Shown here piece after piece: positions 1 to 64,000 of a DNA stretch of 64,000 nucleotides. Below the pieces are notes generated by a model. It saw nothing but the letters and a program-made list of their open reading frames with translations, had not been told where the DNA came from and searched no databases. Within the stretch, counting starts at the first letter, position 1, and the number at the start of each line of letters is the position of its first letter. The stretch covers positions 9,557 through 73,556 of the forward strand of contig JACQVN010000034.1 of the NCBI GenBank assembly GCA_016209735.1. The letters are read 5' to 3'. The position numbers and the translations under genes were made by a program. Origin of the DNA: Candidatus Methylomirabilota bacterium. GTDB taxonomy: Bacteria; Methylomirabilota; Methylomirabilia; Methylomirabilales; 2-02-FULL-66-22.

Positions 1-1
1 G

Positions 2-139
2 CGAGCCTTCACGCGACTGCGGGCGCCATTGCGACGGATCGCCGGTTTCGACACCCCGTTCCCCTACGCCTTGGAGGATCACTACCTGCCGAGCAAGGAG
101 CGTGTGCTGGACGTCCTGAGGAAGACCATTGAATTCTGA
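2..139 (+). CDS. 2-oxoacid (branched-chain/pyruvate-type) dehydrogenase E1 beta subunit, C-terminal fragment; 5' end lies off-window
   Basis: Frame 2 reads ...GFDTPFPYALEDHYLPSKERVLDVLRKTIEF followed by TGA at 137-139, a typical E1-beta C-terminus. The E2 gene starts 4 nt downstream. It is absent from the ORF track because no start codon lies in the window. Confidence 0.75.
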   Translation, partial: RAFTRLRAPLRRIAGFDTPFPYALEDHYLPSKERVLDVLRKTIEF

Positions 140-142
140 GGC

Positions 143-1507
143 ATGCCGATGTTCCAGTTCAAACTGCCGGACCTGGGAGAAGGCATCGCGGAAGTCGAAG
201 TGGTGGAGTGGCTCGTGCGGGAGGGCGACGTCGTTCAGGAGGATCAGCCCATCGCGGACGTCCAGACCGACAAGGCCCGGCTGGAAATCTCGTCGCCCAG
301 GGCGGGACGCGTTCACCGGCTCTGCGCCAAGGGAGGGGACATCCTCCCGGTGGGGCAGATCCTGATAGAGATCGACGACGGCGTCGAGTCTGCGGCCGCG
401 CCTGGCACCGCCCGGCCCGAATCGGATACCGGATCCGAGGAAGCCCTGCCCGCGGCTCCCACCGCAGCCGAGGAACCCCGCGGGCCGGCGGCCCCTGCCG
501 GCCCACCCCCCCGAGAACCCTCCCCTCCCCCGGAGCGGTCCATAGATACGAAACAGCCCCCGCGTATGCCGCCCCGTCCCCAGGCCCGTCCGGCGCCCGC
601 CTCGCCGGGACTGCGGAGACCGGCGGAGGCGGTGCCGCCCGTGCGGGAGCTGGCGAAGCAACTGGGGGTTGATATTGAGCAGGTGCCCGGAACGGGTCCG
701 GAAGGAAGGGTCATGCGCCGCGACGTGGAGGCGTTTCATGCGGAGCTTAAGAGGGGCGGCCCCATTCATGCGGCCGTGCGCGCAGCCCCCGAAGAACCGG
801 CGCTCCGGGACGAACCGGACTGGACCCGCCGGCCGCTGCGCGGCGTGCGCCGCCTGATCGCCGAGCGGATGGTGCGATCGAAGAGCATCATTCCGCACTA
901 CACCTTCGTCGAGGAAGTCGATGTGACGGTTCTGGAAGACATGCGCAAGGCGCTGGCGGAGGCCGCCGGGCAGGAGAAGATCTCCCCGCTGGCGTTCATC
1001 GCCCATGCCGCCGTGCGCGTGCTGCCGCGCTTTCCGCAGATGAACGCCTGCCTGGACGAGAAGAGCGGGGAGATGATCTACAAGGCGAAGATCCATCTGG
1101 GGATTGCCGTCGCCACCGACGAAGGTCTGATGGTGCCCGTGATCCGGGACGCGGCGGGACGGAGCGTGGCGGAACTCGCCGCGATGATCCGGGATCTCTC
1201 CGAACGGGCGCGGGCGAACAGACTGGATCCTCCGGCGTTGAAGGGGGCGACATTTGCCGTTACCTCCCTGGGCAAGTTGGGCGGCCTGATGGCCACGCCC
1301 ATCATCCACTATCCGGCATCGGCCATCCTGGGCGTGCACGCCATTCGCACGCTGCCCCGGTACGTGGGCAGCCGGGTGCAGCCGAGGAAGCTCCTGAACC
1401 TGTCCGTGAGCCTGGATCATCGGATTGTGGATGGATTCGAGGGGGCCCGGTTCGTCCAAGAGGTAAAGGCGATTCTGGAGCAGGCCGATTTTCCGGAATT
1501 CAAATGA
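143..1507 (+). CDS. dihydrolipoamide acyltransferase (E2) of a 2-oxoacid dehydrogenase complex, probably branched-chain
   Basis: 454 aa. N-terminal lipoyl domain with lipoyl-lysine motif DVQTDKA, Pro/Ala-rich linker, subunit-binding segment PPVRELAKQLGVDI, and a C-terminal catalytic domain with SLDHRIVDG. Confidence 0.93.
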   Translation: MPMFQFKLPDLGEGIAEVEVVEWLVREGDVVQEDQPIADVQTDKARLEISSPRAGRVHRLCAKGGDILPVGQILIEIDDGVESAAAPGTARPESDTGSEEALPAAPTAAEEPRGPAAPAGPPPREPSPPPERSIDTKQPPRMPPRPQARPAPASPGLRRPAEAVPPVRELAKQLGVDIEQVPGTGPEGRVMRRDVEAFHAELKRGGPIHAAVRAAPEEPALRDEPDWTRRPLRGVRRLIAERMVRSKSIIPHYTFVEEVDVTVLEDMRKALAEAAGQEKISPLAFIAHAAVRVLPRFPQMNACLDEKSGEMIYKAKIHLGIAVATDEGLMVPVIRDAAGRSVAELAAMIRDLSERARANRLDPPALKGATFAVTSLGKLGGLMATPIIHYPASAILGVHAIRTLPRYVGSRVQPRKLLNLSVSLDHRIVDGFEGARFVQEVKAILEQADFPEFK

Positions 1508-1520
1508 GGCGGCGGCAATC

Positions 1521-2147
1521 ATGGACGAAGCGACCTTCAAACAACAGTTGAGCAAAATGCTGGTCAGGCTCAGGGAGGGCAGCGGGTTGACCCGGGCGGC
1601 CGCTGCCGCGGCTGGCGGTGTGCCGGAAGATCGGCTGGAGAGATACGAAAAGGGGCTCGCGCTGCCGGCGGTGGGCGAGCTGATGAACCTGGCCCGGGTG
1701 TTCGACGTGAGCCTGAATCACTTTTTCATGTCCGGGCCGCCGCTCGGCCGGGTCGAGGTGGTCCGGGCCAGTGAACGCTGGAAGGTGAGGCCGCCGACCG
1801 ACACCGCCGCCGCCTTGAATTACAGCTACGAGGCGCTTTCCTACCGCCTGACCGACAAGGTGATGTCGCCCTTCCACATCGAAATCCCGCCGAGCGAAGG
1901 CAAGGAAGTCGAACCGCTGTCCCACGAGGGTGAAGAGTTCCACTTCATTCTCGAAGGCTCGGTGGAGACAACGGTCGGTCTGGAAACCTACCGGCTCTCT
2001 GCCGGGGATGCCATCTATTTCGATTCCCGCCTGCGCCACTCCATCCGGGCGCTGGGGTCTCTGCCGGCGCGCATGCTCGCCTGTCTGGTCAACGTGCGCC
2101 ACCCGTCGAGGGACGACAGCCCGATGCAGCGACAGCGGGGGGGCTGA
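1521..2147 (+). CDS. XRE-family HTH transcriptional regulator with C-terminal cupin domain
   Basis: 208 aa. HTH-like N-terminus (LTRAAAAAAGGVPEDRLERYEKG) and cupin-like C-terminus (HEGEEFHFILEGSVE...GDAIYFDSRLRH). Confidence 0.8.
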   Translation: MDEATFKQQLSKMLVRLREGSGLTRAAAAAAGGVPEDRLERYEKGLALPAVGELMNLARVFDVSLNHFFMSGPPLGRVEVVRASERWKVRPPTDTAAALNYSYEALSYRLTDKVMSPFHIEIPPSEGKEVEPLSHEGEEFHFILEGSVETTVGLETYRLSAGDAIYFDSRLRHSIRALGSLPARMLACLVNVRHPSRDDSPMQRQRGG

Positions 2148-2167
2148 TCCTGGAGGGTTCCGCACGC

Positions 2168-3346
2168 ATGTCTGACCGCAACGTCGTGATTGCCAGCGCC
2201 TGCCGTACCCCCATCGGCTCCCTGAACGGGTCGCTGTCCAGGCTGAGCGCGCCCCAGTTGGGGGCTGTTGCCGTCCGGGAGGCCCTCTCCCGGGCGGGCG
2301 TGGCGGCAGACAAGGTGAGCGAGGTCATCCTGGGCGAGGTCCTGACGGCGGGTGTGGGGCAGGGGCCGGCGCGTCAGGCGGCCCTGGGGGCCGGGATCCC
2401 GGATTCCGTTCCCTGCACGACGATCAACAAGGTCTGCGGCTCCGGCCTGAAGTCCGTGATGCTGGCCGCGCAGGCCATCCGGACAGGCGATGCCGATATC
2501 GTGGTGGCCGGCGGCATGGAGAGCATGTCGAACGCGCCGTACCTGCTGGACAAAGCCCGTTCCGGCTATCGCCTGGGACACGGGGTCCTGACGGACAGTC
2601 TCCTCAAGGACGGTCTGTGGGACGTCTACAACAATTTTCACATGGGCGACGCCGCCGAACTCTGCGCTCGGGAATGTCGGATTCCCCGCGAAGCCCAGGA
2701 CGCATTCGCCGTCCAGTCCTACCGGAAGGCGCAGGCGGCGCAGGAGCAGGGACACTTCAAGGATGAGATCGTTCCGGTCACGGTGGAAGGCCGTAGGGGT
2801 GCGGTGGTGGTCTCCGAAGACGAAGAGCCCCGCCGGGCCGATTTCGACCGCATCCCCCTCCTGAAGCCGGTATTTCGGAGCGACGGCACCGTGACCGCGG
2901 CGAATGCGTCTTCGCTCAGCGACGGCGCGGCCGCCTGCGTGGTCATGTCCGAGGCCTGCGCCAGGAAACTGGACATCGCGCCGCTGGCCAGAGTCGTGGC
3001 GCAGGCCTCGGCGGCGGGGGCGCCTGAATGGTTCACGCTGGCCCCCGCGAAAGCGATTCCCGCGGTGCTGAAGAAGGCGTCGCTGGCCCTGAGCGATATC
3101 GACCTGCTCGAGGTCAACGAAGCCTTTGCCGTCGTGAATCTGGCCGTGGCGCAGGAGCTGGGCCTGGACCCGGCCAGGTTGAACGTGCACGGCGGCGCGG
3201 TGGCCTTGGGGCACCCCATCGGCGCCAGCGGCGCGCGGATCCTGGTGACCCTGCTGCACGCCATGAGGCGCTACGGCAGGACGCGGGGACTGGCGACGCT
3301 TTGCATCGGTGGCGGCGAAGCCTCGGCGCTGGTCGTGGAGCGCTGA
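2168..3346 (+). CDS. acetyl-CoA C-acetyltransferase (thiolase II)
   Basis: 392 aa. Thiolase motifs NKVCGSGLKSV, NEAFA, GHPIGASGAR and CIGGGEA. Confidence 0.95.
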   Translation: MSDRNVVIASACRTPIGSLNGSLSRLSAPQLGAVAVREALSRAGVAADKVSEVILGEVLTAGVGQGPARQAALGAGIPDSVPCTTINKVCGSGLKSVMLAAQAIRTGDADIVVAGGMESMSNAPYLLDKARSGYRLGHGVLTDSLLKDGLWDVYNNFHMGDAAELCARECRIPREAQDAFAVQSYRKAQAAQEQGHFKDEIVPVTVEGRRGAVVVSEDEEPRRADFDRIPLLKPVFRSDGTVTAANASSLSDGAAACVVMSEACARKLDIAPLARVVAQASAAGAPEWFTLAPAKAIPAVLKKASLALSDIDLLEVNEAFAVVNLAVAQELGLDPARLNVHGGAVALGHPIGASGARILVTLLHAMRRYGRTRGLATLCIGGGEASALVVER

Positions 3347-3454
3347 GAGGCCGTGAAAGGAGTCCCGCGATAATCCGCGGCGCGGCGGTTCGCATACTTG
3401 GTGCTCTGGGTCGAAAATCACGGTGAGGTATTCACTGGCCGCTGCCGTTCGCAC

Positions 3455-3482
3455 GTAGGGGCGACGCATGCGTCGCCCCTAC
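3455..3482. repeat. perfect 28-nt palindrome GTAGGGGCGACGCATGCGTCGCCCCTAC, followed by a nested hairpin at about 3497-3541
   Basis: Read directly. It belongs to the same GTAGGGGCG...CGCCCCTAC-type hairpin family seen at 12771, 19232, 29005 and 53860. It lies in the intergenic region 3' of the thiolase gene. Confidence 0.8.
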
Positions 3483-3601
3483 CTGTCGCGGTGTGAACGT
3501 TCGTGGTTCGATCCCGCCTGGGCGGGACTCACCACGAACGGGTGAGAGATGTCACCGTATTTATGTGCACCAGTACTTAGACGAATGGGGCAAGAACTTC
3601 C

Positions 3602-4981
3602 ATGGACGTCGACTCTCGCTTTGAACGGGTCACGGTGATGGGCGCGGCCGGGAAGATGGGGTGCGGCATCTCCTGGCTGCTGGCCCGGGAAATGGCGCGT
3701 CTGAAGAACCGTCCGGAACACCGGGGGAAGACCTATCGGCTGACCCTCATCGATGTCCGGCAGGAGGGGGCGAAGGAGCTCCTGGGATACCTCGAGACCC
3801 AGTCGGCCAGGCAGGCGAGCCGGAACATCGCGGCCCTGCGGTCCCTGTACCGGGGGCACCAGGGCGTCACGACGGACGAGCAGGTCGCCCGGGCCTTCGT
3901 GGCCGATACCCTCTCCGTCATCCGCACGGGGACGGATTGTCGTGAGGCCCGGGGCTCGCGGCTTCTGTTTGAGGCTGTCCCGGAGACGGAACGGCTGAAG
4001 ATCGAGACGCTTCGACGGCTCAAGGAGACGTGCCCCGAAGACGCCTTCTTCCTGTCCAACACGTCCTCCATTCCGATCCAGTTCCTGGATCGCGAAGCCG
4101 GCCTCGAAGGGCGCATCGCCGGGTTCCACTTCTACAACCCCCCGGTCGTGCAGGAGCTGGTCGAAGTGATTTCGGCCCGGACCACCCGCCCGGAACTTGC
4201 CGAGCTGGCCCGGGAAATCGGCCGGCGGCTCGGCAAGCGGCTGGTGCCCTCGCGGGATATCGCCGGCTTTATCGGCAACGGCCACTTCATCCGCGACGCG
4301 CTCCACGCCGTGCGCGAAGCGGAGCGGCTGGGCGACCGCTTCGACGAGTGGGAAGCGATCTACGCCCTGAACCGCGTCAGCCGGGAGGGCCTGCTCCGTC
4401 CGATGGGGATTTTCCAGCTCATGGACTATGTGGGGATCGACGTGTTTTCGTCGATCCTCTCGGTGATGACCAGGCATATCGAGGGAGAAGCGTTCGGAGC
4501 CGATCTGATCGACCGGATGGTCTTGAAGGGGGTGCTGGGCGGCCAGCGGCCCGACGGATCGCAAAAAGACGGGTTCTTCCGATACGAAGGGCGCCAGCCC
4601 GTCTCTGTCTACGCCCTGGACCGGGAGGGCTACGTGCCCCTCCAGGCCCTGGACCGGGTCGACCGCGCGCTGGGACCGCTGGCCGGGGTCGAGTGGAAAG
4701 AGGTGCGGGGGGGGCCGGACCGCGCCCGCACGCTCGGAGAGCATTTTGCGCGCCTGGCCTCCATGGATACCCTGGGGGCCCGGCTGACCATCGCCTACTT
4801 GCAGGCGTCCCGGCGCATAGGGGAAACGCTCGTGGCGCACGGCATCGCCGAATCGCCGGAGGACGTCAACACGGTTCTGACGAGCGGCTTCCACCATCTC
4901 TACGGTCCGTTCAACGCGTATGTGCAACTGCCCCAAGCTCTGAGTCCGGGGTCGGGCACGGGGCCTGGGACCTGGATCTGA
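3602..4981 (+). CDS. 3-hydroxyacyl-CoA dehydrogenase family protein (long form)
   Basis: 459 aa. Rossmann start VTVMGAAGKMG, the 3HCDH-type segment FHFYNPPVVQELVEVI, and an additional C-terminal domain. Confidence 0.85.
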   Translation: MDVDSRFERVTVMGAAGKMGCGISWLLAREMARLKNRPEHRGKTYRLTLIDVRQEGAKELLGYLETQSARQASRNIAALRSLYRGHQGVTTDEQVARAFVADTLSVIRTGTDCREARGSRLLFEAVPETERLKIETLRRLKETCPEDAFFLSNTSSIPIQFLDREAGLEGRIAGFHFYNPPVVQELVEVISARTTRPELAELAREIGRRLGKRLVPSRDIAGFIGNGHFIRDALHAVREAERLGDRFDEWEAIYALNRVSREGLLRPMGIFQLMDYVGIDVFSSILSVMTRHIEGEAFGADLIDRMVLKGVLGGQRPDGSQKDGFFRYEGRQPVSVYALDREGYVPLQALDRVDRALGPLAGVEWKEVRGGPDRARTLGEHFARLASMDTLGARLTIAYLQASRRIGETLVAHGIAESPEDVNTVLTSGFHHLYGPFNAYVQLPQALSPGSGTGPGTWI

Positions 4982-5000
4982 GGCAGCACGAGACGGCCCC

Positions 5001-6359
5001 ATGATCACGTTTGGAGAAGGAAACCTTCGGATTCCCCGGTTCGGGAAGCCGGTGTATATCGTCGCGGGCGGGATGACGGACTTCCGGAAGACCTACCCGG
5101 AGAAAGCCACGGAAGAGCTCGCCGCGGAAGCCCTCAACATGGCGAGCCTCGAAAACGACCTCAAGGTTTCGATGCCAGAGTTCAAACGGTTGGTCAACTT
5201 CTGCGTCTATTCGCAGTTTGCCGACCATTTCGGCGACCAGCTCCTGGCCGCTGCCCGCGTGCACGACGCCCTGGGCTTCGACCCGCTGGGGAACTTCGAG
5301 GTGAAGACCGGCGGGGCCACGGGCGGCCACGCCGTCCTGGCCGGCGCCATGGCCGTGGCCTCGGGGTATGCGGACGTGGTGCCGGTGGTCGGCTGGGAGC
5401 GCATGGACGAGGTGTCCACCCGACAGGGGAACTCCTACATCGCCTCGGCCGCCTGCAAGAATTTTGAATCCGAACTGGGCTGGATGTACGCCAGCTATTA
5501 TGCCCTGATGGCCCAGCGATATCTGTACGAGAACCAGGTGCCCAGGGAAACGCTGGCGAAGATCACGGTCAAGAACCACCGCTACGCCTGCTCATCGCCT
5601 TTCTCCCAGAATCCGATGAAGCTCACGGAGCAGGAGGTGCTGGAGAACAAGATGGTCTCCGATCCCCTGAGCTTTCTGGAGTGCTGCCTGATGAGCACGG
5701 GGGCGGCCGCCCTGGTGCTGGCCGATGAAGCCATGGCCTTCAAGCTGACGGATCGGCCGGTGCGGCTGGCCGCGATCTGCTCCGGCACCCACACCCTGCG
5801 CACGGCGGACCGGCGGCCGATGGCAGTGCTGCGTCTGCCTCACGAGCCCGAAAATCTGTACCGGGACCGCAAGTGGGACTGGCCGGGGTTCAGCGCATTC
5901 TTGGCCACGCGCATGGCGGCGTACCTGGCCTACCAGATGGCCGGCATCGGGAACCCCCTCGAGGAGCTGGACCTGCTGGAGACCCACGACGCCTTCACCA
6001 TCAGCGACATTCAAACCTACGAGGATATCGGCCTGCGGCCGTACGGACGGGGGCGGGAATTCATCGAGAGCGGAGAGGCCTACCTGGGCGGCAAGCTGCC
6101 GACCAACCTGTCCGGCGGACTGCTGGGGGCCATGCACGCCGTGGGTGCCACCGGCATCTTTCAGATCGTCGAGGTCCTGTGGCAGCTTCAAGACAAGTGG
6201 GCCAAGTTTCACGCGGATCCGAAGATGTGGGAGCGCTTCGGCAAGGTCATGCCGGGCGATATCGAGAACCTTCAGGTGCCAAATGCCAGGCGCGGCGCCG
6301 CCATCAGCCACGCCGGGACCGGCAGCCACGTGACCATGGCGATTCTGGAGCGAGCCTGA
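5001..6359 (+). CDS. thiolase-like protein (SCP-x / archaeal-type acetyl-CoA acetyltransferase)
   Basis: 452 aa of the thiolase superfamily. It sits immediately upstream (10-nt gap) of a DUF35 OB-fold gene, the characteristic pairing for this subfamily. Confidence 0.8.
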   Translation: MITFGEGNLRIPRFGKPVYIVAGGMTDFRKTYPEKATEELAAEALNMASLENDLKVSMPEFKRLVNFCVYSQFADHFGDQLLAAARVHDALGFDPLGNFEVKTGGATGGHAVLAGAMAVASGYADVVPVVGWERMDEVSTRQGNSYIASAACKNFESELGWMYASYYALMAQRYLYENQVPRETLAKITVKNHRYACSSPFSQNPMKLTEQEVLENKMVSDPLSFLECCLMSTGAAALVLADEAMAFKLTDRPVRLAAICSGTHTLRTADRRPMAVLRLPHEPENLYRDRKWDWPGFSAFLATRMAAYLAYQMAGIGNPLEELDLLETHDAFTISDIQTYEDIGLRPYGRGREFIESGEAYLGGKLPTNLSGGLLGAMHAVGATGIFQIVEVLWQLQDKWAKFHADPKMWERFGKVMPGDIENLQVPNARRGAAISHAGTGSHVTMAILERA

Positions 6360-6368
6360 GGAGGCTCC

Positions 6369-6842
6369 ATGTCCGTCGAACTGGTCGCTCCGGGGTGCGA
6401 GGTGTTGAACCTCTCCCCCCTGGTCATCGAGAATGTGAAGGATTACTTTCACGTCCACACCTACGGCGGTCTCACCAGATTCTTCGAGGGGCTGCGCGCC
6501 TCGAGGCTGCTCGGCACGCGGTGCACGAATCGCGCCTGCGAGGAACACCGGATCTGGCTGCCGCCGCGCGCCTATTGCCCGGACTGCCTGCGGCCCATGG
6601 AATGGGTCGAAGCGCCGCAGAGGGGCGAGATCTTTACGCATACCACCGTGGAGTATCCGGGCAGCAACTTCAAGCTCTCCACGCCGTGTCCGCTGATTTC
6701 GGTGTCTCTGGAGGGGGTCTGCACCAAGATGATGTCCTACCTGAAGGACGGCAGGCCGGAGATCGGCATGAAGATCCGGGCGTGGTTTCGGACCGAGAAT
6801 CCGACCCATACGATCCTCGACCTCGCCTGGGTGCCGGCGTGA
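6369..6842 (+). CDS. DUF35 OB-fold / zinc-ribbon protein (thiolase partner)
   Basis: 157 aa. Cys pairs CTNRAC...CPDC are followed by an OB-fold-like region. Gene order with the preceding thiolase-like gene supports the call. Confidence 0.8.
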   Translation: MSVELVAPGCEVLNLSPLVIENVKDYFHVHTYGGLTRFFEGLRASRLLGTRCTNRACEEHRIWLPPRAYCPDCLRPMEWVEAPQRGEIFTHTTVEYPGSNFKLSTPCPLISVSLEGVCTKMMSYLKDGRPEIGMKIRAWFRTENPTHTILDLAWVPA

Positions 6843-6972
6843 ATGGAGCGTGGAACAGGGGAGGACAGGATGGGCAGTATGGAACGACAGACAACGGAGA
6901 AGGGGAGATCGGTCCGCCTCGCCCCTCGCGATCCCGTCGATCCTGCCTCTCCCGGTTCATGCGGGTAAGACC

Positions 6973-9900
6973 ATGACGGGTCACATCGCATACACGCCGC
7001 GCCACCAGGTCCGGTTCGTCACGGCGACCGCGCTGTTCGACGGCCACGATGCCTCCATCAACATCATCCGCCGCCTGCTCCAGCGCGCCGGGGCCGAGGT
7101 CGTCCACCTGGGCCACAATCGCTCGGGGACCGAGATTGTCGATGCGGCGATCCAGGAAGACGTCCAAGCCATCGCCGTCAGCTCCTACCAGGGGGGACAT
7201 AACGAATTCTTCCGCTATCTGGTGGATCTGCTGCGCGAGCGAGACGCGTCGCACATCCAGCTCTTCGGGGGGGGCGGCGGCGTGATCGTGCCCGGCGAAA
7301 TCCGGGAGCTGGAAGCCTACGGCGTGACCAAGATCTATTCGCCGGAGGACGGCCGCCGCCTGGGCCTCCAGGGCATCATCCGCCACATGCTGGAACGCGC
7401 AGACGCATTCCTCCCGCCTGTCAGCCCGGACGGCGACCTCTCCGGTCTCGGCACCCGGAGCGTCCGCCAGATCGCTCGCTTGATCACGCAGGCGGAAGGG
7501 CAGGTCGATGGGCCTGCCCCTGCCCGCGGCCTCTCGCCGACGGTGCTGGAGGCCCTCGCGCGCCGGGCCGCCGACCGCCGCTCTGCCGTCATCGGCATGA
7601 CGGGGACCGGGGGGGCGGGCAAGAGCTCGCTGGCCGACGAGCTCATCCGGCGGCTGCTGGGGGACTTCCCGGAGATTCACCTCGGGGTCCTTTCCGTCGA
7701 TCCGAGCAAGCGCAAGACCGGCGGCGCCCTGCTGGGGGATCGGATTCGTCTGAATGCGATACAGTCCCCCCGGGTCTACATGCGGTCCCTGGCCACCCGG
7801 CGCTCGGAGTCCGAGCTGCCGGAGGCCATGCGCCAGGCCATTCAGATCTTGCGGGCCGCCGGCTTTGACCTGATCTTCGTCGAGACGAGCGGCATCGGGC
7901 AGGGGGACTCGGCGGTCCTCGACGTCTCGGATGTGAGCCTCTACGTCATGACCCCCGACTACGGCGCCGCCTCCCAGCTCGAAAAGATCGACATGCTGGA
8001 CCTCGCCGACCTGGTGGCTGTCAACAAGTTCGACCGGCGGGGCGGTGAGGACGCCTTGCGCGCCGTGCGCAAGCAGATCCGGCGGAACCGGGATATTTCG
8101 TATGGCGTCCCGGACGTGGAGCTCCCGGTCTTCGGCACCATCGCCAGCCAGTTTGGCGACGTGGGGGTGACGGCCCTCTACCTCAGCTTGCTGGGACGCC
8201 TGGAGAGACTCCTCGGCGCGTCCCTCCGGTCCTCGCTCCAGGTGCCCGCGGGCGCCGTGGCCGGCGAGCGGCACCCCATCATCCCGGAGATGCGCTCCCG
8301 CTATCTCGGTGAGATCGCGGAGACGGCCCGCGCCCGGCGCGCCTGGGTGGAACGTCAGGTGTCGGTCGCCCGCCGGCTGTACCGGCTCGACGGCGCCGCC
8401 CGGGAGTGCGAGGAGCCTGCGATCCGGCAAGCCATCCAGAGCCGCTTCGAGGCGCTCCGTCAGGATCTGGACCCCGAGTGCTGGCAGCTCATCCAGGACT
8501 GGGGGAAACTCCAGCAGGCGTATGCGGGCGACAGCTTCGGCTTCGAGGTTCGGGGGCGCCAGGTTTCGGCCCAGACCACGACCCGAACCCTCTCCGGCAC
8601 CCGCATCCCCCGCGTGGCCCTGCCGCGGTTCGAGGACTGGGGCGAGATTCTCAGGTTCCGGCTGAACGAAAACGTGCCCGGCGCCTATCCCTACACGGCG
8701 GGGGTCTATCCCTTCAAGCGGAGCGAGGAAGAGCCTCGCCGCCAGTTTGCAGGCGAAGGGGGGCCCCAGCGCACCAACCGGCGGTTCCACTACCTGTGCC
8801 GGAATGACAGGGCAAAACGCCTTTCCACCGCCTTCGACAGCGTGACCCTGTACGGCGAGGAGCCGGACGAGCGGCCCGACATCTACGGAAAGATCGGCGA
8901 GGGGGGGGTCTCCGTCGCCACCCTGGATGACATGAGGACGCTTTTCGCCGGCTTCGACCTGACGGACCCCCTGACCAGTGTCTCCATGACCATCAACGGG
9001 CCGGCCCCGACCATACTCGCCATGTTCTTCAACACCGCCATAGACCAGGAGGCGAAGAAGTTCGAGGGGGCGCACGGTCGAGCGCCCGACCGCGAGGAGC
9101 GAGAGCGCATCCAACACGAGACGCTACGGGTGGTCAGGGGCACCGTGCAGGCGGACATTCTGAAGGAGGATCAGGCGCAGAACGAGTGCATCTTCTCGAC
9201 CGAGTTTGCCCTCCGGATGATGGGGGACGTGCAGCAGTACTTCATCGATCGGCGGATCCGGAACTTCTACTCGGTGTCCGTCTCGGGCTACCACATCGCC
9301 GAGGCCGGGGCCAATCCCATCACCCAGCTCGCCTTCACGCTCGCCAACGGATTCACCTATGTGGAGTACTACCTGGCCCGCGGGATGCCTATCGATGGTT
9401 TCGCGCCCCATCTCTCTTTCTTCTTCAGCAACGGCCTCGACCCGGAGTACTCGGTGCTGGGACGCGCCGCGCGGCGGCTCTGGGCCAGGGTGTTGAAGGA
9501 GCGGTACGGCGCCAACGAGCGCAGCCAGAAGTTCAAGTACCACATCCAGACCTCCGGCCGCTCGCTCCACGCCATGGAGATTCAGCTCAACGACGTCCGG
9601 ACCACATTGCAGGCCCTCACGGCCATGTATGACCAGTGCAACTCGCTCCATACCAACGCCTATGACGAGGCCATCACCACCCCCACCGCCGAGTCGGTGC
9701 GCCGGGCGGTGGCGATTCAGCAGATCATCGATCGCGAGTTCGGGATGACCAGGAACGAGAACCCGCTGCAGGGCTCCTATTTCATCTCGGAGCTGACCGA
9801 CCTGGTGGAAGAGGCGGTGCTGGCGGAATTCGACCGCCTGAACGCGCGCGGGGGCGTGCTGGGAGCCATGGAGCTTCAGTACCAGCGGAGCCGGATCCAG

Positions 9901-10242
9901 GAGGAGTCCCTCCTGTACGAGCGCAAGAAGGACAGCGGAGAGCTGCCCATCATCGGTGTCAATACCTTTCTGGACCCGGATGCCCCGGAGGGGCCGGGAG
10001 TCGAAAAAGCGGCGCTCAGCCGCGCCACGCCCGAGGAGAAACGGGCGCAAATCGAGGGGCTGCGCGCCTTTCAGAGACGGCATCAGGCGGAAGCGCCGGA
10101 AGCGCTCGAGCGTCTGAAGAGGGCCGCGCGGGCCGGCGGCAACATCTTCGCCGAGCTGATGGATACGGTCCGCGCCGCCAGCCTCGGCCAGATCACCCAC
10201 GCCCTGTACGAGGTGGGGGGTCAATACCGGCGTGCCATGTAA
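6973..10242 (+). CDS. icmF: fused isobutyryl-CoA mutase (B12-binding domain + MeaB-like GTPase + mutase catalytic domain)
   Basis: The track ORF is 6850-10242; I start it at ATG 6973 (MTGHIAYTPRHQVRF). B12-binding FDGHDASINIIRR, P-loop GTGGAGKSSL with NKFD, then a methylmalonyl-CoA-mutase-like barrel (YPYTAGVYPFKR...). Confidence 0.9.
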   Translation: MTGHIAYTPRHQVRFVTATALFDGHDASINIIRRLLQRAGAEVVHLGHNRSGTEIVDAAIQEDVQAIAVSSYQGGHNEFFRYLVDLLRERDASHIQLFGGGGGVIVPGEIRELEAYGVTKIYSPEDGRRLGLQGIIRHMLERADAFLPPVSPDGDLSGLGTRSVRQIARLITQAEGQVDGPAPARGLSPTVLEALARRAADRRSAVIGMTGTGGAGKSSLADELIRRLLGDFPEIHLGVLSVDPSKRKTGGALLGDRIRLNAIQSPRVYMRSLATRRSESELPEAMRQAIQILRAAGFDLIFVETSGIGQGDSAVLDVSDVSLYVMTPDYGAASQLEKIDMLDLADLVAVNKFDRRGGEDALRAVRKQIRRNRDISYGVPDVELPVFGTIASQFGDVGVTALYLSLLGRLERLLGASLRSSLQVPAGAVAGERHPIIPEMRSRYLGEIAETARARRAWVERQVSVARRLYRLDGAARECEEPAIRQAIQSRFEALRQDLDPECWQLIQDWGKLQQAYAGDSFGFEVRGRQVSAQTTTRTLSGTRIPRVALPRFEDWGEILRFRLNENVPGAYPYTAGVYPFKRSEEEPRRQFAGEGGPQRTNRRFHYLCRNDRAKRLSTAFDSVTLYGEEPDERPDIYGKIGEGGVSVATLDDMRTLFAGFDLTDPLTSVSMTINGPAPTILAMFFNTAIDQEAKKFEGAHGRAPDREERERIQHETLRVVRGTVQADILKEDQAQNECIFSTEFALRMMGDVQQYFIDRRIRNFYSVSVSGYHIAEAGANPITQLAFTLANGFTYVEYYLARGMPIDGFAPHLSFFFSNGLDPEYSVLGRAARRLWARVLKERYGANERSQKFKYHIQTSGRSLHAMEIQLNDVRTTLQALTAMYDQCNSLHTNAYDEAITTPTAESVRRAVAIQQIIDREFGMTRNENPLQGSYFISELTDLVEEAVLAEFDRLNARGGVLGAMELQYQRSRIQEESLLYERKKDSGELPIIGVNTFLDPDAPEGPGVEKAALSRATPEEKRAQIEGLRAFQRRHQAEAPEALERLKRAARAGGNIFAELMDTVRAASLGQITHALYEVGGQYRRAM

Positions 10243-10269
10243 GTTTTTGCGCTTCGGGCGCAAAAACTT
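10241..10269. repeat. solo hairpin AAGTTTTTGCGC-TTCGG-GCGCAAAAACTT (same core as the type-A terminal hairpin)
   Basis: Read directly. It overlaps the icmF TAA stop codon (10240-10242). Confidence 0.85.
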
Positions 10270-10299
10270 GAGTGGGAGATCATTCACGAGGTCCCGACT

Positions 10300-12783
10300 A
10301 TGGATGCTCTCGCGGCGACTTACGGGGGGCTCTCTGGCTGGCCCGGGGCGGTGGGAGTCCTGGCCATCGTCCTGCTGGCATGTGTCCTCGGCTTCACCGG
10401 GGCGCCGGCGTGGCTCTGGACGCTGTTGGCCGCGGCGGCCCTCTGGGGCCTCGGGGCGCCAGCCTGGCTCTGGATCCCGTTTGGCCTCCTGGCGCTGCTC
10501 CTCAACGGTCCGCCGATCCGCCGGAGGCTGGTCTCGGCCCCGATGATGGCGGTCCTGAAAAAGGGGAATTTCCTCCCCGCGATCTCCGAAACCGAGCGCA
10601 CGGTCATCGAAGCCGGCAGCGTGTGGATCGAGGGGGAGCTTTTCTCGGGTCAGCCGGATTTCAGGCGGCTGCTGAACGAGCCCTATCCCGATTTGACCGA
10701 CGAGGAGCGGGCATTCCTCGACGGGCCGGTGGAAGAGGTCTGCCGCATGGCCGACGATTGGGGGATTTACGTGGAGAGAGGCCTGCCGCCGGAGATATGG
10801 GAGTATCTCAGTCGGCAGCGATTCTTCGGGATGATCATTCCGAAGGCGTATGGCGGGCTCGGATTCTCGGCCTCGGCCAACAGCGCCGTGGTGGGGAAGC
10901 TGGGCTCGCGGTCTCTCCCGTTGAGCTTCATGGTCATGGTGCCCAACTCCCTGGGGCCTGCCGAGCTTCTGATCCATTACGGGACGGAGGAGCAGAAGAA
11001 CCACTATCTCCCGCGTCTGGCACGCGGGGATGAGGTGCCCTGCTTTGCCCTGACCGAACCGGGCGCCGGCTCGGATGCGGGGGGCATCAGGGCCAGCGGT
11101 GTCATCTTCAAAGGCGAGGACGGCCGCTTGTATCTCCGGCTGAACTGGCGGAAGCGCTACATCACCCTTTCGGGCCTCTCCACCGTGCTGGGCCTGGCCT
11201 TCAAGCTCCGGGACCCGGAGAACTTCCTGGGCAGGGGGGAGCACCTGGGCATCACCTGTGCCCTGATCCCCACCGCCACGCCCGGCGTGGCGGTGGGCCG
11301 GCGGCACGATCCCATGGGCGTGCCCTTCTACAACGGCCCGACCGAAGGGCAGGACGTGGTCGTGCCCTTCGACTGCATCATCGGAGGCGCTGCCGGCGCC
11401 GGCAGTGGCTGGCGCATGCTGGTGGAATGCCTGGCGGCCGGCCGCGGCATCTCGCTCCCGGCGACGGCCGCCGCCGGGACCAAGTTCGTGGCCCGCGTCG
11501 CCGGCGCCTACGCCACCGTCCGGAAGCAGTTCGGCCTCTCGATCGGCAAGTTCGAAGGCGTGGAGGAACCGCTGGCGCGTCTGGGGGGGTTCGCCTACCT
11601 GATGGAAGCGGCCCGCCGCTACACCTGCGGCGCCCTGGATCGGGGCGCGAAGCCCGCCGTGGCGACGGCGACGGCCAAGTACAATCTCACGGAGCTGTAC
11701 CGGAAAGCCGTGAGCGACGGGATGGAGATTCTCGCCGGCACCGCCATCATGCGCGGCCCCCGCAACCTCCTCGCCCACAGCCATGACTTGACCCCCATAC
11801 TCGTCTCCGTCGAAGGGGCCAATATCCTGACGCGCACGCTCATGGTCTTCGGGCAGGGCGCGGTTCGGTGCCACCCCTATGTCTACCGAGAAATCCAGGC
11901 GCTTTCGACCGGGGATGTGAAGGGATTTGATCGTGCGCTCTGGGGACACGTCGGCCACGGGGTGCGCAACGTTTTCCGCTCCATCCTGTTGAGCCTCTCG
12001 CGCGGCCGCCTGGCCGGCTCGCCCGTCGGCGGCCCCGCCGCCCGCTATTGCCGGAAACTGGCGTGGGCGTCGGCCTCGTTCGCCCTGCTGTCGGATATCG
12101 CTCTGTGCACGTTCGGGGGGAACTTGAAGCGGAGGGGAAAGCTCACCGGACGCTTTGCCGATATCTTGTCCTGGATGTATCTTGGCGTGGCCACGTTGCG
12201 CCGGTTCGAGGCCGAGGGGCGCCGCGCCGGGGACCTGCCCTTCCTGCACTGGTCCATGCAATATACGCTGGCGCAGATCCAACAAGCCTTCGACGGGTTG
12301 CTCCAGAACCTGAACATCCCCGGGCTGGGCTGGTTCATGCGGGGCCCGGTCGCCCTCTGGTCGCGCGTGAACTCCATCGGGAAGATGCCGTCCGACGAGT
12401 TGGGCAGCGAGATTGCCCGGGCCATGCAGAGGCCCGGCCCCCAACGGGATGCCTTGACCGCCGGCATCTACGTGCCGTCCGATCCCCACGAGGCATTGGG
12501 CAGGCTGGAGCGTGCCTTCACGCTTTCCTGGGAAGCCGAGGCGGTGGCCGGCAGGATCCAAGAGGCGATCCAGGCGGGGAAGTTGCCCAAGGAGAGGCCC
12601 GAGCAGCTCGTGGCAAAGGCCGTCGAGACGGGAATCCTCAGCCAGGAAGAGGCGCAGGTGATGTTCCAGGCGGAAGAGGCGCGGAGCGATGCCGTCCAGG
12701 TGGATAGCTTCACGCCGGAAGAATACCTGTCCGGAACTCCATCCGCGCCGCGCAAGGTCGAATTCGTGAGCGGGCGGGCATGA
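10300..12783 (+). CDS. fadE: large FadE-type acyl-CoA dehydrogenase with N-terminal membrane segment
   Basis: 827 aa. Two hydrophobic N-terminal helices, an acyl-CoA dehydrogenase core (CFALTEPGAGSDAG) and a long C-terminal extension, as in enterobacterial FadE. Confidence 0.85.
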   Translation: MDALAATYGGLSGWPGAVGVLAIVLLACVLGFTGAPAWLWTLLAAAALWGLGAPAWLWIPFGLLALLLNGPPIRRRLVSAPMMAVLKKGNFLPAISETERTVIEAGSVWIEGELFSGQPDFRRLLNEPYPDLTDEERAFLDGPVEEVCRMADDWGIYVERGLPPEIWEYLSRQRFFGMIIPKAYGGLGFSASANSAVVGKLGSRSLPLSFMVMVPNSLGPAELLIHYGTEEQKNHYLPRLARGDEVPCFALTEPGAGSDAGGIRASGVIFKGEDGRLYLRLNWRKRYITLSGLSTVLGLAFKLRDPENFLGRGEHLGITCALIPTATPGVAVGRRHDPMGVPFYNGPTEGQDVVVPFDCIIGGAAGAGSGWRMLVECLAAGRGISLPATAAAGTKFVARVAGAYATVRKQFGLSIGKFEGVEEPLARLGGFAYLMEAARRYTCGALDRGAKPAVATATAKYNLTELYRKAVSDGMEILAGTAIMRGPRNLLAHSHDLTPILVSVEGANILTRTLMVFGQGAVRCHPYVYREIQALSTGDVKGFDRALWGHVGHGVRNVFRSILLSLSRGRLAGSPVGGPAARYCRKLAWASASFALLSDIALCTFGGNLKRRGKLTGRFADILSWMYLGVATLRRFEAEGRRAGDLPFLHWSMQYTLAQIQQAFDGLLQNLNIPGLGWFMRGPVALWSRVNSIGKMPSDELGSEIARAMQRPGPQRDALTAGIYVPSDPHEALGRLERAFTLSWEAEAVAGRIQEAIQAGKLPKERPEQLVAKAVETGILSQEEAQVMFQAEEARSDAVQVDSFTPEEYLSGTPSAPRKVEFVSGRA

Positions 12784-12800
12784 AGCCCGCCCCTACGCAA

Positions 12801-13054
12801 CCTGGTTTTTGCGCTGCCGCGCAAAAACCAAAACTGAAAGGCATCAGGGAACCTCGCTGGGATTGGCCGGGAGTCATCAACGACCACCCTAGAAGGGGGT
12901 ACCCCCGAGGGGTTCCCTCGATGGAACACGACCCGTATCGCAGGGGTCACCTTCCACCACGGGTTCCCGTTATGAGACCCATCGGAAGCCCAGGGCAGAA
13001 AATTTGTTGCTCCACCAAGTTTGGTTTTTGCGCGCGCAGCGCGCAAAAACCAGG
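12801..13054 (-). repeat. type-A hairpin-bounded repeat element, full copy (inverted relative to copies at 29137 and 53888)
   Basis: Bounded by CCTGGTTTTTGCGC-TGCC-GCGCAAAAACC (12801-12829) and GGTTTTTGCGCGC-GCA-GCGCGCAAAAACCAGG (13023-13054). Its reverse complement aligns along the full length with 29137-29389. Confidence 0.9.
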
Positions 13055-13165
13055 GGAGGGGTTTATCCCCTCCCGCTTCAGCGCATTGTAGGAAGAGCGG
13101 GTGCTGGGCGAAAGGCCCAATGAGACCGCTTCTTCTTCGTGCCCTTCGTGTTCTTCGTGGTGAAT
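13052..13165 (+). repeat. intergenic repeat module E (AGGGGAGGGGTTTATCCCCTCCC hairpin ... GGAAGAG ... GCGAAAGGCCCA ... CTTCGTG nonamer run)
   Basis: It aligns with 19284-19395 and, inverted, with 53752-53887. Confidence 0.8.
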
Positions 13166-13187
13166 AATCCGGGTTAGGGGGAGAGTT

Positions 13188-14420
<1,233 letters not shown>

Positions 14421-14477
14421 TTCGCGACGGCTCGGCGCCCCTCCCGCCGCCGGGGCGGTTGTGGTATAGTCTCGTTC

Positions 14478-14909
14478 ATGAGCGGGCAGGCCGTTGCTGG
14501 ATTCGAACTCTTCGCCGTCACCGCCGACCAGGGGATCCGGGCCTGGGGCCAGACCCTCCCCGAGCTGTTTCGGCAGGCTGCGCGCGGCCTCTTCAGCCTG
14601 ATCGTGGAGGCGGGGACGGTCGAAAACCGGGAGTGGGTGCCGGTTTCGGCGACGGCGGGGGATCGGGAGACCCTCCTGGTGGCGTGGCTCAACGAACTCC
14701 TCTACCTCTACGAGACCAGGGCCTTGGTGATGGGGGAGTGGCGAATCCGCCGCCTCGAGGATACCGCCCTGGAGGCCGAGGCGGGAGGCGAGGCGGTGGA
14801 TGCCGCGCGCCACGCCCTGCTCGGGCACGTGAAGGCGGTAACATATCATGGCCTGGCGCTCTACCCGACGGAGAGAGGCTGGGAGGCGCGGGTCGTCGTG
14901 GATGTGTAG
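14478..14909 (+). CDS. archease
   Basis: 143 aa. Archease pattern FELFAVTADQGIRAWG near the N-terminus and HVKAVTYHGL near the C-terminus. Confidence 0.8.
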   Translation: MSGQAVAGFELFAVTADQGIRAWGQTLPELFRQAARGLFSLIVEAGTVENREWVPVSATAGDRETLLVAWLNELLYLYETRALVMGEWRIRRLEDTALEAEAGGEAVDAARHALLGHVKAVTYHGLALYPTERGWEARVVVDV

Positions 14910-14979
14910 ACGAGAGCGGAGAGTCGAGAGCCGAGACCCGAGACCCTCGAAGGGGCCTGACTCCAGAGGAGAAAGGGCG

Positions 14980-15198
14980 ATGATGGAGAAGGTGCGGATC
15001 TTCGGGAAGGATGGCTGACCCTATACTGCTGCCGCCCGGGAGGAGTACGGCAGGCGAAAGGTGAGCGTGACATATGTGGACGTCACCCAAGACGCCGCGG
15101 GCCTGAAGCAGATGCTCCAGCACTCCAAGGGAGAGCGGACCGTCCCCGTGATCGTCGAGGGGGGGAAGGTCACCATCGGGTACAACGGCGGAGGGTGA
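14980..15198 (+). CDS. glutaredoxin-like (NrdH/YruB-type) protein with in-frame TGA at 15016-15018: candidate selenoprotein (U-P-Y-T active site)
   Basis: Not in the ORF track. GAGGAG at 14966-14971, ATG at 14980. Translation: MMEKVRIFGKDG-[TGA]-PYTAAAREEYGRRKVSVTYVDVTQDAAGLKQMLQHSKGERTVPVIVEGGKVTIGYNGGG, stop at 15196-15198. The TGA sits where the first Cys of the CPYC-type motif belongs. Confidence 0.6.
15027..15056 (+). promoter_or_regulatory. candidate bacterial SECIS hairpin
   Basis: Stem CTGCCG (15029-15034) / CGGCAG (15048-15053) with a 13-nt G-rich loop CCCGGGAGGAGTA. The loop starts 17 nt after the TGA. The stem is short and nothing was folded computationally. Confidence 0.35.
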
Positions 15199-15237
15199 GA
15201 AGTCTAGCCCGGTCCGCCGGAGGCGGATACGAAATGA

Positions 15238-15300
15238 CAATGACCAATGACCAATGGCCAATGACCAAAAATCAATGACCAATGATCAATGACCAATTAC
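15238..15300. repeat. tandem heptamer array, 9 units of CAATGAC (variants CAATGGC, CAAAAAT, CAATGAT, CAATTAC)
   Basis: Read directly: CAATGAC CAATGAC CAATGGC CAATGAC CAAAAAT CAATGAC CAATGAT CAATGAC CAATTAC. It is a circular permutation of TGACCAA, the complement of TTGGTCA. Confidence 0.9.
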
Positions 15301-15343
15301 GGATGAGCAAATACCATTGCCCTTGTGACTGAGAGGGGGAAGC

Positions 15344-15742
15344 GTGGGAGACGGGGAATCTGAACCTGAGATCCGGGAATGGCTGGAAGAGCTCCGGGGG
15401 ATCGACCTGGCGGACAGCGAGGTCGAAGCCGCCGCGGACCGCCTTCTTGCCATCGGCACCGCCGCCTTGCCCGTCCTCCTGGACATGTACAGCCAGCAGG
15501 ACGAGACATTGCTGGCCCTGGCCACCCAAGCGCTCAAGCGCTGGCCCGCGCCCCATCCCATCGAGCCATTGATCGCGCTGCTTCGCGACCCGACAGTCGA
15601 CGATATGGCCAAGGCCTTGATCCTCATCCTGCTGGAAGGATACGGCCTGGATCCGACCTCCCCCGAGGTGTTCGGCCTGTCCATCAACCTGGAGGATTAT
15701 CCGCTCCGCCGGCCGCCCGTCATGGGCGGCCCCTGGTCATGA
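15344..15742 (+). CDS. hypothetical protein, helical (HEAT-like) repeats
   Basis: 132 aa with a GTG start behind GAGAGGGGGAAG. Its stop overlaps the gpsA start (ATGA). I recognise no diagnostic motif. Confidence 0.5.
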   Translation: MGDGESEPEIREWLEELRGIDLADSEVEAAADRLLAIGTAALPVLLDMYSQQDETLLALATQALKRWPAPHPIEPLIALLRDPTVDDMAKALILILLEGYGLDPTSPEVFGLSINLEDYPLRRPPVMGGPWS

Positions 15743-16770
15743 TGCTCCCCGTCGCGTCGGAGGCTCCCCGGACTGTGGCCGTGGTGGGGGCCGGGGCGTG
15801 GGGGACGACCCTGGCCACCATCCTGGGGGACCGCTACCCGCGGGTCAATCTCTGGGTCTTCGAGGCCGACCTTGCCGAGGCAATCCAGTGCCGCCGCGAG
15901 AACGGCGTCTATCTCCCGGGCGTTCGCATCCCGGATCCCGTCCGGGCCACTTCCTCCCTGGCGGAGGCCCTGACGGATGTCGGGCTGGTCCTGTTCGTGG
16001 TCCCTTCCCACGTGTTCCGTCGGATCGCTTCTGCGGCCGCCGCTCATCTTCCCTCGAAGGCGCTGGTGGCGAGCGCCACCAAGGGCATCGAGGTCGAGAC
16101 GCTGGCGACCATGTCCGAGATCCTGGCGGAGGTTCTCCCCCCGCTTGACCGTGCCCGCCTGGCGGTCCTGTCCGGTCCCAGTTTTGCCCAGGAGGTGGCC
16201 CGCCGGCGTCCGACAGCGGTGGTAGCCGCGGCGCGCGATCCGTCGGTGGCGGGGGCGCTTCAGCGCGCGGTGAGCGGGGGGAGTTTCCGAGTCTATGCCG
16301 GCCTGGACCCGCTGGGGGTCGAACTGGGGGGCGCGGTCAAGAACGTGATCGCCATTGCCGCCGGGATCGTGGACGGTCTCGAGCTCGGACTGAATGCGCG
16401 GGCGGCGCTCATCACCCGCGGGCTGGCGGAGATGTCCCGTCTGGGCGTTGCCAAGGGGGCGCAACCCGCGACCTTCGCCGGCCTGGCGGGCATGGGGGAC
16501 CTGATCCTCACCGCGACCGGGGACCTGTCGCGGAACCGTCGTCTCGGTATGGCAATCGCCGGGGGGCGACGCTTGGAGGAGATCCTGGCCGGGTCGAAGT
16601 CCGTGGCCGAGGGGGTCAATACCTGCAGGTCCGTCGTGCGGCTGGCGGAGCGCCTGGGCGTCGAGATGCCCATCTCGCGGGCCGTCCACCGGGTCCTGTT
16701 CGAGGGGCAAGCTCCCCGCGAGGCGGTGGTCCAGCTCATGACGCGGGAACTCCGCTTCGAGGGGGAGTAG
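15739..16770 (+). CDS. gpsA: NAD(P)H-dependent glycerol-3-phosphate dehydrogenase
   Basis: Internal ATG 15739 of track ORF 15379-16770 (MMLPVASEAPRTVAVVGAGAWGTTLA...). The protein is GpsA-like throughout (GAVKNVIAIAAG, NRRLG). Confidence 0.92.
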   Translation: MMLPVASEAPRTVAVVGAGAWGTTLATILGDRYPRVNLWVFEADLAEAIQCRRENGVYLPGVRIPDPVRATSSLAEALTDVGLVLFVVPSHVFRRIASAAAAHLPSKALVASATKGIEVETLATMSEILAEVLPPLDRARLAVLSGPSFAQEVARRRPTAVVAAARDPSVAGALQRAVSGGSFRVYAGLDPLGVELGGAVKNVIAIAAGIVDGLELGLNARAALITRGLAEMSRLGVAKGAQPATFAGLAGMGDLILTATGDLSRNRRLGMAIAGGRRLEEILAGSKSVAEGVNTCRSVVRLAERLGVEMPISRAVHRVLFEGQAPREAVVQLMTRELRFEGE

Positions 16771-16774
16771 AGGT

Positions 16775-16801
16775 GGTTTTTGCGCGCTCAGCGCAAAAAC
16801 C
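16775..16801. repeat. solo type-A terminal hairpin GGTTTTTGCGCG-CTC-AGCGCAAAAACC
   Basis: Read directly. It lies 4 nt after the gpsA TAG stop and just before the panE start. Confidence 0.85.
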
Positions 16802-16811
16802 AGGGGGACCC

Positions 16812-17744
16812 ATGCGTATCGCGGTGATGGGCAGCGGGGGAATCGGAGGGTATTTCGGCGGGCTCCTGGGCAAGGCCGGCGCGGATGTGACGCTCATTGC
16901 CCGAGGGGACCACTTGGCGGCGATCCGGGAGATGGGGCTAAAGGTCCGGAGCGCGCTGGGGGATTTCGAGGTCCGCGTGCGGGCGACCGACGATCCGGCG
17001 GCGGTTGGGCAGGCCGACCTCATCCTCTTCACCGTGAAGGGGTACGACACCGAAGAGGCCGCCGGGCGCATGCGCCCCCTGGTGGGGCCCGCGAGCAGCG
17101 TCCTCTGCCTGCAGAACGGCGTGGACAACGAGGCCAAACTGGAGGCCGTCTTCGGCCCCCGTGCCGTCCTCGGCGGCGTGGCGCATATCCTCTCCACGGT
17201 CGCCGCGCCCGGCGTCATCCATCAGACGGCAGGCCCTCGGACGATCAAGTTCGGGGAGATGGACGGCACAAGGACAGCCCGGCTGGAGACGATCCTCCGG
17301 CTCCTCACGGGGGCCGGAATCAACGCCACGATCTCCGGCCAGATCGTGGTGGATCTCTGGGAGAAGTTCGTCTTCATCTGCGCCCATGGCGGGGTCACCG
17401 CCCTGGCCCGGCTGGGGGTGGGGGAGATCCTGGGCTGTCCGGAGACGGCGGCGCTCTACCAGGGCGTCATGGAAGAGATCGTCGCGGTGGCCCGAGCCAG
17501 CGGCGTGCCGCTTCCGCAGGATGCCATCGAGCGCGTCTTGGCCTTCGCCCGGAGCCTCCAGCCCGCCATGCGCTCCTCCTTGGCGCACGACCTGGAGCAG
17601 GGGAAGCGGCTCGAAGTCGAGACGCTGCCCGGGGCGGTGATCCGCTACGGTGCCAGGGTCGGCGTGCCGACTCCCCTGAACGGCGTCATCTACGCCTGCT
17701 TGAAACCGTATCACCTGCGGGCCGTGGCGGCGCGCCGCGCGTAA
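16812..17744 (+). CDS. panE: 2-dehydropantoate 2-reductase (ApbA/PanE family)
   Basis: I use ATG 16812 (MRIAVMGSGGIGGYFGG). The track start at 16773 would read through the repeat hairpin. Confidence 0.85.
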   Translation: MRIAVMGSGGIGGYFGGLLGKAGADVTLIARGDHLAAIREMGLKVRSALGDFEVRVRATDDPAAVGQADLILFTVKGYDTEEAAGRMRPLVGPASSVLCLQNGVDNEAKLEAVFGPRAVLGGVAHILSTVAAPGVIHQTAGPRTIKFGEMDGTRTARLETILRLLTGAGINATISGQIVVDLWEKFVFICAHGGVTALARLGVGEILGCPETAALYQGVMEEIVAVARASGVPLPQDAIERVLAFARSLQPAMRSSLAHDLEQGKRLEVETLPGAVIRYGARVGVPTPLNGVIYACLKPYHLRAVAARRA

Positions 17745-17794
17745 GCCCTGCGGGTCAACATTCCGGTGACGTAAACCAAGTTCGGGTGCCATAT

Positions 17795-18023
17795 AGCCCG
17801 CACTATTTGGGAACACGGCGCGCGAATACTGCGGGCTTAACAAACACCCATGTGATTGGTGACCAGGGACGGAGGACGCGTCGTCGTTGCATCTCGACAT
17901 CGCACGCATCCTGCCGGAAGGGTACCCGATGCGGGCAGCACCATTCATGATCCCGCCTCAGGCGGGATTGGTCCTTGAGTTAAGCCCGCATTATTCACGA
18001 GGGATTCGTGAATAATGCGGGCT
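17795..18023 (+). repeat. type-B hairpin-bounded repeat element, copy 1
   Basis: Bounded by AGCCCGCACTATTTGGGAA...CGCGAATACTGCGGGCT (17795-17837) and AGCCCGCATTATTCACGA-GGGA-TTCGTGAATAATGCGGGCT (17983-18023). The core aligns with 45919-46066 (shared TAACAAA.CACC, GTCGT..TTGC, ATCCCGCC.CAGGCGGGA). Confidence 0.85.
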
Positions 18024-18053
18024 AGGAGGAAGGGCCCGGGGGATTGACGACAA

Positions 18054-19037
18054 ATGCCGGCCAACCTCACTCCCCAATACCTCGAAGCGGAACGGCGGTT
18101 CCGCACGGCCAAAACGGCCGAGGAGAAGCTGACGGCGCTGGAGGAGATGCTCGCGGTCATCCCCAAGCACAAGGGGACCGAGCATATCCGGGGCGACCTC
18201 AAGCGCCGCCTGGCCAAGCTCAGGTCCGAGGCCGAGCAGGCCAGCCGCCGCCGTGGCGGATTCTCCATGGCCGTGGAGCGGGAAGGGGCGGGCCAGGTGG
18301 TCCTGGCGGGTCCGACCAATGTCGGGAAGTCAGCCCTGGTACGCCGCCTCACCAATGCCCAGACCGAGGTGGGCGAATACCCCTTCACCACCCGCCGGCC
18401 GATCGCCGGGATGATGCCCTTTGTGAATATCCAGATTCAGTTGGTGGATCTTCCGGCGGTGAGCCGGACCTACATGGAGCCGTGGGTTCCGAGCCTCATC
18501 CGGCCTGCCGACCTCGTCCTGGTCGTAGCCGATCTCGCAAATCCGGCCGTCCTGGAGGATCTGGAAGAGGTGCTGACGGTTCTGGAGGAAGCCAAGCTGC
18601 GCCTGGGAGGCGACGCGACGGCGGCTGAGGCGCCGGGCTGGGTCCGCATTCCGGCGCTCCTCGTCGGGAACAAGGCGGAGGAGGCCGACGCCGAGGCGGC
18701 GCTGGAGGTACTCCGCGCCGCCCATGCGGCGCGCTTTCCCGTCTACGGCGTCTCGGCGATGACCGCCCTGGGGCTGGAGACGCTCCGGCGGGCCATCTAC
18801 GACGGTCTGGGCATCGTGCGGGTGTACTGCAAGGCTCCCGGCAAGGAGCCGTCCATGAGCTCGCCCGTCGTCCTGCCGCGCGGCAGCACGGTGGTGGAGA
18901 TGGCGGGAGCCATTCACAAGGACTTCGCGCGGCAGCTCCAGTACGCGCGCATTTGGGGGTCGAGCAAGTTCGACGGGCAGCGCGTCCAGCGGGATTACGT
19001 CGTTCAGGAGGGGGACATCATCGAGCTCCACATATAG
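18054..19037 (+). CDS. OBG-class GTPase of the DRG type with C-terminal TGS domain
   Basis: 327 aa. DRG-like N-terminal helix (KHKGTEHIRGDLKRRLAKLR), G1 GPTNVGKSALV, G4 NKAE, and a TGS-like C-terminus ending GDIIELHI. Confidence 0.85.
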   Translation: MPANLTPQYLEAERRFRTAKTAEEKLTALEEMLAVIPKHKGTEHIRGDLKRRLAKLRSEAEQASRRRGGFSMAVEREGAGQVVLAGPTNVGKSALVRRLTNAQTEVGEYPFTTRRPIAGMMPFVNIQIQLVDLPAVSRTYMEPWVPSLIRPADLVLVVADLANPAVLEDLEEVLTVLEEAKLRLGGDATAAEAPGWVRIPALLVGNKAEEADAEAALEVLRAAHAARFPVYGVSAMTALGLETLRRAIYDGLGIVRVYCKAPGKEPSMSSPVVLPRGSTVVEMAGAIHKDFARQLQYARIWGSSKFDGQRVQRDYVVQEGDIIELHI

Positions 19038-19231
19038 CCTGAGTTATTCACGAAAAGGCCATCTCACCACGAAGGACCTGCCTGCGCCGTGCCAAACGCC
19101 TGCCCGTGCGGTGCACCTGTCTGCGTCGCGAACGCGACAGGCAGGCGCAGACAGGCGGCAGGCAGGCACGAACATCACGAAGCGGAGAGGCACGGAGAAC
19201 CGGTCCCGACCCTCACCACCGGGAGGCGGGC

Positions 19232-19395
19232 GGGCATGAAGCCCGCCCCTACGCAACCACAATTGGCCCGAACACGGTCCTCCGTAGGGGAGGGGTTTAT
19301 CCCCTCCCGCTTCAGGGCATTGTCGGAAGAGTGTGTGGAGTGCGAAAGGCCCAGCTAAATCCCTTCTTCGTATCCTTCGTGGTCTTCGTGGGGGA
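19232..19395 (+). repeat. composite repeat: hairpin GGGCGGGCATGAAGCCCGCCC + CTACGCAACC + 27-nt spacer + module E
   Basis: It aligns with 12771-12803 plus 13052-13165, that is, the same module without the type-A element between its halves. Confidence 0.8.
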
Positions 19396-19466
19396 TAGTT
19401 CGGGCGAAAGGCAATGCGGTTTCCAGAGCGTCGGATACGGGCGGTCCGCCTCCGGCGGATTCGAGC

Positions 19467-19524
19467 AAATCCCTCCCGTCCCCCCCTTTGTCAAAGGGGG
19501 GCGAGGGGGGATTTCATCCGGCTG
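19467..19524. repeat. G/C-tract palindrome family C (AAATCCCTCCCGTCCCCCCCTTTG-T-CAAAGGGGGGCGAGGGGGGATTT + CATCCGGCTG tail)
   Basis: Read directly. Related copies lie at 25499-25545 and 50710-50765, and a variant at 53683-53748. Confidence 0.85.
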
Positions 19525-19591
19525 CCGTGGTAAGGAATCCGCCTTGGGGGGGGGTAAAGGACCCGACCAGTTTTCTGCCATGGAAGCGGGT

Positions 19592-19620
19592 TTGACCGGT
19601 CGCAGGCAGACGCGTATACT
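19592..19620 (+). promoter_or_regulatory. candidate sigma-70-type promoter TTGACC-17 nt-TATACT
   Basis: TTGACC at 19592-19597 and TATACT at 19615-19620, about 30 nt upstream of the GTG of the Cys-rich gene. Sequence match only. Confidence 0.45.
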
Positions 19621-19650
19621 GGCAGGGCCCTTGGGCGGAAAGGAGCGGTC

Positions 19651-19914
19651 GTGGCGCACGCATCGGAGAAGGTGAAGGCGGCAGAGGCCATTGATCTCTG
19701 TCCCTGCTGGCACCAGGTCTCGGCAGATTTCGCTTCCATGTACCCGGGCGGCGGCTATTGCGTCGCCGGCTGTCACCGGCGCATCAAGGTCATGGCGGCC
19801 ACGACGTTTAACGAGGTGTGCAGCTTGCGATACGGTGACTGCGAAGGGTATCAGCGCGTCCTGGCGGAGGGCGGGGCCAGGGTCGGCCGGGCGCCCCATC
19901 CCCCGCGGGGATAA
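19651..19914 (+). CDS. small Cys-rich hypothetical protein (6 Cys, includes a CVAGCH string)
   Basis: 87 aa. GTG start behind GGAAAGGAG, 9 nt upstream of the FAD-protein gene. Family not recognised. Confidence 0.5.
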   Translation: MAHASEKVKAAEAIDLCPCWHQVSADFASMYPGGGYCVAGCHRRIKVMAATTFNEVCSLRYGDCEGYQRVLAEGGARVGRAPHPPRG

Positions 19915-19923
19915 TCCAGGTCC

Positions 19924-21291
19924 ATGGCGGAGCGCTACCGCGTTGTCATTGTGGGGGCCGGTCCGGCCGGGATCTTCGCGGCACTGGAGCTGAAGCGGGC
20001 GGGTGTGCCGGGGGTGGTCATTGTCGAAAAGGGTCCCGACCTTCCGGACGGCCGGCGGCTGGGCCGCGGCCATTCTATGCTGAGCGGCTGGGGCGGCGCC
20101 GGGGCCTACAGCGACGGCAAACTTGCCCTTTCCACGGAGATCGGCGGTAGCCTGGCCCGATACTGTCCCCCAGGCCAACTGGCGGACCTCGTAGAGTACG
20201 TGGACAAGGTGTACCAGGCCTTCGGCGCTCCGGAGACCGTGCACGGGTCGAACCCCGAAGCGATGGCCCACCTGCAGCGCGAAGCGGCCCGCCTGGATAT
20301 GAAGGTCATTCCCAGCCGCTACCGCCACCTGGGGACCGACGGCTGCGAAGAGGTGGTGGGGCGATTGCGGGATGCGCTCGAGGGGGAGACGCGCATCCGC
20401 TGTCGGAGTCCGGTGAGCGCGGTCCTGCAACGGGATGGCCAAGCGGCCGGCGTCCGACTCGAAGACGGTACGGAAATCGCGGCGGAGTGGGTGATCCTGG
20501 CACCCGGCCGCGAAGGATCGGCCTGGCTGGCGCGGGAAGCCGCCCGCCTGGGGCTCCACAGCAGCATCAATCCGGTGGACATCGGGGTTCGCGTGGAGGT
20601 GCCCGCTTCGGTGATGGAGCCCATCACCAGCGTCACCTATGAGGCCAAGATCATCTACTACACCCGGCGCTTCGAGGACATGGTCCGCACCTTCTGCATG
20701 TGCCCGTACGGAGAGGTCATCCGGGAGGATCTGGGGGGTCTGTACACGGTCAACGGCCACAGCTTCGCCCATCGCCAGACGGCCAACACGAATTTCGCGC
20801 TGCTGGTCAGCTAGACCTTCACCGAGCCGTTCCGGGAGCCGATTGCCTATGGCCAGTCCATCGCGCGACTCGCCAACATGCTGGGAGGCGAGGTCCTCGT
20901 GCAGCGGGTGGGAGACCTGCGGCACGGGCGGCGGTCGACCCCGGGGCGCCTGGCCCGTGGCCTCCTCGAGCCGACTCTGAAGACCGCCACGCCGGGGGAT
21001 CTGAGCCTGGTGCTTCCCTACCGCCACCTGGCGGACATCCTGGAGATGCTGGAGACACTGGACCGGCTGGCACCCGGGGTGAACTCGGCGCACACCTTGC
21101 TTTATGGAGCGGAAGTGAAGTTCTACTCGCTCCAGTTGCGACTGAGCGCGGCCCTGGAGACGGAAATCCCGCATCTCTTCGCGGTGGGGGACGGGGCGGG
21201 GGTGAGTCGAGGACTGGTGCAGGCCTCGGTATCGGGCGTCATCGCTGCGCGAGAGATCGCCGGGCGGCTAGAAGCGGGGGAGGGTGGATAG
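19924..21291 (+). pseudogene. FAD-dependent oxidoreductase (COG2509-like) interrupted by one in-frame TAG at 20812-20814
   Basis: Track ORFs 19924-20814 and 20878-21291 are in the same frame. Reading through gives ...NFALLVS-[TAG]-TFTEPFREPIAYGQSIARLANMLGGEV.... The N-terminus has the dinucleotide fold VVIVGAGPAGIFAA, and the C-terminus has FAVGDGAGVSRG. Confidence 0.7.
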
Positions 21292-21729
21292 GGGATCCCC
21301 GGGAGGGGTTTCCGGACGAGGGGCGGCGGAGAGGAAGCGCTCCGCCTTGCGGAGGAGCTGCCGGGCGCTCGGGTACGTCAGACGGTTCAGGGCCTCGGGG
21401 TAGCCGAGCCAGGCGTAGTCATGATGCTCCTCGGAAAGGGCCACCGCCCGGGTGAGGCTCTCCCCCAGGTAGTAGACGACGCGTTTCCATACTGCCGTGC
21501 CGGCCTTTCGATAGGTGTAGCGGATGCGCTCCTCGAAACCGGGGAGCAGGCGGATCCCGGCGATGCCCGTTTCCTCCTGGAGTTCCCGGAGCGCGGCATT
21601 CCGAGACGTCTCTCCCGCCTTCAGGTGTCCCTTGGGGTAATCCCAGTGGGAGCCGTAGTCCAGCACGAGGTATTCGCGCGCCGATCCACGGTAGAACAGA
21701 ATGACCCCGGCCGAGACTTCCTGGCGCAT
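21268..21729 (-). CDS. Nudix hydrolase (Ap4A-hydrolase-like)
   Basis: 153 aa. Nudix box GHLKAGETSRNAALRELQEETGI. Confidence 0.88.
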   Translation of the reverse strand: MRQEVSAGVILFYRGSAREYLVLDYGSHWDYPKGHLKAGETSRNAALRELQEETGIAGIRLLPGFEERIRYTYRKAGTAVWKRVVYYLGESLTRAVALSEEHHDYAWLGYPEALNRLTYPSARQLLRKAERFLSAAPRPETPPGDPLSTLPRF

Positions 21730-21876
21730 GCCTTCCTCCGAGGCTGTTATACCGCAGACGGGAGGCGAACGCCAGCCCGTCTCTCCGGGGGGCCTTCGGG
21801 CCGCCGATCCTCACGGCCGATCGCCAGACGAGAGGCGTGGGGCCGGGAGGTCTGGGGAGACCCGGGAGCGCCACAC

Positions 21877-22341
21877 ATGACCGATCATCGAAGACTCCCG
21901 TGCCGGACGGAGTTCACCTTCTGGCGGCCCGTCGGCGTTCGTTGGGGGGACATGGACGCCCTGGGCCATGTGAACAACACGCTGTACCTCCAGTACCTGG
22001 AGTCGGCGCGGATCGGTTACTTCGAGGCGATCGGCTGGGGAATGGACCGGTTCTCGGCGGAAGGTCGGGGCCCGGTCGTGGCGTCCCAGACCTTTCATTA
22101 CCGGCGGCAGGTCGCGTACCCGGCGGCGCTGGAGGTCGGTGTGGTCTGCGGGGAGATCCGGCAGCGCAGCTTCAACCTGGAGTACGGCGTGTTTCACGCG
22201 GGGACCGAGGATCTGGTCGGCAATGGGAGCACCGTGATTGCCTGGATGGATCTGGCCGCGGGCCGCGCCGTCGAGCTGCCGGAGGAGATCCGGCGCTGCC
22301 TGGAGAGGTCGAGGGGCGCCCCTCCGGCTCCTTCCCCCTGA
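21877..22341 (+). CDS. acyl-CoA thioesterase, 4HBT/YbgC family
   Basis: Internal ATG 21877 of track ORF 21421-22341 (MTDHRRLPCRTEFTFWRPVGVRWGDMDALGHVNN...). Confidence 0.8.
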   Translation: MTDHRRLPCRTEFTFWRPVGVRWGDMDALGHVNNTLYLQYLESARIGYFEAIGWGMDRFSAEGRGPVVASQTFHYRRQVAYPAALEVGVVCGEIRQRSFNLEYGVFHAGTEDLVGNGSTVIAWMDLAAGRAVELPEEIRRCLERSRGAPPAPSP

Positions 22342-22352
22342 CCCGTGGGGAC

Positions 22353-23252
22353 TCAGGCAAAGGGAGCCGGATGCTCCAGCAGCCGGTGGTACGCCTCGAG
22401 GTACTTGGCCCGGGTCTTGGACACGATCTCGGCGGGGAGGGGCGGGGGGGGAGGCTTCTGAGACCATCGGATGGCCAGCAGGTAGTCTCGGAGGAACTGC
22501 TTGTCGAAGGAGGGCTGGGGTCCGCCGGGTCTGTAGGCCTGCTGCGGCCAGAAGCGGGACGAGTCGGGGGTGAGGACTTCGTCCACGAGGAGGAGTGTGT
22601 CCCCCGCCAGACCGAACTCGAATTTGGTGTCGGCCAGGATGATCCCGCGAGCTTCGGCAATGTCGCGGGCGCGGCAGTAGACGGCCAGGCTCGCGGCCCG
22701 CAATCGTTCGGCCAGTTCGACCCCCAGGCGGCTTGCCATCTGCTGGAAAGAAACATTCACGTCGTGCGTGCCGACGGCCTCCTTGGTGGCCGGGGTGAAG
22801 ATGGGCTCCGGCAGGCGATCCGACTCGACGAGGCCGGCCGGGAGGCGAATGCCGCACACCTGGCCGGATTCCCGGTACTCCTTCCAGCCCGAGCCGCTCA
22901 GGTAGCCCCGGACGACGCACTCGAAGGGAACCACGGCGGCTTTTCGAACCAGCATGGCCCGGTCGCGGAGGATGTCGGCATACGGCCGGCAGGCGGCAGG
23001 GAACTCCTCGACCTCGGCGCTCTTCAGATGGTGCGGCGCCAAGTCGCCGATCTGGCTGAACCAGAACGCGGAGATCTGCGTGAGGATCTTGCCCTTGTCG
23101 GGGATGGGGTCGCGCATCACCACGTCGAAGGCGGAGATCCGATCGGAGGCGACAATGAGGAGGGCGTCCCCCAGATCGTAGATGTCGCGAACCTTGCCGC
23201 GCGCCTTGAGCGTCAGGTCGGGGAAGTGGGTTTCAAAGAGCGCCGTGGACAT
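22353..23252 (-). CDS. purC: phosphoribosylaminoimidazole-succinocarboxamide (SAICAR) synthase
   Basis: 299 aa. [25 protein letters not shown] and the rest of the protein are PurC-like. Confidence 0.95.
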
Positions 23253-23380
23253 GGCAGCCCTCCTCTAAAAGGTTGGTCCCGAGCCAAGCGGCGCATTTTA
23301 CCACAGGGAGAAGGCCTGCGGCAGCCGAATCGGAGCCCTGGCTCTTGGTTCGGCGGCCGGGATGACGGTATGATACAGCC

Positions 23381-25450
23381 ATGATGTGCCCCAGAAGGTT
23401 CGGTCTCGGTCGTCTCGTCGGGCTGGGGATGCTGCTCCTGATCGCGTACCCGCCCCCCTGCGGGGGGGCGCTGGCCGATCCCGACAAGGATCTGCCGTCC
23501 CTGGATCGCCTGGAGATCTTCCAGCCCGGGGAGCCGAGTCTCCTCTACTCGCAGAAGGGGGAGCCGTTCGCCTCGCTGGCCCCGGAGTACCGTATCTTCG
23601 TCCCCCTGGACCGGATTCCGAGGTCCGTCCGGGAAGCCATGCTCGACGCCGAGGACGCGCAGTTCTACCAGCACGGCGGGATCAGCCTGAAGGGCATGGC
23701 CCGCGCGGCCATCCGCAACCTCACCTCGGCTCGGGTGAAGGAGGGGGGCAGCACCATCACCCAGCAGCTTGCCAAGAGCCTCTTCCTCTCCCCGGACCGC
23801 ACCTTCAGCCGCAAGGTCAAGGAGTTTACGCTCGCGCGGGAGATCGAGAAGCATTTCAGCAAGGACAAGATCCTGGAGATGTATCTCAACGCCATCTACT
23901 TTGGGAGCGGGGCCTACGGCATCGAGGCCGCCGCGCGCACCTACTTCAGCAAGTCGGTGGGGCAGCTCAGCGTGGCGGAGGCCGCCCTCCTGGCGGGGCT
24001 GGTCAAGGCCCCCACGACCTCCTCGCCGCTGGTGGACATGAAGAAGGCGAGAGCCCGGCGGGATTACGTCCTGGGCCGGATGCGGACCGAGGGGCATCTT
24101 GGCGAGGCGCAAGCCAAGGCGGCCAAACAGCAGCCGGTGGCCCTCAAGCCGCTCTTCAGGGCCCGGGGAGTGGCGCCGCACTTCGTGGATTATCTGCGAA
24201 GCGAGCTGGAGGCCCGCTACGGCCGCGTGCTGACGGCCAAGGGCGGACTGCGCATCTATACGACCCTGGACCTGGAGATCCAGCGGCAGGCCACCGAAGC
24301 GCTGCGGACCGGCGTGAAGGCCATCGAGAACACCCTGGCGGGGAAGCGGAAGATCCCGGCCGGGGAGCCGCGATGGCTGGAGGCGGCGCTGGTGGCCCTG
24401 GATCCGACGACGGGGGAGATCCGGGCCATGGTGGGCGGCCTGGACTACGGTCACAGCCAGTTCAACCGCGCCGTGCAGGCCAAGCGGCAGCCCGGCTCGG
24501 CCTTCAAGCCGTTCGTGTACGCCGCCGCCTTCGAGCGGGGCTACGCCCCGACCCGGCTGATCGGGGACTACCCGGTGAGCTACACCATCCCCCGGAACGG
24601 CCGCCTGGTGGAGTGGCGCCCCGAGAACTACGATCGGCAGTTCCGCGGTTCCGTGACACTCCGGCGGGCCCTGGAGGACTCCATCAACGTTCCGGCCGTG
24701 CGACTGCTGGAGGCCGTGGGGGTGGATGCGGTCATCGACCTCGCCCGCCGGGCGGGCATTCGCTCGGAGCTGCGCCGCGAGTACGCCTTGGCCCTGGGGG
24801 TCTCGGAGGTGTCGCTCCTGGAGTTGGCCGCCGCGTACACCATGTTCGCCAATCGGGGCATGGCGCAGAGGCCCGTCGGCATCCGGCAGGTCGTCGCTTC
24901 TCACGGGGAGATCCTGGAATCGGCAGGGCATACCGGTGAGCCGGTCCTGCGGGAAGAGGTCGCCTTCATTCTGCAGAGCGTTCTGAGGGGAGTGGTCGAG
25001 CGGGGGACGGCACGACGCGCGCGCCTGCCCGGCTGGGACGTGGCGGCCAAGACCGGGACGAGCCAGGAGTCCACCGATCTCTGGCTCGTCGGTTTCACCC
25101 CCCGGCTCTTGACCGGCCTCTGGATTGGGGCCGACCAGCCCCGCCCGTTGGGCTCTCACGAGAGCGCCGGGCGCCTGGCCGCGCCCATCTGGGCCGATTT
25201 CATGCGCCGAGCCCTCCGGGAGGAGAGTCCGGTCACCCTCCCGATACCCGAGGGAGTCCTGCCGATCCGCGTCGACTATCGGACGGGCGACCTGGCCGCG
25301 CCCGACGATCCCGGGGGGATCCTGGAGTACGTCCTTCGCGGGGAGTCACTTCCGGACGAACCCGCCAGGGGCCTTTCCGCGCCCGGGCCGACGGGCCCGC
25401 CCTCCGTACAGCCTTCCCTGCCGCTGCCGGCGGGCGCGGGGGAGCGGTGA
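23381..25450 (+). CDS. class A penicillin-binding protein (glycosyltransferase + transpeptidase)
   Basis: 689 aa. Signal/TM N-terminus, GT51 motif EDAQFYQHGG, and transpeptidase motifs SAFKPFVY, SIN, KTGT. Confidence 0.93.
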   Translation: MMCPRRFGLGRLVGLGMLLLIAYPPPCGGALADPDKDLPSLDRLEIFQPGEPSLLYSQKGEPFASLAPEYRIFVPLDRIPRSVREAMLDAEDAQFYQHGGISLKGMARAAIRNLTSARVKEGGSTITQQLAKSLFLSPDRTFSRKVKEFTLAREIEKHFSKDKILEMYLNAIYFGSGAYGIEAAARTYFSKSVGQLSVAEAALLAGLVKAPTTSSPLVDMKKARARRDYVLGRMRTEGHLGEAQAKAAKQQPVALKPLFRARGVAPHFVDYLRSELEARYGRVLTAKGGLRIYTTLDLEIQRQATEALRTGVKAIENTLAGKRKIPAGEPRWLEAALVALDPTTGEIRAMVGGLDYGHSQFNRAVQAKRQPGSAFKPFVYAAAFERGYAPTRLIGDYPVSYTIPRNGRLVEWRPENYDRQFRGSVTLRRALEDSINVPAVRLLEAVGVDAVIDLARRAGIRSELRREYALALGVSEVSLLELAAAYTMFANRGMAQRPVGIRQVVASHGEILESAGHTGEPVLREEVAFILQSVLRGVVERGTARRARLPGWDVAAKTGTSQESTDLWLVGFTPRLLTGLWIGADQPRPLGSHESAGRLAAPIWADFMRRALREESPVTLPIPEGVLPIRVDYRTGDLAAPDDPGGILEYVLRGESLPDEPARGLSAPGPTGPPSVQPSLPLPAGAGER

Positions 25451-25498
25451 CCAGCTTGCGCCCGAATTCGGCCGGGAAATGCCGACGCCAGGCGCGCG

Positions 25499-25545
25499 AA
25501 ATCTCCCCTTGCCCCCCTTTGGCAAAGGGGGGGACGGGGGGATTT
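25499..25545. repeat. family-C G/C-tract palindrome
   Basis: AAATCTCCCCTTGCCCCCCTTTGGCAAAGGGGGGGACGGGGGGATTT, read directly. Confidence 0.8.
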
Positions 25546-25687
25546 GGTCGGACGCTCGTGCCATTGTCCGATGTCGTGTGAACGGTGTTGCGGCGAAGCG
25601 CAAACCTGAGGTCGCCCGCCGCCTGGGCGGTTCAGCTTTGGAGTCAGAAATTCCCGGGAGCAGGAGGAGCTTTCCGGCCGTTTGTCG

Positions 25688-25775
25688 TCACTCCAAGAGG
25701 CGGTGCGCCTCGGCGGCGTCGGCCAGCGGCAGCCGGCGGTCGATGCGGAGGCGCAGGCGACCGGATCCGACCCAT
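25688..25775 (-). pseudogene. possible remnant of the C-terminus of an MDR-family (quinone oxidoreductase / Zn-ADH-like) gene
   Basis: The minus-strand frame reads ...EWVGSGRLRLRIDRRLPLADAAEAHRLLE then stop (TCA at 25688-25690). This resembles the ...G.L.P.ID..FPL..AAEAH..LE tail of that family. There is no upstream coding body and the last ~12 residues are missing. Confidence 0.3.
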
Positions 25776-25844
25776 TCGCGGGGTGGATTTTGGCTTGCGT
25801 CTCGGCCGTTGCCGACCTAAGAATCCAAGAGAGGCGCCATGGCC

Positions 25845-25942
25845 CCGGTTGCTGGGATGGTCGTTGATGACTCCCGGCGAATCCCACAGGGGCTCCCTGA
25901 TGCCTTTCAGTTTTGGTTTTTGCGCCTAGCGCAAAAACCAGG
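25845..25942 (+). repeat. type-A element, 3' fragment only
   Basis: CTGGGATGGTCGTTGATGACTCCCGGCGAATCCCACAGGGGCTCCCTGATGCCTTTCAGTTTTGGTTTTTGCGC-CTA-GCGCAAAAACCAGG aligns with the last ~95 nt of the full copies. Confidence 0.8.
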
Positions 25943-25951
25943 GGATGAGCA

Positions 25952-27823
25952 ATGGGTTGTTGGGCGATGCGCCGTCGGCCGCACAGGTTGGACGCGATCC
26001 GCGCCCTCTGTCTCTGCGTCATCGCCGGACTGACCGCGTGCGCCCCGCTCGCCGAACAGCGGGGCGAGGCCGGCCTCGACGCGACGTGGCTCCTCAACGA
26101 GGTCAAGGGGCTGACGGCGCCCGAGATGGCCGGGCGGGCCGCGGGGACTCCGGGGGCGGATCGGGCGGCGCGCCACATCGCCCGGCGCTTCCGCGAGGCC
26201 GGCCTTCAGCCGGGAGGCGAGGACGGCTACTTCCAGTGGTTCGAGGTCGTCACGGGAGTGCGCCTCGGCGAGCCGAACCGGCTTCGCCTCCGCCGCGGCG
26301 AAGAGCGCGTGGAGCACGCGGTGGGCCACGCGTTCGTGCCATTCCGCTTCTCCGCCTCCGGCCGCGCGGAGGGGGAGGTGGTCTTCGCCGGCTACGGCAT
26401 CACGGCTCCCGACCTCGACTACGACGATTACGCCCGGCTCGACGTGGCGAGAAAGATCGTCCTCGTCCTGACGCACGCGCCCCGGGAGCGGGACGAATCG
26501 AGCCCGTTCCGGAAGCCGGAGGCGTTTCACTATACGGAGCTGCGCCACAAGGTGATCAACGCCCGCGAGCACGGCGCCAGGGCCATCATCGTCGTGACCC
26601 ACGAGCCGAACCATCGCGACGAACCCGAGCGCCTCACGCCGCTGTCCGGGAGCGGAACGGCGGAGTGGGGCCTCGTGGCGGTCCACGCGTCGCGGCGGGT
26701 CGCGGCGGCGCTGTTCGCTGGGAGCGGCACGACCCCGGCGGAGCTGCAGCAGGAGATCGACGCGCGGCTCGAGCCGCGGTCGCGGGCTCTGCCGGGGGCC
26801 ACGGCCGAGCTGGAGGTGAGCTTGGTGGCGGAGCGCGGGCGCACCGCGAACGTCATCGGGATCCTTCCCGGGCGTGATCCGCGCTTGCGAGAGGAGGCCG
26901 TCGTCCTCGGCGCCCATTACGATCATCTGGGGATCGGGAACGAGTCCTCCCTGGCGCCGGATCGGATCGGGGAGATCCATGCCGGTGCGGACGACAACGC
27001 CTCGGGCTCCGCCGCGGTGTTGGCGCTGGCGCGCGGCTTCGCCGGGGCGGGCGGCGCGCGACGGACCCTGGTCTTCGCCGCCTTCGGCGCCGAGGAGCTG
27101 GGGCTGCTGGGCTCGACCCGGTACGTGAAGTCCCCCCCGATCCCGCTGGATCGCACCCTGGCCATGCTGAACTTCGACGGGGTGGGGCGAATGCGGGGCA
27201 ACCGGCTCCACATCATGGGCGTGGACACGGCGCGCGAGTTCCGTCCGCTCGTCGCCGCCATCGGGGCCGACCTGGGGCTGGAGTTACGCCTGTCGGGCAA
27301 TGCGATCGGGCCATCCGACCAGACGCCGTTCTTCGCGCGGGACCGACCGGTCCTGTTCTTCTTCACCGGGCCGCACGGGAATTACCATCGGCCCTCCGAC
27401 ACATGGGAGAAGATCAACGCCGAGGGGTTGCGCCTGGTGGCGGTGGCCGCCTACCGGATCGCCGGGCGGCTGGCCGATCAGGAAACCCGGCTCACCTTCG
27501 TCAGGGCCGACGGGGGCCGCGCCGGTTCCGCGCGGGAGCGCGCCCGCGGCGGATACGGAGCCTATTTCGGCTCGGTGCCCGACTTTTCCGAGTCGTCGGT
27601 GGCGGGCGCGCGGCTGGGCGCCGTGACGCCGGGGAGCCCCGCGGAGAAGGCCGGGCTCAAGGCCGGGGACGTCATCGTCAAGTTCGCGGGAATGGTCGTC
27701 CGGAATCTGGAGGACTTCGCCTTCGCCCTCCGGAGCCGGCGGGCGGGTGAGGTGGTGGAGGTCATGTATCTCCGCGACGGCGCCGCGCACGGCGCGCGGG
27801 CCACGCTCGAAGAGCGGAGGTGA
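25952..27823 (+). CDS. M28-family aminopeptidase lipoprotein with C-terminal PDZ domain
   Basis: 623 aa. Lipobox-like LTAC, PA-domain region, M28 motifs HYDHLG, GADDNASG, EELGLLGS, and a PDZ-like C-terminus (GSPAEKAGLKAGDVIV). Confidence 0.88.
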   Translation: MGCWAMRRRPHRLDAIRALCLCVIAGLTACAPLAEQRGEAGLDATWLLNEVKGLTAPEMAGRAAGTPGADRAARHIARRFREAGLQPGGEDGYFQWFEVVTGVRLGEPNRLRLRRGEERVEHAVGHAFVPFRFSASGRAEGEVVFAGYGITAPDLDYDDYARLDVARKIVLVLTHAPRERDESSPFRKPEAFHYTELRHKVINAREHGARAIIVVTHEPNHRDEPERLTPLSGSGTAEWGLVAVHASRRVAAALFAGSGTTPAELQQEIDARLEPRSRALPGATAELEVSLVAERGRTANVIGILPGRDPRLREEAVVLGAHYDHLGIGNESSLAPDRIGEIHAGADDNASGSAAVLALARGFAGAGGARRTLVFAAFGAEELGLLGSTRYVKSPPIPLDRTLAMLNFDGVGRMRGNRLHIMGVDTAREFRPLVAAIGADLGLELRLSGNAIGPSDQTPFFARDRPVLFFFTGPHGNYHRPSDTWEKINAEGLRLVAVAAYRIAGRLADQETRLTFVRADGGRAGSARERARGGYGAYFGSVPDFSESSVAGARLGAVTPGSPAEKAGLKAGDVIVKFAGMVVRNLEDFAFALRSRRAGEVVEVMYLRDGAAHGARATLEERR

Positions 27824-27827
27824 GACC

Positions 27828-28913
27828 ATGCTGCGCTGGACGCTGGATCGACGGGCCATTCTCAGGCTGGGATTGACCGGCGCGGGGTGGGCGCTCTGGG
27901 AGCGGATCGGCGCCGCGCGCCTCGCGCACGCTCAGACGCCGCTCCGGGATCCGCGCGAGCGGCACCTGGGGGCCATCCGCCAGCTCACGTTCGGCGGCCT
28001 CAACGCGGAGGCGTACTTCGATCCCACGGGGACGCGCCTCGTCTTCCAGTCCACCCGCCCGCCGTTCGGCTGCGACCAGATCTTCACCATGAACACGGAC
28101 GGCGGCCAGGTGCGGCTGGTCTCGACAGGACGGGGCCGGACCACCTGCGCCTACTTCTACCCCGACCAGCCGCGCATCCTGTACTCCACAACCCAGTTCG
28201 AGGATGCCGCGTGCCCGCCGGCGCCGGATCGGAGCCGCGGGTACGTGTGGCCCGCCTACCCGAGTTACGACATCGTCAGCGCAGATCTCGATGGGCGCAA
28301 CCTTCGCCGCCTCACCCAGTCTCCCGGCTACGACGCGGAGGCCGCCATTTCCGCCGACGGGCGGAGCATCGTCTTCTGCTCGGCACGAGACGGAGACCTC
28401 GATCTTTTTCTGATGGATGCCGGCGGCGGGAACGTCAGGCGCCTGACCGATCGCCCGGGCTACGACGGCGGCCCCTTTTTCTCCTGGGATGGGCGCTCCA
28501 TCGTCTACCGGTCCTACTATCCCGAGACCACGGAGGCCCGGGAAGCATACCGGGCGGACCTGGCGCGCCACCAGGTCCGCCCCGCCGTGATGGATCTCTA
28601 CGTCATGGCCGCCGCCGACGGTGGCGAGCAGCGACGCGTCCTCGGCAACGGCGCCGCCAACTTCGCTCCGTTCATGCTTCCCGACTCCACGCGGATCATC
28701 TTCTCCTCGAATCTCCATGACCCGACCCGCCGCAGCTTCGCGCTGTACCTGGTCCACCTGGACGGGACGGGCCTCGAGCGAGTCACCTACGCGGAGGAAT
28801 TCGCCAGCTTCCCCATGATCAGCAAGGACGGCACGAAGCTGGTCTTCTGCTCCACGCGGAATGCCTCTGGCCCCCGGGAGATCAACGTCTTCATCGCCGA
28901 CTGGATTCCCTAG
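27828..28913 (+). CDS. periplasmic beta-propeller protein with TolB/PD40-like repeats, Tat-type signal
   Basis: Internal ATG 27828 (MLRWTLDRRAILRLGLTGAG...). Repeated Y..P.FS.DG..IVF motifs. Confidence 0.8.
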   Translation: MLRWTLDRRAILRLGLTGAGWALWERIGAARLAHAQTPLRDPRERHLGAIRQLTFGGLNAEAYFDPTGTRLVFQSTRPPFGCDQIFTMNTDGGQVRLVSTGRGRTTCAYFYPDQPRILYSTTQFEDAACPPAPDRSRGYVWPAYPSYDIVSADLDGRNLRRLTQSPGYDAEAAISADGRSIVFCSARDGDLDLFLMDAGGGNVRRLTDRPGYDGGPFFSWDGRSIVYRSYYPETTEAREAYRADLARHQVRPAVMDLYVMAAADGGEQRRVLGNGAANFAPFMLPDSTRIIFSSNLHDPTRRSFALYLVHLDGTGLERVTYAEEFASFPMISKDGTKLVFCSTRNASGPREINVFIADWIP

Positions 28914-28954
28914 CCCGCGTTATTCGCGAAAACTGCCCGCGAATAACGCGGGCT
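28912..28954. repeat. solo type-B terminal hairpin AGCCCGCGTTATTCGCGAA-AACTGCC-CGCGAATAACGCGGGCT
   Basis: Read directly. Its first two bases are the AG of the TolB-like gene's TAG stop codon (28911-28913). Confidence 0.85.
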
Positions 28955-29136
28955 TAGCAGGAACCCTTGTGGTCACGCCGCAGGTGGAATTGACCAGCGA
29001 TCAGGGTAGCGGCGGGGTTTACCCCCGCCCGCGAGGCGATGAATCGGCAGTGCGCATGGCGCATGGCGCATGGCGCGGATTACCCCCGCGCGCAAGGCGG
29101 TGACCTGCAACTCGGCGGGAGGGGATAGACCCCTCC

Positions 29137-29389
29137 CCTGGTTTTTGCGCGCTGCTCGCGCAAAAACCAAACTTGGTGGAGCAACGAATTTTCTGCACTG
29201 GGCTTCCGACAGGTCTCATCAAGGCAACCCATGGTGGGAGGTGGCCCCTGCGATTCGGGTCGTGTTCCATCGTGGGTAACCCTCGCGGGGACCTCCTTCT
29301 GGGGTGGTCGTTGATTACTCCCGCCCAATCCCACCGAGGCTTCCTGATGCCTTTCAGTTTTGGTTTTTGTGCGGCAGCGCAAAAACCAG
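29137..29389 (+). repeat. type-A hairpin-bounded repeat element, full copy (reference orientation)
   Basis: Terminal hairpins lie at 29137-29168 and 29362-29389. Internal helix ATGGTGGGA (29231-29239) / TTCCATCGT (29265-29273). It sits between convergent genes. Confidence 0.9.
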
Positions 29390-29473
29390 CCACGACCCGG
29401 CGATCTTTCGATCGCCGGGTCGTGCTGGTGGGGGCCGAGGGCCCCGTATCGGTTTGCCCTGAATGGCGTGCGG

Positions 29474-29959
29474 CTACTTCTTCGGCGGGGGCGGCGGGGG
29501 CACGCGGAACGGGGTGTGGCAGGTGCCGCAAGCCTTGGCGCCGAACTCCTTCACGGCCGCTTCCACGCCGGCCTTGTCCTTGGCACGCGACCTGTCGCGC
29601 AGGTTGGCGGCGAGGGTCTCGAAATTCTTGGCAGCCTTCGTGAAGTCGTCCCACTTCTGCCAGATCTCCGGCTTGGCGTTCGACTTTGGCGTAAGGGAGC
29701 CCTCGGGGAAGAGGGCGGGGATGTGCATGGCGTTGATCGCGATCGTCTCGGCGTTCACGGCAACCCCATCGATATTGCCCGCCTTCACCTTGGCCTGGAT
29801 GTCGGCCCAGCTTGCGCCGTTCAGCCGCATCAAGCGCTGCCGGTCGGCCACCGGATCCTGGGAGACCATCCCCCCTTGCATGGTCGCGCACCCTGCCGTC
29901 CCGACCAATACAAGACCACAGACGATGAGAATCCTGGGAAACACCACACGTCGGTCCAT
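29474..29959 (-). CDS. class II cytochrome c (cytochrome c'/c-556-like), lipoprotein signal
   Basis: 161 aa. Signal peptide with GTAGC lipobox, helical body, and a single CGTCH heme motif near the C-terminus, as in class II c-type cytochromes. Confidence 0.8.
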   Translation of the reverse strand: MDRRVVFPRILIVCGLVLVGTAGCATMQGGMVSQDPVADRQRLMRLNGASWADIQAKVKAGNIDGVAVNAETIAINAMHIPALFPEGSLTPKSNAKPEIWQKWDDFTKAAKNFETLAANLRDRSRAKDKAGVEAAVKEFGAKACGTCHTPFRVPPPPPPKK

Positions 29960-30023
29960 AGGGGCGCCTCCTTCCTGGTGAGCACAGACCCGGTATGGGC
30001 TGTGCGGAATGCCGAGTTGGAGA

Positions 30024-30962
30024 TTATCCTGCCTTTTTGCTGACCTTGTTTCGAATCGGAGGAACAGTCTTGAGATACCGGGCGATGGCCAGGCGATCGG
30101 CCTCGGTCAGATCCTTGTACCCGACTGTTGTTCCCTGGATCACCTCGGCCATCAGGCTGCCGGCCACGTCGCCGGAGGGGGTATTGCCGGTGCCCAGGTA
30201 ATATGCGATCTCCTCCTCGGACCAGGTGAGGCCGGTATCCTTGTCCGGTGTGATATTGGGCACGGCGGAGTTCTCGGGGCCGTTGGGATTACCGGCCAGA
30301 AAGCGCGAGTTGTCCACGGCCTGCGTGATCCCGCGCGGGGTATGGCACTCGCCGCAGTGGCCGACGGCCCGGACGAGGTATTCGCCGCGCGCCAGACCCG
30401 AGGTCGGAGCGCTGGGCGGCGGATTCTCCTGGGGGGCGAAGGCGGCCAGCCAGGCGGGCAGAAACACGCTTTCGAAGAGGGGAACCGTGATGCGCTTGGG
30501 CAGATTGGCCTTCTTGATGGGAGGGAGTGTCCGCAGGTAGGCGACCAGCGCGCGGAGGTCCTCCGCGGCCATGCCGTTGAAGGTCATGAAGGGATGAACC
30601 GGAATGATGCGCTCCCCGTTCGGGCGCCGACCGAGCCGGATGGCCGCGATGATCTGCTCGTCGGTCCACGTCCCGATCCCCGTCGTTCGGTCGGGCGTGA
30701 TGTTGGGGGAGTAAACCGTTCCGAAGGGGGCGTCGATGCGCCGCCCGCCGGCATTCGGCGCGGTGGCGACCTTCCCGGGCTCGGTATGGCAGCCGCAGCC
30801 CCCCGCCGCGGCGAAGACATACTGTCCGCGAGCCACGAGATCGGCCGGACTCGCCGCCCATGCGGGAGGCGCCATCAGCACGAAGAGAACCTCCGCGACC
30901 AGAAGCCACGCCAGTAGGAACCAATCGAGAGCCGATACGGAAAACTGGCTGCGTTGTCCCAT
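30024..30962 (-). CDS. membrane-anchored dihaem cytochrome c
   Basis: I start it at ATG 30962 (MGQRSQFSVSALDWFLLAWLL...). Two CXXCH motifs (CGCH, CGECH), each followed by a Met-containing segment. Confidence 0.85.
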   Translation of the reverse strand: MGQRSQFSVSALDWFLLAWLLVAEVLFVLMAPPAWAASPADLVARGQYVFAAAGGCGCHTEPGKVATAPNAGGRRIDAPFGTVYSPNITPDRTTGIGTWTDEQIIAAIRLGRRPNGERIIPVHPFMTFNGMAAEDLRALVAYLRTLPPIKKANLPKRITVPLFESVFLPAWLAAFAPQENPPPSAPTSGLARGEYLVRAVGHCGECHTPRGITQAVDNSRFLAGNPNGPENSAVPNITPDKDTGLTWSEEEIAYYLGTGNTPSGDVAGSLMAEVIQGTTVGYKDLTEADRLAIARYLKTVPPIRNKVSKKAG

Positions 30963-31149
30963 CTCTGCTTTTCCAACCGGCTTCCGCTCGAAAAAGTTCC
31001 GATCAGGCCTGCGATTTATTAACATGCTAAGGAATGGAGGGAAAGCAGATGTTTTCCGGCGCGTCATGGCTCTGCCGGCAATCTTCGCGGCTGTTGACAG
31101 TCCCCGGGCAACGTGAGAGATTCGAGCCGGTCAAGCGGGCAGAGGTGCC

Positions 31150-33408
31150 ATGGAACCCCACGGGCAACCCCAGGAGTCGTGCCTCCGTTTCCTGTTGGCG
31201 GCCACGAAGGCCCTGGTGTCTTCGGGGGGGCTGGAGGAGATCCTCCAGACCCTTGTCCAGGCGACAGCGGCACTCTCCGGAGCGGCGGGCGTGCACCTCT
31301 ACCTCCTGGACGAGGGGACGCAGTCCCTCAGCGTCCGGCTGGGGGTCGGGACGCCATCCGACTCCCGCCTCCGCGGTCCCGTTCGGGTGGGGGAAGGTCT
31401 CACCGGCCGGGTGGCGGCCACCCGCGAGCCGCTGGCGGTCCCGGATTGTCGCGAGGACAGCCCGCTGCGGCTCCCCCATCTTCCGCAGCGGGAAGGACTC
31501 GTCTCCTATCTGGGCCTGCCGGTCCGCATGGGGGATCGCCTGCTGGGCGTACTTGCGCTCAGCGCGCCGGCTCCACGTTCCTATAGTGCCGACGAGATCG
31601 ACCGTCTCTCGGTGTTCGCCGACCAGACGGCCATCGCCCTCGAAAACGCCCGACTGGCTGCGCTGGCCGGGCGCCGCGAGGCGGAACTCAAAGCGCTGCT
31701 TCGCGCCGGTCGGTCCCTGATGGCGGAGACGGAGCTGGCCGCCATCCTGAACCGAATCGTGGAGGAAGCCGCGGAGATCTCGGGGTGCTCCCACGTCAAG
31801 GTCATGCTGGTGGATCGAGGCTCTGGCGTCCTGTCCGTGGGGGCGTTGAAGGGCACGGCGAGGTCGATCGAGGATCGGCTCCCGCTGGGCAGCGGGCACT
31901 CCGGCCTGGTGGCCCTGACGGGCGAGCCCCTCTACTGTGACGACGCGCCGAACGATCCGCGCAACGCCTATGCGGCGCAGGACCGTGCCTTGGGGATCGT
32001 GACCTACCTGGGCCTTCCCATCAAACTCCAGGACGAAGGTCTGGGCGTCCTGTCGTTCAATACCACCACGCCCAGGGTATACACCCAGGAAGAGCTCTCA
32101 TATCTCACTGCCTTCGCCGATGAAGCGGCCATGGCCATCGAGCACGTCCGTCTCCACGAAGCCATCCGCCATCACATGGATGAGCTGGAGCGGCGGGTCC
32201 AGGAAAGAACACGGCGCCTGGAAGAGGCGCTGAAGGTCAAGGCCGAATTCGTCGCCCGGATGTCGCACGAATTGCGCACGCCCCTCAACTTCATCCTCGG
32301 GTACGCGCAGCTCTTGCGCCAGCAGATCGGCGGGGGGCTCTCGGCCAAGCAGAGCCGGTTCGTGGATCGTGTCTATACCGCGGGGAACCACCTCCTGGGA
32401 CTGGTGGAGGACCTCCTGGACCTCTCGCTGGCGGAGTCGGGACGACAGCGCCTCCGGCTGGAGCGAATCCCGCTGGCTGCCATTGTCCGCGATGTCCTGG
32501 AGCTGTACTCTGTGCAGGCGGCCCAGAAAGAGCTCCGGCTGGATATCCGGCTCGACCCGGGATTGGAATTGGTGGCGGATCGCGGCAAGCTCGTTCAGAT
32601 CCTCTCGAACCTGATCGGAAATGCCATCAAGTTCAGCTCGGCGGGAGGGGTCATTTTCCTGGGTGGTCGCCAGGCCTCCTGGCCGGCGGAGGGGCCGGAC
32701 CGGGTGACCCCCGGAGGGGAAACGGCTCCGCTGTTCACGCGGGAGCATGGGGTCGAGCTTTTCGTGGAAGACAACGGGGTGGGTATTGCTGCGGAGGATC
32801 TGGAACGGATCTTCTTCGGCTTCACGCAAGTGGAGCGCGCCAGCCTGGCGACTGGCGGCGGGGCGGGCATCGGCCTGACCGTTGTTCGGACGCTGGTGAC
32901 CTTGCACGGAGGCCGTGTCTGGGCGGAAAGCGACGGTCTCGGGCGGGGCGCCTGCTTCCGCGTTCGGCTGCCCGCCTTGCCGGCCGGGCCGACGCTCACG
33001 CTGGTCCTGGCCACGGAGGATGCTGGCCTCCGGGGTGTCTGCGGAAGCCGCCTGCGGGAGGCGGGGTACGTAGTGGTCGAATCGGGGACGGGCGCCGAGG
33101 CGCTGGAACGTGTGACTTCTGCCGGCCCCGACCTGGTGATCCTGGATGTGCGGGCAGGGGGAGGGGAGGACTGGGCGACCCCCAAGCGCCTGCGGGCGGG
33201 ACAAACCACGCGGCGCCCCCGCCTTGTGGTCCTGAGCGACGGAGGACAGGCCGACCGGGCCCTCGCCTTGGGTGCCGACGAGTTCCTCTCGGTCCCCGTC
33301 GAGCCCGGGGCGCTCCTGGACGTCGTGCGCCGCGTTCTGGCCGGGCGCCGGCGGCTCGTCCGGCCGGCCGACTGGAGCAAGTGGATGGCAGGAGGGAGAG
33401 CCCCATGA
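31150..33408 (+). CDS. hybrid sensor histidine kinase: two GAF domains + HisKA/HATPase_c + receiver domain
   Basis: 752 aa. H-box SHELRTPLN, G-box GGGAGIGLTVV, and a C-terminal REC-like region (DLVILDV...). Confidence 0.9.
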   Translation: MEPHGQPQESCLRFLLAATKALVSSGGLEEILQTLVQATAALSGAAGVHLYLLDEGTQSLSVRLGVGTPSDSRLRGPVRVGEGLTGRVAATREPLAVPDCREDSPLRLPHLPQREGLVSYLGLPVRMGDRLLGVLALSAPAPRSYSADEIDRLSVFADQTAIALENARLAALAGRREAELKALLRAGRSLMAETELAAILNRIVEEAAEISGCSHVKVMLVDRGSGVLSVGALKGTARSIEDRLPLGSGHSGLVALTGEPLYCDDAPNDPRNAYAAQDRALGIVTYLGLPIKLQDEGLGVLSFNTTTPRVYTQEELSYLTAFADEAAMAIEHVRLHEAIRHHMDELERRVQERTRRLEEALKVKAEFVARMSHELRTPLNFILGYAQLLRQQIGGGLSAKQSRFVDRVYTAGNHLLGLVEDLLDLSLAESGRQRLRLERIPLAAIVRDVLELYSVQAAQKELRLDIRLDPGLELVADRGKLVQILSNLIGNAIKFSSAGGVIFLGGRQASWPAEGPDRVTPGGETAPLFTREHGVELFVEDNGVGIAAEDLERIFFGFTQVERASLATGGGAGIGLTVVRTLVTLHGGRVWAESDGLGRGACFRVRLPALPAGPTLTLVLATEDAGLRGVCGSRLREAGYVVVESGTGAEALERVTSAGPDLVILDVRAGGGEDWATPKRLRAGQTTRRPRLVVLSDGGQADRALALGADEFLSVPVEPGALLDVVRRVLAGRRRLVRPADWSKWMAGGRAP

Positions 33409-34217
33409 CCACGATGGTACGCAGGCCGGCGGTGGCCGGGAGCTTCTATCCGGGGGTGCGGGATCGCCTGCGATTTCAGGTCGAGGCGCTCTGGCCGAAG
33501 GTGGCTCAGCCCGAGCGGGCCGTCGGCGTGGTGGTCCCGCACGCGGGATTTGTCTATTCGGGCCGCGTGGCGGCAGCGGCCTATGCGAAGGTGGAATTCC
33601 CTGACAGCGTCGTGATTCTCGGCCCCAACCACAGCGGACTGGGCGCCCGGGCCGCCCTCATGACCGCGGGGCGCTGGGAGACCCCGCTGGGTGAGGTGCC
33701 GTTGGATACGGATCTGGCCAGGGCAATCCTGGCGAGCGGAGCCGGGATCCAGGACGATCCGCTCGGCCACCTGCGCGAGCACTCCATCGAGGTCCAGCTC
33801 CCATTCCTCCAATACTTCGACCGGCCGTTCCAGTTCGTGCCCATCTGTCTGCTCGGGCAGGATTTTTCCCTCTGCCAGGAGGTGGGGCAGGCGGTGGCCA
33901 GGGCGATCATGGCCGCCTCGAAGCGAGTCCTCCTGGTGGCCAGCACCGACATGAGTCATTACATCTCCCGGGCCGAGGCATCCCGCAAGGACCGGATGGC
34001 GCTGGAGGCGATTTTGGCCCTCGAGCCGGCGGAACTGCACCGCGTGGTCCGGGAAGAAAAGATCAGCATGTGCGGTTTTCATCCCACCACGGCCATGCTG
34101 ATCGCCGCGAAGGCTTTGGGGGCCACCCGCGCCGAGCTGGTGGTCTACACGGATTCGGGTGAGGTGACGCGCACGTTCGATCAGGTCGTGGCCTATGCCG
34201 GACTCGTCGTGCGCTGA
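33405..34217 (+). CDS. MEMO1-family protein (AmmeMemoRadiSam system protein B)
   Basis: ATG 33405 overlaps the kinase stop codon (ATGA). MTTMVRRPAVAGSFYP...VVVPHAGFVYSG...STDMSHY. Confidence 0.85.
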   Translation: MTTMVRRPAVAGSFYPGVRDRLRFQVEALWPKVAQPERAVGVVVPHAGFVYSGRVAAAAYAKVEFPDSVVILGPNHSGLGARAALMTAGRWETPLGEVPLDTDLARAILASGAGIQDDPLGHLREHSIEVQLPFLQYFDRPFQFVPICLLGQDFSLCQEVGQAVARAIMAASKRVLLVASTDMSHYISRAEASRKDRMALEAILALEPAELHRVVREEKISMCGFHPTTAMLIAAKALGATRAELVVYTDSGEVTRTFDQVVAYAGLVVR

Positions 34218-34267
34218 TGTGACTGCCGCGACGCCGGGATTCCCCCTCTCGGGTCGGCCGATCCACG

Positions 34268-34296
34268 TTGACGATCCCATGGCGAGCGCGTAATAT
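34268..34296 (+). promoter_or_regulatory. candidate sigma-70-type promoter TTGACG-17 nt-TAATAT
   Basis: TTGACG at 34268-34273 and TAATAT at 34291-34296, about 90 nt upstream of the ferredoxin start. Sequence match only. Confidence 0.45.
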
Positions 34297-34388
34297 CTTT
34301 CTATAGTGGATCGTTACCGGGTGGCGGGCCCGGCGTTCCGTCTGCAGGGCCACGCCTACCGATGACCCATAACCACAAGGAGGCCACG

Positions 34389-34730
34389 ATGACGTATGTC
34401 GTAGCGGAGCCGTGCATCGGAACGAAAGACCACGCCTGCGTGGATGTCTGTCCGGTCGAGTGCTTCTACGAAGGTGAAGACATGCTGTATATTCACCCGG
34501 AGGAATGCATCGACTGCGGCGCGTGCGTGCCCGAGTGTCCGGTGGCGGCGATATTCGAGGAGAGCGATGTCCCCGAGCAGTGGAGGGACTTCATCGCCAA
34601 GAACGCCGAACCGTTCAAAGGGGGGGGCGAGCTTCCCAAGGCCCCCACGCGCGAGAAGTGGGAGACGCAGAAGCAGGATCCTTCCAGCGAGGCGGCCAAG
34701 TATTATCAGAAATATCCACCGAAGGAGTGA
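34389..34730 (+). CDS. ferredoxin (FdxA-like, [3Fe-4S][4Fe-4S] type)
   Basis: ATG 34389 behind [36 protein letters not shown]...[12 protein letters not shown]. Confidence 0.9.
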
Positions 34731-34752
34731 CGCCCCTCGCCGGATGGCGCCG

Positions 34753-34792
34753 AGCCCAGGCATCTTCAATAAATTCCTGGGCTTTATTTTTT
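34753..34792 (+). terminator. intrinsic terminator
   Basis: Stem AGCCCAGG (34753-34760) / CCTGGGCT (34776-34783), followed by TTTATTTTTT. It lies 23 nt after the ferredoxin stop codon. Confidence 0.75.
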
Positions 34793-34927
34793 AAGTAGTT
34801 ACAGCATACATAATAAGTTATTCATTCGTAGTTTATGCCCAACTGTCTACCGATCCATGAAGTCTATAAGAGAACCTTGGCGCGTCGACCGGTTCTTGCG
34901 CATCTGTCTTCATGCGAATTGGATATA

Positions 34928-35204
34928 GTGGGGTATCGGGTTGACTCCAGTGGCCATCACGGATTGTGGTGTCGAGGGGCGGCCAGGGGCTCCCGGAGCG
35001 CCAGGCGCCCGCGGGCGAGCCCGTCGCCGGCCCGGAGGCCGCCGTTCTGTGGCGGCCGACCCGGCGTAAGGGCGAGCCGGCCTCGACGAGGCGCCAGGCG
35101 TCGGAGGGAGGCTCTGGCCGCCCCGGCGAAGGGCCGCCGAGCCAGGCTCGGGCCGAAACCAGCAACAAGATGTTGTGGCTACTTGATTCAACCCGATATC
35201 CCAC
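34928..35204. mobile_element. 277-bp MITE-like non-autonomous element with ~20-bp terminal inverted repeats and a 9-10-bp target-site duplication
   Basis: Left end GTGGGGTATCGGGTTGACTC (34928-34947). The reverse complement of the right end (35185-35204) is GTGGGATATCGGGTTGAATC, 18 of 20 identical. Flanking direct repeats are ATTGGATAT(A) at 34918-34927 and ATTGGATAT(T) at 35205-35214. The interior is GC-rich and strongly self-complementary, with no credible ORF. Confidence 0.75.
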
Positions 35205-35243
35205 ATTGGATATTTGGCGAGGCCGGAATCCCTGCGCAGGGAA

Positions 35244-35876
35244 TCATGCAGGAGGACCGGCCGACGGAGGGGGATCGGAGGTCGAGGTGGGCAAGGCCCC
35301 CAGGCGAGGAGGGTTCGTGGGGCTTCCGAAGTATTGGGGCAGGAGCCTGCCGGCGCCTTGCACGACAAGCCATGCGCCACAGGCCCCGAGGACGAAGCCG
35401 GCCATCACATCGGCCGGATAGTGAACTCCCAGGTAGATCCGCGAATACCCGACCAGGCCGGCGATGCAGGCGACCAGCCATCCCCGACGCGGAGAGCCCA
35501 GCCACGCTACGGTGGCCAGGGCTGCCATGTTGCCGGCGTGGTTGGATGGCAGGGCGAAGGACTGAGTACATCCGCTCAGGAGGTGGACGCCGGCCACAAC
35601 GTGGCAGGGGCGAATCCGTTGGAAGACGTGCTTCAGGATGTTCGCCAGGCCGTCGCAGAGCGCCAAGGCGAGGCCGGCGGCGGCCAGCCAGGCCCAGGCG
35701 CGCCGCCCGCCGCGCCAGCCGATCAGGAGGATCAGGGCCGTGCCCGGGATCAGGGCGTAGCGCTTCTCGCTGAGGAGCGGCATCACGAGGTCCAGGATGC
35801 CGTTCTGCCCGCCCCGATTGATGAGGAGGAACCACCACAGATCGGCCGTGTCCAGCCAGGCGACGAGATCCGGCAT
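35244..35876 (-). CDS. PAP2-family phosphatase (undecaprenyl-diphosphate / lipid phosphatase type)
   Basis: 210 aa. PAP2 motifs KHVFQRIRP, PSNHA, SRIYLGVHYPADV. Confidence 0.88.
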   Translation of the reverse strand: MPDLVAWLDTADLWWFLLINRGGQNGILDLVMPLLSEKRYALIPGTALILLIGWRGGRRAWAWLAAAGLALALCDGLANILKHVFQRIRPCHVVAGVHLLSGCTQSFALPSNHAGNMAALATVAWLGSPRRGWLVACIAGLVGYSRIYLGVHYPADVMAGFVLGACGAWLVVQGAGRLLPQYFGSPTNPPRLGALPTSTSDPPPSAGPPA

Positions 35877-35882
35877 GGTCGC

Positions 35883-36863
35883 TCAGTCCCCCGAGCGCTT
35901 GGCGTAGTGGGCGTTGGCGAGAATGGCCAGGGCGCCCAAGCTGCTGGTGAGAACGGTCAGGGCGAACCAGACCAGCGCCATGCTAAGGCTGGTCGCGGCA
36001 TCCACCCCGACCAGGGCGAAGAAGTAGACCGCGCCTCCCTCGCGCACGCCGAGACCCGCCACGGAAACCGGCAGCATCGCCACGACCGTGATCAGCGGCA
36101 CGAAGACGAAGAAATAGGCGAGGGGGACCCCGACCTTCAGGCCTCTGCCCACGAAGTAATAGGCGACGATGATGAGGGCCTGGAGAACCGCGGACAGCAG
36201 GAGGGCCTGCGCGAGGGCGCGCCGGTGGCTCCGGTAGCGATGGATGGCCTCGACCAGTCCCTGCAGCCTCGCCTGGAAGCGGGCCAGGCCGACGAGGCGG
36301 AAGAGGCTCCCGGCCCAATCTTTCATGCGATCGTTGAGCAGGATGGCCATGAGGAGGCCGAAGGCGGCGGCCACTCCCAAGATCATGAGCGCCACGGGGG
36401 CGTGCGGTATCCGGGTCACGGCCACAGACAGGGAGAGCAGGGCGATCAGCATGAGGGCGGCAAAGCCGGAGAGTCGGTCGATCAGGATGGACGCCAGAGA
36501 GGCGTTGTGGCCTCCCGTGAGCCTGTAGATGGCATAGCCGCGGACGATGTCCCCACCGATGAGGGTGGGGAGGAAGAGATTGAAGAACGCCCCCTCGAAG
36601 TAGAGCAGGGTGAGGCGCCACAGGGGGATGCGGATGTTCTCGGCGGCCAGGAGGCGCTGCCAGCGAACGGTGCTCAGGAGGTACCCCAGCAGGTAGAGGA
36701 GGAAACAGCCCAGGAAAACGTGGAGGGGCATGGCCCGGATGGTGTTGAGGAAGGCGGCCCGGTCGACGCGCCAGAAGAGCAGGCCGAGGAGGCCGGCACT
36801 CACCCCCACCTTGCCCAGCAGGAAGAGCCGTGCGCGCCTCGGGCTGGCCTGACCCGGCGCCAT
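35883..36863 (-). CDS. flippase-like membrane protein (UPF0104 / lysyl-PG-synthase TM-region family)
   Basis: 326 aa and polytopic. Its start overlaps the GT2 stop codon by 1 nt. Confidence 0.75.
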   Translation of the reverse strand: MAPGQASPRRARLFLLGKVGVSAGLLGLLFWRVDRAAFLNTIRAMPLHVFLGCFLLYLLGYLLSTVRWQRLLAAENIRIPLWRLTLLYFEGAFFNLFLPTLIGGDIVRGYAIYRLTGGHNASLASILIDRLSGFAALMLIALLSLSVAVTRIPHAPVALMILGVAAAFGLLMAILLNDRMKDWAGSLFRLVGLARFQARLQGLVEAIHRYRSHRRALAQALLLSAVLQALIIVAYYFVGRGLKVGVPLAYFFVFVPLITVVAMLPVSVAGLGVREGGAVYFFALVGVDAATSLSMALVWFALTVLTSSLGALAILANAHYAKRSGD

Positions 36864-37828
36864 CAGAGCTCTCGCATGGGTCCGACGACCCGCTTGACCA
36901 GGTAGATGGGTTTCCGCTGCGTCTCGTGATAAATGCGGACCAGCATCTCGCCCAGCAGACCCATGACGATGAACTGGACCCCCACGACGATGAGGAGGAT
37001 GCCGAGGAAGAGGAGCGGGCGGCCGCCGATCTGGGCGCCAAAGCCCAGCTTGAGAATGGTCAGGTACAGGCCGATGAATAGCCCCGCGGCCGTCGCGCCG
37101 AGTCCCAGCAGGCCGAAGACCTGGATGGGCTTGCTGGCGAAGCTCAGCAAGAACTTCACCGTGATGAGATCGAGGATCACCCGGGCCGTGCGGCCGATGC
37201 CGTACTTCGATCGCCCGAAGCGACGGGGGCGGTGGTGCGTCTCCACCTCGGTGAGGGTAATGCCTATCCAGCTCGCCATGGCGGGGATGAAGCGGTGAAG
37301 GTCGCCGTACAGGCGCAGGTGTTCGACCACCTCCCGTCGGTAGGCCTTGAGGGTGCAGCCGTAATCGTGGAGACGGATCCCGGTGACTTTCGAGATGAGC
37401 CAGTTCGCCAGCAGAGAGGGGAGGCGTCGGCTCAGGAAGGGGTCCCGGCGGTTCCGCCGCCAGCCGCTGACCACGTCGTATTCCCCGGTCAGGGCGAGCA
37501 GGCGCGGGATGTCGGCGGGATCGTTCTGTAGATCCGCATCCAGGGTCACCACCACCTCCCCCCGAGCGTGATCGAAACCCGCCGATATAGCCGCGGTCTG
37601 GCCGAAGTTCCGGCGCAGCCCGACCAGGGTCCAGCGGGGGTCAGCGGCGCGCTCGGCCTCGAGCGCCTTCCAGGAGCCGTCGGTGGAGCCGTCGTCGACG
37701 GCAATGACCTCGTAGGAGATCCCCTGAGGATCGAGGGCCCGGCGGATCTCGCCGGCGAGGAGGGGGATGTTCTCCGCCTCGTTGTACACGGGAACCACCA
37801 GGGACAGGATCGGGAGGCGCTCGCTCAC
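36863..37828 (-). CDS. family 2 glycosyltransferase, polyprenyl-phosphate sugar transferase type (ArnC/DPM1-like)
   Basis: 321 aa. LSLVVPVYNEAENI, DxD region TLDADLQNDP, and two C-terminal TM helices. Confidence 0.88.
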   Translation of the reverse strand: MSERLPILSLVVPVYNEAENIPLLAGEIRRALDPQGISYEVIAVDDGSTDGSWKALEAERAADPRWTLVGLRRNFGQTAAISAGFDHARGEVVVTLDADLQNDPADIPRLLALTGEYDVVSGWRRNRRDPFLSRRLPSLLANWLISKVTGIRLHDYGCTLKAYRREVVEHLRLYGDLHRFIPAMASWIGITLTEVETHHRPRRFGRSKYGIGRTARVILDLITVKFLLSFASKPIQVFGLLGLGATAAGLFIGLYLTILKLGFGAQIGGRPLLFLGILLIVVGVQFIVMGLLGEMLVRIYHETQRKPIYLVKRVVGPMREL

Positions 37829-37837
37829 AGGCCTGCC

Positions 37838-39358
37838 TCAATGCCCGGCGAAGGGGTGGGGGGGAAACCCCCGAAAGCCCTCCCCCAGGATGATGGAAAA
37901 GTCGCGCAGGGGCTTGCCCCTGTCGACGATCGGCACCACGCGGAGCCGCTCCACCCGGTCGAATGCTTGCCGCAGCTCCGGCGGCGGATCGATCCGGCCG
38001 AAGGTGACGAAGAGGCCGTCCCGTCCGCGGAGGGCCTCCCAGCCGCCCCAGAGGTCATATTGGTTCATGCGACGGCCGAGGTTCACGTTGTACACGCGCG
38101 GCTGCCCGGGCGCATAGAAGGCCAGTTGGCTGGCGATCTGGTAGCGGTCGCTCATCAGGAAGGGGGTCCGCGGCAGCGTGCGCATGACCGATCCCACCGC
38201 TTCGCCAAGCTCTGGCCAGCCGCGCAGCCGCTTGCTCACGAGATCCAGCCGTTCCGGGATGCGCAGGCCCAAGGCGCCCACGTCCAGGACGAAGAAGGCC
38301 GCCAGGACAGCCGCGGGCAGGATTATAGAAGCTTGCAGGCACAGCTTCAAGCGCCGCGTGCGCTGCCAGTCCGCTCCCCAATCCTGCCAGCTCTGCGCCC
38401 ACCCTGCCAGCGCTATGGCCGACGGCACGTAGGCGTGGGCGGCCCAGTTGCCCTGAACTTTGCTCAGGAGGCTCCAGGCTTGGAAGAAGAGGAGGACGGG
38501 CAGGGACAGGCAGGCCAGGAGCCAGAGCTCGTCGCGCCCCTGGCGCAGGCCCTCCCGACCGGCCCAGACCAGCGCGGAAAGCATGAGGAAGAACAGGAGC
38601 GGGGAGACGAGGCCGATCTGGGAACCGAGAAACTCCAGGGCGCTCAACAGGGATGGCCATGGATGGCCGGCGGCGACGCCGGCCTGGACCAGGACGTGGC
38701 GGCCGGAGAGCCAGCCGTGGCGCGCGTTCCAGACGATGACCGGGCTGAAGATGAGGAACCCGAGAGCGAGGGCCTCGTAGGGCTCGCGCCGTCGCAGCCA
38801 CGGCCGCAGCCGGGGAGAGCCGACGAGCCAGAAGAGGACGCACGGCAGAAGCATCAGCATGGTGTACTTGCTGAGGAGCCCTACGCCGAAGGCGATGCCG
38901 GCCCCGTACCAGCCCCCGGCTCGCCGGCGCGCCGCGACGCGCCACAGGCAGAATCCGGCCAGCCCCCAGCAGAAGACGAAAGGCGGGTCAATGGTCATGA
39001 GCAAAGAGCCGGCGGCAAAGAGCGGGATCACGCCCAGGACGGCGACGGTGAGAAAGCCGGCCCGCGCGTTCCGGAACGTCTCGGAGGCTTGTATCGCCGC
39101 CAGTCCCGCCAGGGCGGTCCCCAGCAGGACGGCGGGAAGCCGGATCCAGAAGGCGGTCTGCCCGCCGAGCCAGGTGCTGCCGGCGATGAGGTAGGCCACC
39201 AGGGGCCCCTTGCTGTAGTAGCTCCAATCGAGGTTGCGGGACCATTCCCAGTAGTGCGCCTCATCGGCGGAGAGGGGCCAGAGGCCGCTGCCGATCATCC
39301 AGAGGTGGAGCAGGCCAAGGCCGAGCAGGAGGAGGAGGGTGCCGACGCCTGGGGTCAT
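37838..39358 (-). CDS. ArnT/PMT-like (GT39/GT83) polyprenyl-phosphate-sugar-dependent glycosyltransferase
   Basis: I start it at ATG 39358 ([17 protein letters not shown]...). N-terminal loop motif [10 protein letters not shown], polytopic body, and a soluble C-terminal domain. Confidence 0.82.
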
Positions 39359-39449
39359 CACCGGGCAGGGCTCCCCGGCAGCACGCGCACGACCCGCGCC
39401 TGCCGGCGGGGGGGGGTCGGCCGGGAGGCTCTGCTCTTGCGCACGCCGC

Positions 39450-39974
39450 TCATCTCGAGCGCGCCGCCTGGAGCCGGCGGTCCCTGGCGAGGACATCGGC
39501 TGCCATGCGCGCCCGGTGTGCCCGCAGTTTTCGCTGCAGCCCAGGGCTCGAGAGGGAGAGGATCTGGACGGCCAGCAAGCCGGCATTCCGGGCGCCGGCC
39601 CGGCCGATGGCCACCGTGGCGACCGGGATCCCGCCGGGCATCTGCACGGTCGAGAGGAGCGCGTCCAGGCCGTTCAGGGAGCCATTCTCCATGGGAATGC
39701 CGATGACCGGCAGGGTGACGTGCGCGGCCAGGACCCCGGCGAGATGCGCGGCGCCGCCGGCGCCCGCCACGAGAACGCGAAGGCCGCGGCGCTCGGCATC
39801 GCGCGCGTAGCGCTGGACCCACTCCGGGGTGCGATGCGCGGAGGCGACATGCATCTCGTAAGGGACGCCAAAGGCGTCCAGGGCCTCGGCGGCTTCCTGC
39901 ATGGTCGGGAGATCAGAATCGCTGCCCATGAGAATGCCCACGAGGGGCTCCCGGGCTTTGACCTTCGGCGGCAT
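39450..39974 (-). CDS. purE: 5-(carboxyamino)imidazole ribonucleotide mutase
   Basis: 174 aa. [28 protein letters not shown]. Confidence 0.95.
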
Positions 39975-40028
39975 GGGTCCTCCTTGCTTGGGTCGCCGAA
40001 CAGGTTCCTGAAGCTTAGAGATGTCCGT

Positions 40029-40092
40029 GCTTCGACAAGCTCATGCTTCGACAAGCTCATGCTTCGACAAGCTCATGCTTCGACAAGCTCAG
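40029..40092. repeat. 4 tandem copies of the 16-mer GCTTCGACAAGCTCAT
   Basis: Read directly. It lies between purD and purE. Confidence 0.9.
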
Positions 40093-40140
40093 CATGAGCG
40101 GAAATACCTCCGAGATTTCATGCGACCCTTCGCTCACCCT

Positions 40141-40172
40141 GAGCCCGTCGAAGGGTGAGCCCGTCGAAGGGT
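40141..40172. repeat. 2 tandem copies of the 16-mer GAGCCCGTCGAAGGGT (approximate inverse of the 40029 unit)
   Basis: TGAGCCCGTCGAAG is close to the reverse complement of CTTCGACAAGCTCA. Together with 40029-40092 it forms a potential long imperfect cruciform. Confidence 0.85.
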
Positions 40173-40197
40173 GAACGGAGGGTTCTTCAGCACCCCG

Positions 40198-41484
40198 CTA
40201 CGCGCCGCGCGCCCACCGCTCCAGGGCCTTGCGACCGATGTCGCGCCGGTAGTGGACTCCCTCCCAGCGGATGCAACGGACGGCACGGTAGGCGCGGTCG
40301 ATGGCGGCGGCGATCGTCTGGTCGCGAGCGGTCACCCCCAGCACACGGCCTCCCTTGGCCACGAAGGTGTCGCCGGACCTGGCCGTTCCGGCGTGAAAGA
40401 CCACGACCCCTTCGATGGCCTCCGCCTCCTCAAGACCCCGGATCGGGTGGCCGCTGTCATAGGCGCCCGGATAGCCGCCCGCCGTCATGACCACGCAGAC
40501 CGCCGGATGGGAATGCCAGCGGACGGTCACCTCGCGCAACTGCCCCTCAGTCACCGCCTCCAGGACCGGGAGCAGATCGCCGTCCATGCGCATGAGGAGC
40601 GGCTGGGCTTCGGGGTCTCCAAACCGGACGTTGAATTCCAAGACCTTGGGCGTCCCATCCTTGATCATGAGGCCGGCGTACAGGATACCCCGGAAGGGCC
40701 GGTCCTCCGCGGTCATGGCGCGCACCGTCGGGATCATGATCCGCTCCATGACCGCCCGATGGATCTCGTCGCTGATGACGGGTGCGGGGGAGTACGCCCC
40801 CATGCCGCCCGTGTTGGGACCCTGGTCCCCGTCGAACACCGGCTTGTGGTCCTGGCTGGAGGCCATGGGGATGACCGTCTCCCCGTCGCTGAAGGCCAGG
40901 AAGGATGCCTCCTCACCGGTCAGGTATTCCTCGATGACCACGCGGCTGCCGGCGTCGCCGAAGACCTGCTGCTCCATCATCCTGGTGGCGGCGTCCAGCG
41001 CTTCCGGCACGGTGCGGCAGACCACCACACCCTTCCCGGCGGCCAAGCCGTCTGCCTTGACCACGACGGGGGCGCCCACGTCGTGGATGTACCGGTGTGC
41101 CTCCTCCAGGCGATCGAAGGTCTGGAAGAAGCCGGTGGGGATCTTGTACTTGCGCATGAGGTGCTTGGCGAAGATCTTGCTGCCCTCCAGAATCGCCGCG
41201 CGCCGGCTCGTGCCGAAAATCCGCAGGCCGCGCGCCTCGAACTCGTCCACGATGCCCAGGGTGAGCGGCAGCTCCGGACCCACCACGGTGAGGTCGATCT
41301 GCTTCTGGGTCGCGAAGTCTGCCAGGCGGCGGACCTCCGACGGACCGATGGCGACGCACTCCGCCAGTTGAGCGATGCCGGCGTTGCCGGGTGCCGCGAA
41401 GAGCTGCCGCGCCAGCGGGCTCTGTTTCAGCTTCCAGACCAGGGCGTGCTCTCGTCCCCCGCTCCCCACCACCAGGATCCGCAT
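40198..41484 (-). CDS. purD: phosphoribosylamine-glycine ligase
   Basis: 428 aa. MRILVVGSGGREHALVWKL and an ATP-grasp body. Confidence 0.95.
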   Translation of the reverse strand: MRILVVGSGGREHALVWKLKQSPLARQLFAAPGNAGIAQLAECVAIGPSEVRRLADFATQKQIDLTVVGPELPLTLGIVDEFEARGLRIFGTSRRAAILEGSKIFAKHLMRKYKIPTGFFQTFDRLEEAHRYIHDVGAPVVVKADGLAAGKGVVVCRTVPEALDAATRMMEQQVFGDAGSRVVIEEYLTGEEASFLAFSDGETVIPMASSQDHKPVFDGDQGPNTGGMGAYSPAPVISDEIHRAVMERIMIPTVRAMTAEDRPFRGILYAGLMIKDGTPKVLEFNVRFGDPEAQPLLMRMDGDLLPVLEAVTEGQLREVTVRWHSHPAVCVVMTAGGYPGAYDSGHPIRGLEEAEAIEGVVVFHAGTARSGDTFVAKGGRVLGVTARDQTIAAAIDRAYRAVRCIRWEGVHYRRDIGRKALERWARGA

Positions 41485-41569
41485 TTCGGTAGGCTCCGTC
41501 TCCCGCTTCCGATATCCGACAGCGATCGGCGACAGCGGCCGGCCAGCGCCTCGTTCCCCCCCCCCTCCC

Positions 41570-43159
41570 TCAGTGCCGGAAGTGCCGAACCCCCGTGAAG
41601 AGCATGGCCATCCCGTGCTCGTCGGCGGCCGCGATCACCTCGGCATCCCGCACCGATCCGCCGGGTTGAATGATGGCGGTGACCCCCGCTTCGGCCGCCA
41701 CGTCGACGCCGTCCCGAAAGGGGAAAAAGGCATCGGAGGCGAGCACCATGTCGCGCGGGGGCCCCTGCGCCTTCTGCCGCGCCAGCCGGGCCGCGTCCAC
41801 CCGGCTCATCTGGCCGGCGCCGACGCCCACCGTGGCACGCTCGGTCGCCAGGACGATGGCATTGGATTTCACGTGCTTCGCCACTCGCCAGGCGAAGCGG
41901 AGCCCCCGCTCTTCCTGCGGGGAAGGCGAACGGCGCGTCACCACCCAGAGATCGGCCGGCCGGAGGTCGAGCCGGTCGGGTTCCTGCAGCAGGAACCCTC
42001 CGCTGACGCGCCGGATCTCGTAGGCACGGTCTGCCGGCTGGCCGAGGGAGGCCGGGGGAAGCTCCAGCAGCCGCAGATTCTTCTTTCCCCGGAGCACATC
42101 CAGGGCCTCGGGAGCGTAGGCCGGGGCGATGATGGCCTCGACGAACGTGGCGGCGATGGCTTCGGCCGTCGGCGCATCCAGCGTCCGGTTGGAGGCGAGG
42201 ATGCCCCCGAAAGCCGAGACCGGGTCCGTGGCGCGTGCCTGCTGAAAGGCCTCCAGCAGCGTGTCGGCCGTGGCTACCCCGCAGGGATTGGTGTGCTTGA
42301 TGATGGCGAGCGTCGGTTCGGCGAACTCCTTTACCAGTTCCCAGGCCGCGTGGAGATCCAGGAGATTGTTGTACGACAGCTCCTTCCCGTGCAACTGCCG
42401 GGCAGATGCCAGGCCGGACGAATCTTGCAGGTCGCGATAGAGGGCGGCTCGCTGATGGGGGTTCTCCCCGTAGCGCAGCTCCTGGAGCTTTTCCAGGCGA
42501 AGGAAGAGGGTGTCGGGAAAGGCCGGCAGGGCCAGGGTCGGGGGTGAGCCCGCCCCTGACGCTTCCAGTTCGACCCGCTCCATAAACGCCGCGATCAGGC
42601 CGTCGTAATAGGCCGTGTGGCTGAAGGCCTTGCGCGCCAGGGCGAATCGGGTCGTTCGCGAGAGCGAGCCGTCCCTGGCGGAGAGCTCGTCGAGCAGCGG
42701 TCCGTAATCCGCCGGATGGACCACGACGGCCACCGCCTCGAAGTTCTTGGCGGCGGATCGAAGCAGCGCCGGGCCGCCGATGTCGATCTGCTCGACCGCC
42801 TCCGGCAGAGAAATGCCGGCCTTCGCGATCGCGGCGGCGAAGGGGTACAGGTTGACCGCCACCAGATCGATGGGCCGAATGCCGTGCGTGGCCAGCTCCC
42901 GTTCATGCTCCGGATTCCCGCGGAGCGCCAGCAGGCCGCCGTGGATGCATGGGTGCAGCGTCTTGACGCGGCCGTCCAGCATCTCGGGAAAACCGGTGAC
43001 GCTGGCCACATCCATCACCGGCAGGTTGGCCGACCGCAAGACCGCGGCGGTCCCGCCCGTGGAGACCAGCTCGACCTGGCGGGCGGAGAGCCCCGCGGCG
43101 AATTCGACCAGGCCGGTCTTGTCCGAGACGCTCAGCAGGGCACGGCGGATTCGGGTCAT
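41570..43159 (-). CDS. purH: bifunctional AICAR transformylase / IMP cyclohydrolase
   Basis: I start it at ATG 43159 ([21 protein letters not shown]...). PurH-like throughout and ends ...TGVRHFRH. Confidence 0.95.
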
Positions 43160-43399
43160 AGGATGCTCGCAGCCTCCCGGTTGAATCCACACAGTTCACC
43201 GCGACTCACAGGCAGGCGAACACGACTGACAGGTGCAATGACCGCACAGAGAGCTAGAATCTGCAGATCGAACCGCGGACCACGGCGGGAGATCGTGCGG
43301 CCCGCCCAAGCCGGGTGATCCCGGACCCCCCTGAAATCATCGGGCGCATGCTACCAAAAAGGCCGCGGCGGCGGCAAGGGCTTTCCTGCTTTTCGCACG

Positions 43400-43474
43400 T
43401 TGGCCGCGCCAAAACCAAAGGGGTCCCCTGGTGCTTTTCAGTTTTGGTTTTTGCGCGTCAGCGCAAAAACCAGG
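43400..43474 (+). repeat. type-A element, internally deleted derivative (half of the left hairpin + last ~40 nt + right hairpin)
   Basis: GCGCCAAAACCAAA-GGGGTCCCCTGGTGCTTTTCAGTTTT-GGTTTTTGCGCG-TCA-GCGCAAAAACCAGG. It abuts the AMMECR1 stop codon. Confidence 0.7.
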
Positions 43475-44086
43475 TCATGGCTTCAGTGGCAACTGGTCAC
43501 TGGCAGCCGGAGCCGTCTCCTCGAGGGGGCGCCCATCGCTGAAATGGTCCACCGTGAAAACCTGGATGTCGGCGCCCCGCCGCCAGGCATCGCCGGGCAG
43601 TCCTGCCTTCAGGCAGGCGTGGGAGAGAAAGGTGTCGCGATCCCACCCATACTCGGTGGCGACCTGGGGCAGCAACAGGCCGTGGCGGCTGCCCTGACTG
43701 ATATAGAGGCCATGGCGGCCGATCTGGATCCCGGCCACGCTGTCGATCCGTCGGAGGGGCGAGAGCACGGAAATCTCCAGGTGGAGATGCGGCAGCTCGG
43801 AGCCGCTGACGGGTGGGAAGCGAGGATCGGCCGTGGCGGCGGCGACGGCGCAGTGTCGGACGGTTTCGGCCAGGCTCTGGACTGCGCGCACGAAGCCGAT
43901 GCACCCGCGGAGGGCGCCATCCCGCGTCAGGGTAACGAAGGCGGCGCCGGGCTGTTGAAGCGCCGAGTCGGTCGGGAGCGCCGAGACGCTCACCACACCG
44001 CGCACCCGCTCCCGGATGGCGCGACGCGCCAGGGCGAGGAGCGCGGCCCTCTGTTGTGGGCTGAGGATCGGAGCCTCGTCAGGCAT
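43475..44086 (-). CDS. AMMECR1-domain protein (AmmeMemoRadiSam system protein A)
   Basis: Internal ATG 44086 of track ORF 43475-44455 (MPDEAPILSPQQRAALLALARRAI...GAFVTLTRDGALRGCIG...LLPQVA). Confidence 0.85.
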   Translation of the reverse strand: MPDEAPILSPQQRAALLALARRAIRERVRGVVSVSALPTDSALQQPGAAFVTLTRDGALRGCIGFVRAVQSLAETVRHCAVAAATADPRFPPVSGSELPHLHLEISVLSPLRRIDSVAGIQIGRHGLYISQGSRHGLLLPQVATEYGWDRDTFLSHACLKAGLPGDAWRRGADIQVFTVDHFSDGRPLEETAPAASDQLPLKP

Positions 44087-44612
44087 GGGTGGACGATTCC
44101 TCCAGGTTGCGGTGCCAGTATACCCGGACGAGATGGTCGTCGTCCGAGAAGCGGATTTCCAGGTGCCCGTGGTGCGCGCGGTGCACCGCGCGGCCGAGGC
44201 GCCGCGCCAGCTTCTCGGAGGTCGTTTCGATGAGGAAGGTCTCCTTGGGGCCCCAGTCCGTATGGATGATCCGCTCGAGCGGGTTCTTCTGCAGGGCGTT
44301 GCGCTCGGAATTCTGGATGCATTGCAGGATCTGGCTGCGGTTCTGCCAGAAGTAACTGCCGGCAAGGTACAGGATGCCCGCAGGGTTGTCCTCGCGGATC
44401 TGCCGGCAGGCTGGGCAGAGGGCCTTGACCGGGGACTGCCAACGCAGGGTGGCACGCCGGACGGCGGGATCCAAGGACCAGTTGCCTTTGTGCCAGATGG
44501 CGTTGCAGCGCGTGCAGATGGCAGGATCGGAAGGAGGCTTGGTGTCGCGGAGCGAGGAGACCTGGTGCAGCATCTTGTCCCGGCGGGTCAACCGAGCCTT
44601 GGCTGAGATCAT
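44079..44612 (-). CDS. zinc-ribbon protein of unknown function (NMD3-like / BCAM0308-like family, tentative)
   Basis: 177 aa. CTRC...CPAC pairs followed by a conserved-looking alpha/beta domain. The family assignment is from memory only. Confidence 0.55.
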   Translation of the reverse strand: MISAKARLTRRDKMLHQVSSLRDTKPPSDPAICTRCNAIWHKGNWSLDPAVRRATLRWQSPVKALCPACRQIREDNPAGILYLAGSYFWQNRSQILQCIQNSERNALQKNPLERIIHTDWGPKETFLIETTSEKLARRLGRAVHRAHHGHLEIRFSDDDHLVRVYWHRNLEESSTHA

Positions 44613-44855
44613 TGCTCTCCTCCTTGACAGGGTTATCGACGCCTGGGAGCACTATATCCCCCGTGGAGAATCTTTGCAACGAATGACTCGGGCGGGGTGG
44701 GAATCCGGCGGGGAGAGGAGAGGAGTTGCCGACCGCCGCCCGGAGGCGCGAGAGGGGTGTGGGCCCCGAGCGGCGGTGGCGGCGAGCAGGGTCCCGAACA
44801 CTGCACCGCCCATCCCGTCCCGGAAGATGACCCGGCGTTCAAGTCCATCTGCGGC

Positions 44856-44884
44856 TTGACGGTGGGATGTCAGCGTGCTAAAAG
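44856..44884 (+). promoter_or_regulatory. candidate sigma-70-type promoter TTGACG-17 nt-TAAAAG
   Basis: TTGACG at 44856-44861 and TAAAAG at 44879-44884, about 135 nt upstream of the adenylyltransferase start. Sequence match only. Confidence 0.4.
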
Positions 44885-45019
44885 GTGACAGATTCGGTAA
44901 CGAATGCCAAGACACGGAAGCTCCCCGAGAGGGCAGAGGGGGGCGGATGCATGATCTGACGGTCCGGAGAGGGCGCCCCAAGGCAGCTTCAGCGGGGCCA
45001 CTCCCCGTGGAGGAACGGC

Positions 45020-45877
45020 ATGAGCTCGAGCGGCGGCGGTCAGGGGACACGGGGGACGGCTCCGACGTTTTCCGAGGAGCAAATCCGACGCTACAGCCGG
45101 CATATTCTCCTGCCCGAGGTGGGCGGCCGGGGGCAGCGGAAGCTTCTCAACAGCCGAGTCCTGTTGATCGGGGCAGGGGGGCTGGGCTCGCCGGCGGCGC
45201 TGTACCTGGCGGCGGCGGGGGTGGGAACCCTGGGGGTCGTCGATTTTGACGCGGTGGATCTCAGCAATCTCCAGCGGCAGATCTTACACCACGTCCGGGA
45301 CGTGGGCCGCCCGAAGGTGGAATCGGCGGTCGACACCATCCGGGAAATCAATCCGGACGTGAAGGTGATCCCCCACAAGCTCGCGCTCTCGTCCGAGAAC
45401 GTGCGCGAAGTCTTCGCGCCCTACGATGTCATCGTCAACGGCTCCGACAATTTCCCCACTCGCTACCTGGCCAATGATGCCTGCGTCTTCATGCGAAAGC
45501 CCCTGGTGGACGGCAGCATCTTCAAGTTCGAAGGACAGGCCACGGTCTATCTCCCGGGGAAGGGGTGCTATCGCTGCCTCTACCCAAAGCCGCCGCCGCC
45601 CGGGCTGGTGCCCAGTTGTGCGGAGGCCGGGGTCTTGGGGGTGCTGTGCGGCGTGGTGGCCTCGATCCAGGGTATCGAGACGATCAAACTGCTCCTGGGG
45701 CTCGGCGATTCCCTGGCGGGGCGCCTGCTCTTTTTCGACGCCCTGGGCATGGAGTTTCGCCAGGTGAAGATTCGCCGCGATCCGACCTGCCCGGTGTGCG
45801 GCGACAGCCCGACGATTACCGACCTCATCGATTACCACGAATTCTGCGGCGTGCCGAAGGAGGTGCGCCTGAGCTAG
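45020..45877 (+). CDS. ThiF/MoeB/HesA-family sulfur-carrier-protein adenylyltransferase (no rhodanese domain)
   Basis: 285 aa. RYSRHILLPEVGGRGQRKL, LLIGAGGLGSP, and Zn-site Cys pairs CYRC and CPVC. Confidence 0.9.
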   Translation: MSSSGGGQGTRGTAPTFSEEQIRRYSRHILLPEVGGRGQRKLLNSRVLLIGAGGLGSPAALYLAAAGVGTLGVVDFDAVDLSNLQRQILHHVRDVGRPKVESAVDTIREINPDVKVIPHKLALSSENVREVFAPYDVIVNGSDNFPTRYLANDACVFMRKPLVDGSIFKFEGQATVYLPGKGCYRCLYPKPPPPGLVPSCAEAGVLGVLCGVVASIQGIETIKLLLGLGDSLAGRLLFFDALGMEFRQVKIRRDPTCPVCGDSPTITDLIDYHEFCGVPKEVRLS

Positions 45878-46114
45878 CCCGCATTATTCGCGAACACGCC
45901 TCGCGAATACTGCGGGCTTAACAAAACACCAAGTGGGATGCGACCAAGGCCCGAAGCGGTGTCGTTATTGCCTATCGGCAGCTCACCCATCTCAGCGGAC
46001 GAATAACTTGGTGTGCCCAGCGGCATTGGGCATCCCGCCGCAGGCGGGAATGATTCTAGATCATTAAGCCCGGACTGTTCCCGAATCACGAAGGATTCGG
46101 GAATAGTCCGGGCT
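45876..46114 (+). repeat. type-B hairpin-bounded repeat element, copy 2 (fills the intercistronic gap between the adenylyltransferase and JAMM genes)
   Basis: Terminal hairpins lie at 45876-45918 and 46067-46114. The first hairpin overlaps the TAG stop codon (45875-45877). Internal helix ACACCAAGT/ACTTGGTGT. Confidence 0.85.
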
Positions 46115-46144
46115 GCGCGGGGCGAAGCCGTGACGGGAGCGAGA

Positions 46145-46639
46145 GTGAAAGGGCTTTCCCCGGATCATCTCGGTCGGATTGTTCGGGAGGCGGAGGCTGG
46201 CTACCCGGAGGAAGTGTGTGGCGCGGTCATCGGTCGACGCGGGGAATCCGATACCTACGAGATCCGGGCGCTGCCGAACATCGCCAACCGTGCCGGACCG
46301 CGAGGCCCCGACGGGAGCGTGCGGGACGCCCGGACTGCCTTTCTCGTGGACCCGGTTGCCGAGTGTCGGCTCCTGAGGGAGATCGAGGAGTCCGGCCGGG
46401 AGATCGTCATCTTCTATCATTCCCATCCTGACGCGGACGCCTATTTTTCCGCCATGGACCGGGAGCTGGCGCTCGCAGGCGGTCGCGAGCCCTGGTGGCC
46501 GGGGGTCGAATACCTGGTTGTCTCGGTTCGTCAGGGGCGGGCCGTGGCGGCCGCCCTGTTCGCCTGGGATCCGCTCCGCCGCGAGTTTGCCGATCACCCT
46601 GTTCCGGTCCCTGTGCCAGAGGGTATCGGGCCGGGCTAG
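46145..46639 (+). CDS. JAMM/MPN+ (Mov34) metalloprotease, Mec+/CysO-peptidase-like
   Basis: GTG 46145 inside track ORF 46013-46639. EEVCG and the JAMM motif HSHPDADAYFSAMD. Confidence 0.88.
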   Translation: MKGLSPDHLGRIVREAEAGYPEEVCGAVIGRRGESDTYEIRALPNIANRAGPRGPDGSVRDARTAFLVDPVAECRLLREIEESGREIVIFYHSHPDADAYFSAMDRELALAGGREPWWPGVEYLVVSVRQGRAVAAALFAWDPLRREFADHPVPVPVPEGIGPG

Positions 46640-46711
46640 GCGGCTGGATCCTCGCGGCAGAGTTGGGCTATCCTGTTTGGGTCGCGTCGTTGGAGACGCG
46701 ATCCGGGGGGG

Positions 46712-47215
46712 GTGGTGAAGACCCAAGAGGCTCTGAGTCTGATGATTGCCCTGGAAGAGCGGGTGGCCCGCGTGTACACTCACTTCTTCCGGACGTTTCG
46801 CGACGACCCGGCAGTGGCCCGCTGCTGGTGGGAAATGGCCCTCGATGAGCACGGTCACGCGGGCATCCTCACGATGGTTCGCGAGCTGGTTTCGTCCCAG
46901 GCGGAAGCCGGGGAGGTTGGCTCGCGGCTGTGGACGCTGGTCGAGGCGGTGGAGCACTGCGAGGCGGAGGCGCGCGAGGTAACCGCGCTGGACCGCGCGG
47001 TGGAGCTGGCCATCCGGCTGGAGTCCTCGGAGCTGGATGCCCTGGCCCATCGCATCATCGAATCCGTGCGGGCGCAACTCCCGGAAGGGGCGGGGCGAGC
47101 GTTTCTGGCCACCGAGGGCCATTGCCGCCCGCTGGCCGAGGCGGCCGCGCACATCCACGACCGAGCCGTGCGCCACCGCCTGGAGGTATTCCTGGCAGGC
47201 GCGAAGGCTCGCTGA
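46712..47215 (+). CDS. ferritin-like / rubrerythrin-like four-helix hypothetical protein
   Basis: 167 aa with a GTG start. Helical, with an E...EHGH-type segment (EMALDEHGHAGIL). Family not firmly recognised. Confidence 0.5.
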   Translation: MVKTQEALSLMIALEERVARVYTHFFRTFRDDPAVARCWWEMALDEHGHAGILTMVRELVSSQAEAGEVGSRLWTLVEAVEHCEAEAREVTALDRAVELAIRLESSELDALAHRIIESVRAQLPEGAGRAFLATEGHCRPLAEAAAHIHDRAVRHRLEVFLAGAKAR

Positions 47216-47342
47216 TCGCGGCGGCGAAGCAAGTTCCATGACCGCGTGCCAATGGCGCCTGACCAATCTCTACGGAAGTTCTGAAAGGATCGGGATTGGT
47301 CATTGGCAAATTGGTCATTGGGAATTTCGGAATGGAGGCGCC

Positions 47343-47585
47343 ATGAGTAGACGACGCGTGCACCTCACGTTCCAGGGGCAGCTCGCCGACGAGCCGGCCC
47401 TCTGGAATATGAGTCAGGAGTTCGGGCTGGTGTTCAACATCCGCCAGGCCGACCTGGAAGGCGGCTTCGGCTGGGTCATGCTGGAGCTGGAGGGCGGAGA
47501 CGACCAGTTGGAAGCGGCCGTCCGGTGGCTCGAGGGGCGGGGCGTGATCGTGGCGCCCATCGAGCAAGACATCGTAGCGGGATGA
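47343..47585 (+). CDS. NIL-domain protein (80 aa), paralogue 1
   Basis: ATG 47343 behind GGAGG. MSRRRVHLTFQGQLADEPALWNMSQEFGLVFNIRQADLE...LELEGGDDQLEAAVRWLEGRGV is NIL-domain-like (the MetN C-terminal domain type). Confidence 0.75.
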   Translation: MSRRRVHLTFQGQLADEPALWNMSQEFGLVFNIRQADLEGGFGWVMLELEGGDDQLEAAVRWLEGRGVIVAPIEQDIVAG

Positions 47586-47621
47586 CCGCGACATGCCGAA
47601 CGACGCTGCGGAGGTTTTCTC

Positions 47622-47650
47622 TTGACACACCCCACGGATCCTGCTTAAAT
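47622..47650 (+). promoter_or_regulatory. near-consensus sigma-70-type promoter TTGACA-17 nt-TTAAAT
   Basis: TTGACA at 47622-47627 and TTAAAT at 47645-47650, about 17 nt upstream of the riboswitch P1 stem. Confidence 0.6.
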
Positions 47651-47666
47651 CCGCCCACTTCGCTGA

Positions 47667-47764
47667 CTCATCCAGAGTGGCTGAGGGACTGGCCCGACGA
47701 AGCCACGGCAACCCCGCGCCGGCGGGGTGCCAACTCCTGCCCCGCCTGAGCGGGGAGAGATGAG
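47667..47764 (+). promoter_or_regulatory. SAM-I (S-box) riboswitch aptamer
   Basis: CTCATCCAGAGTGGCTGAGGGACTGGCCCGACGAAGCCACGGCAACCCCGCGCCGGCGGGGTGCCAACTCCTGCCCCGCCTGAGCGGGGAGAGATGAG matches the S-box consensus blocks (YTCATC.AGAG.GGC.GAGGGA.TGGCCC..TGA.GCC.GGCAACC...GGTGC.AA.TCC.GC...AGAGATGAG) with P1 closure CTCATC/GATGAG. Confidence 0.9.
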
Positions 47765-47791
47765 AGGGCGGCGATGGACGCTGTCCGGATG

Positions 47792-47830
47792 CCCCTTCTC
47801 ATGAAACGGTGAGAAGGGGTCTCGCGTTTT
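47792..47830 (+). terminator. riboswitch expression-platform hairpin (terminator; alternative antiterminator with 47761-47770)
   Basis: CCCCTTCTCA (47792-47801) / TGAGAAGGGG (47810-47819), then TCTCGCGTTTT. The 3' P1 strand plus GAGAGGGCGG can alternatively pair with CCCCTTCTCA. The U-tract is short and offset. Confidence 0.5.
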
Positions 47831-47841
47831 CCGGGAGGGTC

Positions 47842-48075
47842 ATGGTGGCGACGTTGCGGGTGCGCTTGCTGTTCCCGGCAGAGCTGGTGCGGGAGCCGAT
47901 CATCTATTCCGTCGCCACGAGACACCACCTGATTCCCAACCTCCGCAAGGCACGAGTCACGGAGCGATCCGGCGAGGCGATCCTCGACCTCAGCGGGGAT
48001 GAAGAGTCTCTCAGACAGGGGATCGAGTACTTGACGGGCCTGGGGGTGAAAGTCAAACCGCTGCCGATCGAGTGA
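47842..48075 (+). CDS. NIL-domain protein (77 aa), paralogue 2
   Basis: ATG 47842 behind GGGAGGG. MVATLRVRLLFPAELVREPIIYSVATRHHLIPNLRKARVTERSGEAILDLSGDEESLRQGIEYLTGLGV. Confidence 0.75.
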   Translation: MVATLRVRLLFPAELVREPIIYSVATRHHLIPNLRKARVTERSGEAILDLSGDEESLRQGIEYLTGLGVKVKPLPIE

Positions 48076-48091
48076 GGGGGAACGCGAGTCG

Positions 48092-49363
48092 ATGAGCGAC
48101 ATCAAGGGGTTGAAGTGTCGAGAATGCGCCCGGGCCTATCCCATCCGTCCCGTGCATGTCTGCGAGTTCTGCTTTGGGCCCTTGGAGGTCGACTACGACT
48201 ACGCCGCCATCGGGGCCAGGGTGACTCGGCAGAGCATCGAGGCTGGGCCGGCCACCATGTGGCGCTATCGGGCGTTGCTGCCCGTAGACGGCGAGATCGT
48301 GGTGGGGCGCTATTGCGGCCTCACCCCCCTGGTGGAGGCGCGCAATTTGGGCAAGGCCCTCGGCCTCCGCCGCCTCTACCTCAAGAACGACACCGTCAAC
48401 CACCCGACGCTCTCCTTCAAGGACCGGGTGGTGGCCGTGGCGGTGAACAAGGCCCTGGAATTCGGTTTCCCGGTTGTCGCCTGCGCCTCCACCGGCAACC
48501 TGGCCAACTCGGTGGCCGCCCACGCCGCGGAAGGAGGGCTGACGAGCTTCATCTTCATTCCCGCGGACCTGGAGCGGGGGAAGGTGCTGGGGACTTCGAT
48601 CTACGCGGCGAATGTGGTGGCGGTCCGCGGGACCTACGACGAGGTCAACCGCCTGTGCAGCGAGATTGCCGACAAGCACGGGTGGGGCTTCGCCAACATC
48701 AATCTGCGACCGTTCTACGCCGAGGGGTCCAAAACCTTCGGCTACGAGATCGCCGAACAGTTGGGGTGGCGTGCTCCGGATCACGTGGTGGTGCCGGCGG
48801 CGGGGGGGTCCTTGATCACCAAGATCTGGAAGGGCCTGCGCGAGTTTCACGGCCTGCGCCTGATTCCGGGCGTGCCGACGCGGATGCACGTGGCACAGGC
48901 GGCGGGCTGCGCCCCCATCGTGACCGCGGTCAGGGCGAATACCGACCTCATTCGGCCGGTCAAGCAGCCCACGGGGATTGCCAAGTCGCTGGCCATCGGC
49001 AACCCGGCCGACGGGTACTACGCCTTCAAGACGGTCAAGCAGAGCGGGGGGATGGGGGAAGAGGCGACCGACGAGGAGATTGTGGATGCCATGAAGCTCT
49101 TGGCAGCGACCGAGGGAATATTCGCCGAGACGGCCGGCGGGGTCACGCTGGCGGCGACCCGGAAGCTGGTCCAGCAGGGCGCGATCGGGCGGGACGAGGT
49201 GACGGTCGCCTGCATCACCGGGAACGGCCTCAAGACTCAGGAGGCGGTGGCGGCGGCCCTGCGACCCCCGATCCACATCCAGCCGACGCTGCGATCGTTC
49301 GATGAGATCTTGACCCAATCCAACGGCGCCGGCCCGAGCCTGGTGGACGGCAAGGCGGCGTAG
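48092..49363 (+). CDS. threonine-synthase-family PLP enzyme with N-terminal zinc ribbon (candidate homocysteine-forming, MetM-like)
   Basis: 423 aa. CRECARAY...CEFCFG ribbon, PLP-lysine motif HPTLSFKDR, and a ThrC-like fold throughout. The functional guess rests on SAM-riboswitch control and the adjacent sulfur carrier. Confidence 0.85.
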   Translation: MSDIKGLKCRECARAYPIRPVHVCEFCFGPLEVDYDYAAIGARVTRQSIEAGPATMWRYRALLPVDGEIVVGRYCGLTPLVEARNLGKALGLRRLYLKNDTVNHPTLSFKDRVVAVAVNKALEFGFPVVACASTGNLANSVAAHAAEGGLTSFIFIPADLERGKVLGTSIYAANVVAVRGTYDEVNRLCSEIADKHGWGFANINLRPFYAEGSKTFGYEIAEQLGWRAPDHVVVPAAGGSLITKIWKGLREFHGLRLIPGVPTRMHVAQAAGCAPIVTAVRANTDLIRPVKQPTGIAKSLAIGNPADGYYAFKTVKQSGGMGEEATDEEIVDAMKLLAATEGIFAETAGGVTLAATRKLVQQGAIGRDEVTVACITGNGLKTQEAVAAALRPPIHIQPTLRSFDEILTQSNGAGPSLVDGKAA

Positions 49364-49446
49364 CGTGCAATCGATGCGGGTGCGCCTCCGCCCCTGGCGG
49401 GCGGCGGCCAGTGCCCACCTGACCACGACGAAGGAGGGGAGATCGC

Positions 49447-49989
49447 ATGGCAGTTACCGTTCGAATTCCGACTCCGCTACGGGCATTGACGGGCGGGAAG
49501 GGGGACCTCCGGATCGAGGCCGCGAACGTTCGGGATCTCGTGGATGGGCTGGAGAAGGAGCACACGGGCCTGAAGGAGCGGCTCTGCGAGAGCGACGGTT
49601 CGTTCCGGCGGTTCATCAACATCTATCTGAACGATGAGGACATCCGCTTTCTTCAGGGGGCGGACACCGGTCTCAAGGACGGGGACGAAGTGTCCATCGT
49701 CCCGGCCATCGCCGGCGGCCGCCAGCTTCGCCGCCCCGCGCGCAGGGACGGGAGGACGGGACAGGACTTACAGGATGATCAGGATCGGTCGCCCCGGTCA
49801 AACCCCTCTTTCCTCTCCGGTCTGCCCAGGGAAAGGCGCGTTCTTGGTACGGAGAGCCTCCCACGAAGGGACAATTCTCGGCAGCACGAATGTCTTCGAG
49901 CCCTGGGACACGCAGCGAAAGCTCGTCCAGGAAGATGGCCTCCAGTTCCCGCACCAGACCCGTATCCTCGCCGAGGCCGAAAAGATTGA
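49447..49989 (+). CDS. CysO/MoaD/ThiS-family sulfur carrier protein; the ubiquitin-like domain ends ...VPAIAGG at 49719 but the frame stays open for 89 further low-complexity codons
   Basis: Residues 1-91 (MAVTVRIPTPLRALTGGKGDL...FINIYLNDEDIRF...GDEVSIVPAIAGG) closely resemble mycobacterial CysO. No stop codon follows Gly-Gly (GGC GGC CGC CAG...). The first in-frame stop is at 49987-49989. Confidence 0.8.
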   Translation: MAVTVRIPTPLRALTGGKGDLRIEAANVRDLVDGLEKEHTGLKERLCESDGSFRRFINIYLNDEDIRFLQGADTGLKDGDEVSIVPAIAGGRQLRRPARRDGRTGQDLQDDQDRSPRSNPSFLSGLPRERRVLGTESLPRRDNSRQHECLRALGHAAKARPGRWPPVPAPDPYPRRGRKD

Positions 49990-50535
49990 CCAGCACGTGA
50001 TCGGGAAGGCGCAGGCCGTCCCGGCCGGCCGCCTCCTGCCGCTGCCATTCCATTTCCCCCGGCAGGAAGATGCGATCGGCGCTCTTGGAGCGGGGGGCGC
50101 TCTTGATCTCGCGGATCATGCCGTCCATGCGCTCCCTGAGGTCTGCACGGGCATCATGGCGGGAACGTCGATGGCGACGAAGGCGATGGGGTTCGTCCCC
50201 AGGATAGGGCCGCACCCTCCGGGGAGCGTCATCCAGGGATCGGTGTTGGTCATGGCCATCCCGATCATGTCCTCCTTGAGAGCCATGACCGCGTAGTAGC
50301 CGGCGGCGCCGAAGTGGTTGCTCCCGCGCACGCCGCCATAGGCAATGCCCGCGGCCTTGGCTTTCCGCATGGCGAGTGCCATGGCGCGGAAGGCAATGAC
50401 CGTCGGCATGCCCCGGCGACCGTCCACGACGGCCCAGGCGGGGCCTTCGCCGACCGTCTGGGGAAGGGCCCGGGGGTCGATCCGGCCGTCCCGGCGCTGC
50501 AATACAATCAGGCCCGGCAGGAAATGTCCAACGAA
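49930..50535 (-). pseudogene. decayed malate/L-lactate dehydrogenase-family (Ldh_2) gene: N-terminally truncated, internal deletion with frameshift
   Basis: One frame reads ...RIDPRALPQTVGEGPAWAVVDGRRGMP...AKAAGIAYGGVRGSNHFGAAGYY...ILGTNPIAFVAIDVPAMMPVQTS and stops at 50116. A different frame continues DLRERMDGMIREIKSAP...DRIFLPGEMEWQRQ..., the family's C-terminal part. About 100+ central residues and ~45 N-terminal residues are missing. The end coordinates are approximate. Confidence 0.65.
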
Positions 50536-50709
50536 TTATCGGGGACGGGCGGCATATAGCGTATGGCTTATGGCTAGGCCATGGTTCCGTCTCTGCCATA
50601 CGCCACGTGCCATCGGCCCTAAGCCCAATGCTGCTTACATAGACGTGGGACACGGGGGGGTCCGCCTCTCCGAAGGAGTCCGGAGTCCAGCGGACCGGCA
50701 GATGCGAAC

Positions 50710-50765
50710 AAATCCGCCCAACCCCCCTTTAACAAAGGGGGGCGAGGGGGGATTTCATCCGGCTG
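50710..50765. repeat. family-C G/C-tract palindrome with CATCCGGCTG tail
   Basis: AAATCCGCCCAACCCCCCTTTAACAAAGGGGGGCGAGGGGGGATTTCATCCGGCTG. Its right half and tail are identical to the copy at 19467-19524. Confidence 0.85.
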
Positions 50766-50853
50766 ACGCGCCAGGTCAACAGTAATGGCCTTCAGCCAGG
50801 TCTATCGCCCCGCGGCCCCCGTGCTTCCGTGGTGAAAGAGGCGAACGGAAGAG

Positions 50854-51924
50854 ATGCAGATCGGACCGTACCGGCTGAAGAACGATCTGATCGTCGCGCC
50901 CATGGCGGGCGTGACCGACCGGCCCTTCCGCCAGCTCTGCAAGGCCTTTGGCGCCGGTATGGCCGTCTCGGAGATGGTCACCAGCAACTCCCTCCTTTAC
51001 GGCTCGGCCAAGACGCGCCGTCGGGCCGACCACCAGGGAGAGGTCGAGCCGATCGCCGTTCAGATCGCCGGGGCCGATCCGGCATTGATGGCAGAGGCGG
51101 CACGCTACAACGTGGCGGCCGGCGCGCAGATCATCGACATCAACATGGGCTGTCCCGCCCAGAAGGTCTGCAACGCCCTGGCGGGATCGGCCCTGCTCCG
51201 GGATGAGCCGCTGGTGGCGCGGATTCTGGAGGCGGTTGTCGGCGCGGCGGGGGTGCCGGTGACGTTGAAGATTCGAACCGGCTGGGACCCCGCCCATCGC
51301 AACGCCTTGCGAGTCGCCAGGATGGCCGAGGCGTCCGGGGTACAGGCGCTGACCATCCACGGCCGGACGCGGACGTGCGCCTTCCGGGGTGAGGCCGAAT
51401 ACGACACCATGGCCGAGGTGAAGGCGGCGGTCCGCATCCCGATCATTGCCAACGGGGACATCACCACGCCGGAGAAGGCCAGGGCCGTCAAGGTGCGCAC
51501 CCAGGCAGACGGCCTGATGATCGGCCGGGCGGCGCAGGGCCGCCCCTGGATCTTCCGCGAGATCGAGCACTTCCTGGCCACGGGCACCCACTTGCCTACG
51601 CCGGAGGTGGCCGAGATCGCCCAGGTCCTGGATCGTCACCTGCTCGATCTGTACGACTTTTACGGGGATCCGGTGGGCGTCCGGATGGCCCGGAAGCATA
51701 TTGCCTGGTACACCAGGGGGCTCGCCCATTCTGCCGCTTTCCGCCACGGCATGATGCAGCTCGAGACCCGCAACGAACAGTTGGCCGCCGTCCGGCAGTT
51801 CTTCCACGAGTTGGCCCTCCTCGGTCGGTTTCTTCCCTTCGACTCCCCGCCTGTCGCGCCGGAGGCGGCTGCCGTTTCGCTCGCCCCCACGAGCGCCTTG
51901 ACACCTCCTCCCGGTATTCGATAG
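50854..51924 (+). CDS. dusB: tRNA-dihydrouridine synthase
   Basis: 356 aa. VAPMAGVTDRPFR, IDINMGCPAQKV, and a Dus-like TIM barrel plus helical C-terminal domain. Confidence 0.9.
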   Translation: MQIGPYRLKNDLIVAPMAGVTDRPFRQLCKAFGAGMAVSEMVTSNSLLYGSAKTRRRADHQGEVEPIAVQIAGADPALMAEAARYNVAAGAQIIDINMGCPAQKVCNALAGSALLRDEPLVARILEAVVGAAGVPVTLKIRTGWDPAHRNALRVARMAEASGVQALTIHGRTRTCAFRGEAEYDTMAEVKAAVRIPIIANGDITTPEKARAVKVRTQADGLMIGRAAQGRPWIFREIEHFLATGTHLPTPEVAEIAQVLDRHLLDLYDFYGDPVGVRMARKHIAWYTRGLAHSAAFRHGMMQLETRNEQLAAVRQFFHELALLGRFLPFDSPPVAPEAAAVSLAPTSALTPPPGIR

Positions 51925-51974
51925 TCTCGCGATGGGAGGGGACAACCCGCAGCTTCGCGGAGGAGGAGGCGCTC

Positions 51975-53612
51975 ATGAAGGTCGCCGCGGCCGTGGCGGA
52001 GATCCTGAAGCGGGAGGGGGTCGAGTTCCTCATCGGTTATCCGGTCAATCCCGTCATCGAGGCCGCCGCCGCGGCCGACATTCGCACGATCGTCGTCCGG
52101 CAGGAACGGGTGGGCCTGCACATGGCGGACGCGGTGAGCCGGCAGTCCTCGGGGCGGCGGATCGGCGTCTTCGCCCTGCAGCACGGACCGGGCGCCGAGA
52201 ATGCCTTCGGCGGGATCGCCCAGGCCTACAGCGAGTCGGTTCCCATCATCGTGCTTGCGGCGGGGTACGGCCGGCGACTGAACAATTACCCTCCCTTCTT
52301 CAGCGCCTACCTGAACTACCAGCACATCGTGAAGTGGATCGAGCAGTTGAACTGCGCCGACGCCACGCCGGACGTCCTGCGGCGCGCCTTCACCCAGGCG
52401 CGGAACGGCCGCCCCCGGCCCGTGGTGGTGGAGATCCCGGTGGACGTTTTCCCGGAGGAGGTACCCGAGCCGCTCGGCTACCAGCCTGCGCTTCACGCCC
52501 GGACGGCCCCGGATCCTCACACCATCCCTCGAGCGGCCGAGGCATTGGTTGCCGCGGAGCGGCCGGTGATCTATGCCGGACAGGGCATCCATTACGCCCG
52601 GGCCTGGGATGCGCTGAAGGAGCTAGCCGAACTTCTCGAAGCCCCCGTCATCACCAGCCTGCAGGGGAAAAGCGCCTTTCCCGAGACGCACCCCCTTTCC
52701 GCAGGTTCAGGGGGCCGATCGATACCCAGGACCGTCTTCCATTTCCTCCAGCATGCCGACCTCATCTTCGGCATCGGCTGCAGCTTCACCAGCAGCAATT
52801 TTGCTACGCCCATGCCGAGGGGGAAGGCGATCCTCCATGCCACGCTGGACCCGGCGGACCTGAACAAGAACGTCGTTGCCACGCATGCCTTGGTGGGGGA
52901 CGCGGGCCTCACCCTGGAGGCACTCCTGCCCGAAATCCGCGATCGCCTGAAGGGGAAGCCGCGGGGGCGGGCGGAGGCGGTGGCCGTCGAGGTCCGCAAG
53001 GTTGAAAGGGAGTGGATGGCCCAGTGGCGGCCCAAGCTCACCTCGGAAGAAATCCCGCTCTGCCCGTACCGTGTCATCTGGGACCTCATGCATACGGTGG
53101 ACGTGGCCAACACCATTATCACCCACGACGCGGGCAGTCCGCGGGACCAGCTCTCCCCCTTCTGGAGGACGGTCGCGCCCCTGACCTACATCGGCTGGGG
53201 GAAGACGACCCAGCTCGGGTACGGCCTGGGGCTGGCCATGGGGGCCAAGCTGGCCCACCCGGAAAAGCTCTGCATCAACGTCTGGGGGGACGCCGCCATC
53301 GGCATGACCGGCATGGATTTCGAGACTGCGGTCCGCGAGCGGATTCCGATCTTGTCCATCCTGTTGAACAATTTCAGCATGGCGATGGAGCTGCCGGTGA
53401 TGAAAGTGGCCACGGAGAAGTACCGGAGCACCGACATCTCCGGCAAGTACGCGGACATGGCCAGGGCCTTCGGGGGCTACGGGGAGCGCGTGATGGAGCC
53501 CTCGGAAATCGTCCCGGCCATCCGGCGGGGCATCCGGAAAACCCAGGAAGGAATTCCAGCGCTGCTGGAATTCCTGACATCAAAAGAATTGGCCTGCTCC
53601 CAGTTCAAGTAG
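51975..53612 (+). CDS. thiamine-diphosphate-dependent enzyme (acetolactate synthase / sulfoacetaldehyde acetyltransferase-like)
   Basis: 545 aa. N-terminal PYR domain (GPGAENAFGGIAQAY) and a ThDP-binding motif GDAAIGMTGMDFETAV...LLNN. Confidence 0.85.
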   Translation: MKVAAAVAEILKREGVEFLIGYPVNPVIEAAAAADIRTIVVRQERVGLHMADAVSRQSSGRRIGVFALQHGPGAENAFGGIAQAYSESVPIIVLAAGYGRRLNNYPPFFSAYLNYQHIVKWIEQLNCADATPDVLRRAFTQARNGRPRPVVVEIPVDVFPEEVPEPLGYQPALHARTAPDPHTIPRAAEALVAAERPVIYAGQGIHYARAWDALKELAELLEAPVITSLQGKSAFPETHPLSAGSGGRSIPRTVFHFLQHADLIFGIGCSFTSSNFATPMPRGKAILHATLDPADLNKNVVATHALVGDAGLTLEALLPEIRDRLKGKPRGRAEAVAVEVRKVEREWMAQWRPKLTSEEIPLCPYRVIWDLMHTVDVANTIITHDAGSPRDQLSPFWRTVAPLTYIGWGKTTQLGYGLGLAMGAKLAHPEKLCINVWGDAAIGMTGMDFETAVRERIPILSILLNNFSMAMELPVMKVATEKYRSTDISGKYADMARAFGGYGERVMEPSEIVPAIRRGIRKTQEGIPALLEFLTSKELACSQFK

Positions 53613-53682
53613 CGGGCGCCGCGATTGCCCCGCATAATTCACCACGAAGTGGTCATGGGCAGTTTGCCCACTCACGCCTGAT

Positions 53683-53748
53683 GAAGATCCCCCCCACCCC
53701 CCTGCGGCGGGTACCCGGCGGAGGGCAGGGTGAGGGGGGATTTTCTTC
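53683..53748. repeat. family-C-like palindrome variant
   Basis: GAAGATCCCCCCCACCCCCCTGCGGCGGGTACCCGGCGGAGGGCAGGGTGAGGGGGGATTTTCTTC, read directly. Confidence 0.7.
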
Positions 53749-53751
53749 GCA

Positions 53752-53887
53752 GAGCGCGAAGGACACGAAGAAGAAACTTGGATGGGCCTTTCGCACAGCA
53801 CCCGTTCTTCCTACAAGCTGCTCATACGACATGACCGCGGACGGCGGTTTGGTAGGGGCGGGGTATACCCCCGCCCGCAAGGGATAA
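53752..53887 (-). repeat. repeat module E, inverted copy, abutting the type-A element
   Basis: The reverse complement contains GCGGGCGGGGGTATACCCCGCCCCTAC ... CTTGTAGGAAGAACGGGTGCTGTGCGAAAGGCCCA ... TTCTTCTTCGTGTCCTTCGC, aligning with 13052-13165. Confidence 0.75.
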
Positions 53888-54142
53888 CCTGGTTTTTGCG
53901 CGCTGGGCGCGCAAAAACCAAACTGGTTGGGCAAAAGAATTTCTTCCACGGGGCTTCCGATCAGTCCCATCAAGGGGACGCGTGATGGGGGGCAACCCCG
54001 GGCGATTCGAGTCGTGTCCCATCACTTGTAACCCTCGGGGTGACCTCCTTCCGGGATGGTCGGTGTTCACTTCCGGCCTATCCCCCAGAGGTTCCCTGAT
54101 GTGTTTCAAGGATGGTTTTTGTGCGCCAGCGCAAAAACCAGG
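53888..54142 (+). repeat. type-A hairpin-bounded repeat element, full copy (most divergent)
   Basis: Terminal hairpins lie at 53888-53919 and 54114-54142. Internal helix GTGATGGGG (53982-53990) / TCCCATCAC (54017-54025). Confidence 0.9.
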
Positions 54143-54159
54143 TGAGGAGGTGGAGGGTC

Positions 54160-54906
54160 GTGGATCTGAATCTCAGGGATCGGTTCAACACGCGCTGGCG
54201 GCAGTATTTCGGTGAAGCCGAGCTTCCCATTACCTTCTACTACACCGACCGGGAGGATACGGCGACGGCGGCGGCTGCCGCCACGGGCCACCGCTGCGTG
54301 GTCGGAGACCTGGCCGAGGTCCGGCACGGCAAGCCGCTCCGTTTCGACCTCGACTCGGTGGGCTGCTGGGGGGGCAAGCGCTACTTCGGCTTCACGCAGA
54401 CGATCTCCCCCACCTTCGATTACTTCCTCTCCTGCGGGATTCCCGGGAAAGTCGATGGGGAGCGGTACAAGAAATCGCCGGAGTTGGTGCGGGCCTTCGT
54501 CGCGCAGTCGCCCACCTTCACCGCGCCCGCCAAGTTCATCGTCTTCAAGCGCTGGGACCATCTCGACGAGCGGGACGAACCGGCGGTGGCGATCTTCTTC
54601 GCCAGACCCGATGTCCTCTCCGGCCTCTTCACCCTGACCAATTTTGACGAGACGGATCCGAACGGCGTCTTCGCCCCCTTTGCCGCGGGCTGCGGCTCGA
54701 TCGTGCAATATCCCTACCTGGAGCGGACCAAGCCGCGCCCGCGCGCCGTCCTCGGCATGTTCGATGTCTCGGCGCGACCCTGCGTCCCCAAGGATGTCCT
54801 GTCGTTCGCGATTCCCATGCCCAAGCTCGAACGGATGATCGCGGACATGCCGGAGAGCTTCCTGATCACCCATTCGTGGGAGAAAGTGCGGGAGCGGCTT
54901 GGGTAG
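54160..54906 (+). CDS. DUF169-domain protein
   Basis: I start it at GTG 54160 behind GGAGGTGGAGGG; the track start at 54112 lies inside the repeat hairpin. The family call is from overall resemblance (…CWGGKRYFGF…FARPDVLSGLF…GCGS…). Confidence 0.7.
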   Translation: MDLNLRDRFNTRWRQYFGEAELPITFYYTDREDTATAAAAATGHRCVVGDLAEVRHGKPLRFDLDSVGCWGGKRYFGFTQTISPTFDYFLSCGIPGKVDGERYKKSPELVRAFVAQSPTFTAPAKFIVFKRWDHLDERDEPAVAIFFARPDVLSGLFTLTNFDETDPNGVFAPFAAGCGSIVQYPYLERTKPRPRAVLGMFDVSARPCVPKDVLSFAIPMPKLERMIADMPESFLITHSWEKVRERLG

Positions 54907-54956
54907 GGCGAGCGGGGAGGGGGGGAGGGGGAGAGGGGGAGAGCGGGGGACGGGTG

Positions 54957-55352
54957 ATGCGAACGAAGCGGATCAGTAACCACGAGGAGCTTGAGGTCTA
55001 TCAACTTGCCTTCGAGCTTGCGATGCAGATCTTCCTGCTTTCGAAGGGCTTTCCGCGGGAGGAGTTGTATTCGCTGACCGATCAGATCCGTCGCGCTTCG
55101 CGGTCCGTTTGCACAAACGTTGCTGAAGCGTGGCGAAAGCGCCGGTATGCAGCTTCGTTCGTGAGTAATCTCAGTGACGCAGAAACGGAAGCTGCGGAGA
55201 CGCAGGTATGGTGTAGCTTTGCCGTTCGTTGCGGTTATCTGTCAAGTGAGATTGGGGAAGAGTTGAAGAGGAAGTACGATCAAGTAATCGGCAAGCTCAT
55301 AGTGATGATGACTCATCCAGAAGATTGGGTCATCTCGAACCGAGGCGCGTAA
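54957..55352 (+). CDS. four-helix-bundle protein (23S rRNA intervening-sequence protein / Avd-like family)
   Basis: ATG 54957 inside track ORF 54876-55352. ELEVYQLAFELAMQIFLLSKGFPREELYSLTDQIRRASRSVCTNVAEAW is the family signature. GC content is visibly lower than in the neighbours. Confidence 0.85.
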   Translation: MRTKRISNHEELEVYQLAFELAMQIFLLSKGFPREELYSLTDQIRRASRSVCTNVAEAWRKRRYAASFVSNLSDAETEAAETQVWCSFAVRCGYLSSEIGEELKRKYDQVIGKLIVMMTHPEDWVISNRGA

Positions 55353-55421
55353 AATGCTCCCCCTCTCCCCATCTCCAGATCACCCCCTCACCCCCTCACC
55401 TCCCCTGATCCGGATTGGAGA

Positions 55422-56351
55422 ATGATCATGGACAAGATTGAGCGGGTACGCGCGACCCTGGCGGGGCAGCCGGTGGACCATCCCCCCTTCACCATCTGGT
55501 ACCATTTCGGGAACCAGCACGCGTCTCCGGACCTCGCGGCCCAGGTGCACCTGGACTTCTTCACCCACTATGACCTGGACCTCCTCAAAGTCATGAACGA
55601 CTACGACTACCCGATGCCGTCCGGCATGGAGGCGGTTGCCACCGCGGCGGACCTCAAGCGGCTGGCGGCCCTGGACCCGGCGCGGACCCCCATGGCAAAT
55701 CAGTGGCAGGCCCTCGAGCGAATCGCCATGGCGCTCAAGGGCAAGGCCCTCTTCGTGGACACCATGTTCAATGCCTGGAACACGCTGCGACGCAATTTGG
55801 CCAAGGATGCCATGGAGCCCCTGATGCAGCGCGAACCTGGGGCGGTGGAGGGGGCACTCGGCGCCGTCAACCAGACGCTGATCCGCTACGCAGTCGGGGC
55901 GCTGGAGCGGGGGGCGGCCGGCATCTTCCTGTCGGTTCCCGCCTCGGCCGAATTCGTGACGCGGGAGCAGTACGAGCGTTTCATGCGCCCCTTCGACCTG
56001 GAGCTGCTCCGCGCCGTCCAGGGCAAGGGCGAGTTCCACGTCCTCCACGCCCACGGGGAAAAGCTCTACCTTGACCGCCTGCTGGACTACCCGGTGCAGG
56101 TCCTTTCCTGGGCAGACCTGAACGGCGGGCCGAGCATCGCGGAGGCGCGTCAGCGGACGCCGTTTACCCTCATGGCCGGCATCGATCATGTCAAATTCCA
56201 GTACACCTCGGTTCCGGTGATCAAGGCTCAGGTCCGTGCCACGCGGCGCCAGGCAGGCAATGCCCGTTTCATCCTGGCCCCCGGCTGCTCCGTGGCCACC
56301 TACACCTTCCCCCCCATGATCCTGGCAGCGCGGGATGCCTGCCGCGCCTGA
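55422..56351 (+). CDS. uroporphyrinogen-decarboxylase-family protein (URO-D/MtaA-like)
   Basis: 309 aa. URO-D-like TIM-barrel pattern (ERVRATLAGQPVDHPPF...DLDLLKVMNDYDYP...HAHGEK...). Confidence 0.7.
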   Translation: MIMDKIERVRATLAGQPVDHPPFTIWYHFGNQHASPDLAAQVHLDFFTHYDLDLLKVMNDYDYPMPSGMEAVATAADLKRLAALDPARTPMANQWQALERIAMALKGKALFVDTMFNAWNTLRRNLAKDAMEPLMQREPGAVEGALGAVNQTLIRYAVGALERGAAGIFLSVPASAEFVTREQYERFMRPFDLELLRAVQGKGEFHVLHAHGEKLYLDRLLDYPVQVLSWADLNGGPSIAEARQRTPFTLMAGIDHVKFQYTSVPVIKAQVRATRRQAGNARFILAPGCSVATYTFPPMILAARDACRA

Positions 56352-56676
56352 GGGCCGTCGGGCAGGCGGGGGCAAGGGGACGAAGCGCCTCCAGGCGGAG
56401 ATGATTCACCGGAACGTCTGAAAGAGCATCAACCTGCTGTCGCGGCTGCAAGACCCTGTGGTGCCCCCTGAAATCTGTCTCTCCTCATCGTTCCGCGCGT
56501 CATCCCACAGAGCGGCAGGATGAACGGAAGTGGGGAATGGCAGAGAGCCCTTCTTCTCGGCCATCCGCCAGGAGCCAGAGGCCATCTGCATTGCCTCGCG
56601 GCTGCGTGGTGAGGCGCTCGGGATGGGGGGGCGAGCGGTGTGCGGACGAGCACTCCCTTGCGGCATCGCCGAAGTG

Positions 56677-57606
56677 TCATCGTGGGGTCGGGCGCGGCGC
56701 GGCCGTGGGCGCCTGAGGCGCCACGGGCTCTGCCCGGCGGAGCAGTTCGAGAAAATGTTCCGCCGAAGGGGGGAGGAGCTTGCCGCGGCGATGAATGATG
56801 CCGAGAGGGCGCACCAGGTCGCGCGGGGCCAGCGGGATGGCCGCCAGGGTCCGGCCGCCCACCTCCTTCAGGATGGTGGGCTGTGGCAGAATGCTGATTC
56901 CGGCCCCGACCGAGATGGCCTGCTTGATGGTCTCCGTGTTGTCGAACTCCATCACGACATTCACGCGGGCCTGATGATTTCGAAGCCACCGGTCCACGGC
57001 TTTCCGCACGCGGAGGTCGGGATCGAAAGCCACGAAGGCTTCGTCCTCAAGCTCCGGCGGGGTAACCACGCGGTGTCGCGCCAGCCGGTGTGTAGGGTAG
57101 CAGACGAAGACCATTTCCTCGGTGCGCCAGGGGATGACCGTCAGGGAGCGATTCTTGGGAGGGTACGAGACGATGCCTAGGTCGGCTTCGTCGCTCAGGA
57201 CCGCCTCGACCACCTTGTGGGGGTGGAGGTATTCCAGGAGCACTTTGGCCTGGGGGTAGAGCGCCATGAACCGGCGCACCTGATCGCTCATGATATGGAT
57301 GCCGACGGAGTAGATGGCGGCGACCCGGGCGATGCCGGCGATCTGGGCGCGGTGGTGGACGAGGCTGGCCCGGAGGCGGTCGTAGGCGGCGAGGAGTTCC
57401 TGGCAGCCGTCGTAGAAGCGCTGTCCCTCGGCGGTGAGCATGAAGGGGCGCTTGCTGCGGTCGATGAGCCGGACTCCCAGCTCGCCCTCAAGCTGCTGGA
57501 TGGCCTGGCTGGCGGCGGACTGGGAGATCTGGTTGGCGCTGGCCCCCAGGGAGAAGCTATGGAGTCGGACGATGTTGCAGTAGAGATTCAGGACGGCGAT
57601 GTTCAT
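56677..57606 (-). CDS. LysR-family transcriptional regulator, divergent from gltB
   Basis: I start it at ATG 57606 (MNIAVLNLYCNIVRLHSFSLGASANQISQSAASQAIQQLEGELGVRLIDR). It has a LysR substrate-binding body. Confidence 0.88.
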   Translation of the reverse strand: MNIAVLNLYCNIVRLHSFSLGASANQISQSAASQAIQQLEGELGVRLIDRSKRPFMLTAEGQRFYDGCQELLAAYDRLRASLVHHRAQIAGIARVAAIYSVGIHIMSDQVRRFMALYPQAKVLLEYLHPHKVVEAVLSDEADLGIVSYPPKNRSLTVIPWRTEEMVFVCYPTHRLARHRVVTPPELEDEAFVAFDPDLRVRKAVDRWLRNHQARVNVVMEFDNTETIKQAISVGAGISILPQPTILKEVGGRTLAAIPLAPRDLVRPLGIIHRRGKLLPPSAEHFLELLRRAEPVAPQAPTAAPRPTPR

Positions 57607-57645
57607 GGGCGTCTCCAGAGGCGAAGCGTTCTTTCTGACCGGGGA

Positions 57646-57687
57646 CGGGAGACCGAGGACGGGAGACGGGAGACGGGAGACCGGAGA
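57646..57687. repeat. tandem heptamer array, 6 units of CGGGAGA (variants CCGAGGA, CCGGAGA)
   Basis: Read directly. It is followed by a partly complementary CGGTCCCCCGTCTTCCGTC (57702-57720). Confidence 0.85.
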
Positions 57688-57799
57688 CCGGCCCCCCGTC
57701 GTCGGTCCCCCGTCTTCCGTCAGCGACTCCGGGAGCTCGGGTCCTCTCCGCGGTCTCTGCGATCTCTGCGGTGAATCGTTTCGGCTAGGAAGATATTGT

Positions 57800-57814
57800 A
57801 TTAGCAATACTAAT
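57800..57814. promoter_or_regulatory. candidate LysR box ATTAG-CAATA-CTAAT (T-N11-A dyad) in an AT-rich stretch
   Basis: The dyad was read directly in the lysR-gltB divergent intergenic region. A possible gltB promoter, TTGACG-17-GACAAT, lies just downstream (about 57849-57877). Confidence 0.4.
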
Positions 57815-57962
57815 GCAAAGTATATTTGATTTTCCGCATAACTTATGCTTGACGCCACGCAGTCATTCCTGGACAATGCGTCAATGTTTTTGGAGTGGCC
57901 GGCCCGTTCCGCTCGGGGGAAACCCGCGGGGGGCCGGAGGCGCGGGAGCGGGGAGGACGAGG

Positions 57963-62517
<4,555 letters not shown>

Positions 62518-62525
<8 letters not shown>

Positions 62526-63954
62526 GCCCTCGGGATTCCTGGAGATCCAGCGCGAGCTGCCCGAGCGCCGGCCGGTGGCGGAGCGTGTCAAAGACTGGCA
62601 GGAGGTCTATCGGGACCTCCCGCAGGATCGGCTGCGGGCGCAAGGGGCCCGCTGCATGGACTGCGGGATCCCCTTCTGCCACAGGGGCTGCCCGCTGGGA
62701 AACATCATTCCCGACTGGAACGACCTGGTGTACCGGAACCGCTGGCGCGAGGCGCTGGACCGCCTCTTGGCCACCAACAATTTTCCCGAGTTCACCGGGC
62801 GGCTCTGCCCGGCCCCCTGCGAGGGGGCCTGCGTCCTCGGCATCAACTCCGACCCGGTGACCATCAAGCAGATTGAGCTGGAGATCATCGAGCACGCGTT
62901 CCGCCAGGGCTGGATCAAGGCGGAGCCGCCTCTGGTGCGCACCGGCAAGTCGGTGGCGGTGGTCGGCTCGGGCCCCTGCGGCCTGGCGGCGGCGGACCAG
63001 TTGAACCGCGCCGGCCACCGGGTGACCGTCTTCGAGCGGGCGGATCGGATCGGGGGGCTCCTGCGCTACGGCATTCCCGAGTTCAAGCTGGAGAAGAGCA
63101 TCCTGGAGCGGCGGCTGACGCTCATGGAGGCGGAGGGAGTCGCCTTCCGCACCAACGCCGAGGTCGGCGTGAACGTCTCCGTGGAGGCCCTGCGGGAGAG
63201 CTTCGATGCCATCCTGCTGGCCGGCGGGGCGCCGGTCCCGCGGGATCTCAAGGTCCCGGGCCGGGAGCTGGAGGGGATTCACTTCGCCATGGAGTACCTG
63301 CCGCAGGCCAATCGGCGCTGCCAGGGGGACAGCCTGCCTGAGGCGAGTCTGATCACGGCCAAGGGCAAGCAGGTGGTGATCATCGGCGGCGGGGACACCG
63401 GTGCCGACTGCCTGGGCACCGCCCACCGGCAGGGGGCGACCTCCGTCCACCAGTTCGAGCTGCTGCCCCGCCCCCCCGCGATGCGGGCGGCGGACAACCC
63501 ATGGCCGCTCTGGCCGAACATCTTCCGGGTCTCCTCGGCCCACGAGGAGGGGGGGGAGCGGGACTACTGCATCTCGACCCAACGTTTCTCGGGCGAAGGA
63601 GGCACGGTCAAGAAGCTGCACGGCGTCCGGGTGGAGTTCGCCCCGGGACCTGGCGGCCGCCCGGCCATGCGGGAGGTGCCGGGAAGCGAGTTCGAACTGG
63701 AGGCCGACCTGGTGCTCCTGGCCATGGGCTTCCTGGGACCGGAGCGGAACACCATCCTGGCCCAGTTGGGCGTGAAGCTCACCGAGCGCGGAACGGTCGC
63801 CGTGAACGAGGACAAGCTGACCTCCGTTCCAGCGGTCTTCGCCGCCGGCGACACCGCCCGCGGCCAGTCCCTGGTCGTCTGGGCCATCGCCGAGGGCCGG
63901 CACGCCGCGAGGGGCATGGACAAGTTCCTGATGGGCTCGACGGAACTGCCATAG
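62518..63954 (+). CDS. gltD: glutamate synthase small subunit (NADPH)
   Basis: 478 aa, overlapping gltB by 8 nt. Fe-S Cys cluster CMDCGIPFC...CPLGN...CPAPCEGAC and dinucleotide fold [14 protein letters not shown]. Confidence 0.96.
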
Positions 63955-64000
63955 CCCCGAGGGTTCCCGAAACGGCCGTAGCGGCCGTGAAGTTCCCGGA

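Follow-up and report, generated by a model that had tools for sequence, protein, structure and literature searches.

The locus described herein lies in a 64,000-nucleotide stretch of DNA from a Methylomirabilota bacterium (the whole of which we call the window), with a G+C content of 67% and a resemblance to groundwater genomes assembled for this phylum (NC10). Upstream are a MacB/FtsX-type permease and an archease, while downstream are a 132-residue open reading frame (ORF; 15344-15742, plus strand), gpsA, a ketopantoate reductase, and a TGS-domain GTPase. Between them, gene callers report only a 45-aa C-terminal fragment (P0001) of what appears to be a longer gene containing selenocysteine (Sec) (Table 1). 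From ATG 14980, the frame reads MMEKVRIFGKDG-TGA(15016-15018)-PYTAAAREEYGRRKVSVTYVDVTQDAAGLKQMLQHSKGERTVPVIVEGGKVTIGYNGGG-TGA(15196-15198), with 12 residues ahead of the first Sec codon, as in the orthologues (MAETVLIFGKDT-U), and, beyond the second TGA, it runs on as GGG-TGA-GAA-GTC-TAG to a stop at 15205-15207. A preliminary description of the locus had placed the GAGGAG, the ATG, the first TGA, and a pair of complementary arms (15029-15034 and 15048-15053), all of which are present in the sequence, and had closed the gene at 15196, after 72 residues. The second Sec was missed because the supposed stop codon is, in our reading, a Sec codon too. Given the course of the frame, the layout of the homologues, the match to the full family profile, and a published review entry, we assign the gene to 14980-15207, with 75 residues, Sec at positions 13 and 73 (U13 and U73), and a U-E-V end.

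Table 1. Coordinates of the UXX-star family 1 gene and its predicted recoding elements in the window.
Feature	Position	Strand	Basis or remark
Shine-Dalgarno-like GAGGAG	14966..14971	+	8 nt 5' of ATG 14980; read from sequence
Complete CDS, 75 residues: MMEKVRIFGKDG-U-PYT...GYNGGG-U-EV-stop	14980..15207	+	NF041114.2, PF00462, dN/dS
Predicted Sec codon 1 (U13), active-site motif U-P-Y-T	15016..15018	+	TGA conserved in homologues; four independent assemblies
Putative SECIS-1, in coding region	15026..15053	+	Fold; Sec-form-specific stem and codon tests
SECIS-1 lower stem	15026-31 (or 15029-34) with 15048-53	+	
SECIS-1 upper pairs	C15036-G15043, C15037-G15042	+	
SECIS-1 apical loop GGGA	15038-15041	+	19 nt past UGA
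Predicted Sec codon 2 (U73), stop codon of the preliminary description	15196..15198	+	TGA in 93/94 loci; then x-Val and a variable stop
True stop TAG ("star" of U-x-x-star)	15205..15207	+	Homologues vary in stop here
Putative SECIS-2, wholly in 3'UTR	15212..15228	+	Covariation
SECIS-2 7-bp stem	15212-18 with 15222-28	+	
SECIS-2 apical loop GGA	15219-21	+	20 nt past UGA-2

The sequence on which this model is built recurs elsewhere. Specifically, 14900-15320, both TGAs included, was matched without substitutions or gaps in Logan assemblies of four groundwater-metagenome runs (word depths of 44x, 32x, 4.6x, and 2.5x); these four independent assemblies show no variant at either codon. Across this GC-rich window, TGA is the commonest stop codon and ends many Pfam-complete genes, such as a thiolase whose Pfam match reaches the last residue before the TGA, and the genetic code is thus standard here. 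A screen of the window for further TGA read-through genes turned up nothing beyond ordinary junctions between genes.

With each U entered as C, the 75-residue product scores 111 bits against NCBIfam NF041114.2, the "UXX-star selenoprotein family 1" (cut-off, 72), with residues 5-75 aligned to positions 1-70 of the 70-position profile. The score without the U-E-V tail is 105.8 bits, such that it is the addition of C-E-V that raises it to 111 and completes the coverage of the profile. The parent subfamily, NF041212, is matched as well, as is Pfam Glutaredoxin (PF00462; 40.1 bits; cut-off, 22.9; E = 4e-10), and the nearest solved structures are all glutaredoxins. The glutaredoxin fold recognized in the preliminary description is thereby upheld. 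Its assignment to an NrdH/YruB type is not, since the product falls short of the cut-offs for both YruB (TIGR02196; 36.8 versus 88.55 bits) and NrdH (TIGR02194; 13.7 versus 85.75 bits), the right family being NF041114. It also stays below the cut-off for Grx3 (TIGR02181; 38.4 versus 90 bits) and far below that for mycoredoxin. A CxxC dithiol motif is absent, with Thr standing in for the second Cys, as had been described.

Taken at the level of sequence, the gene is a predicted small glutaredoxin-fold selenoprotein of UXX-star family 1, a family already curated. It is therefore not a new selenoprotein family, as NCBIfam and the literature already contain the family under this name, along with its two Sec residues: a 2026 review has an entry for UXX-star family 1 with two Sec per protein, and a 2022 review carries the same entry. 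The 2026 review credits Zhang & Gladyshev 2008 for the family and, for its sister families, Haft & Tolstoy 2025 (PMC12013261). With this family, the "Distant Grx-like protein 1" of Zhang & Gladyshev 2008, the window gene shares the UxxT motif (TGA 15016-15018, then P-Y-T), two Sec residues, a length of ~70-75 residues, and a C-terminal U-x-x-stop, in which exactly two residues separate Sec from the stop (TGA 15196-GAA-GTC-TAG 15205). There is no difference of substance, and the gene is another orthologue, with its nearest Methylomirabilota relatives 72-77% identical to it. Members of the family occur widely among bacteria from soil, sediment, and groundwater, and its sister families include fusions to other selenoprotein modules (HUGP/GUXX-star).

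To examine both TGA codons across the family, we drew on 94 sequences including the window, 80 of which were added by a metagenome scan; they comprise 86 unique CDS. The codon at the first site is TGA in 71 loci, TGC in 18, and TGT in 5, so that the column of TGA 15016 holds either Sec or, in 23 loci, Cys. The corresponding motif is UPYT in 62 loci, UPFT in 7, and CPYT in 22. As the preliminary description had proposed, the TGA opens the CxxC-type motif; it has the behavior of a conserved Sec codon, for which the homologues use Sec and Cys interchangeably. Given that representatives of the U- and C-type clades alike score 107-124 bits to NF041114, this interchange lies within the family. The second site is TGA in 93 of the 94 loci and TGC in one, an all-Cys homologue in which the frame reads on, and the combination of an N-terminal Sec with a C-terminal Cys occurs in none of the 94. 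Downstream of the second site, the layout is nearly uniform: the tails are UEV (43 loci), UGV (30), UAV (8), and a few others, the codon before the true stop is a Val codon (GTC or GTG), and a stop follows three codons after the site in 91 loci (91 of the 93 Sec-type loci), as TAG in 38, TGA in 34, and TAA in 19.

The Sec-type loci found in Genome Taxonomy Database (GTDB) genomes, which come from Methylomirabilota, Anaeromyxobacter, Planctomycetota, Nitrospirota/Thermodesulfovibrionia, and two unclassified metagenome-assembled genomes (MAGs), all repeat this order (12 of 12), with the "terminal" TGA leading through one variable codon and one for Val to the actual stop (TAG, TGA, or TAA). Both TGAs are thus kept across these named lineages and across many metagenome lineages. 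Further, the stretch between the two TGAs is under purifying selection, with an omega of ~0.11-0.18 (about 0.15; pS, ~0.45-0.6; pN, ~0.10-0.14) against 12 Methylomirabilota orthologues. Such selection past the first UGA argues against a genuine premature stop, which would leave the downstream sequence unselected.

Each UGA is followed by a hairpin that fits the published consensus for bacterial SECIS elements (bSECIS), namely, a stem of 4-16 bp with an apical loop of 3-9 nt that starts with G[G/U], 16-37 nt from the UGA. The downstream element, SECIS-2, combines a 7-bp stem with a GGA loop, 20 nt from its UGA, and would be untranslated, since a stop codon sits between UGA-2 and the hairpin. 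We scored a hairpin as canonical if it had a stem with 6 bp or more and no mismatch, a loop of 3-5 nt with G in its first two positions, and a start 8-14 nt past the UGA. Such hairpins follow UGA-2 in 71 of 83 unique loci, whereas dinucleotide shuffles yield 3.0 on average and 8 at most. Their loops (GGC, GGTC, GGA, and GGT) begin with GG/GU at a fixed 16-20 nt past the UGA, while their 5' arms come in 58 distinct versions. Among 45 non-identical triloop hairpins, compensatory changes were found at 8 of 8 pairs, 91.9% of the cells were paired (61.0% when shuffled), and the covariation score was 0.744, relative to 0.175 for shuffled sequences (none of 500 as high) and at most 0.135 with slid partners. 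The segments were anchored on the loop for this purpose, since the hairpin offset differs between clades in ungapped MAFFT alignments, and the register was chosen per sequence, for which the shuffle and slide controls were run. No T-run follows SECIS-2, and a terminator scan raised no flag. Rfam searches returned no SECIS-like match, either in the whole window at the gathering threshold or in 14900-15300 at E <= 10.

SECIS-1, which lies in the coding region, had been noted in the preliminary description as a hairpin of CTGCCG (15029-15034) and CGGCAG (15048-15053), with a 13-nt loop. The arms are able to pair (MFE, -21.2). Folded alone, however, the hairpin at 15029-15053 is unexceptional (z = -0.99; 31 of 200 shuffles as good), and the folding energy of positions +9 to +48 across the homologues does not separate Sec forms from shuffles or from Cys forms. 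Because the folding energy is not exceptional, the significance of this hairpin comes from comparative data. The stem around the conserved CCCGNGAGGA averages 4.69 bp in 64 Sec forms, whereas the average for 22 Cys forms is 3.36 bp (p = 2e-5). In chimeric controls, for which the 5' half of one sequence is joined to the 3' half of another, the average is 3.88 bp (maximum among 500, 4.34), and the Cys forms equal their own control. The stem is built from 28 different arm pairs, and the CGGGAG/CTCCCG stem of one Sec form, L034, is disrupted in two closely related Cys forms, L031 and L039.

Folding puts a GGGA/GUGA apical loop on the Arg-Glu codons. At the Arg codon (15037-15039), the third base (15039) is G or U in all 64 Sec forms (CGG in 32, CGU in 30, and AGG in 2) but in only 9 of 22 Cys forms (Fisher p = 6e-10), while, of the 258 other Arg codons of these genes, 89 are CGC. 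This preference follows the bSECIS consensus, whose G[G/U] loop rule here constrains a synonymous site. As the sequences are phylogenetically related, the p-values for both the stem and the codon are indicative only. On this basis, GGGA (15038-15041, with a composite stem and 19 nt from its UGA) is the likelier apical loop for SECIS-1 function, and it lies inside the 13-nt "loop" first described; that the hairpin region as such is a SECIS is supported. SECIS-2 is predicted to be much the stronger of the two elements. The preliminary description is therefore partly supported: its call of a candidate selenoprotein was right, its gene model was incomplete, and the second, stronger element in the 3'UTR escaped it.

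The joint explanation that we consider very probable is a two-Sec UXX-star family 1 protein, with each UGA served by its own SECIS and with a putative redox couple between U13 and U73. The in silico support extends to the gene model, the family membership, the conserved TGAs, both SECIS elements, and the purifying selection, from which Sec insertion itself is predicted. One competitor, raised in the preliminary description, is that a Cys-to-stop change killed an ordinary glutaredoxin gene. TGC becomes TGA in a single step, gene callers yield no more than a fragment here, and disrupted genes do occur in the window (a TAG at 20812-20814 in an FAD-oxidoreductase domain; an Ldh_2 gene split across frames). 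We nevertheless consider it refuted and give it almost no credence, since a dead codon would not recur as TGA in 71 of the 94 loci, which span several phyla, or be followed by sequence at a dN/dS of ~0.15. The SECIS-1 stem and Arg codon are, moreover, kept only in TGA forms, and the product passes the cut-off of a curated HMM for selenoproteins. It is likewise very improbable that UGA stands for one of the ordinary amino acids (Cys, Trp, or Gly), without selenium, through a reassigned code or SelB-dependent Cys insertion. The latter, with a non-canonical tRNA-Cys, has been reported, as the reference list of PMC13582414 indicates. Against it stand the many Pfam-complete window genes that TGA terminates, which leave no room for a global reassignment, the SECIS-type hairpins with a G[G/U] loop signature at both UGAs, and the record of the phylum as Sec-using: one MAG has 63 predicted selenoproteins (PMC13188914), and Sec-type hydrogenases occur in Methylomirabilota (PMC13582414). 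Within the 64-kb window itself, no selA, selB, selD, or tRNA-Sec was found by the Pfam annotation of ~50 ORFs and a tRNA search, which returned no tRNA gene.

The gene model of the preliminary description keeps Sec at 15016 and takes TGA 15196 as a genuine stop; the downstream hairpin would then be a terminator or an mRNA-stabilizing stem. It can draw on the frequency of TGA as a stop in this window and on GC-rich hairpins directly after a stop being typical of 3' ends. We regard it as highly unlikely, given that true stops elsewhere vary while this site is TGA in 93 of 94 loci, that exactly two sense codons and a variable stop follow it, that the all-Cys homologue carries TGC there and continues, that the NCBIfam profile includes the U-x-V positions, which raise the score of the product, that the hairpin keeps its loop signature at a fixed distance from the UGA and has none of the T-run of a terminator, and that the 2026 review counts two Sec for the family. 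The reading that concerns us most leaves the gene and both Sec residues in place and differs in function, with the selenols as ligands of soft metals or metalloids (Hg, As, Cu, or selenium itself) in a chaperone, carrier, or detoxification protein. The lack of a resolving Cys in the active-site motif and the fusion of sister families to other selenoprotein modules speak for it, and the 2026 review allows that the selenols may bind metals, metalloids, or other substrates. Yet the neighbors in every clade examined are housekeeping genes, with no mer, ars, or cop gene among them, and the fold and TVP cis-Pro loop are those of redox-active glutaredoxins; we therefore see it as doubtful, if still a serious candidate.

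The neighborhoods give little further guidance as to function. The gene order of the window is kept only within a Methylomirabilota-like clade; in other clades, the gene sits beside an APH-type kinase, NAD synthase, CN-hydrolase, peptide deformylase, or thioesterase, and no conserved operon partner that would hint at a substrate was found across the clades. The 132-residue ORF that lies between the gene and gpsA overlaps the gpsA start, is a separate gene in the Logan records, and has no Pfam match. In three Methylomirabilota loci (L003, L006, and L017), gpsA lies ~4.7 kb downstream, versus ~0.3-0.5 kb in the window and most relatives, which points to an insertion between the UXX-star gene and gpsA, at the site of a heptamer array.

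For the preferred two-Sec redox protein, we propose that each round of translation would involve two SelB/SECIS-dependent recoding events. UGA-1 (15016) would be served by a weak coding-sequence SECIS, whose G[G/U]GA loop derives from conserved Ala-Arg-Glu codons, and UGA-2 (15196), three codons from the end, by a GC-rich hairpin with a GG-initiated triloop past the true stop. In the product, U13 would stand in for the nucleophilic Cys of the CxxC motif, where helix 1 of the glutaredoxin fold begins. With the usual resolving Cys replaced by Thr, U73, on a flexible Gly-rich tail (GGG-U-E-V), would act as the resolving or partner residue. It is the only other redox-capable residue besides U13, and its GGG-containing tail replaces the C-terminal helix. 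The protein might then alternate between its diselenol form and an intramolecular diselenide (or a selenenylsulfide in homologues with an N-terminal Cys), in the role of a small thiol/selenol oxidoreductase. This diselenol/diselenide couple is the one we favor, and we infer it, along with the substrate and the reductant. Glutaredoxins with a second Cys in the C-terminal part offer a precedent, as they form an intramolecular disulfide with the active-site Cys that is reduced by GSH, thioredoxin, or thioredoxin reductase (PMC9854632). Proximity of U13 and U73 is only plausible, because two alignments place U73 differently: a pairwise alignment to 2klx (a Bartonella glutaredoxin) puts it on the Cys after the GG motif, while a family-profile alignment to Escherichia coli Grx3 puts it ~5 residues past the "GG-C" semi-conserved Cys position.

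These features set the protein apart from its better-known relatives. The Clostridium oremlandii selenoprotein Grx1 (UxxC; 7c10/7c12) and the classical CPYC glutaredoxins, E. coli Grx3 (3grx/1fov) among them, share its fold, N-terminal Sec/Cys, C-P-Y, and TVP cis-Pro loop, but their fourth motif residue is Cys, rather than the Thr seen here, and they have a C-terminal helix where the window protein has a Gly-rich tail with a second Sec; the scores far under the cut-offs of the Grx3, YruB, and NrdH families are a further difference. The glutaredoxins with a "semi-conserved" Cys (ScGrx5, EcGrx4, CrGRX3, and AtGRXS16) are alike in pairing, through an intramolecular bond, a single Cys-type active-site residue with a second redox residue toward the C-terminus, although the bond here is a prediction. 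They differ in being CGFS-type Fe-S proteins with Cys, whereas both residues here would be Sec (or Cys and Sec), and the partner residue here lies ~5 residues further on, on the terminal tail. Mammalian thioredoxin reductase, as expressed in E. coli with an engineered SECIS, offers the same arrangement of a Sec near the C-terminus (-Gly-Cys-Sec-Gly), a flexible tail, and a SECIS after the stop, and such an engineered bacterial 3'UTR SECIS works for a C-terminal Sec in E. coli (PMC10778597). The layout described herein is, however, natural and bacterial and belongs to a 75-residue glutaredoxin fold rather than a flavoenzyme.

A bolder version of this comparison, which we think rather improbable, is that the N-terminal Sec/Cys and the near-invariant C-terminal Sec form a diselenide or selenenylsulfide of unusually low potential and that the protein is a dedicated electron or selenium relay. 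If so, it might, for example, re-reduce other selenoproteins or supply the Sec pathway with selenium species, in a phylum (Methylomirabilota) very rich in selenoproteins, and it would be a bacterial, stand-alone analogue of the Sec tail of thioredoxin reductase, with its C-terminal Sec served by an unconstrained 3'UTR SECIS. Whichever function applies, a single mRNA with one SECIS in its coding region and another in its 3'UTR would be a compact natural system, with a possible diselenide in a glutaredoxin fold of 75 residues. For annotation, ordinary callers miss the gene altogether or cut it to a 45-residue fragment, and the C-terminus is still wrong if only the first TGA is recognized; the right model has two recoded UGAs and one SECIS past the stop codon.

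The window also holds several other features. Heptamer tandem arrays flank the gene, with CGAGAGC repeated 4.7 times at 14911-14943 and AATGACC repeated 9.4 times at 15233-15297, just past SECIS-2. CCAATGACC-type arrays also follow the orthologous gene in seven relatives (L001-L007), and further heptamer arrays lie at 47295-47319 (minus strand), 29052-29076, and 57637-57691. In metagenome assemblies, the k-mer depth of 15238-15268 is 2800-7000x, versus ~40x in the flanks, which indicates that the array is massively repeated. AATGACCAAT has 10 matches in the window, against 1.3 expected. Read on the opposite strand, the heptamer TGACCAA gives TTGGTCA, the STRR2 heptamer of cyanobacteria.

Two genes of the window appear disrupted. 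An FAD-dependent oxidoreductase (19924-21291, plus strand) is interrupted by an in-frame TAG (20812-20814): its first ORF alone covers positions 4-89 of the 197 in PF21688, while the frame joined across the TAG covers 4-195, and the 158 codons past the TAG keep a coding GC3 signature. The TAG is present in three assemblies, and a related contig of lower depth has ACC (Thr) instead; it could mark a strain-level pseudogene, a recent nonsense mutation, or a case of stop read-through. A malate/L-lactate dehydrogenase (Ldh_2; PF02615; 49673-50653, minus strand) is seemingly split between two frames, with profile positions 53-160 in the frame of 50116-50535 and 277-331 in that of 49673-50653, and is a frameshifted pseudogene or an assembly error.

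A SAM riboswitch (47665-47766, plus strand; 86.9 bits) is the only Rfam match of the window at the gathering threshold. Genes for a NIL-domain ORF, a PLP-dependent (PALP) enzyme, and a ThiS-like sulfur carrier follow it, an enzyme of the ThiF family lies close by, and the region as a whole (44960-49989) looks like a SAM-regulated, sulfur-carrier-dependent cluster for Met/Cys biosynthesis. Finally, perfect 16-nt tandem repeats lie in the intergenic DNA beside purD, with TGCTTCGACAAGCTCA repeated 4 times (40028-40091) and TGAGCCCGTCGAAGGG repeated 2.2 times (40140-40174).

Follow-up and report, generated by a model that had tools for sequence, protein, structure and literature searches.

The window, by which we mean the whole 64,000-nucleotide stretch of DNA analysed here, has a G+C content of 66.9% and contains several copies of a repeated element with a full length of about 254 bp. 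The reference copy spans coordinates 29137 to 29389 on the top strand, between a gene for a PD40-repeat protein and a convergent gene for cytochrome c'. Its 5' terminal inverted repeat (TIR) at 29137-29175 reads CC-TGGTTTTTGCGCGC-loop-GCGCGCAAAAACCA-AACT and can pair with itself in a 14-bp stem; an irregular central hairpin of approximately 60 nt follows at 29223-29282, holds a ATGGTGGGA/TTCCATCGT helix, and is conserved for the top strand alone. The 3' TIR at 29351-29389 (CAGTTT-TGGTTTTTGTGCG-loop-CGCAAAAACCA-G) closes the element, and in this copy the last G of CCAGG at the 3' end is missing.

Two further long copies are present, one on the bottom strand at 12801-13054, flanked by genes for an acyl-CoA dehydrogenase and a MacB/FtsX permease, and one on the top strand at 53888-54142, with its 3' end 18 nt upstream of the GTG start codon of a DUF169 gene. 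The three are 253 to 255 bp long; the copies at 29137 and 12801 are 90% identical, and each is approximately 79-80% identical to the copy at 53888. A first-pass annotation of this DNA had recognized all three as full copies, with the same bounds. It had also described a 3' fragment at 25845-25942 and an internally deleted copy at 43400-43474, and we find both with adjusted limits. The first is a 5'-truncated copy at 25850-25942 (top strand) that has kept the 3' TIR together with the 3' third of the core; it lies 9 nt ahead of the ATG in a gene for an M28 peptidase. The second is a 90-bp derivative with two ends at 43385-43474 (top strand), in which a degenerate 5' TIR is followed by 25 nt left over from the 3' core and then by the 3' TIR.

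Two solo hairpins had also been proposed, of which the one at 16775-16801 corresponds to a single TIR unit at 16774-16804 (top strand) that occupies the 42-nt spacer separating a gpsA-like gene, whose stop codon is at 16768-16770, from a panE/ApbA-like gene, whose ATG is at 16813. The other, AAGTTTTTGCGC-TTCGG-GCGCAAAAACTT at 10241-10269, overlaps a TAA stop codon and is a variant look-alike, the family membership of which is doubtful. The chance expectation for the hairpin pattern, as estimated in shuffled sequence, is zero. All of the copies in the window are intergenic, as had been claimed, and their neighbours are housekeeping genes, including those for beta-oxidation, purine synthesis, a PBP, and cytochromes.

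Terminal inverted repeats and target-site duplications

Scanning of metagenomes with the full hairpin pattern identified at least 120 loci, each chosen for one exact hairpin, mostly on sediment and wetland contigs with gene sets rich in ABC transporters. Alignment of about 150 units among the matches listed reveals that the end hairpin is an oriented unit of 33-40 bp, (A)CC-TGGTTTTTGCGC-loop-GCGCAAAAACCA-AAAC, with a fixed polarity in which ACC/GGT forms the outer side and AAA/TTT the inner side. Every long or short element has two such units in inverted orientation with ACC/GGT facing outward, and these constitute TIRs of approximately 35-40 bp whose span takes in CAAACT/AGTTTG and each of which is itself self-complementary, forming a 12-14-bp hairpin. 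The bounds of the element are CCTGG...CCAGG, and the end sequences are CCTGGTTTTTGCGC...GCGCAAAAACCAGG (or CCTGAATTTTGCAC). The first-pass annotation had described these ends as lacking TIRs because each was seen only as a hairpin; the two ends are, however, inverted copies of one oriented unit.

Target-site duplications (TSDs), which had likewise been reported as absent, are also present. Perfect 5-bp duplications lie directly outside CCTGG...CCAGG in seven of the 31 two-ended copies among the matches listed (TACTC, TGGCA, TCACA, TAGTC, TGGAA, TATCA, and TCCTA), and three further pairs of the 31 match at four of five positions; shuffled left/right pairings yield 0% perfect matches and 2.3% at four of five. 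The exact matches are confined to one register, and their count peaks at a length of 5. Four more short elements among the matches listed carry a TSD (TGCGA, TAGGA, TGACA, and TCACA), and in these the inner end is a hairpin-less variant, CCTGAAT.... All 11 of the TSDs among these listed matches start with T and nine end with A, giving a consensus of TNNNA. The three long copies in the window, together with the copies at loci L213 and L219, have no TSD, and we take this to mean that they are older or rearranged. Among the matches listed there is no enrichment of TSDs around solo units, and most of the 78 'solo' units lack both a second end and a TSD.

A duplicated 5-mer of variable sequence is the hallmark of staggered cutting and subsequent gap repair, and Y1/HUH transposition, as in the IS200/IS605 and RAYT systems, makes no target duplication. 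The occurrence of 5-bp TSDs in a single register, together with inverted ends, thus points to a staggered-cut (DDE-type) transposase and argues against a Y1/HUH enzyme.

The self-complementarity of the ends is reflected in their variation: 25 variant positions in the end-hairpin arms are matched by a complementary change on the other arm, with approximately one expected, and this is a clearer structural signal than the covariation in the central hairpin (see below). These compensated changes may reflect selection for folding of the end, a symmetric site bound by a protein, or a quasi-palindrome being corrected from its own template. A second subfamily of short MITEs, represented at six loci, has the 3' unit in common with the family described here, together with a hairpin-less left end and a core of its own, CCTGAATTTTGCACCCCCTCTGATTGACCTTGCCGGAATGGTGCAAGGAATTTT. 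Nine lower-G+C contigs from soil and rhizosphere contain a longer palindrome whose 12-nt arms are identical, GGTACTT...TGGTTTTTGCGCTCTGCGAGCGCAAAAACCA...AAGTACC, which looks like a repeat family of a different organism.

Deletion derivatives, gene boundaries and lineage

A profile search identified many derivatives from which different parts of the core are gone and in which both ends are kept, for example at nine metagenome loci as well as at 43385-43474 in the window, and element lengths range from 45 to 255 bp. Because these derivatives lose the core and keep the ends, the ends are what is needed in cis. Read depth in the source metagenome is 40-56 for single-copy sequence, 130-1,470 for the core, and 4,800-11,800 for the end units, such that end units outnumber long cores about tenfold; the 5' TIR at 29137-29175 has a depth of 100-200 times single copy. 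In the source metagenome, contigs end precisely at 12801/13054, 16775/16804, and 29137/29389, and a 1-kb Logan contig that contains the neighbouring cytochrome c' gene ends in the repeat. The window sequence is present only in groundwater metagenome runs, all of which are DNA. One long metagenome copy (L196:1833-1926) has its core interrupted by a nested insertion of roughly 100 bp with inverted repeats of its own (AGGAGCCGTTACGAAAT...), perhaps a further small mobile element. On the bottom strand at L219:124-476, approximately 650 bp from a long MITE copy, there is a tmRNA gene (Rfam RF00023, 185 bits) that could help to place that host taxonomically.

The elements abut gene boundaries closely. 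Among the matches listed, 35 of 137 outer ends precede the start of an outward-reading ORF with high GC3 by 9-22 nt, typically with CCAGGGGGAACCATG, and in 36 of the 137 the stop codon of an ORF that reads inward is 1-10 nt away, usually in the form TGACC|TGG or TAACC|TGG; for inner sides either placement is seen in just nine of 121 cases among these listed matches. At three loci the target lay over a Shine-Dalgarno-like AGGA or GGGA, and its duplication puts a copy in front of the gene. With more than half of these outer ends no further than about 20 nt from a start or stop codon, and with single units that can constitute a whole operon spacer, the elements are candidates for effects on translation initiation, mRNA stability, or termination.

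Several other features were observed in the flanks. G+C-rich hairpins at 29391-29424 (bottom strand) and 29117-29137 (top strand), together with the element's terminal CTGGTTTTT (a T5 run), score as intrinsic terminators reading into the element; one of these terminator-like hairpins follows the cytochrome c' gene, and both may be incidental. Intergenic mosaics of other palindromic repeats are present at 12760-12800, 13055-13160, 19030-19570, 29000-29136, and 53620-53887, with high depth in the metagenome, and include GCGGGCGGGCATGAAGCCCGCCC, GGGAGGGGATAAACCCCTCCC, GGGGCGGGGTATACCCCCGCCC, and a CACGAAG-rich element of approximately 100 nt. The segment at 19225-19400 is paralogous to the two flanks of the 12801 copy, and the position of the MITE is occupied there by 32 unrelated bases (CC-ACAATTGG...CCGTA-GG). 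Tandem repeats are found at 40028-40091, where a perfect 16-nt unit, TGCTTCGACAAGCTCA, is present in four copies, and at 15233-15297, where the 7-nt AATGACC is present in 9.4 copies.

Comparison with relatives that have the same gene order is informative for the 53888 copy. The spacer between the TPP-enzyme gene and the DUF169 gene is 547 nt in the window, versus 30-33 nt, or 272 nt in one case (L249), in the relatives, none of which has the MITE there. These relatives are metagenome-derived, with TPP enzymes that are 77-88% identical, and those that are named belong to NC10, Rokuibacteriota, or Methylomirabilis; the host, an uncultured groundwater bacterium, is therefore probably a member of the Methylomirabilota resembling Rokubacteria or NC10. 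No end unit was found in the approximately 8-22 kb of each relative that is available, and gain of the element is lineage-restricted. The orthologous spacer in the relatives is too diverged, or is itself too filled with repeats, for a base-exact comparison with an empty site.

Internal structure and the RNA question

The first-pass annotation had noted a 9-bp helix, ATGGTGGGA/TTCCATCGT, that is maintained between copies that otherwise differ, and this observation stands: the helix is part of the central hairpin of about 60 nt, in which 91% of cells are paired among 12 copies, compared with only 37-50% in slid controls. Five pairs (nine cells) are changed on both sides, a level reached by 0-8 of 500 shuffles. 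The 66 G·T cells versus five A·C cells indicate a fold of the top strand, and the alifold consensus energy is −26.7 kcal/mol for the top strand versus −12.0 kcal/mol for the bottom strand. Many of the G·U cells are inherited and not independent, so that the covariation evidence is modest. A covariance model also matches at 29195-29285; the alignment from that model search is mixed with reverse-strand self-hits, and was left out of the counts.

The second helix that had been proposed, GGGGT/ATCCC versus GGGAT/ATCCC, fares less well. It is conserved but without covariation, having only one-sided G-C/G-U/A-U changes and no pairs changed on both sides among 18 copies, and shuffles do equally well. 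The 5' sub-domain has no consensus fold and the 3' domain has no covariation. Searches of Rfam with the window copy and seven other copies, at both gathering and E≤10 thresholds, yielded nothing credible that overlaps the element, and the IS605-orfB and HEARO/omega-RNA families that had been named for comparison gave no match even at E≤10. The sole Rfam match in the window is a SAM-I riboswitch (RF00162, 86.9 bits) at 47665-47766 on the top strand, upstream of a small ORF and a gene for a PLP-dependent enzyme (48050-49363). A search of the 29137 copy for promoter-like sites found none.

The compensated end hairpins and the strand-specific central hairpin are not predicted for a plain double-stranded DNA transposon end, and recall elements that are handled as single strands. 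We consider it unlikely that the end stems and the top-strand central hairpin are functional and not incidental, whether through reading of folded ends by a transposase, an RNA module of the transposon, or co-option by the host. If they were, the transposase might read folded ends and yet still insert with a 5-bp stagger; the long form might carry a regulatory or guide-like RNA module for the transposon; or the host might have co-opted the long form to tune the translation or stability of the genes that it abuts. We know of no description, for any bacterial IS family, of recognition of folded, single-stranded, or cruciform ends combined with 5-bp staggered insertion.

It is quite improbable that the long form is primarily a gene for a structured non-coding RNA, or a cis-regulatory RNA, that is repeated by chance and whose hairpins are elements of RNA processing or stability. 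The pairing and double changes in the central hairpin, its excess of G·U over A·C, and the much better consensus fold of the top strand are all in keeping with such an RNA, as are the proximity of the ends to ribosome-binding sites and the direction of the adjacent genes, which run with the top strand in 13 cases versus five by a crude count. However, relative to the neighbouring genes the copies are found in either orientation, the core is readily lost with the ends kept, and the TSDs show that the DNA itself transposes. The lack of a consensus fold in the 5' sub-domain, of covariation in the 3' domain, of any Rfam match, and of a promoter-like site in the 29137 copy also weighs against it.

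Probable transposition in trans and relation to known elements

No reading frame is kept across copies, and none survives the indels between them; the earlier statement that the element has no ORF is true in this sense. The possibility that the core is a relic of a transposase C-terminus was considered and rejected, since comparison of a profile of the most open frame with 1.84 billion proteins returned only ORFs that read through MITE copies. Three gene calls of 86-313 amino acids (P0123, P0125, and P0126) read through MITE copies in this way, as in ...LTWFLRAGRAKTKLVGQRFFARGF..., and are spurious 'hypothetical proteins' made by the repeat. The description of a dispersed, non-coding, non-autonomous mobile repeat with hairpin-forming ends is borne out.

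An autonomous element with the same ends and a transposase gene was not found in the window (Pfam, approximately 40 genes), at the at least 120 metagenome loci, or in IMG/VR. Among the matches listed, no copy carrying a Y1 tnpA, tnpB, iscB, or RAYT gene between the same hairpins was present in the window or near the units. ORFs recurring near units among those matches were clustered and comprise only ABC-transporter and other host genes, and unit pairs 0.6-3.5 kb apart in the same set have no TSD. A plasmid collection searched in distant mode gave no match, the ISEcp1 transposase gave no match by tblastn against approximately 0.6 Mb, and a scan of genome contigs with an unspecific 17-base pattern returned 116 chance matches in unrelated low-G+C organisms, none of them real.

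We conclude that the repeat is very probably a MITE family moved in trans by a DDE-type cut-and-paste transposase. An enzyme encoded elsewhere would bind the termini and cut with a 5-bp stagger, as DDE-type enzymes do, and insertion duplicates 5 bp of the target with the TNNNA consensus seen among the matches listed. The core of about 190 bp is dispensable, with deletion derivatives as short as 45-100 bp and apparently single units persisting and exceeding the long form about tenfold in number. A target edged by T and A in a G+C-rich (67%) genome, in combination with the presumed loss of insertions within genes, could leave the elements abutting stop codons and ribosome-binding sites. Candidate roles for the structures include recognition by the transposase or a host factor, effects on read-through RNA, and templated correction of palindromes.

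The family is well defined with respect to its boundaries, TIRs, TSD, target preference, and deletion series, and belongs to a phylum known only from metagenomes; a literature search for such repeats in Rokubacteria found no description. Its units break assemblies and create spurious ORF calls, and masking them should improve both binning and annotation. The conjunction of 5-bp TSDs and compensated hairpin ends also provides a concrete case for asking whether a staggered-cut transposase reads folded ends.

The first-pass annotation had likened the ends to those of IS200/IS605 elements and their non-autonomous derivatives, or to REP/RAYT substrates. These proposals depend on the absence of TIRs and TSDs, and the presence of both argues against a Y1/HUH enzyme. 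The less improbable of the two is an origin within the REP/BIME/REPIN-RAYT systems, in which the 30-nt hairpin would be a repetitive extragenic palindrome that exists singly or in inverted doublets (REPINs/BIMEs), and a domesticated RAYT (a Y1 HUH protein) acting on single-stranded hairpins would disseminate it. The units do resemble these, being extragenic palindromes of approximately 30 nt with fixed polarity, with 78 singlets and about 30 inverted doublets among the matches listed, and with stem complementarity conserved through compensated changes; they often lie just after stop codons, and form mosaics with other palindromic repeats as in BIMEs. However, insertion of a REP or REPIN leaves no duplication and requires a Y1/HUH enzyme, whereas 11 elements among the matches listed have exact 5-bp duplications of varied sequence in one register. 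There is also no conserved flanking tetranucleotide such as GTAG, no RAYT gene in the window, and no Y1_Tnp gene in the window or near the units among those matches, and we therefore regard this origin as very unlikely. Scarcely credible is a non-autonomous IS200/IS605 derivative (PATE-like) with subterminal hairpins read on one strand and a core that is a remnant of an omega or guide RNA scaffold: the hairpin ends, the strand-specific central hairpin, and the absence of TSDs from the three window copies are compatible with it, but the ends are inverted repeats of each other instead of two different LE and RE hairpins, other copies do have TSDs and no fixed target tetra- or pentanucleotide is found in the left flanks among the matches listed, no IS605-orfB, HEARO, or omega-RNA match is seen, and there is no TnpA, TnpB, or IscB gene in the window or near any unit among those matches.

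Correia elements (CREE/NEMIS), the MITEs of Neisseria, are 100-250 bp long and non-coding, number in the hundreds, and have a short TSD, TIRs of about 26-40 bp, and length variants that arise by internal deletion; to our knowledge they have no active autonomous partner. The family described here is similarly a short non-coding MITE with copies in the hundreds, with length variants formed by internal deletion, and pressed against gene boundaries. It differs in that Correia elements duplicate TA and not 5 bp (TNNNA), in that each of its TIRs folds into a perfect 12-14-bp hairpin and solitary TIR units predominate over other forms, and in having no sequence similarity to them.

In the IS1380 family, which includes ISEcp1 and has a piggyBac-related DDE transposase, the ends begin with CC and the TSDs measure 4-5 bp, comparable to the CCTGG ends and 5-bp TSD seen here. 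The ISEcp1 left end CCTAGATTCTACGT, which adjoins an annotated IS1380-like transposase, agrees with CCTGGTTTTTGCGC at nine of 14 positions, an agreement that could be due to chance, and the ISEcp1 ends, unlike those described here, are not hairpins. A relationship to IS1380 is thus a possible lead and not a finding.

Tn3-derived inverted-repeat miniature elements (TIMEs; PMC4133298) have a 5-bp TSD, TIRs of approximately 38 bp, and a non-coding core, and they match the present family in its 5-bp TSD, long TIRs, and non-coding core. The ends of Tn3-family elements, however, start with GGGG and are not self-complementary, whereas those described here start with CCTGG. The MITE family is new and the kind of element is ordinary; what is unusual is the combination of self-complementary TIRs, dominance of single units, a central hairpin on one strand, and tight packing at gene boundaries.

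Follow-up and report, generated by a model that had tools for sequence, protein, structure and literature searches.

We analysed a gene cluster in a window of 64,000 nucleotides (the whole stretch of DNA under study) from an uncultured groundwater bacterium of the NC10 group (Methylomirabilota). The cluster contains seven genes, the reading frames of which are all intact, and these are arranged in two units, the second headed by a SAM-I riboswitch. The genes and the riboswitch were found where the original prediction had placed them; what it had said of the carrier end did not hold, the promoter at 44856 is a weak match, the E1 resembles MoeZ over part of its length, and the ferritin assignment proved weak. 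The features, all on the forward strand, are as follows.

44855–44883, + strand: candidate promoter of unit 1, TTGACG-17-TAAAAG (a weak match, from sequence only)
45020–45877, + strand: E1-like adenylyltransferase (ThiF/MoeB/UbaA type) of 285 aa (PF00899, 277.8 bits)
46130–46639, + strand: JAMM/MPN+ metalloprotease, Mec/HcyD-like (Prok-JAB, 68.9 bits; motif HSHPDADAYFSAMD)
46712–47215, + strand: NC10-specific helical-bundle protein of 167 aa (sub-threshold Rubrerythrin match)
47343–47585, + strand: NIL-1, a stand-alone NIL protein of 80 aa (PF09383, 62 bits; gathering score 24)
47622–47650, + strand: candidate sigma-70-type promoter of unit 2, TTGACA-17-TTAAAT (read from the letters alone)
47665–47766, + strand: SAM-I riboswitch aptamer (RF00162, 86.9 bits; gathering score 44.4)
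47791–47832, + strand: putative expression platform: terminator-like GC-rich hairpin of 12 bp with CUCGCGUUUUCC after it (MFE fold)
47842–48075, + strand: NIL-2, a stand-alone NIL protein of 77 aa and the first gene under the riboswitch (PF09383, 44 bits)
48092–49363, + strand: MetM-type ThrC-family PLP enzyme with an N-terminal four-Cys ribbon (PALP, 228.9 bits; clade placement)
49447–49719, + strand: MetO-type carrier of ThiS/MoaD fold, 91 aa to AIAGG (PF02597, 56 bits)
49720–49989, + strand: read-through extension of the carrier gene: R, 88 further codons rich in Arg/Pro, and the stop codon (frame as read)

The PLP enzyme encoded at 48092–49363 scored 272 bits against TIGR00260, the NCBI thrC equivalog model (cut-off 167), so that it is still a 'threonine synthase' by that model, and it is approximately 40% identical to solved ThrC structures. 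Both values would suit a genuine threonine synthase, in which case the carrier, E1 and JAMM protease would serve some other process, for example protein conjugation or the making of molybdopterin, thiamine or (CysM-type) cysteine, and their adjacency to the enzyme would be coincidental. Such a reading also gains from a cyanobacterial homologue with threonine-related activities, which behaved in vitro as a threonine synthase/deaminase and not clearly as MetM (PMC12172450), and from the closest relative (L084), in which a CysK/M-like gene lies inside unit 1 and that unit can therefore serve cysteine synthesis. The phylogeny that the original prediction had named as a check argues against it. Using an actinomycete locus from Nonomuraea as a proxy for S. 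albulus MetM, we found that the window enzyme groups with MetM-type loci, apart from genuine ThrC, in a clade of 83 sequences (SH-aLRT 99) that also contains the Nonomuraea enzyme and the cyanobacterial homologues. The ThrC structures 2zsj and 1uim fall outside this clade, and the canonical ThrC paralogues that stand beside the MetM-like gene in five related loci (L003, L009, L012, L057 and L078) form a separate one. The alignment gave a similar result. The PLP lysine (K110) is common to the window enzyme and ThrC; T88, S155, N157 and R160 of Thermus thermophilus ThrC, which are uniform across the ThrC rows, are uniformly substituted in the MetM-type clade (L137, N204, R206 and Y209 in the window enzyme). 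The ribbon cysteines C9, C12, C24 and C27 are invariant.

Gene linkage bears on the same question. We compared 80 related loci from approximately 18 phyla, and in 72 of them, spread over many phyla, a GG carrier adjoins the MetM-like gene on its 3′ side. A SAM-I riboswitch lies directly upstream in 27 of the 80 and also in the Nonomuraea locus, which has the order SAM-I, enzyme, carrier and an enzyme 52% identical to that of the window; genes of the ThiF, JAMM and CysK/M-like families are nearby in many of the loci. The SAM riboswitch is a signal of the methionine regulon and not of threonine synthesis. With the clade, the substituted residues and this linkage on the other side, we consider it extremely unlikely that the enzyme is a genuine threonine synthase.

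The clade placement together with the linkage to carrier and SAM-I riboswitch therefore identifies the cluster as a member of the known MetM/MetO (+E1, +JAMM) pathway. The first report of this route, for Streptomyces, dates from 2024 (Hasebe et al. 2024, Appl Environ Microbiol 90:e01247-24), and GapMind 2026 includes it. In S. albulus, MetM, MetO, Mec and MoeZ have experimental support and a SAM riboswitch lies 5′ of metM (PMC13759103, 10.1101/2024.10.14.618325, PMC12172450). The S. albulus system resembles the window in its ThrC-homologous PLP enzyme with a GG carrier of ThiS/MoaD fold behind it, in the riboswitch at the 5′ side, and in its E1 and JAMM helpers. The window differs in that helper genes and operon form one cluster, the E1 is without a rhodanese domain and the carrier has a tail of 89 residues; it also has a NIL gene on either side of the riboswitch and the ferritin-like gene specific to NC10. 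The NIL genes, the NC10-only gene and an E1 without the rhodanese domain of MoeZ thus lie beyond the published pathway. Experimental precedent for MetM chemistry in the clade comes from Streptomyces, and elsewhere this chemistry is predicted. The CysO/CysM/Mec+/MoeZ pathway of Mycobacterium tuberculosis likewise feeds a thiocarboxylated ThiS-fold carrier to a PLP enzyme acting upon a phosphorylated amino acid, with a JAMM protease and a ThiF-type E1, but its PLP enzyme is of the CysM family whereas that of the window is of the ThrC family and under SAM control. A thiocarboxylate-dependent methionine pathway (HcyS/HcyF/HcyD/MetY) was reportedly described in Wolinella succinogenes by Krishnamoorthy and Begley in 2011. 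The residues after the Gly-Gly of its carrier are said to be removed by a JAMM protease and the thiocarboxylate to feed homocysteine synthesis, as we propose for the window; its acceptor enzyme is reportedly an O-acetylhomoserine sulfhydrylase of the Cys/Met-metabolism PLP family, whereas the window encodes a ThrC homologue.

We infer the substrates and the order of steps as follows. The carrier would be made as a pro-protein, which the JAMM protease of unit 1 is predicted to trim to a free C-terminal Gly-Gly. The ThiF-type E1 would then adenylate the Gly-Gly, and a sulfur donor, acting in trans because a rhodanese domain is missing from the E1 itself, would convert it to the thiocarboxylate. 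Finally, the ThrC-like enzyme, for which we predict the role of a homocysteine synthase dependent on O-phosphohomoserine and carrier thiocarboxylate, would eliminate phosphate from O-phospho-L-homoserine and add the thiocarboxylate at C-gamma to yield homocysteine; an adduct of carrier and homocysteine may form on the way, and the JAMM protease would perhaps hydrolyse it, as Mec does with CysO-cysteine. The thiocarboxylate might instead be used on another acceptor (O-phosphoserine, O-acetyl- or O-succinyl-homoserine, or aspartate semialdehyde) or to make another sulfur compound for SAM-dependent metabolism. The identity of the substrate is taken solely from the Streptomyces precedent, the residues differing from ThrC include positions that we take to be phosphate-binding in T. 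thermophilus ThrC, and an unrelated system of methanogens, which leads from aspartate semialdehyde to homocysteine, has NIL domains as well. On the other hand, SAM control and the identity to an actinomycete locus with the architecture of S. albulus favour the S. albulus reaction, and the ThrC family is specialised for O-phosphohomoserine, so use of another acceptor appears very unlikely. The original prediction, in which a ThrC homologue makes homocysteine from O-phosphohomoserine and the carrier thiocarboxylate, is supported by clade, linkage, riboswitch and precedent, and we consider it highly probable that the cluster carries out homocysteine synthesis of the MetM/MetO type, with ThrC-like enzyme and sulfur carrier, under SAM control and with the NIL proteins as a third component.

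The SAM control that had been proposed stood up to the covariance model: the RF00162 match (E 3e-19) covers the full length, model positions 1–108 of 108. In L001, L084, L085 and L086 the aptamer is likewise placed between two NIL genes. The TTGACA-17-TTAAAT element is present as predicted, and this candidate promoter lies approximately 14 nt 5′ of the aptamer; it went unscored in the consensus scan because its −10 hexamer has no A at position 2. The platform hairpin gave z-scores of −3.2 and −3.95, and the U-tract of the terminator-like element is short. Base complementarity suggests that the 5′ arm of the hairpin could pair instead with the 3′ strand of aptamer P1, forming an anti-terminator. 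Unit 2 (promoter, SAM-I, NIL-2, MetM-like and MetO-like genes) would then be turned off in the presence of SAM through a terminator-type platform.

Unit 1 supplies the helpers. Its candidate promoter was not picked up by the consensus scan; in relatives, an Rrf2 regulator gene occupies the place upstream of the unit, and no Rrf2 remnant was found in the window. The likeness of the helpers to CysO/MoeZ/Mec was borne out in part, in that E1 and JAMM protease are both present and the E1 is missing the rhodanese domain of MoeZ. The E1 matches only positions 14–276 of 392 of the MoeZ model (389.8 bits, cut-off 647). It also has no N-terminal ThiS domain. Its sequence shares 81% identity with the ThiF portion of a ThiS::ThiF fusion in L001, one of two loci (with L084) in which a second carrier domain is fused to the E1; tblastn detected no ThiS remnant upstream of it. 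Neither a sulfur donor gene nor a CysM-like gene was found in the window. The JAMM open reading frame spans 46013–46639 and contains the exact HxHx7Sx2D motif HSHPDADAYFSAMD; alignment to the L001 orthologue (50% identical) indicates that translation probably starts at the GTG at 46130.

The carrier is 60–67% identical to carriers 3′ of MetM in other NC10 loci, the termini of which read AIAGGR* or AIAGGW*. The window carrier had been described as ending in AIAGG, but the frame has no stop after the GG at 49714–49719 and continues to a stop codon at 49987–49989. DNA homology to L001 breaks off at 49722, and the DctQMP/GntR neighbours present in relatives were not found in the window, indicating that the 89-residue tail arose by loss of the stop codon at a rearrangement breakpoint. 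Alternatively, this tail might inactivate the carrier, in a genome that is losing the pathway. The stop was lost exactly at the breakpoint, beside a decayed gene; the decay of Ldh_2 and a MITE insertion point in this direction, and some relatives have a deletion of the NIL-NIL-MetM segment, with MetM remnants retained in L088. Nevertheless, all seven reading frames are intact, a JAMM protease is encoded within the cluster, and the identical tail occurs in Logan contigs of three groundwater runs, making it the consensus in three samples. Long extensions after the GG are also found in nature: 1–7 residues follow it in many loci and 38–164 in L066, L047 and L086 (single extensions of 164 aa in L047 and 42 aa in L086), and whole NIL or ThiF domains follow it in 11 loci. 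Such tails being common, trimming at the GG would be a built-in step. We thus regard an inactivated carrier as unlikely, and the tail is presumably taken off by the JAMM protease.

The original prediction had left the NIL and ferritin-like proteins without a role, and this was borne out; no description of the NIL proteins of this system was found in the searchable literature. By profile, the NIL proteins match the C2 domain of the methionine ABC importer ATPase MetN (E 2.6e-9). They share with it the beta-alpha-beta-beta-alpha-beta fold (AF2 model) and a nearly invariant Asn equivalent to N295, represented in NIL-2 by N33; the MetN N295A mutant loses L-methionine binding. In contrast to MetN, the NIL proteins are free-standing at 75–80 residues or fused behind the carrier, and their genes accompany that of a biosynthetic enzyme, not of a transporter. 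The DUF39-type system of methanogens and sulfate reducers similarly ties a NIL domain genetically to homocysteine via sulfur transfer (PMC13759103, PMC5764234), but there the NIL protein comes with ferredoxin domains and a DUF39 enzyme and there is neither a ThiS-type carrier nor a ThrC-like enzyme. Small NIL proteins accompany the MetM/MetO system in many phyla. Of the 80 MetM-like loci, 42 have an adjacent NIL gene, and in none does NIL occur without a carrier (hypergeometric P ~0.002, not corrected for phylogeny). No NIL gene is nearby in the other 38 or, unlike the window, in the Nonomuraea locus, and NIL is therefore not essential to the chemistry. We think it most likely that these proteins form a third part of the system. 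As small modules of the MetN C2 type that bind methionine or homocysteine, they would adjust the enzyme, or the cycling of the carrier, to the amount of product.

An alternative to sensing would be a structural role at the carrier, as its cap, its chaperone or a hand-off factor, with NIL made equimolar with the carrier and freed by JAMM cleavage. Nine loci have independent fusions in which NIL follows the carrier GG and a linker, recalling ubiquitin, which is made fused to ribosomal proteins. The strict co-occurrence with the carrier is in keeping with such a partnership. MoaD-MoaE fusions that need cleavage at the GG provide a precedent (PMC4326299). Against it, NIL retains the methionine-binding Asn of MetN; in Chloroflexota NIL lies between enzyme and carrier and is never fused; and an AF2 model of a natural carrier::NIL fusion, in which both domains fold well (pLDDT 94), gave no confident interface between them (pTM 0.59). 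We view partnership as a plausible but distinctly less probable role than sensing. NIL-1 and NIL-2 are 29% identical. In the tree, NIL-1 belongs to an NC10-specific clade with the upstream NIL of L001, L084, L085 and L086 (SH-aLRT 99), and NIL-2 clusters with the lone NIL found in loci of the Thermodesulfovibrio and Caldimicrobium types. NC10 genomes keep two old NIL paralogues, one on either side of the riboswitch. Being encoded 5′ of the riboswitch, NIL-1 is outside SAM control and would be made constitutively with the E1/JAMM unit, and NIL-2 would be made only at low SAM.

The remaining gene of unit 1 had been called ferritin-like, a label that the Rubrerythrin score of 20.8 bits (cut-off 22.8) supports weakly; 20 of 33 family members match Rubrerythrin in this weak fashion. 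AF2 predicted an all-helical protein (pLDDT 88), for which Foldseek found no significant match in the PDB (best E 0.1, TM ≤0.58). We found 90 homologues, and the named ones are almost all labelled NC10. The gene stays beside ThiF-JAB-ThiS even in loci from which MetM and NIL have been deleted, and the family is confined to NC10 and tied to the E1-JAMM-carrier module.

Seven open frames with clear family matches were found on the + strand of the window between 45020 and 49989, along with a SAM-I riboswitch. Four of the genes make up unit 1, and the remaining three, headed by the riboswitch, make up unit 2:

45020-45877, +: ThiF-family E1, 285 aa (277.8 bits)
ORF from 46013, with the real start at about GTG 46130 as judged by orthologue alignment, +: Prok-JAB/JAMM protease
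46712-47215, +: helical 167-aa protein (ferritin-like)
47343-47585, +: NIL-1, 80 aa (NIL PF09383, 62 bits versus a cut-off of 24)
47665-47766, +: SAM-I riboswitch, between the two NIL genes
47842-48075, +: NIL-2, 77 aa (NIL PF09383, 44 bits versus a cut-off of 24)
48092-49363, +: ThrC-family PLP enzyme, 423 aa
from 49447, +: ThiS/MoaD-fold carrier (PF02597, 56 bits), directly downstream of the enzyme gene

The gene cluster and riboswitch are real and as described in the original prediction, apart from the end of the carrier. The riboswitch was recovered by the RF00162 covariance model over its full length (positions 1-108 of 108) with 86.9 bits against a gathering threshold of 44.4. It is preceded by the promoter-like sequence TTGACA-17-TTAAAT and followed by a predicted 12-bp GC-rich hairpin with a short U-tract (CUCGCGUUUUCC); an alternative pairing between the 5' arm of this hairpin and the 3' strand of P1 is visible in the sequence. 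The layout appears to be that of the usual SAM-off terminator switch. The window thus offers a clean example of the system, with E1, JAMM protease, carrier, enzyme, and riboswitch all in one place. Upstream of unit 1 and divergent from it, a gene for a BCAM0308-family protein (NF040826, 137 bits) is found at 44079-44612 on the - strand; at this position relatives carry a + strand gene for an Rrf2-type regulator. The spacer between the ferritin-like gene and NIL-1, which is only 12 nt in the syntenic NC10 locus L001, contains an extra ~115 nt in the window, within which a short direct repeat (attggtcattgg) occurs twice at 47291-47325.

We examined whether the ThrC-like enzyme is of the MetM type or a threonine synthase by maximum-likelihood phylogeny. 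The window enzyme, 80 relatives, and the enzymes of L001 and of a Nonomuraea locus formed one clade of 83 sequences on a long stem (SH-aLRT 99), which also takes in cyanobacterial homologues. This clade stands apart from the threonine synthases of known structure (2zsj and 1uim), and also from the canonical ~360-aa ThrC genes co-resident in five of the related loci (L003, L009, L012, L057, and L078), so that the clustering with genuine threonine synthases that would have spoken against a MetM-type enzyme was not seen. The MetM of S. albulus is absent from the tree and is represented by the Nonomuraea actinomycete locus as a proxy; there the order is SAM-I riboswitch, enzyme (52% identical to that of the window), and Gly-Gly (GG) carrier, which is the Streptomyces MetM/MetO architecture. 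Members of the clade carry about 55 additional residues at the N-terminus, a ribbon with four invariant cysteines, and retain the PLP lysine. Four positions that are uniform in ThrC are uniformly replaced in the clade (T88→L137, S155→N204, N157→R206, and R160→Y209, in Thermus/window numbering); several of the replaced residues are presumably phosphate ligands. The closest database relatives of the enzyme (70-84% identical) come nearly all from NC10/Methylomirabilota metagenome bins, and every source name seen for its relatives was 'threonine synthase'. The TIGR00260 thrC equivalog gives the window enzyme 272 bits against a cut-off of 167, and the genuine ThrC of L003 333 bits. MetM-type enzymes and ThrC are therefore not told apart by this model, which accounts for the label in the databases. 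No further PALP-family gene was found within the 64-kb window.

The placement of the enzyme in this clade, the adjacent GG carrier, and the SAM-I riboswitch support the MetM/MetO-type interpretation originally proposed, and the cluster likely belongs to the known MetM/MetO homocysteine pathway. By analogy, homocysteine is predicted to be made from O-phospho-L-homoserine and the carrier thiocarboxylate. The pathway (Hasebe et al. 2024), as summarised in GapMind 2026 (PMC13759103 and preprint) and in PMC12172450, is made up of MetM, the carrier MetO, the hydrolase Mec, and the ligase MoeZ; MetM is a homologue of ThrC that annotation often mistakes for threonine synthase, and in S. albulus a SAM riboswitch lies upstream of metM. 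This riboswitch arrangement is common to S. albulus and the window, and a ThrC-homologous enzyme, a GG carrier, and a JAMM/Mec hydrolase are likewise shared with the published pathway. In contrast to that pathway, the window has two NIL partners and an NC10-specific helical protein, its E1 lacks a rhodanese domain, and its carrier is tailed. What goes beyond the published pathway is the NIL proteins. As the clade passes the standard threonine-synthase model, this methionine route may be missed in metabolic reconstructions of NC10, Nitrospirota, Chloroflexota, Planctomycetota, Verrucomicrobiota, and others.

Gene linkage was assessed in 80 related loci from about 18 phyla (55-66% identity), obtained by a search from a 12-sequence alignment. 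The NIL and ThiS domains were called with HMMs built from domain-cut seeds, since natural fusions otherwise merge the two families; no calls overlapped. A GG carrier is adjacent to the enzyme gene in 72 of the 80 loci, and a SAM-I riboswitch lies directly upstream of it in 27. ThiF, JAMM, and CysK/M-like genes often lie nearby too, as in a Nitrospira locus with the order CysK-like, ThiF, enzyme, carrier, NIL, ThiF, JAMM. A stand-alone NIL gene adjoins enzyme and carrier in 42 of the 80 loci, following the carrier in Nitrospirota, Thermodesulfobacteriota, Verrucomicrobiota, and others, and lying between enzyme and carrier in Chloroflexota. In nine loci the NIL domain is joined by a short linker behind the GG of the carrier. 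NIL was found without a carrier in none of the 80 loci (hypergeometric P ~0.002, a value that ignores relatedness). About half of the loci thus have NIL either linked to the carrier or fused with it, and there are good genomic grounds for regarding it as a functional part of the system and a possible new component of it. It is absent from cyanobacterial, Gemmataceae, Brocadiaceae, and actinomycete loci, which indicates that it is not needed for the chemistry. Our literature search found no paper connecting NIL domains with sulfur carriers or with MetM.

The NIL profile matches the C2 domain of MetN, the ATPase of the methionine importer (E 2.6e-9), and a nearly invariant Asn aligns with N295 of MetN, the mutation of which to Ala abolishes L-methionine binding (PMC6233128). 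The best reading is that NIL may be a small methionine- or homocysteine-binding regulatory partner; should it sense methionine, the MetN regulatory domain would have been put to a new use here and would add a second level of control. The main rival to this reading is that NIL serves the carrier structurally or in a hand-off. When a naturally occurring carrier::NIL fusion was modelled with AF2, both domains came out well folded (pLDDT 94), the NIL domain as beta-alpha-beta-beta-alpha-beta, and the pTM was 0.59 with no confident interface or fixed docking; the model neither supports nor excludes docking.

A pair of NIL genes sets NC10 genomes apart and occurs in the window, L001, L084, L085, L086, and L089. 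Of these, the window, L001, L084, L085, and L086 were searched with the riboswitch model, and in all five the aptamer separates the two NIL genes, such that one copy would escape SAM control and the other would be subject to it. NIL-1 and NIL-2 share only 29% identity. The upstream copies make up a clade confined to NC10 (SH-aLRT 99), and the downstream ones fall together with the single NIL of Thermodesulfovibrio- and Caldimicrobium-type loci. We tentatively entertain a joint reading in which NIL would be a third MetM/MetO component in many phyla, absent from the pathway as published, whose members act as MetN-C2-type methionine/homocysteine sensors and give a carrier-dependent homocysteine synthase fast protein-level feedback atop the SAM riboswitch. 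The NC10 pair would then be ancient paralogues, one constitutive and one SAM-repressed, and in other lineages a carrier-GG-NIL pro-protein would have to be cut by a JAMM protease; E1, JAMM protease, and carrier would have an additional partner in the NC10-only ferritin-like protein, which might for example protect or supply the thiocarboxylate sulfur.

The parallel to MoeZ and Mec drawn in the original prediction holds in part. The JAMM motif E...HxHx7Sx2D is present (HSHPDADAYFSAMD, with EEVCG upstream; Prok-JAB 68.9 bits versus a cut-off of 25), as in a Mec-type protease, but the E1 lacks the C-terminal rhodanese domain of MoeZ. It matches the MoeZ model over positions 14-276 of 392 only, with 389.8 bits against a cut-off of 647, and is a MoeB/UbaA-like protein. 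Without a rhodanese domain in the E1, the sulfur must come from a separate donor. In two Methylomirabilis-type loci (L085 1-5088 and L086 1-4156), the NIL - SAM-I - NIL - enzyme - carrier operon directly adjoins sulfate-assimilation genes (for sulfite reductase, PAPS reductase, and ATP sulfurylase) and a gene for a rhodanese-domain protein. It is plausible that the neighbouring rhodanese of such loci acts as the sulfur donor in trans to a rhodanese-less E1.

In L001 and L084 a second carrier domain, absent from the window E1, is fused to the N-terminus of the E1. Carrier::E1 fusions of the form ThiS - GG - linker - ThiF are located at L001 4885-5994, L084 65-1174, and L020 8235-9299. A recent loss of the ThiS domain by the window E1 was considered and rejected, as 276-aa E1 genes without a fused carrier domain occur in other NC10 loci. 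At only 37-53% identity to MetO-type carriers, the fused domains of L001 and L084 represent a second carrier species, one that probably serves a CysM-type branch. L084 has a CysK/M-like gene between its E1 and JAMM genes, which makes this a CysO/CysM/Mec-type cysteine module. No CysM-like gene was found in the window. At the position of the CysK/M-like gene of L084, the window has about 250 bp of low-GC, non-coding sequence separating the E1 gene from the JAMM gene (45878-46129), an element bounded by two hairpins (cccgcattattcgcgaa...ttcgcgaatactgcggg and cccggactgttcccgaatc...gattcgggaatagtccggg).

The carrier had been thought to end at AIAGG, a motif found at 49705-49719 with its GG at 49714-49719. 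The frame, however, runs on past the GG through an Arg and 88 Arg/Pro-rich codons (89 residues) to a stop at 49987-49989. The carriers of NC10 relatives end in AIAGGR* or AIAGGW*, and DNA similarity between the window and L001 extends precisely to the R codon (49722) and no further. GntR and DctQMP, which lie behind the carrier in relatives, were not found anywhere in the window in a tblastn remnant search, which also found no remnants of Rrf2 or CysM there; the place of GntR/DctQMP is taken by a decayed Ldh_2 gene on the opposite strand. The end of similarity at the R codon and the absence of the relatives' downstream genes indicate that the stop codon was lost at a rearrangement breakpoint. 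The Ldh_2-family gene (malate/L-lactate dehydrogenase-like) lies at 49673-50653 on the - strand and abuts the read-through tail; its Pfam match is confined to the final 55 positions of the profile in one frame, and a middle part is in another frame. A sequencing error as the cause of the missing stop was rejected, as Logan contigs from three groundwater runs of one study, which possibly include the source sample and so are not fully independent, are identical to the window with zero differences, and the missing stop is thus not an error of one assembly. The public runs containing the stretch are groundwater metagenomes.

Extensions behind the GG are found in other carriers as well. About half of the carriers in the related loci stop exactly at GG and many have 1-7 extra residues. 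Longer extensions are present in L066 (38 aa), L086 (42 aa), and L047 (164 aa), and a whole domain follows the GG in 11 loci, this being NIL in nine and ThiF in two. The L047 extension, in a Chloroflexota carrier (8583-9347), is a 164-residue passenger domain (..KYYRASPGAYQALKQLQDYVEQSGLERPLLELVKLRASQL..), which makes this another carrier pro-protein. These extensions and fusions suggest that JAMM-protease cleavage at the GG is built into these systems. Precedents are cleaved MoaD-MoaE fusions and archaeal ubiquitin precursors (PMC4326299, PMC6043591). Given that the cluster has its own JAMM protease and that long tails occur naturally elsewhere, the tail of the window carrier is expected to be cut off: the protease would remove the 89 residues and expose the carrier Gly-Gly. 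The stop-less carrier, together with the carrier::NIL and carrier::E1 fusions, suggests that Gly-Gly processing is routine in these bacterial systems, in parallel to that of ubiquitin precursors.

The label 'ferritin-like' for the 167-aa protein of unit 1 was not sustained. The Rubrerythrin match is below threshold (20.8 bits versus a cut-off of 22.8), covers the first half only, and recurs as a weak match in 20 of 33 relatives. No PDB sequence match was found. The AF2 model is composed entirely of helices (pLDDT 88), and a Foldseek search of the PDB with it returned only insignificant ferritin, nigerythrin, and heme-oxygenase-like matches (best E 0.1, TM ≤0.58). On these grounds the protein was not placed in any family. 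Only 90 homologues were found (45-75% identical, except for one identical entry among them that is apparently the window's own protein), and those with named sources are almost all labelled NC10. Residues E16, E46xxH49, C38, C83-E84, E104, and E107 are conserved in the family, which makes a metal site possible. In two NC10 loci the NIL-NIL-enzyme segment is deleted and ThiF, JAB, the ferritin-like gene, and the carrier are still found together; in L089 the ferritin-like gene precedes NIL-NIL-enzyme-carrier without an E1 or JAMM gene. We conclude that the ferritin-like protein belongs with the carrier module in NC10. In L088, one of the loci lacking the NIL-NIL-enzyme segment, an internal deletion took out the enzyme and both NIL genes and left E1, JAMM, ferritin-like gene, and carrier intact; between the ferritin-like gene and the carrier (5502-5848), pieces from either end of the MetM-like gene are still recognizable (..NGLYCRECAR.. 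and ..VTVICG..). A more distant homologue of the ferritin-like protein is encoded beside znuABC and fur.
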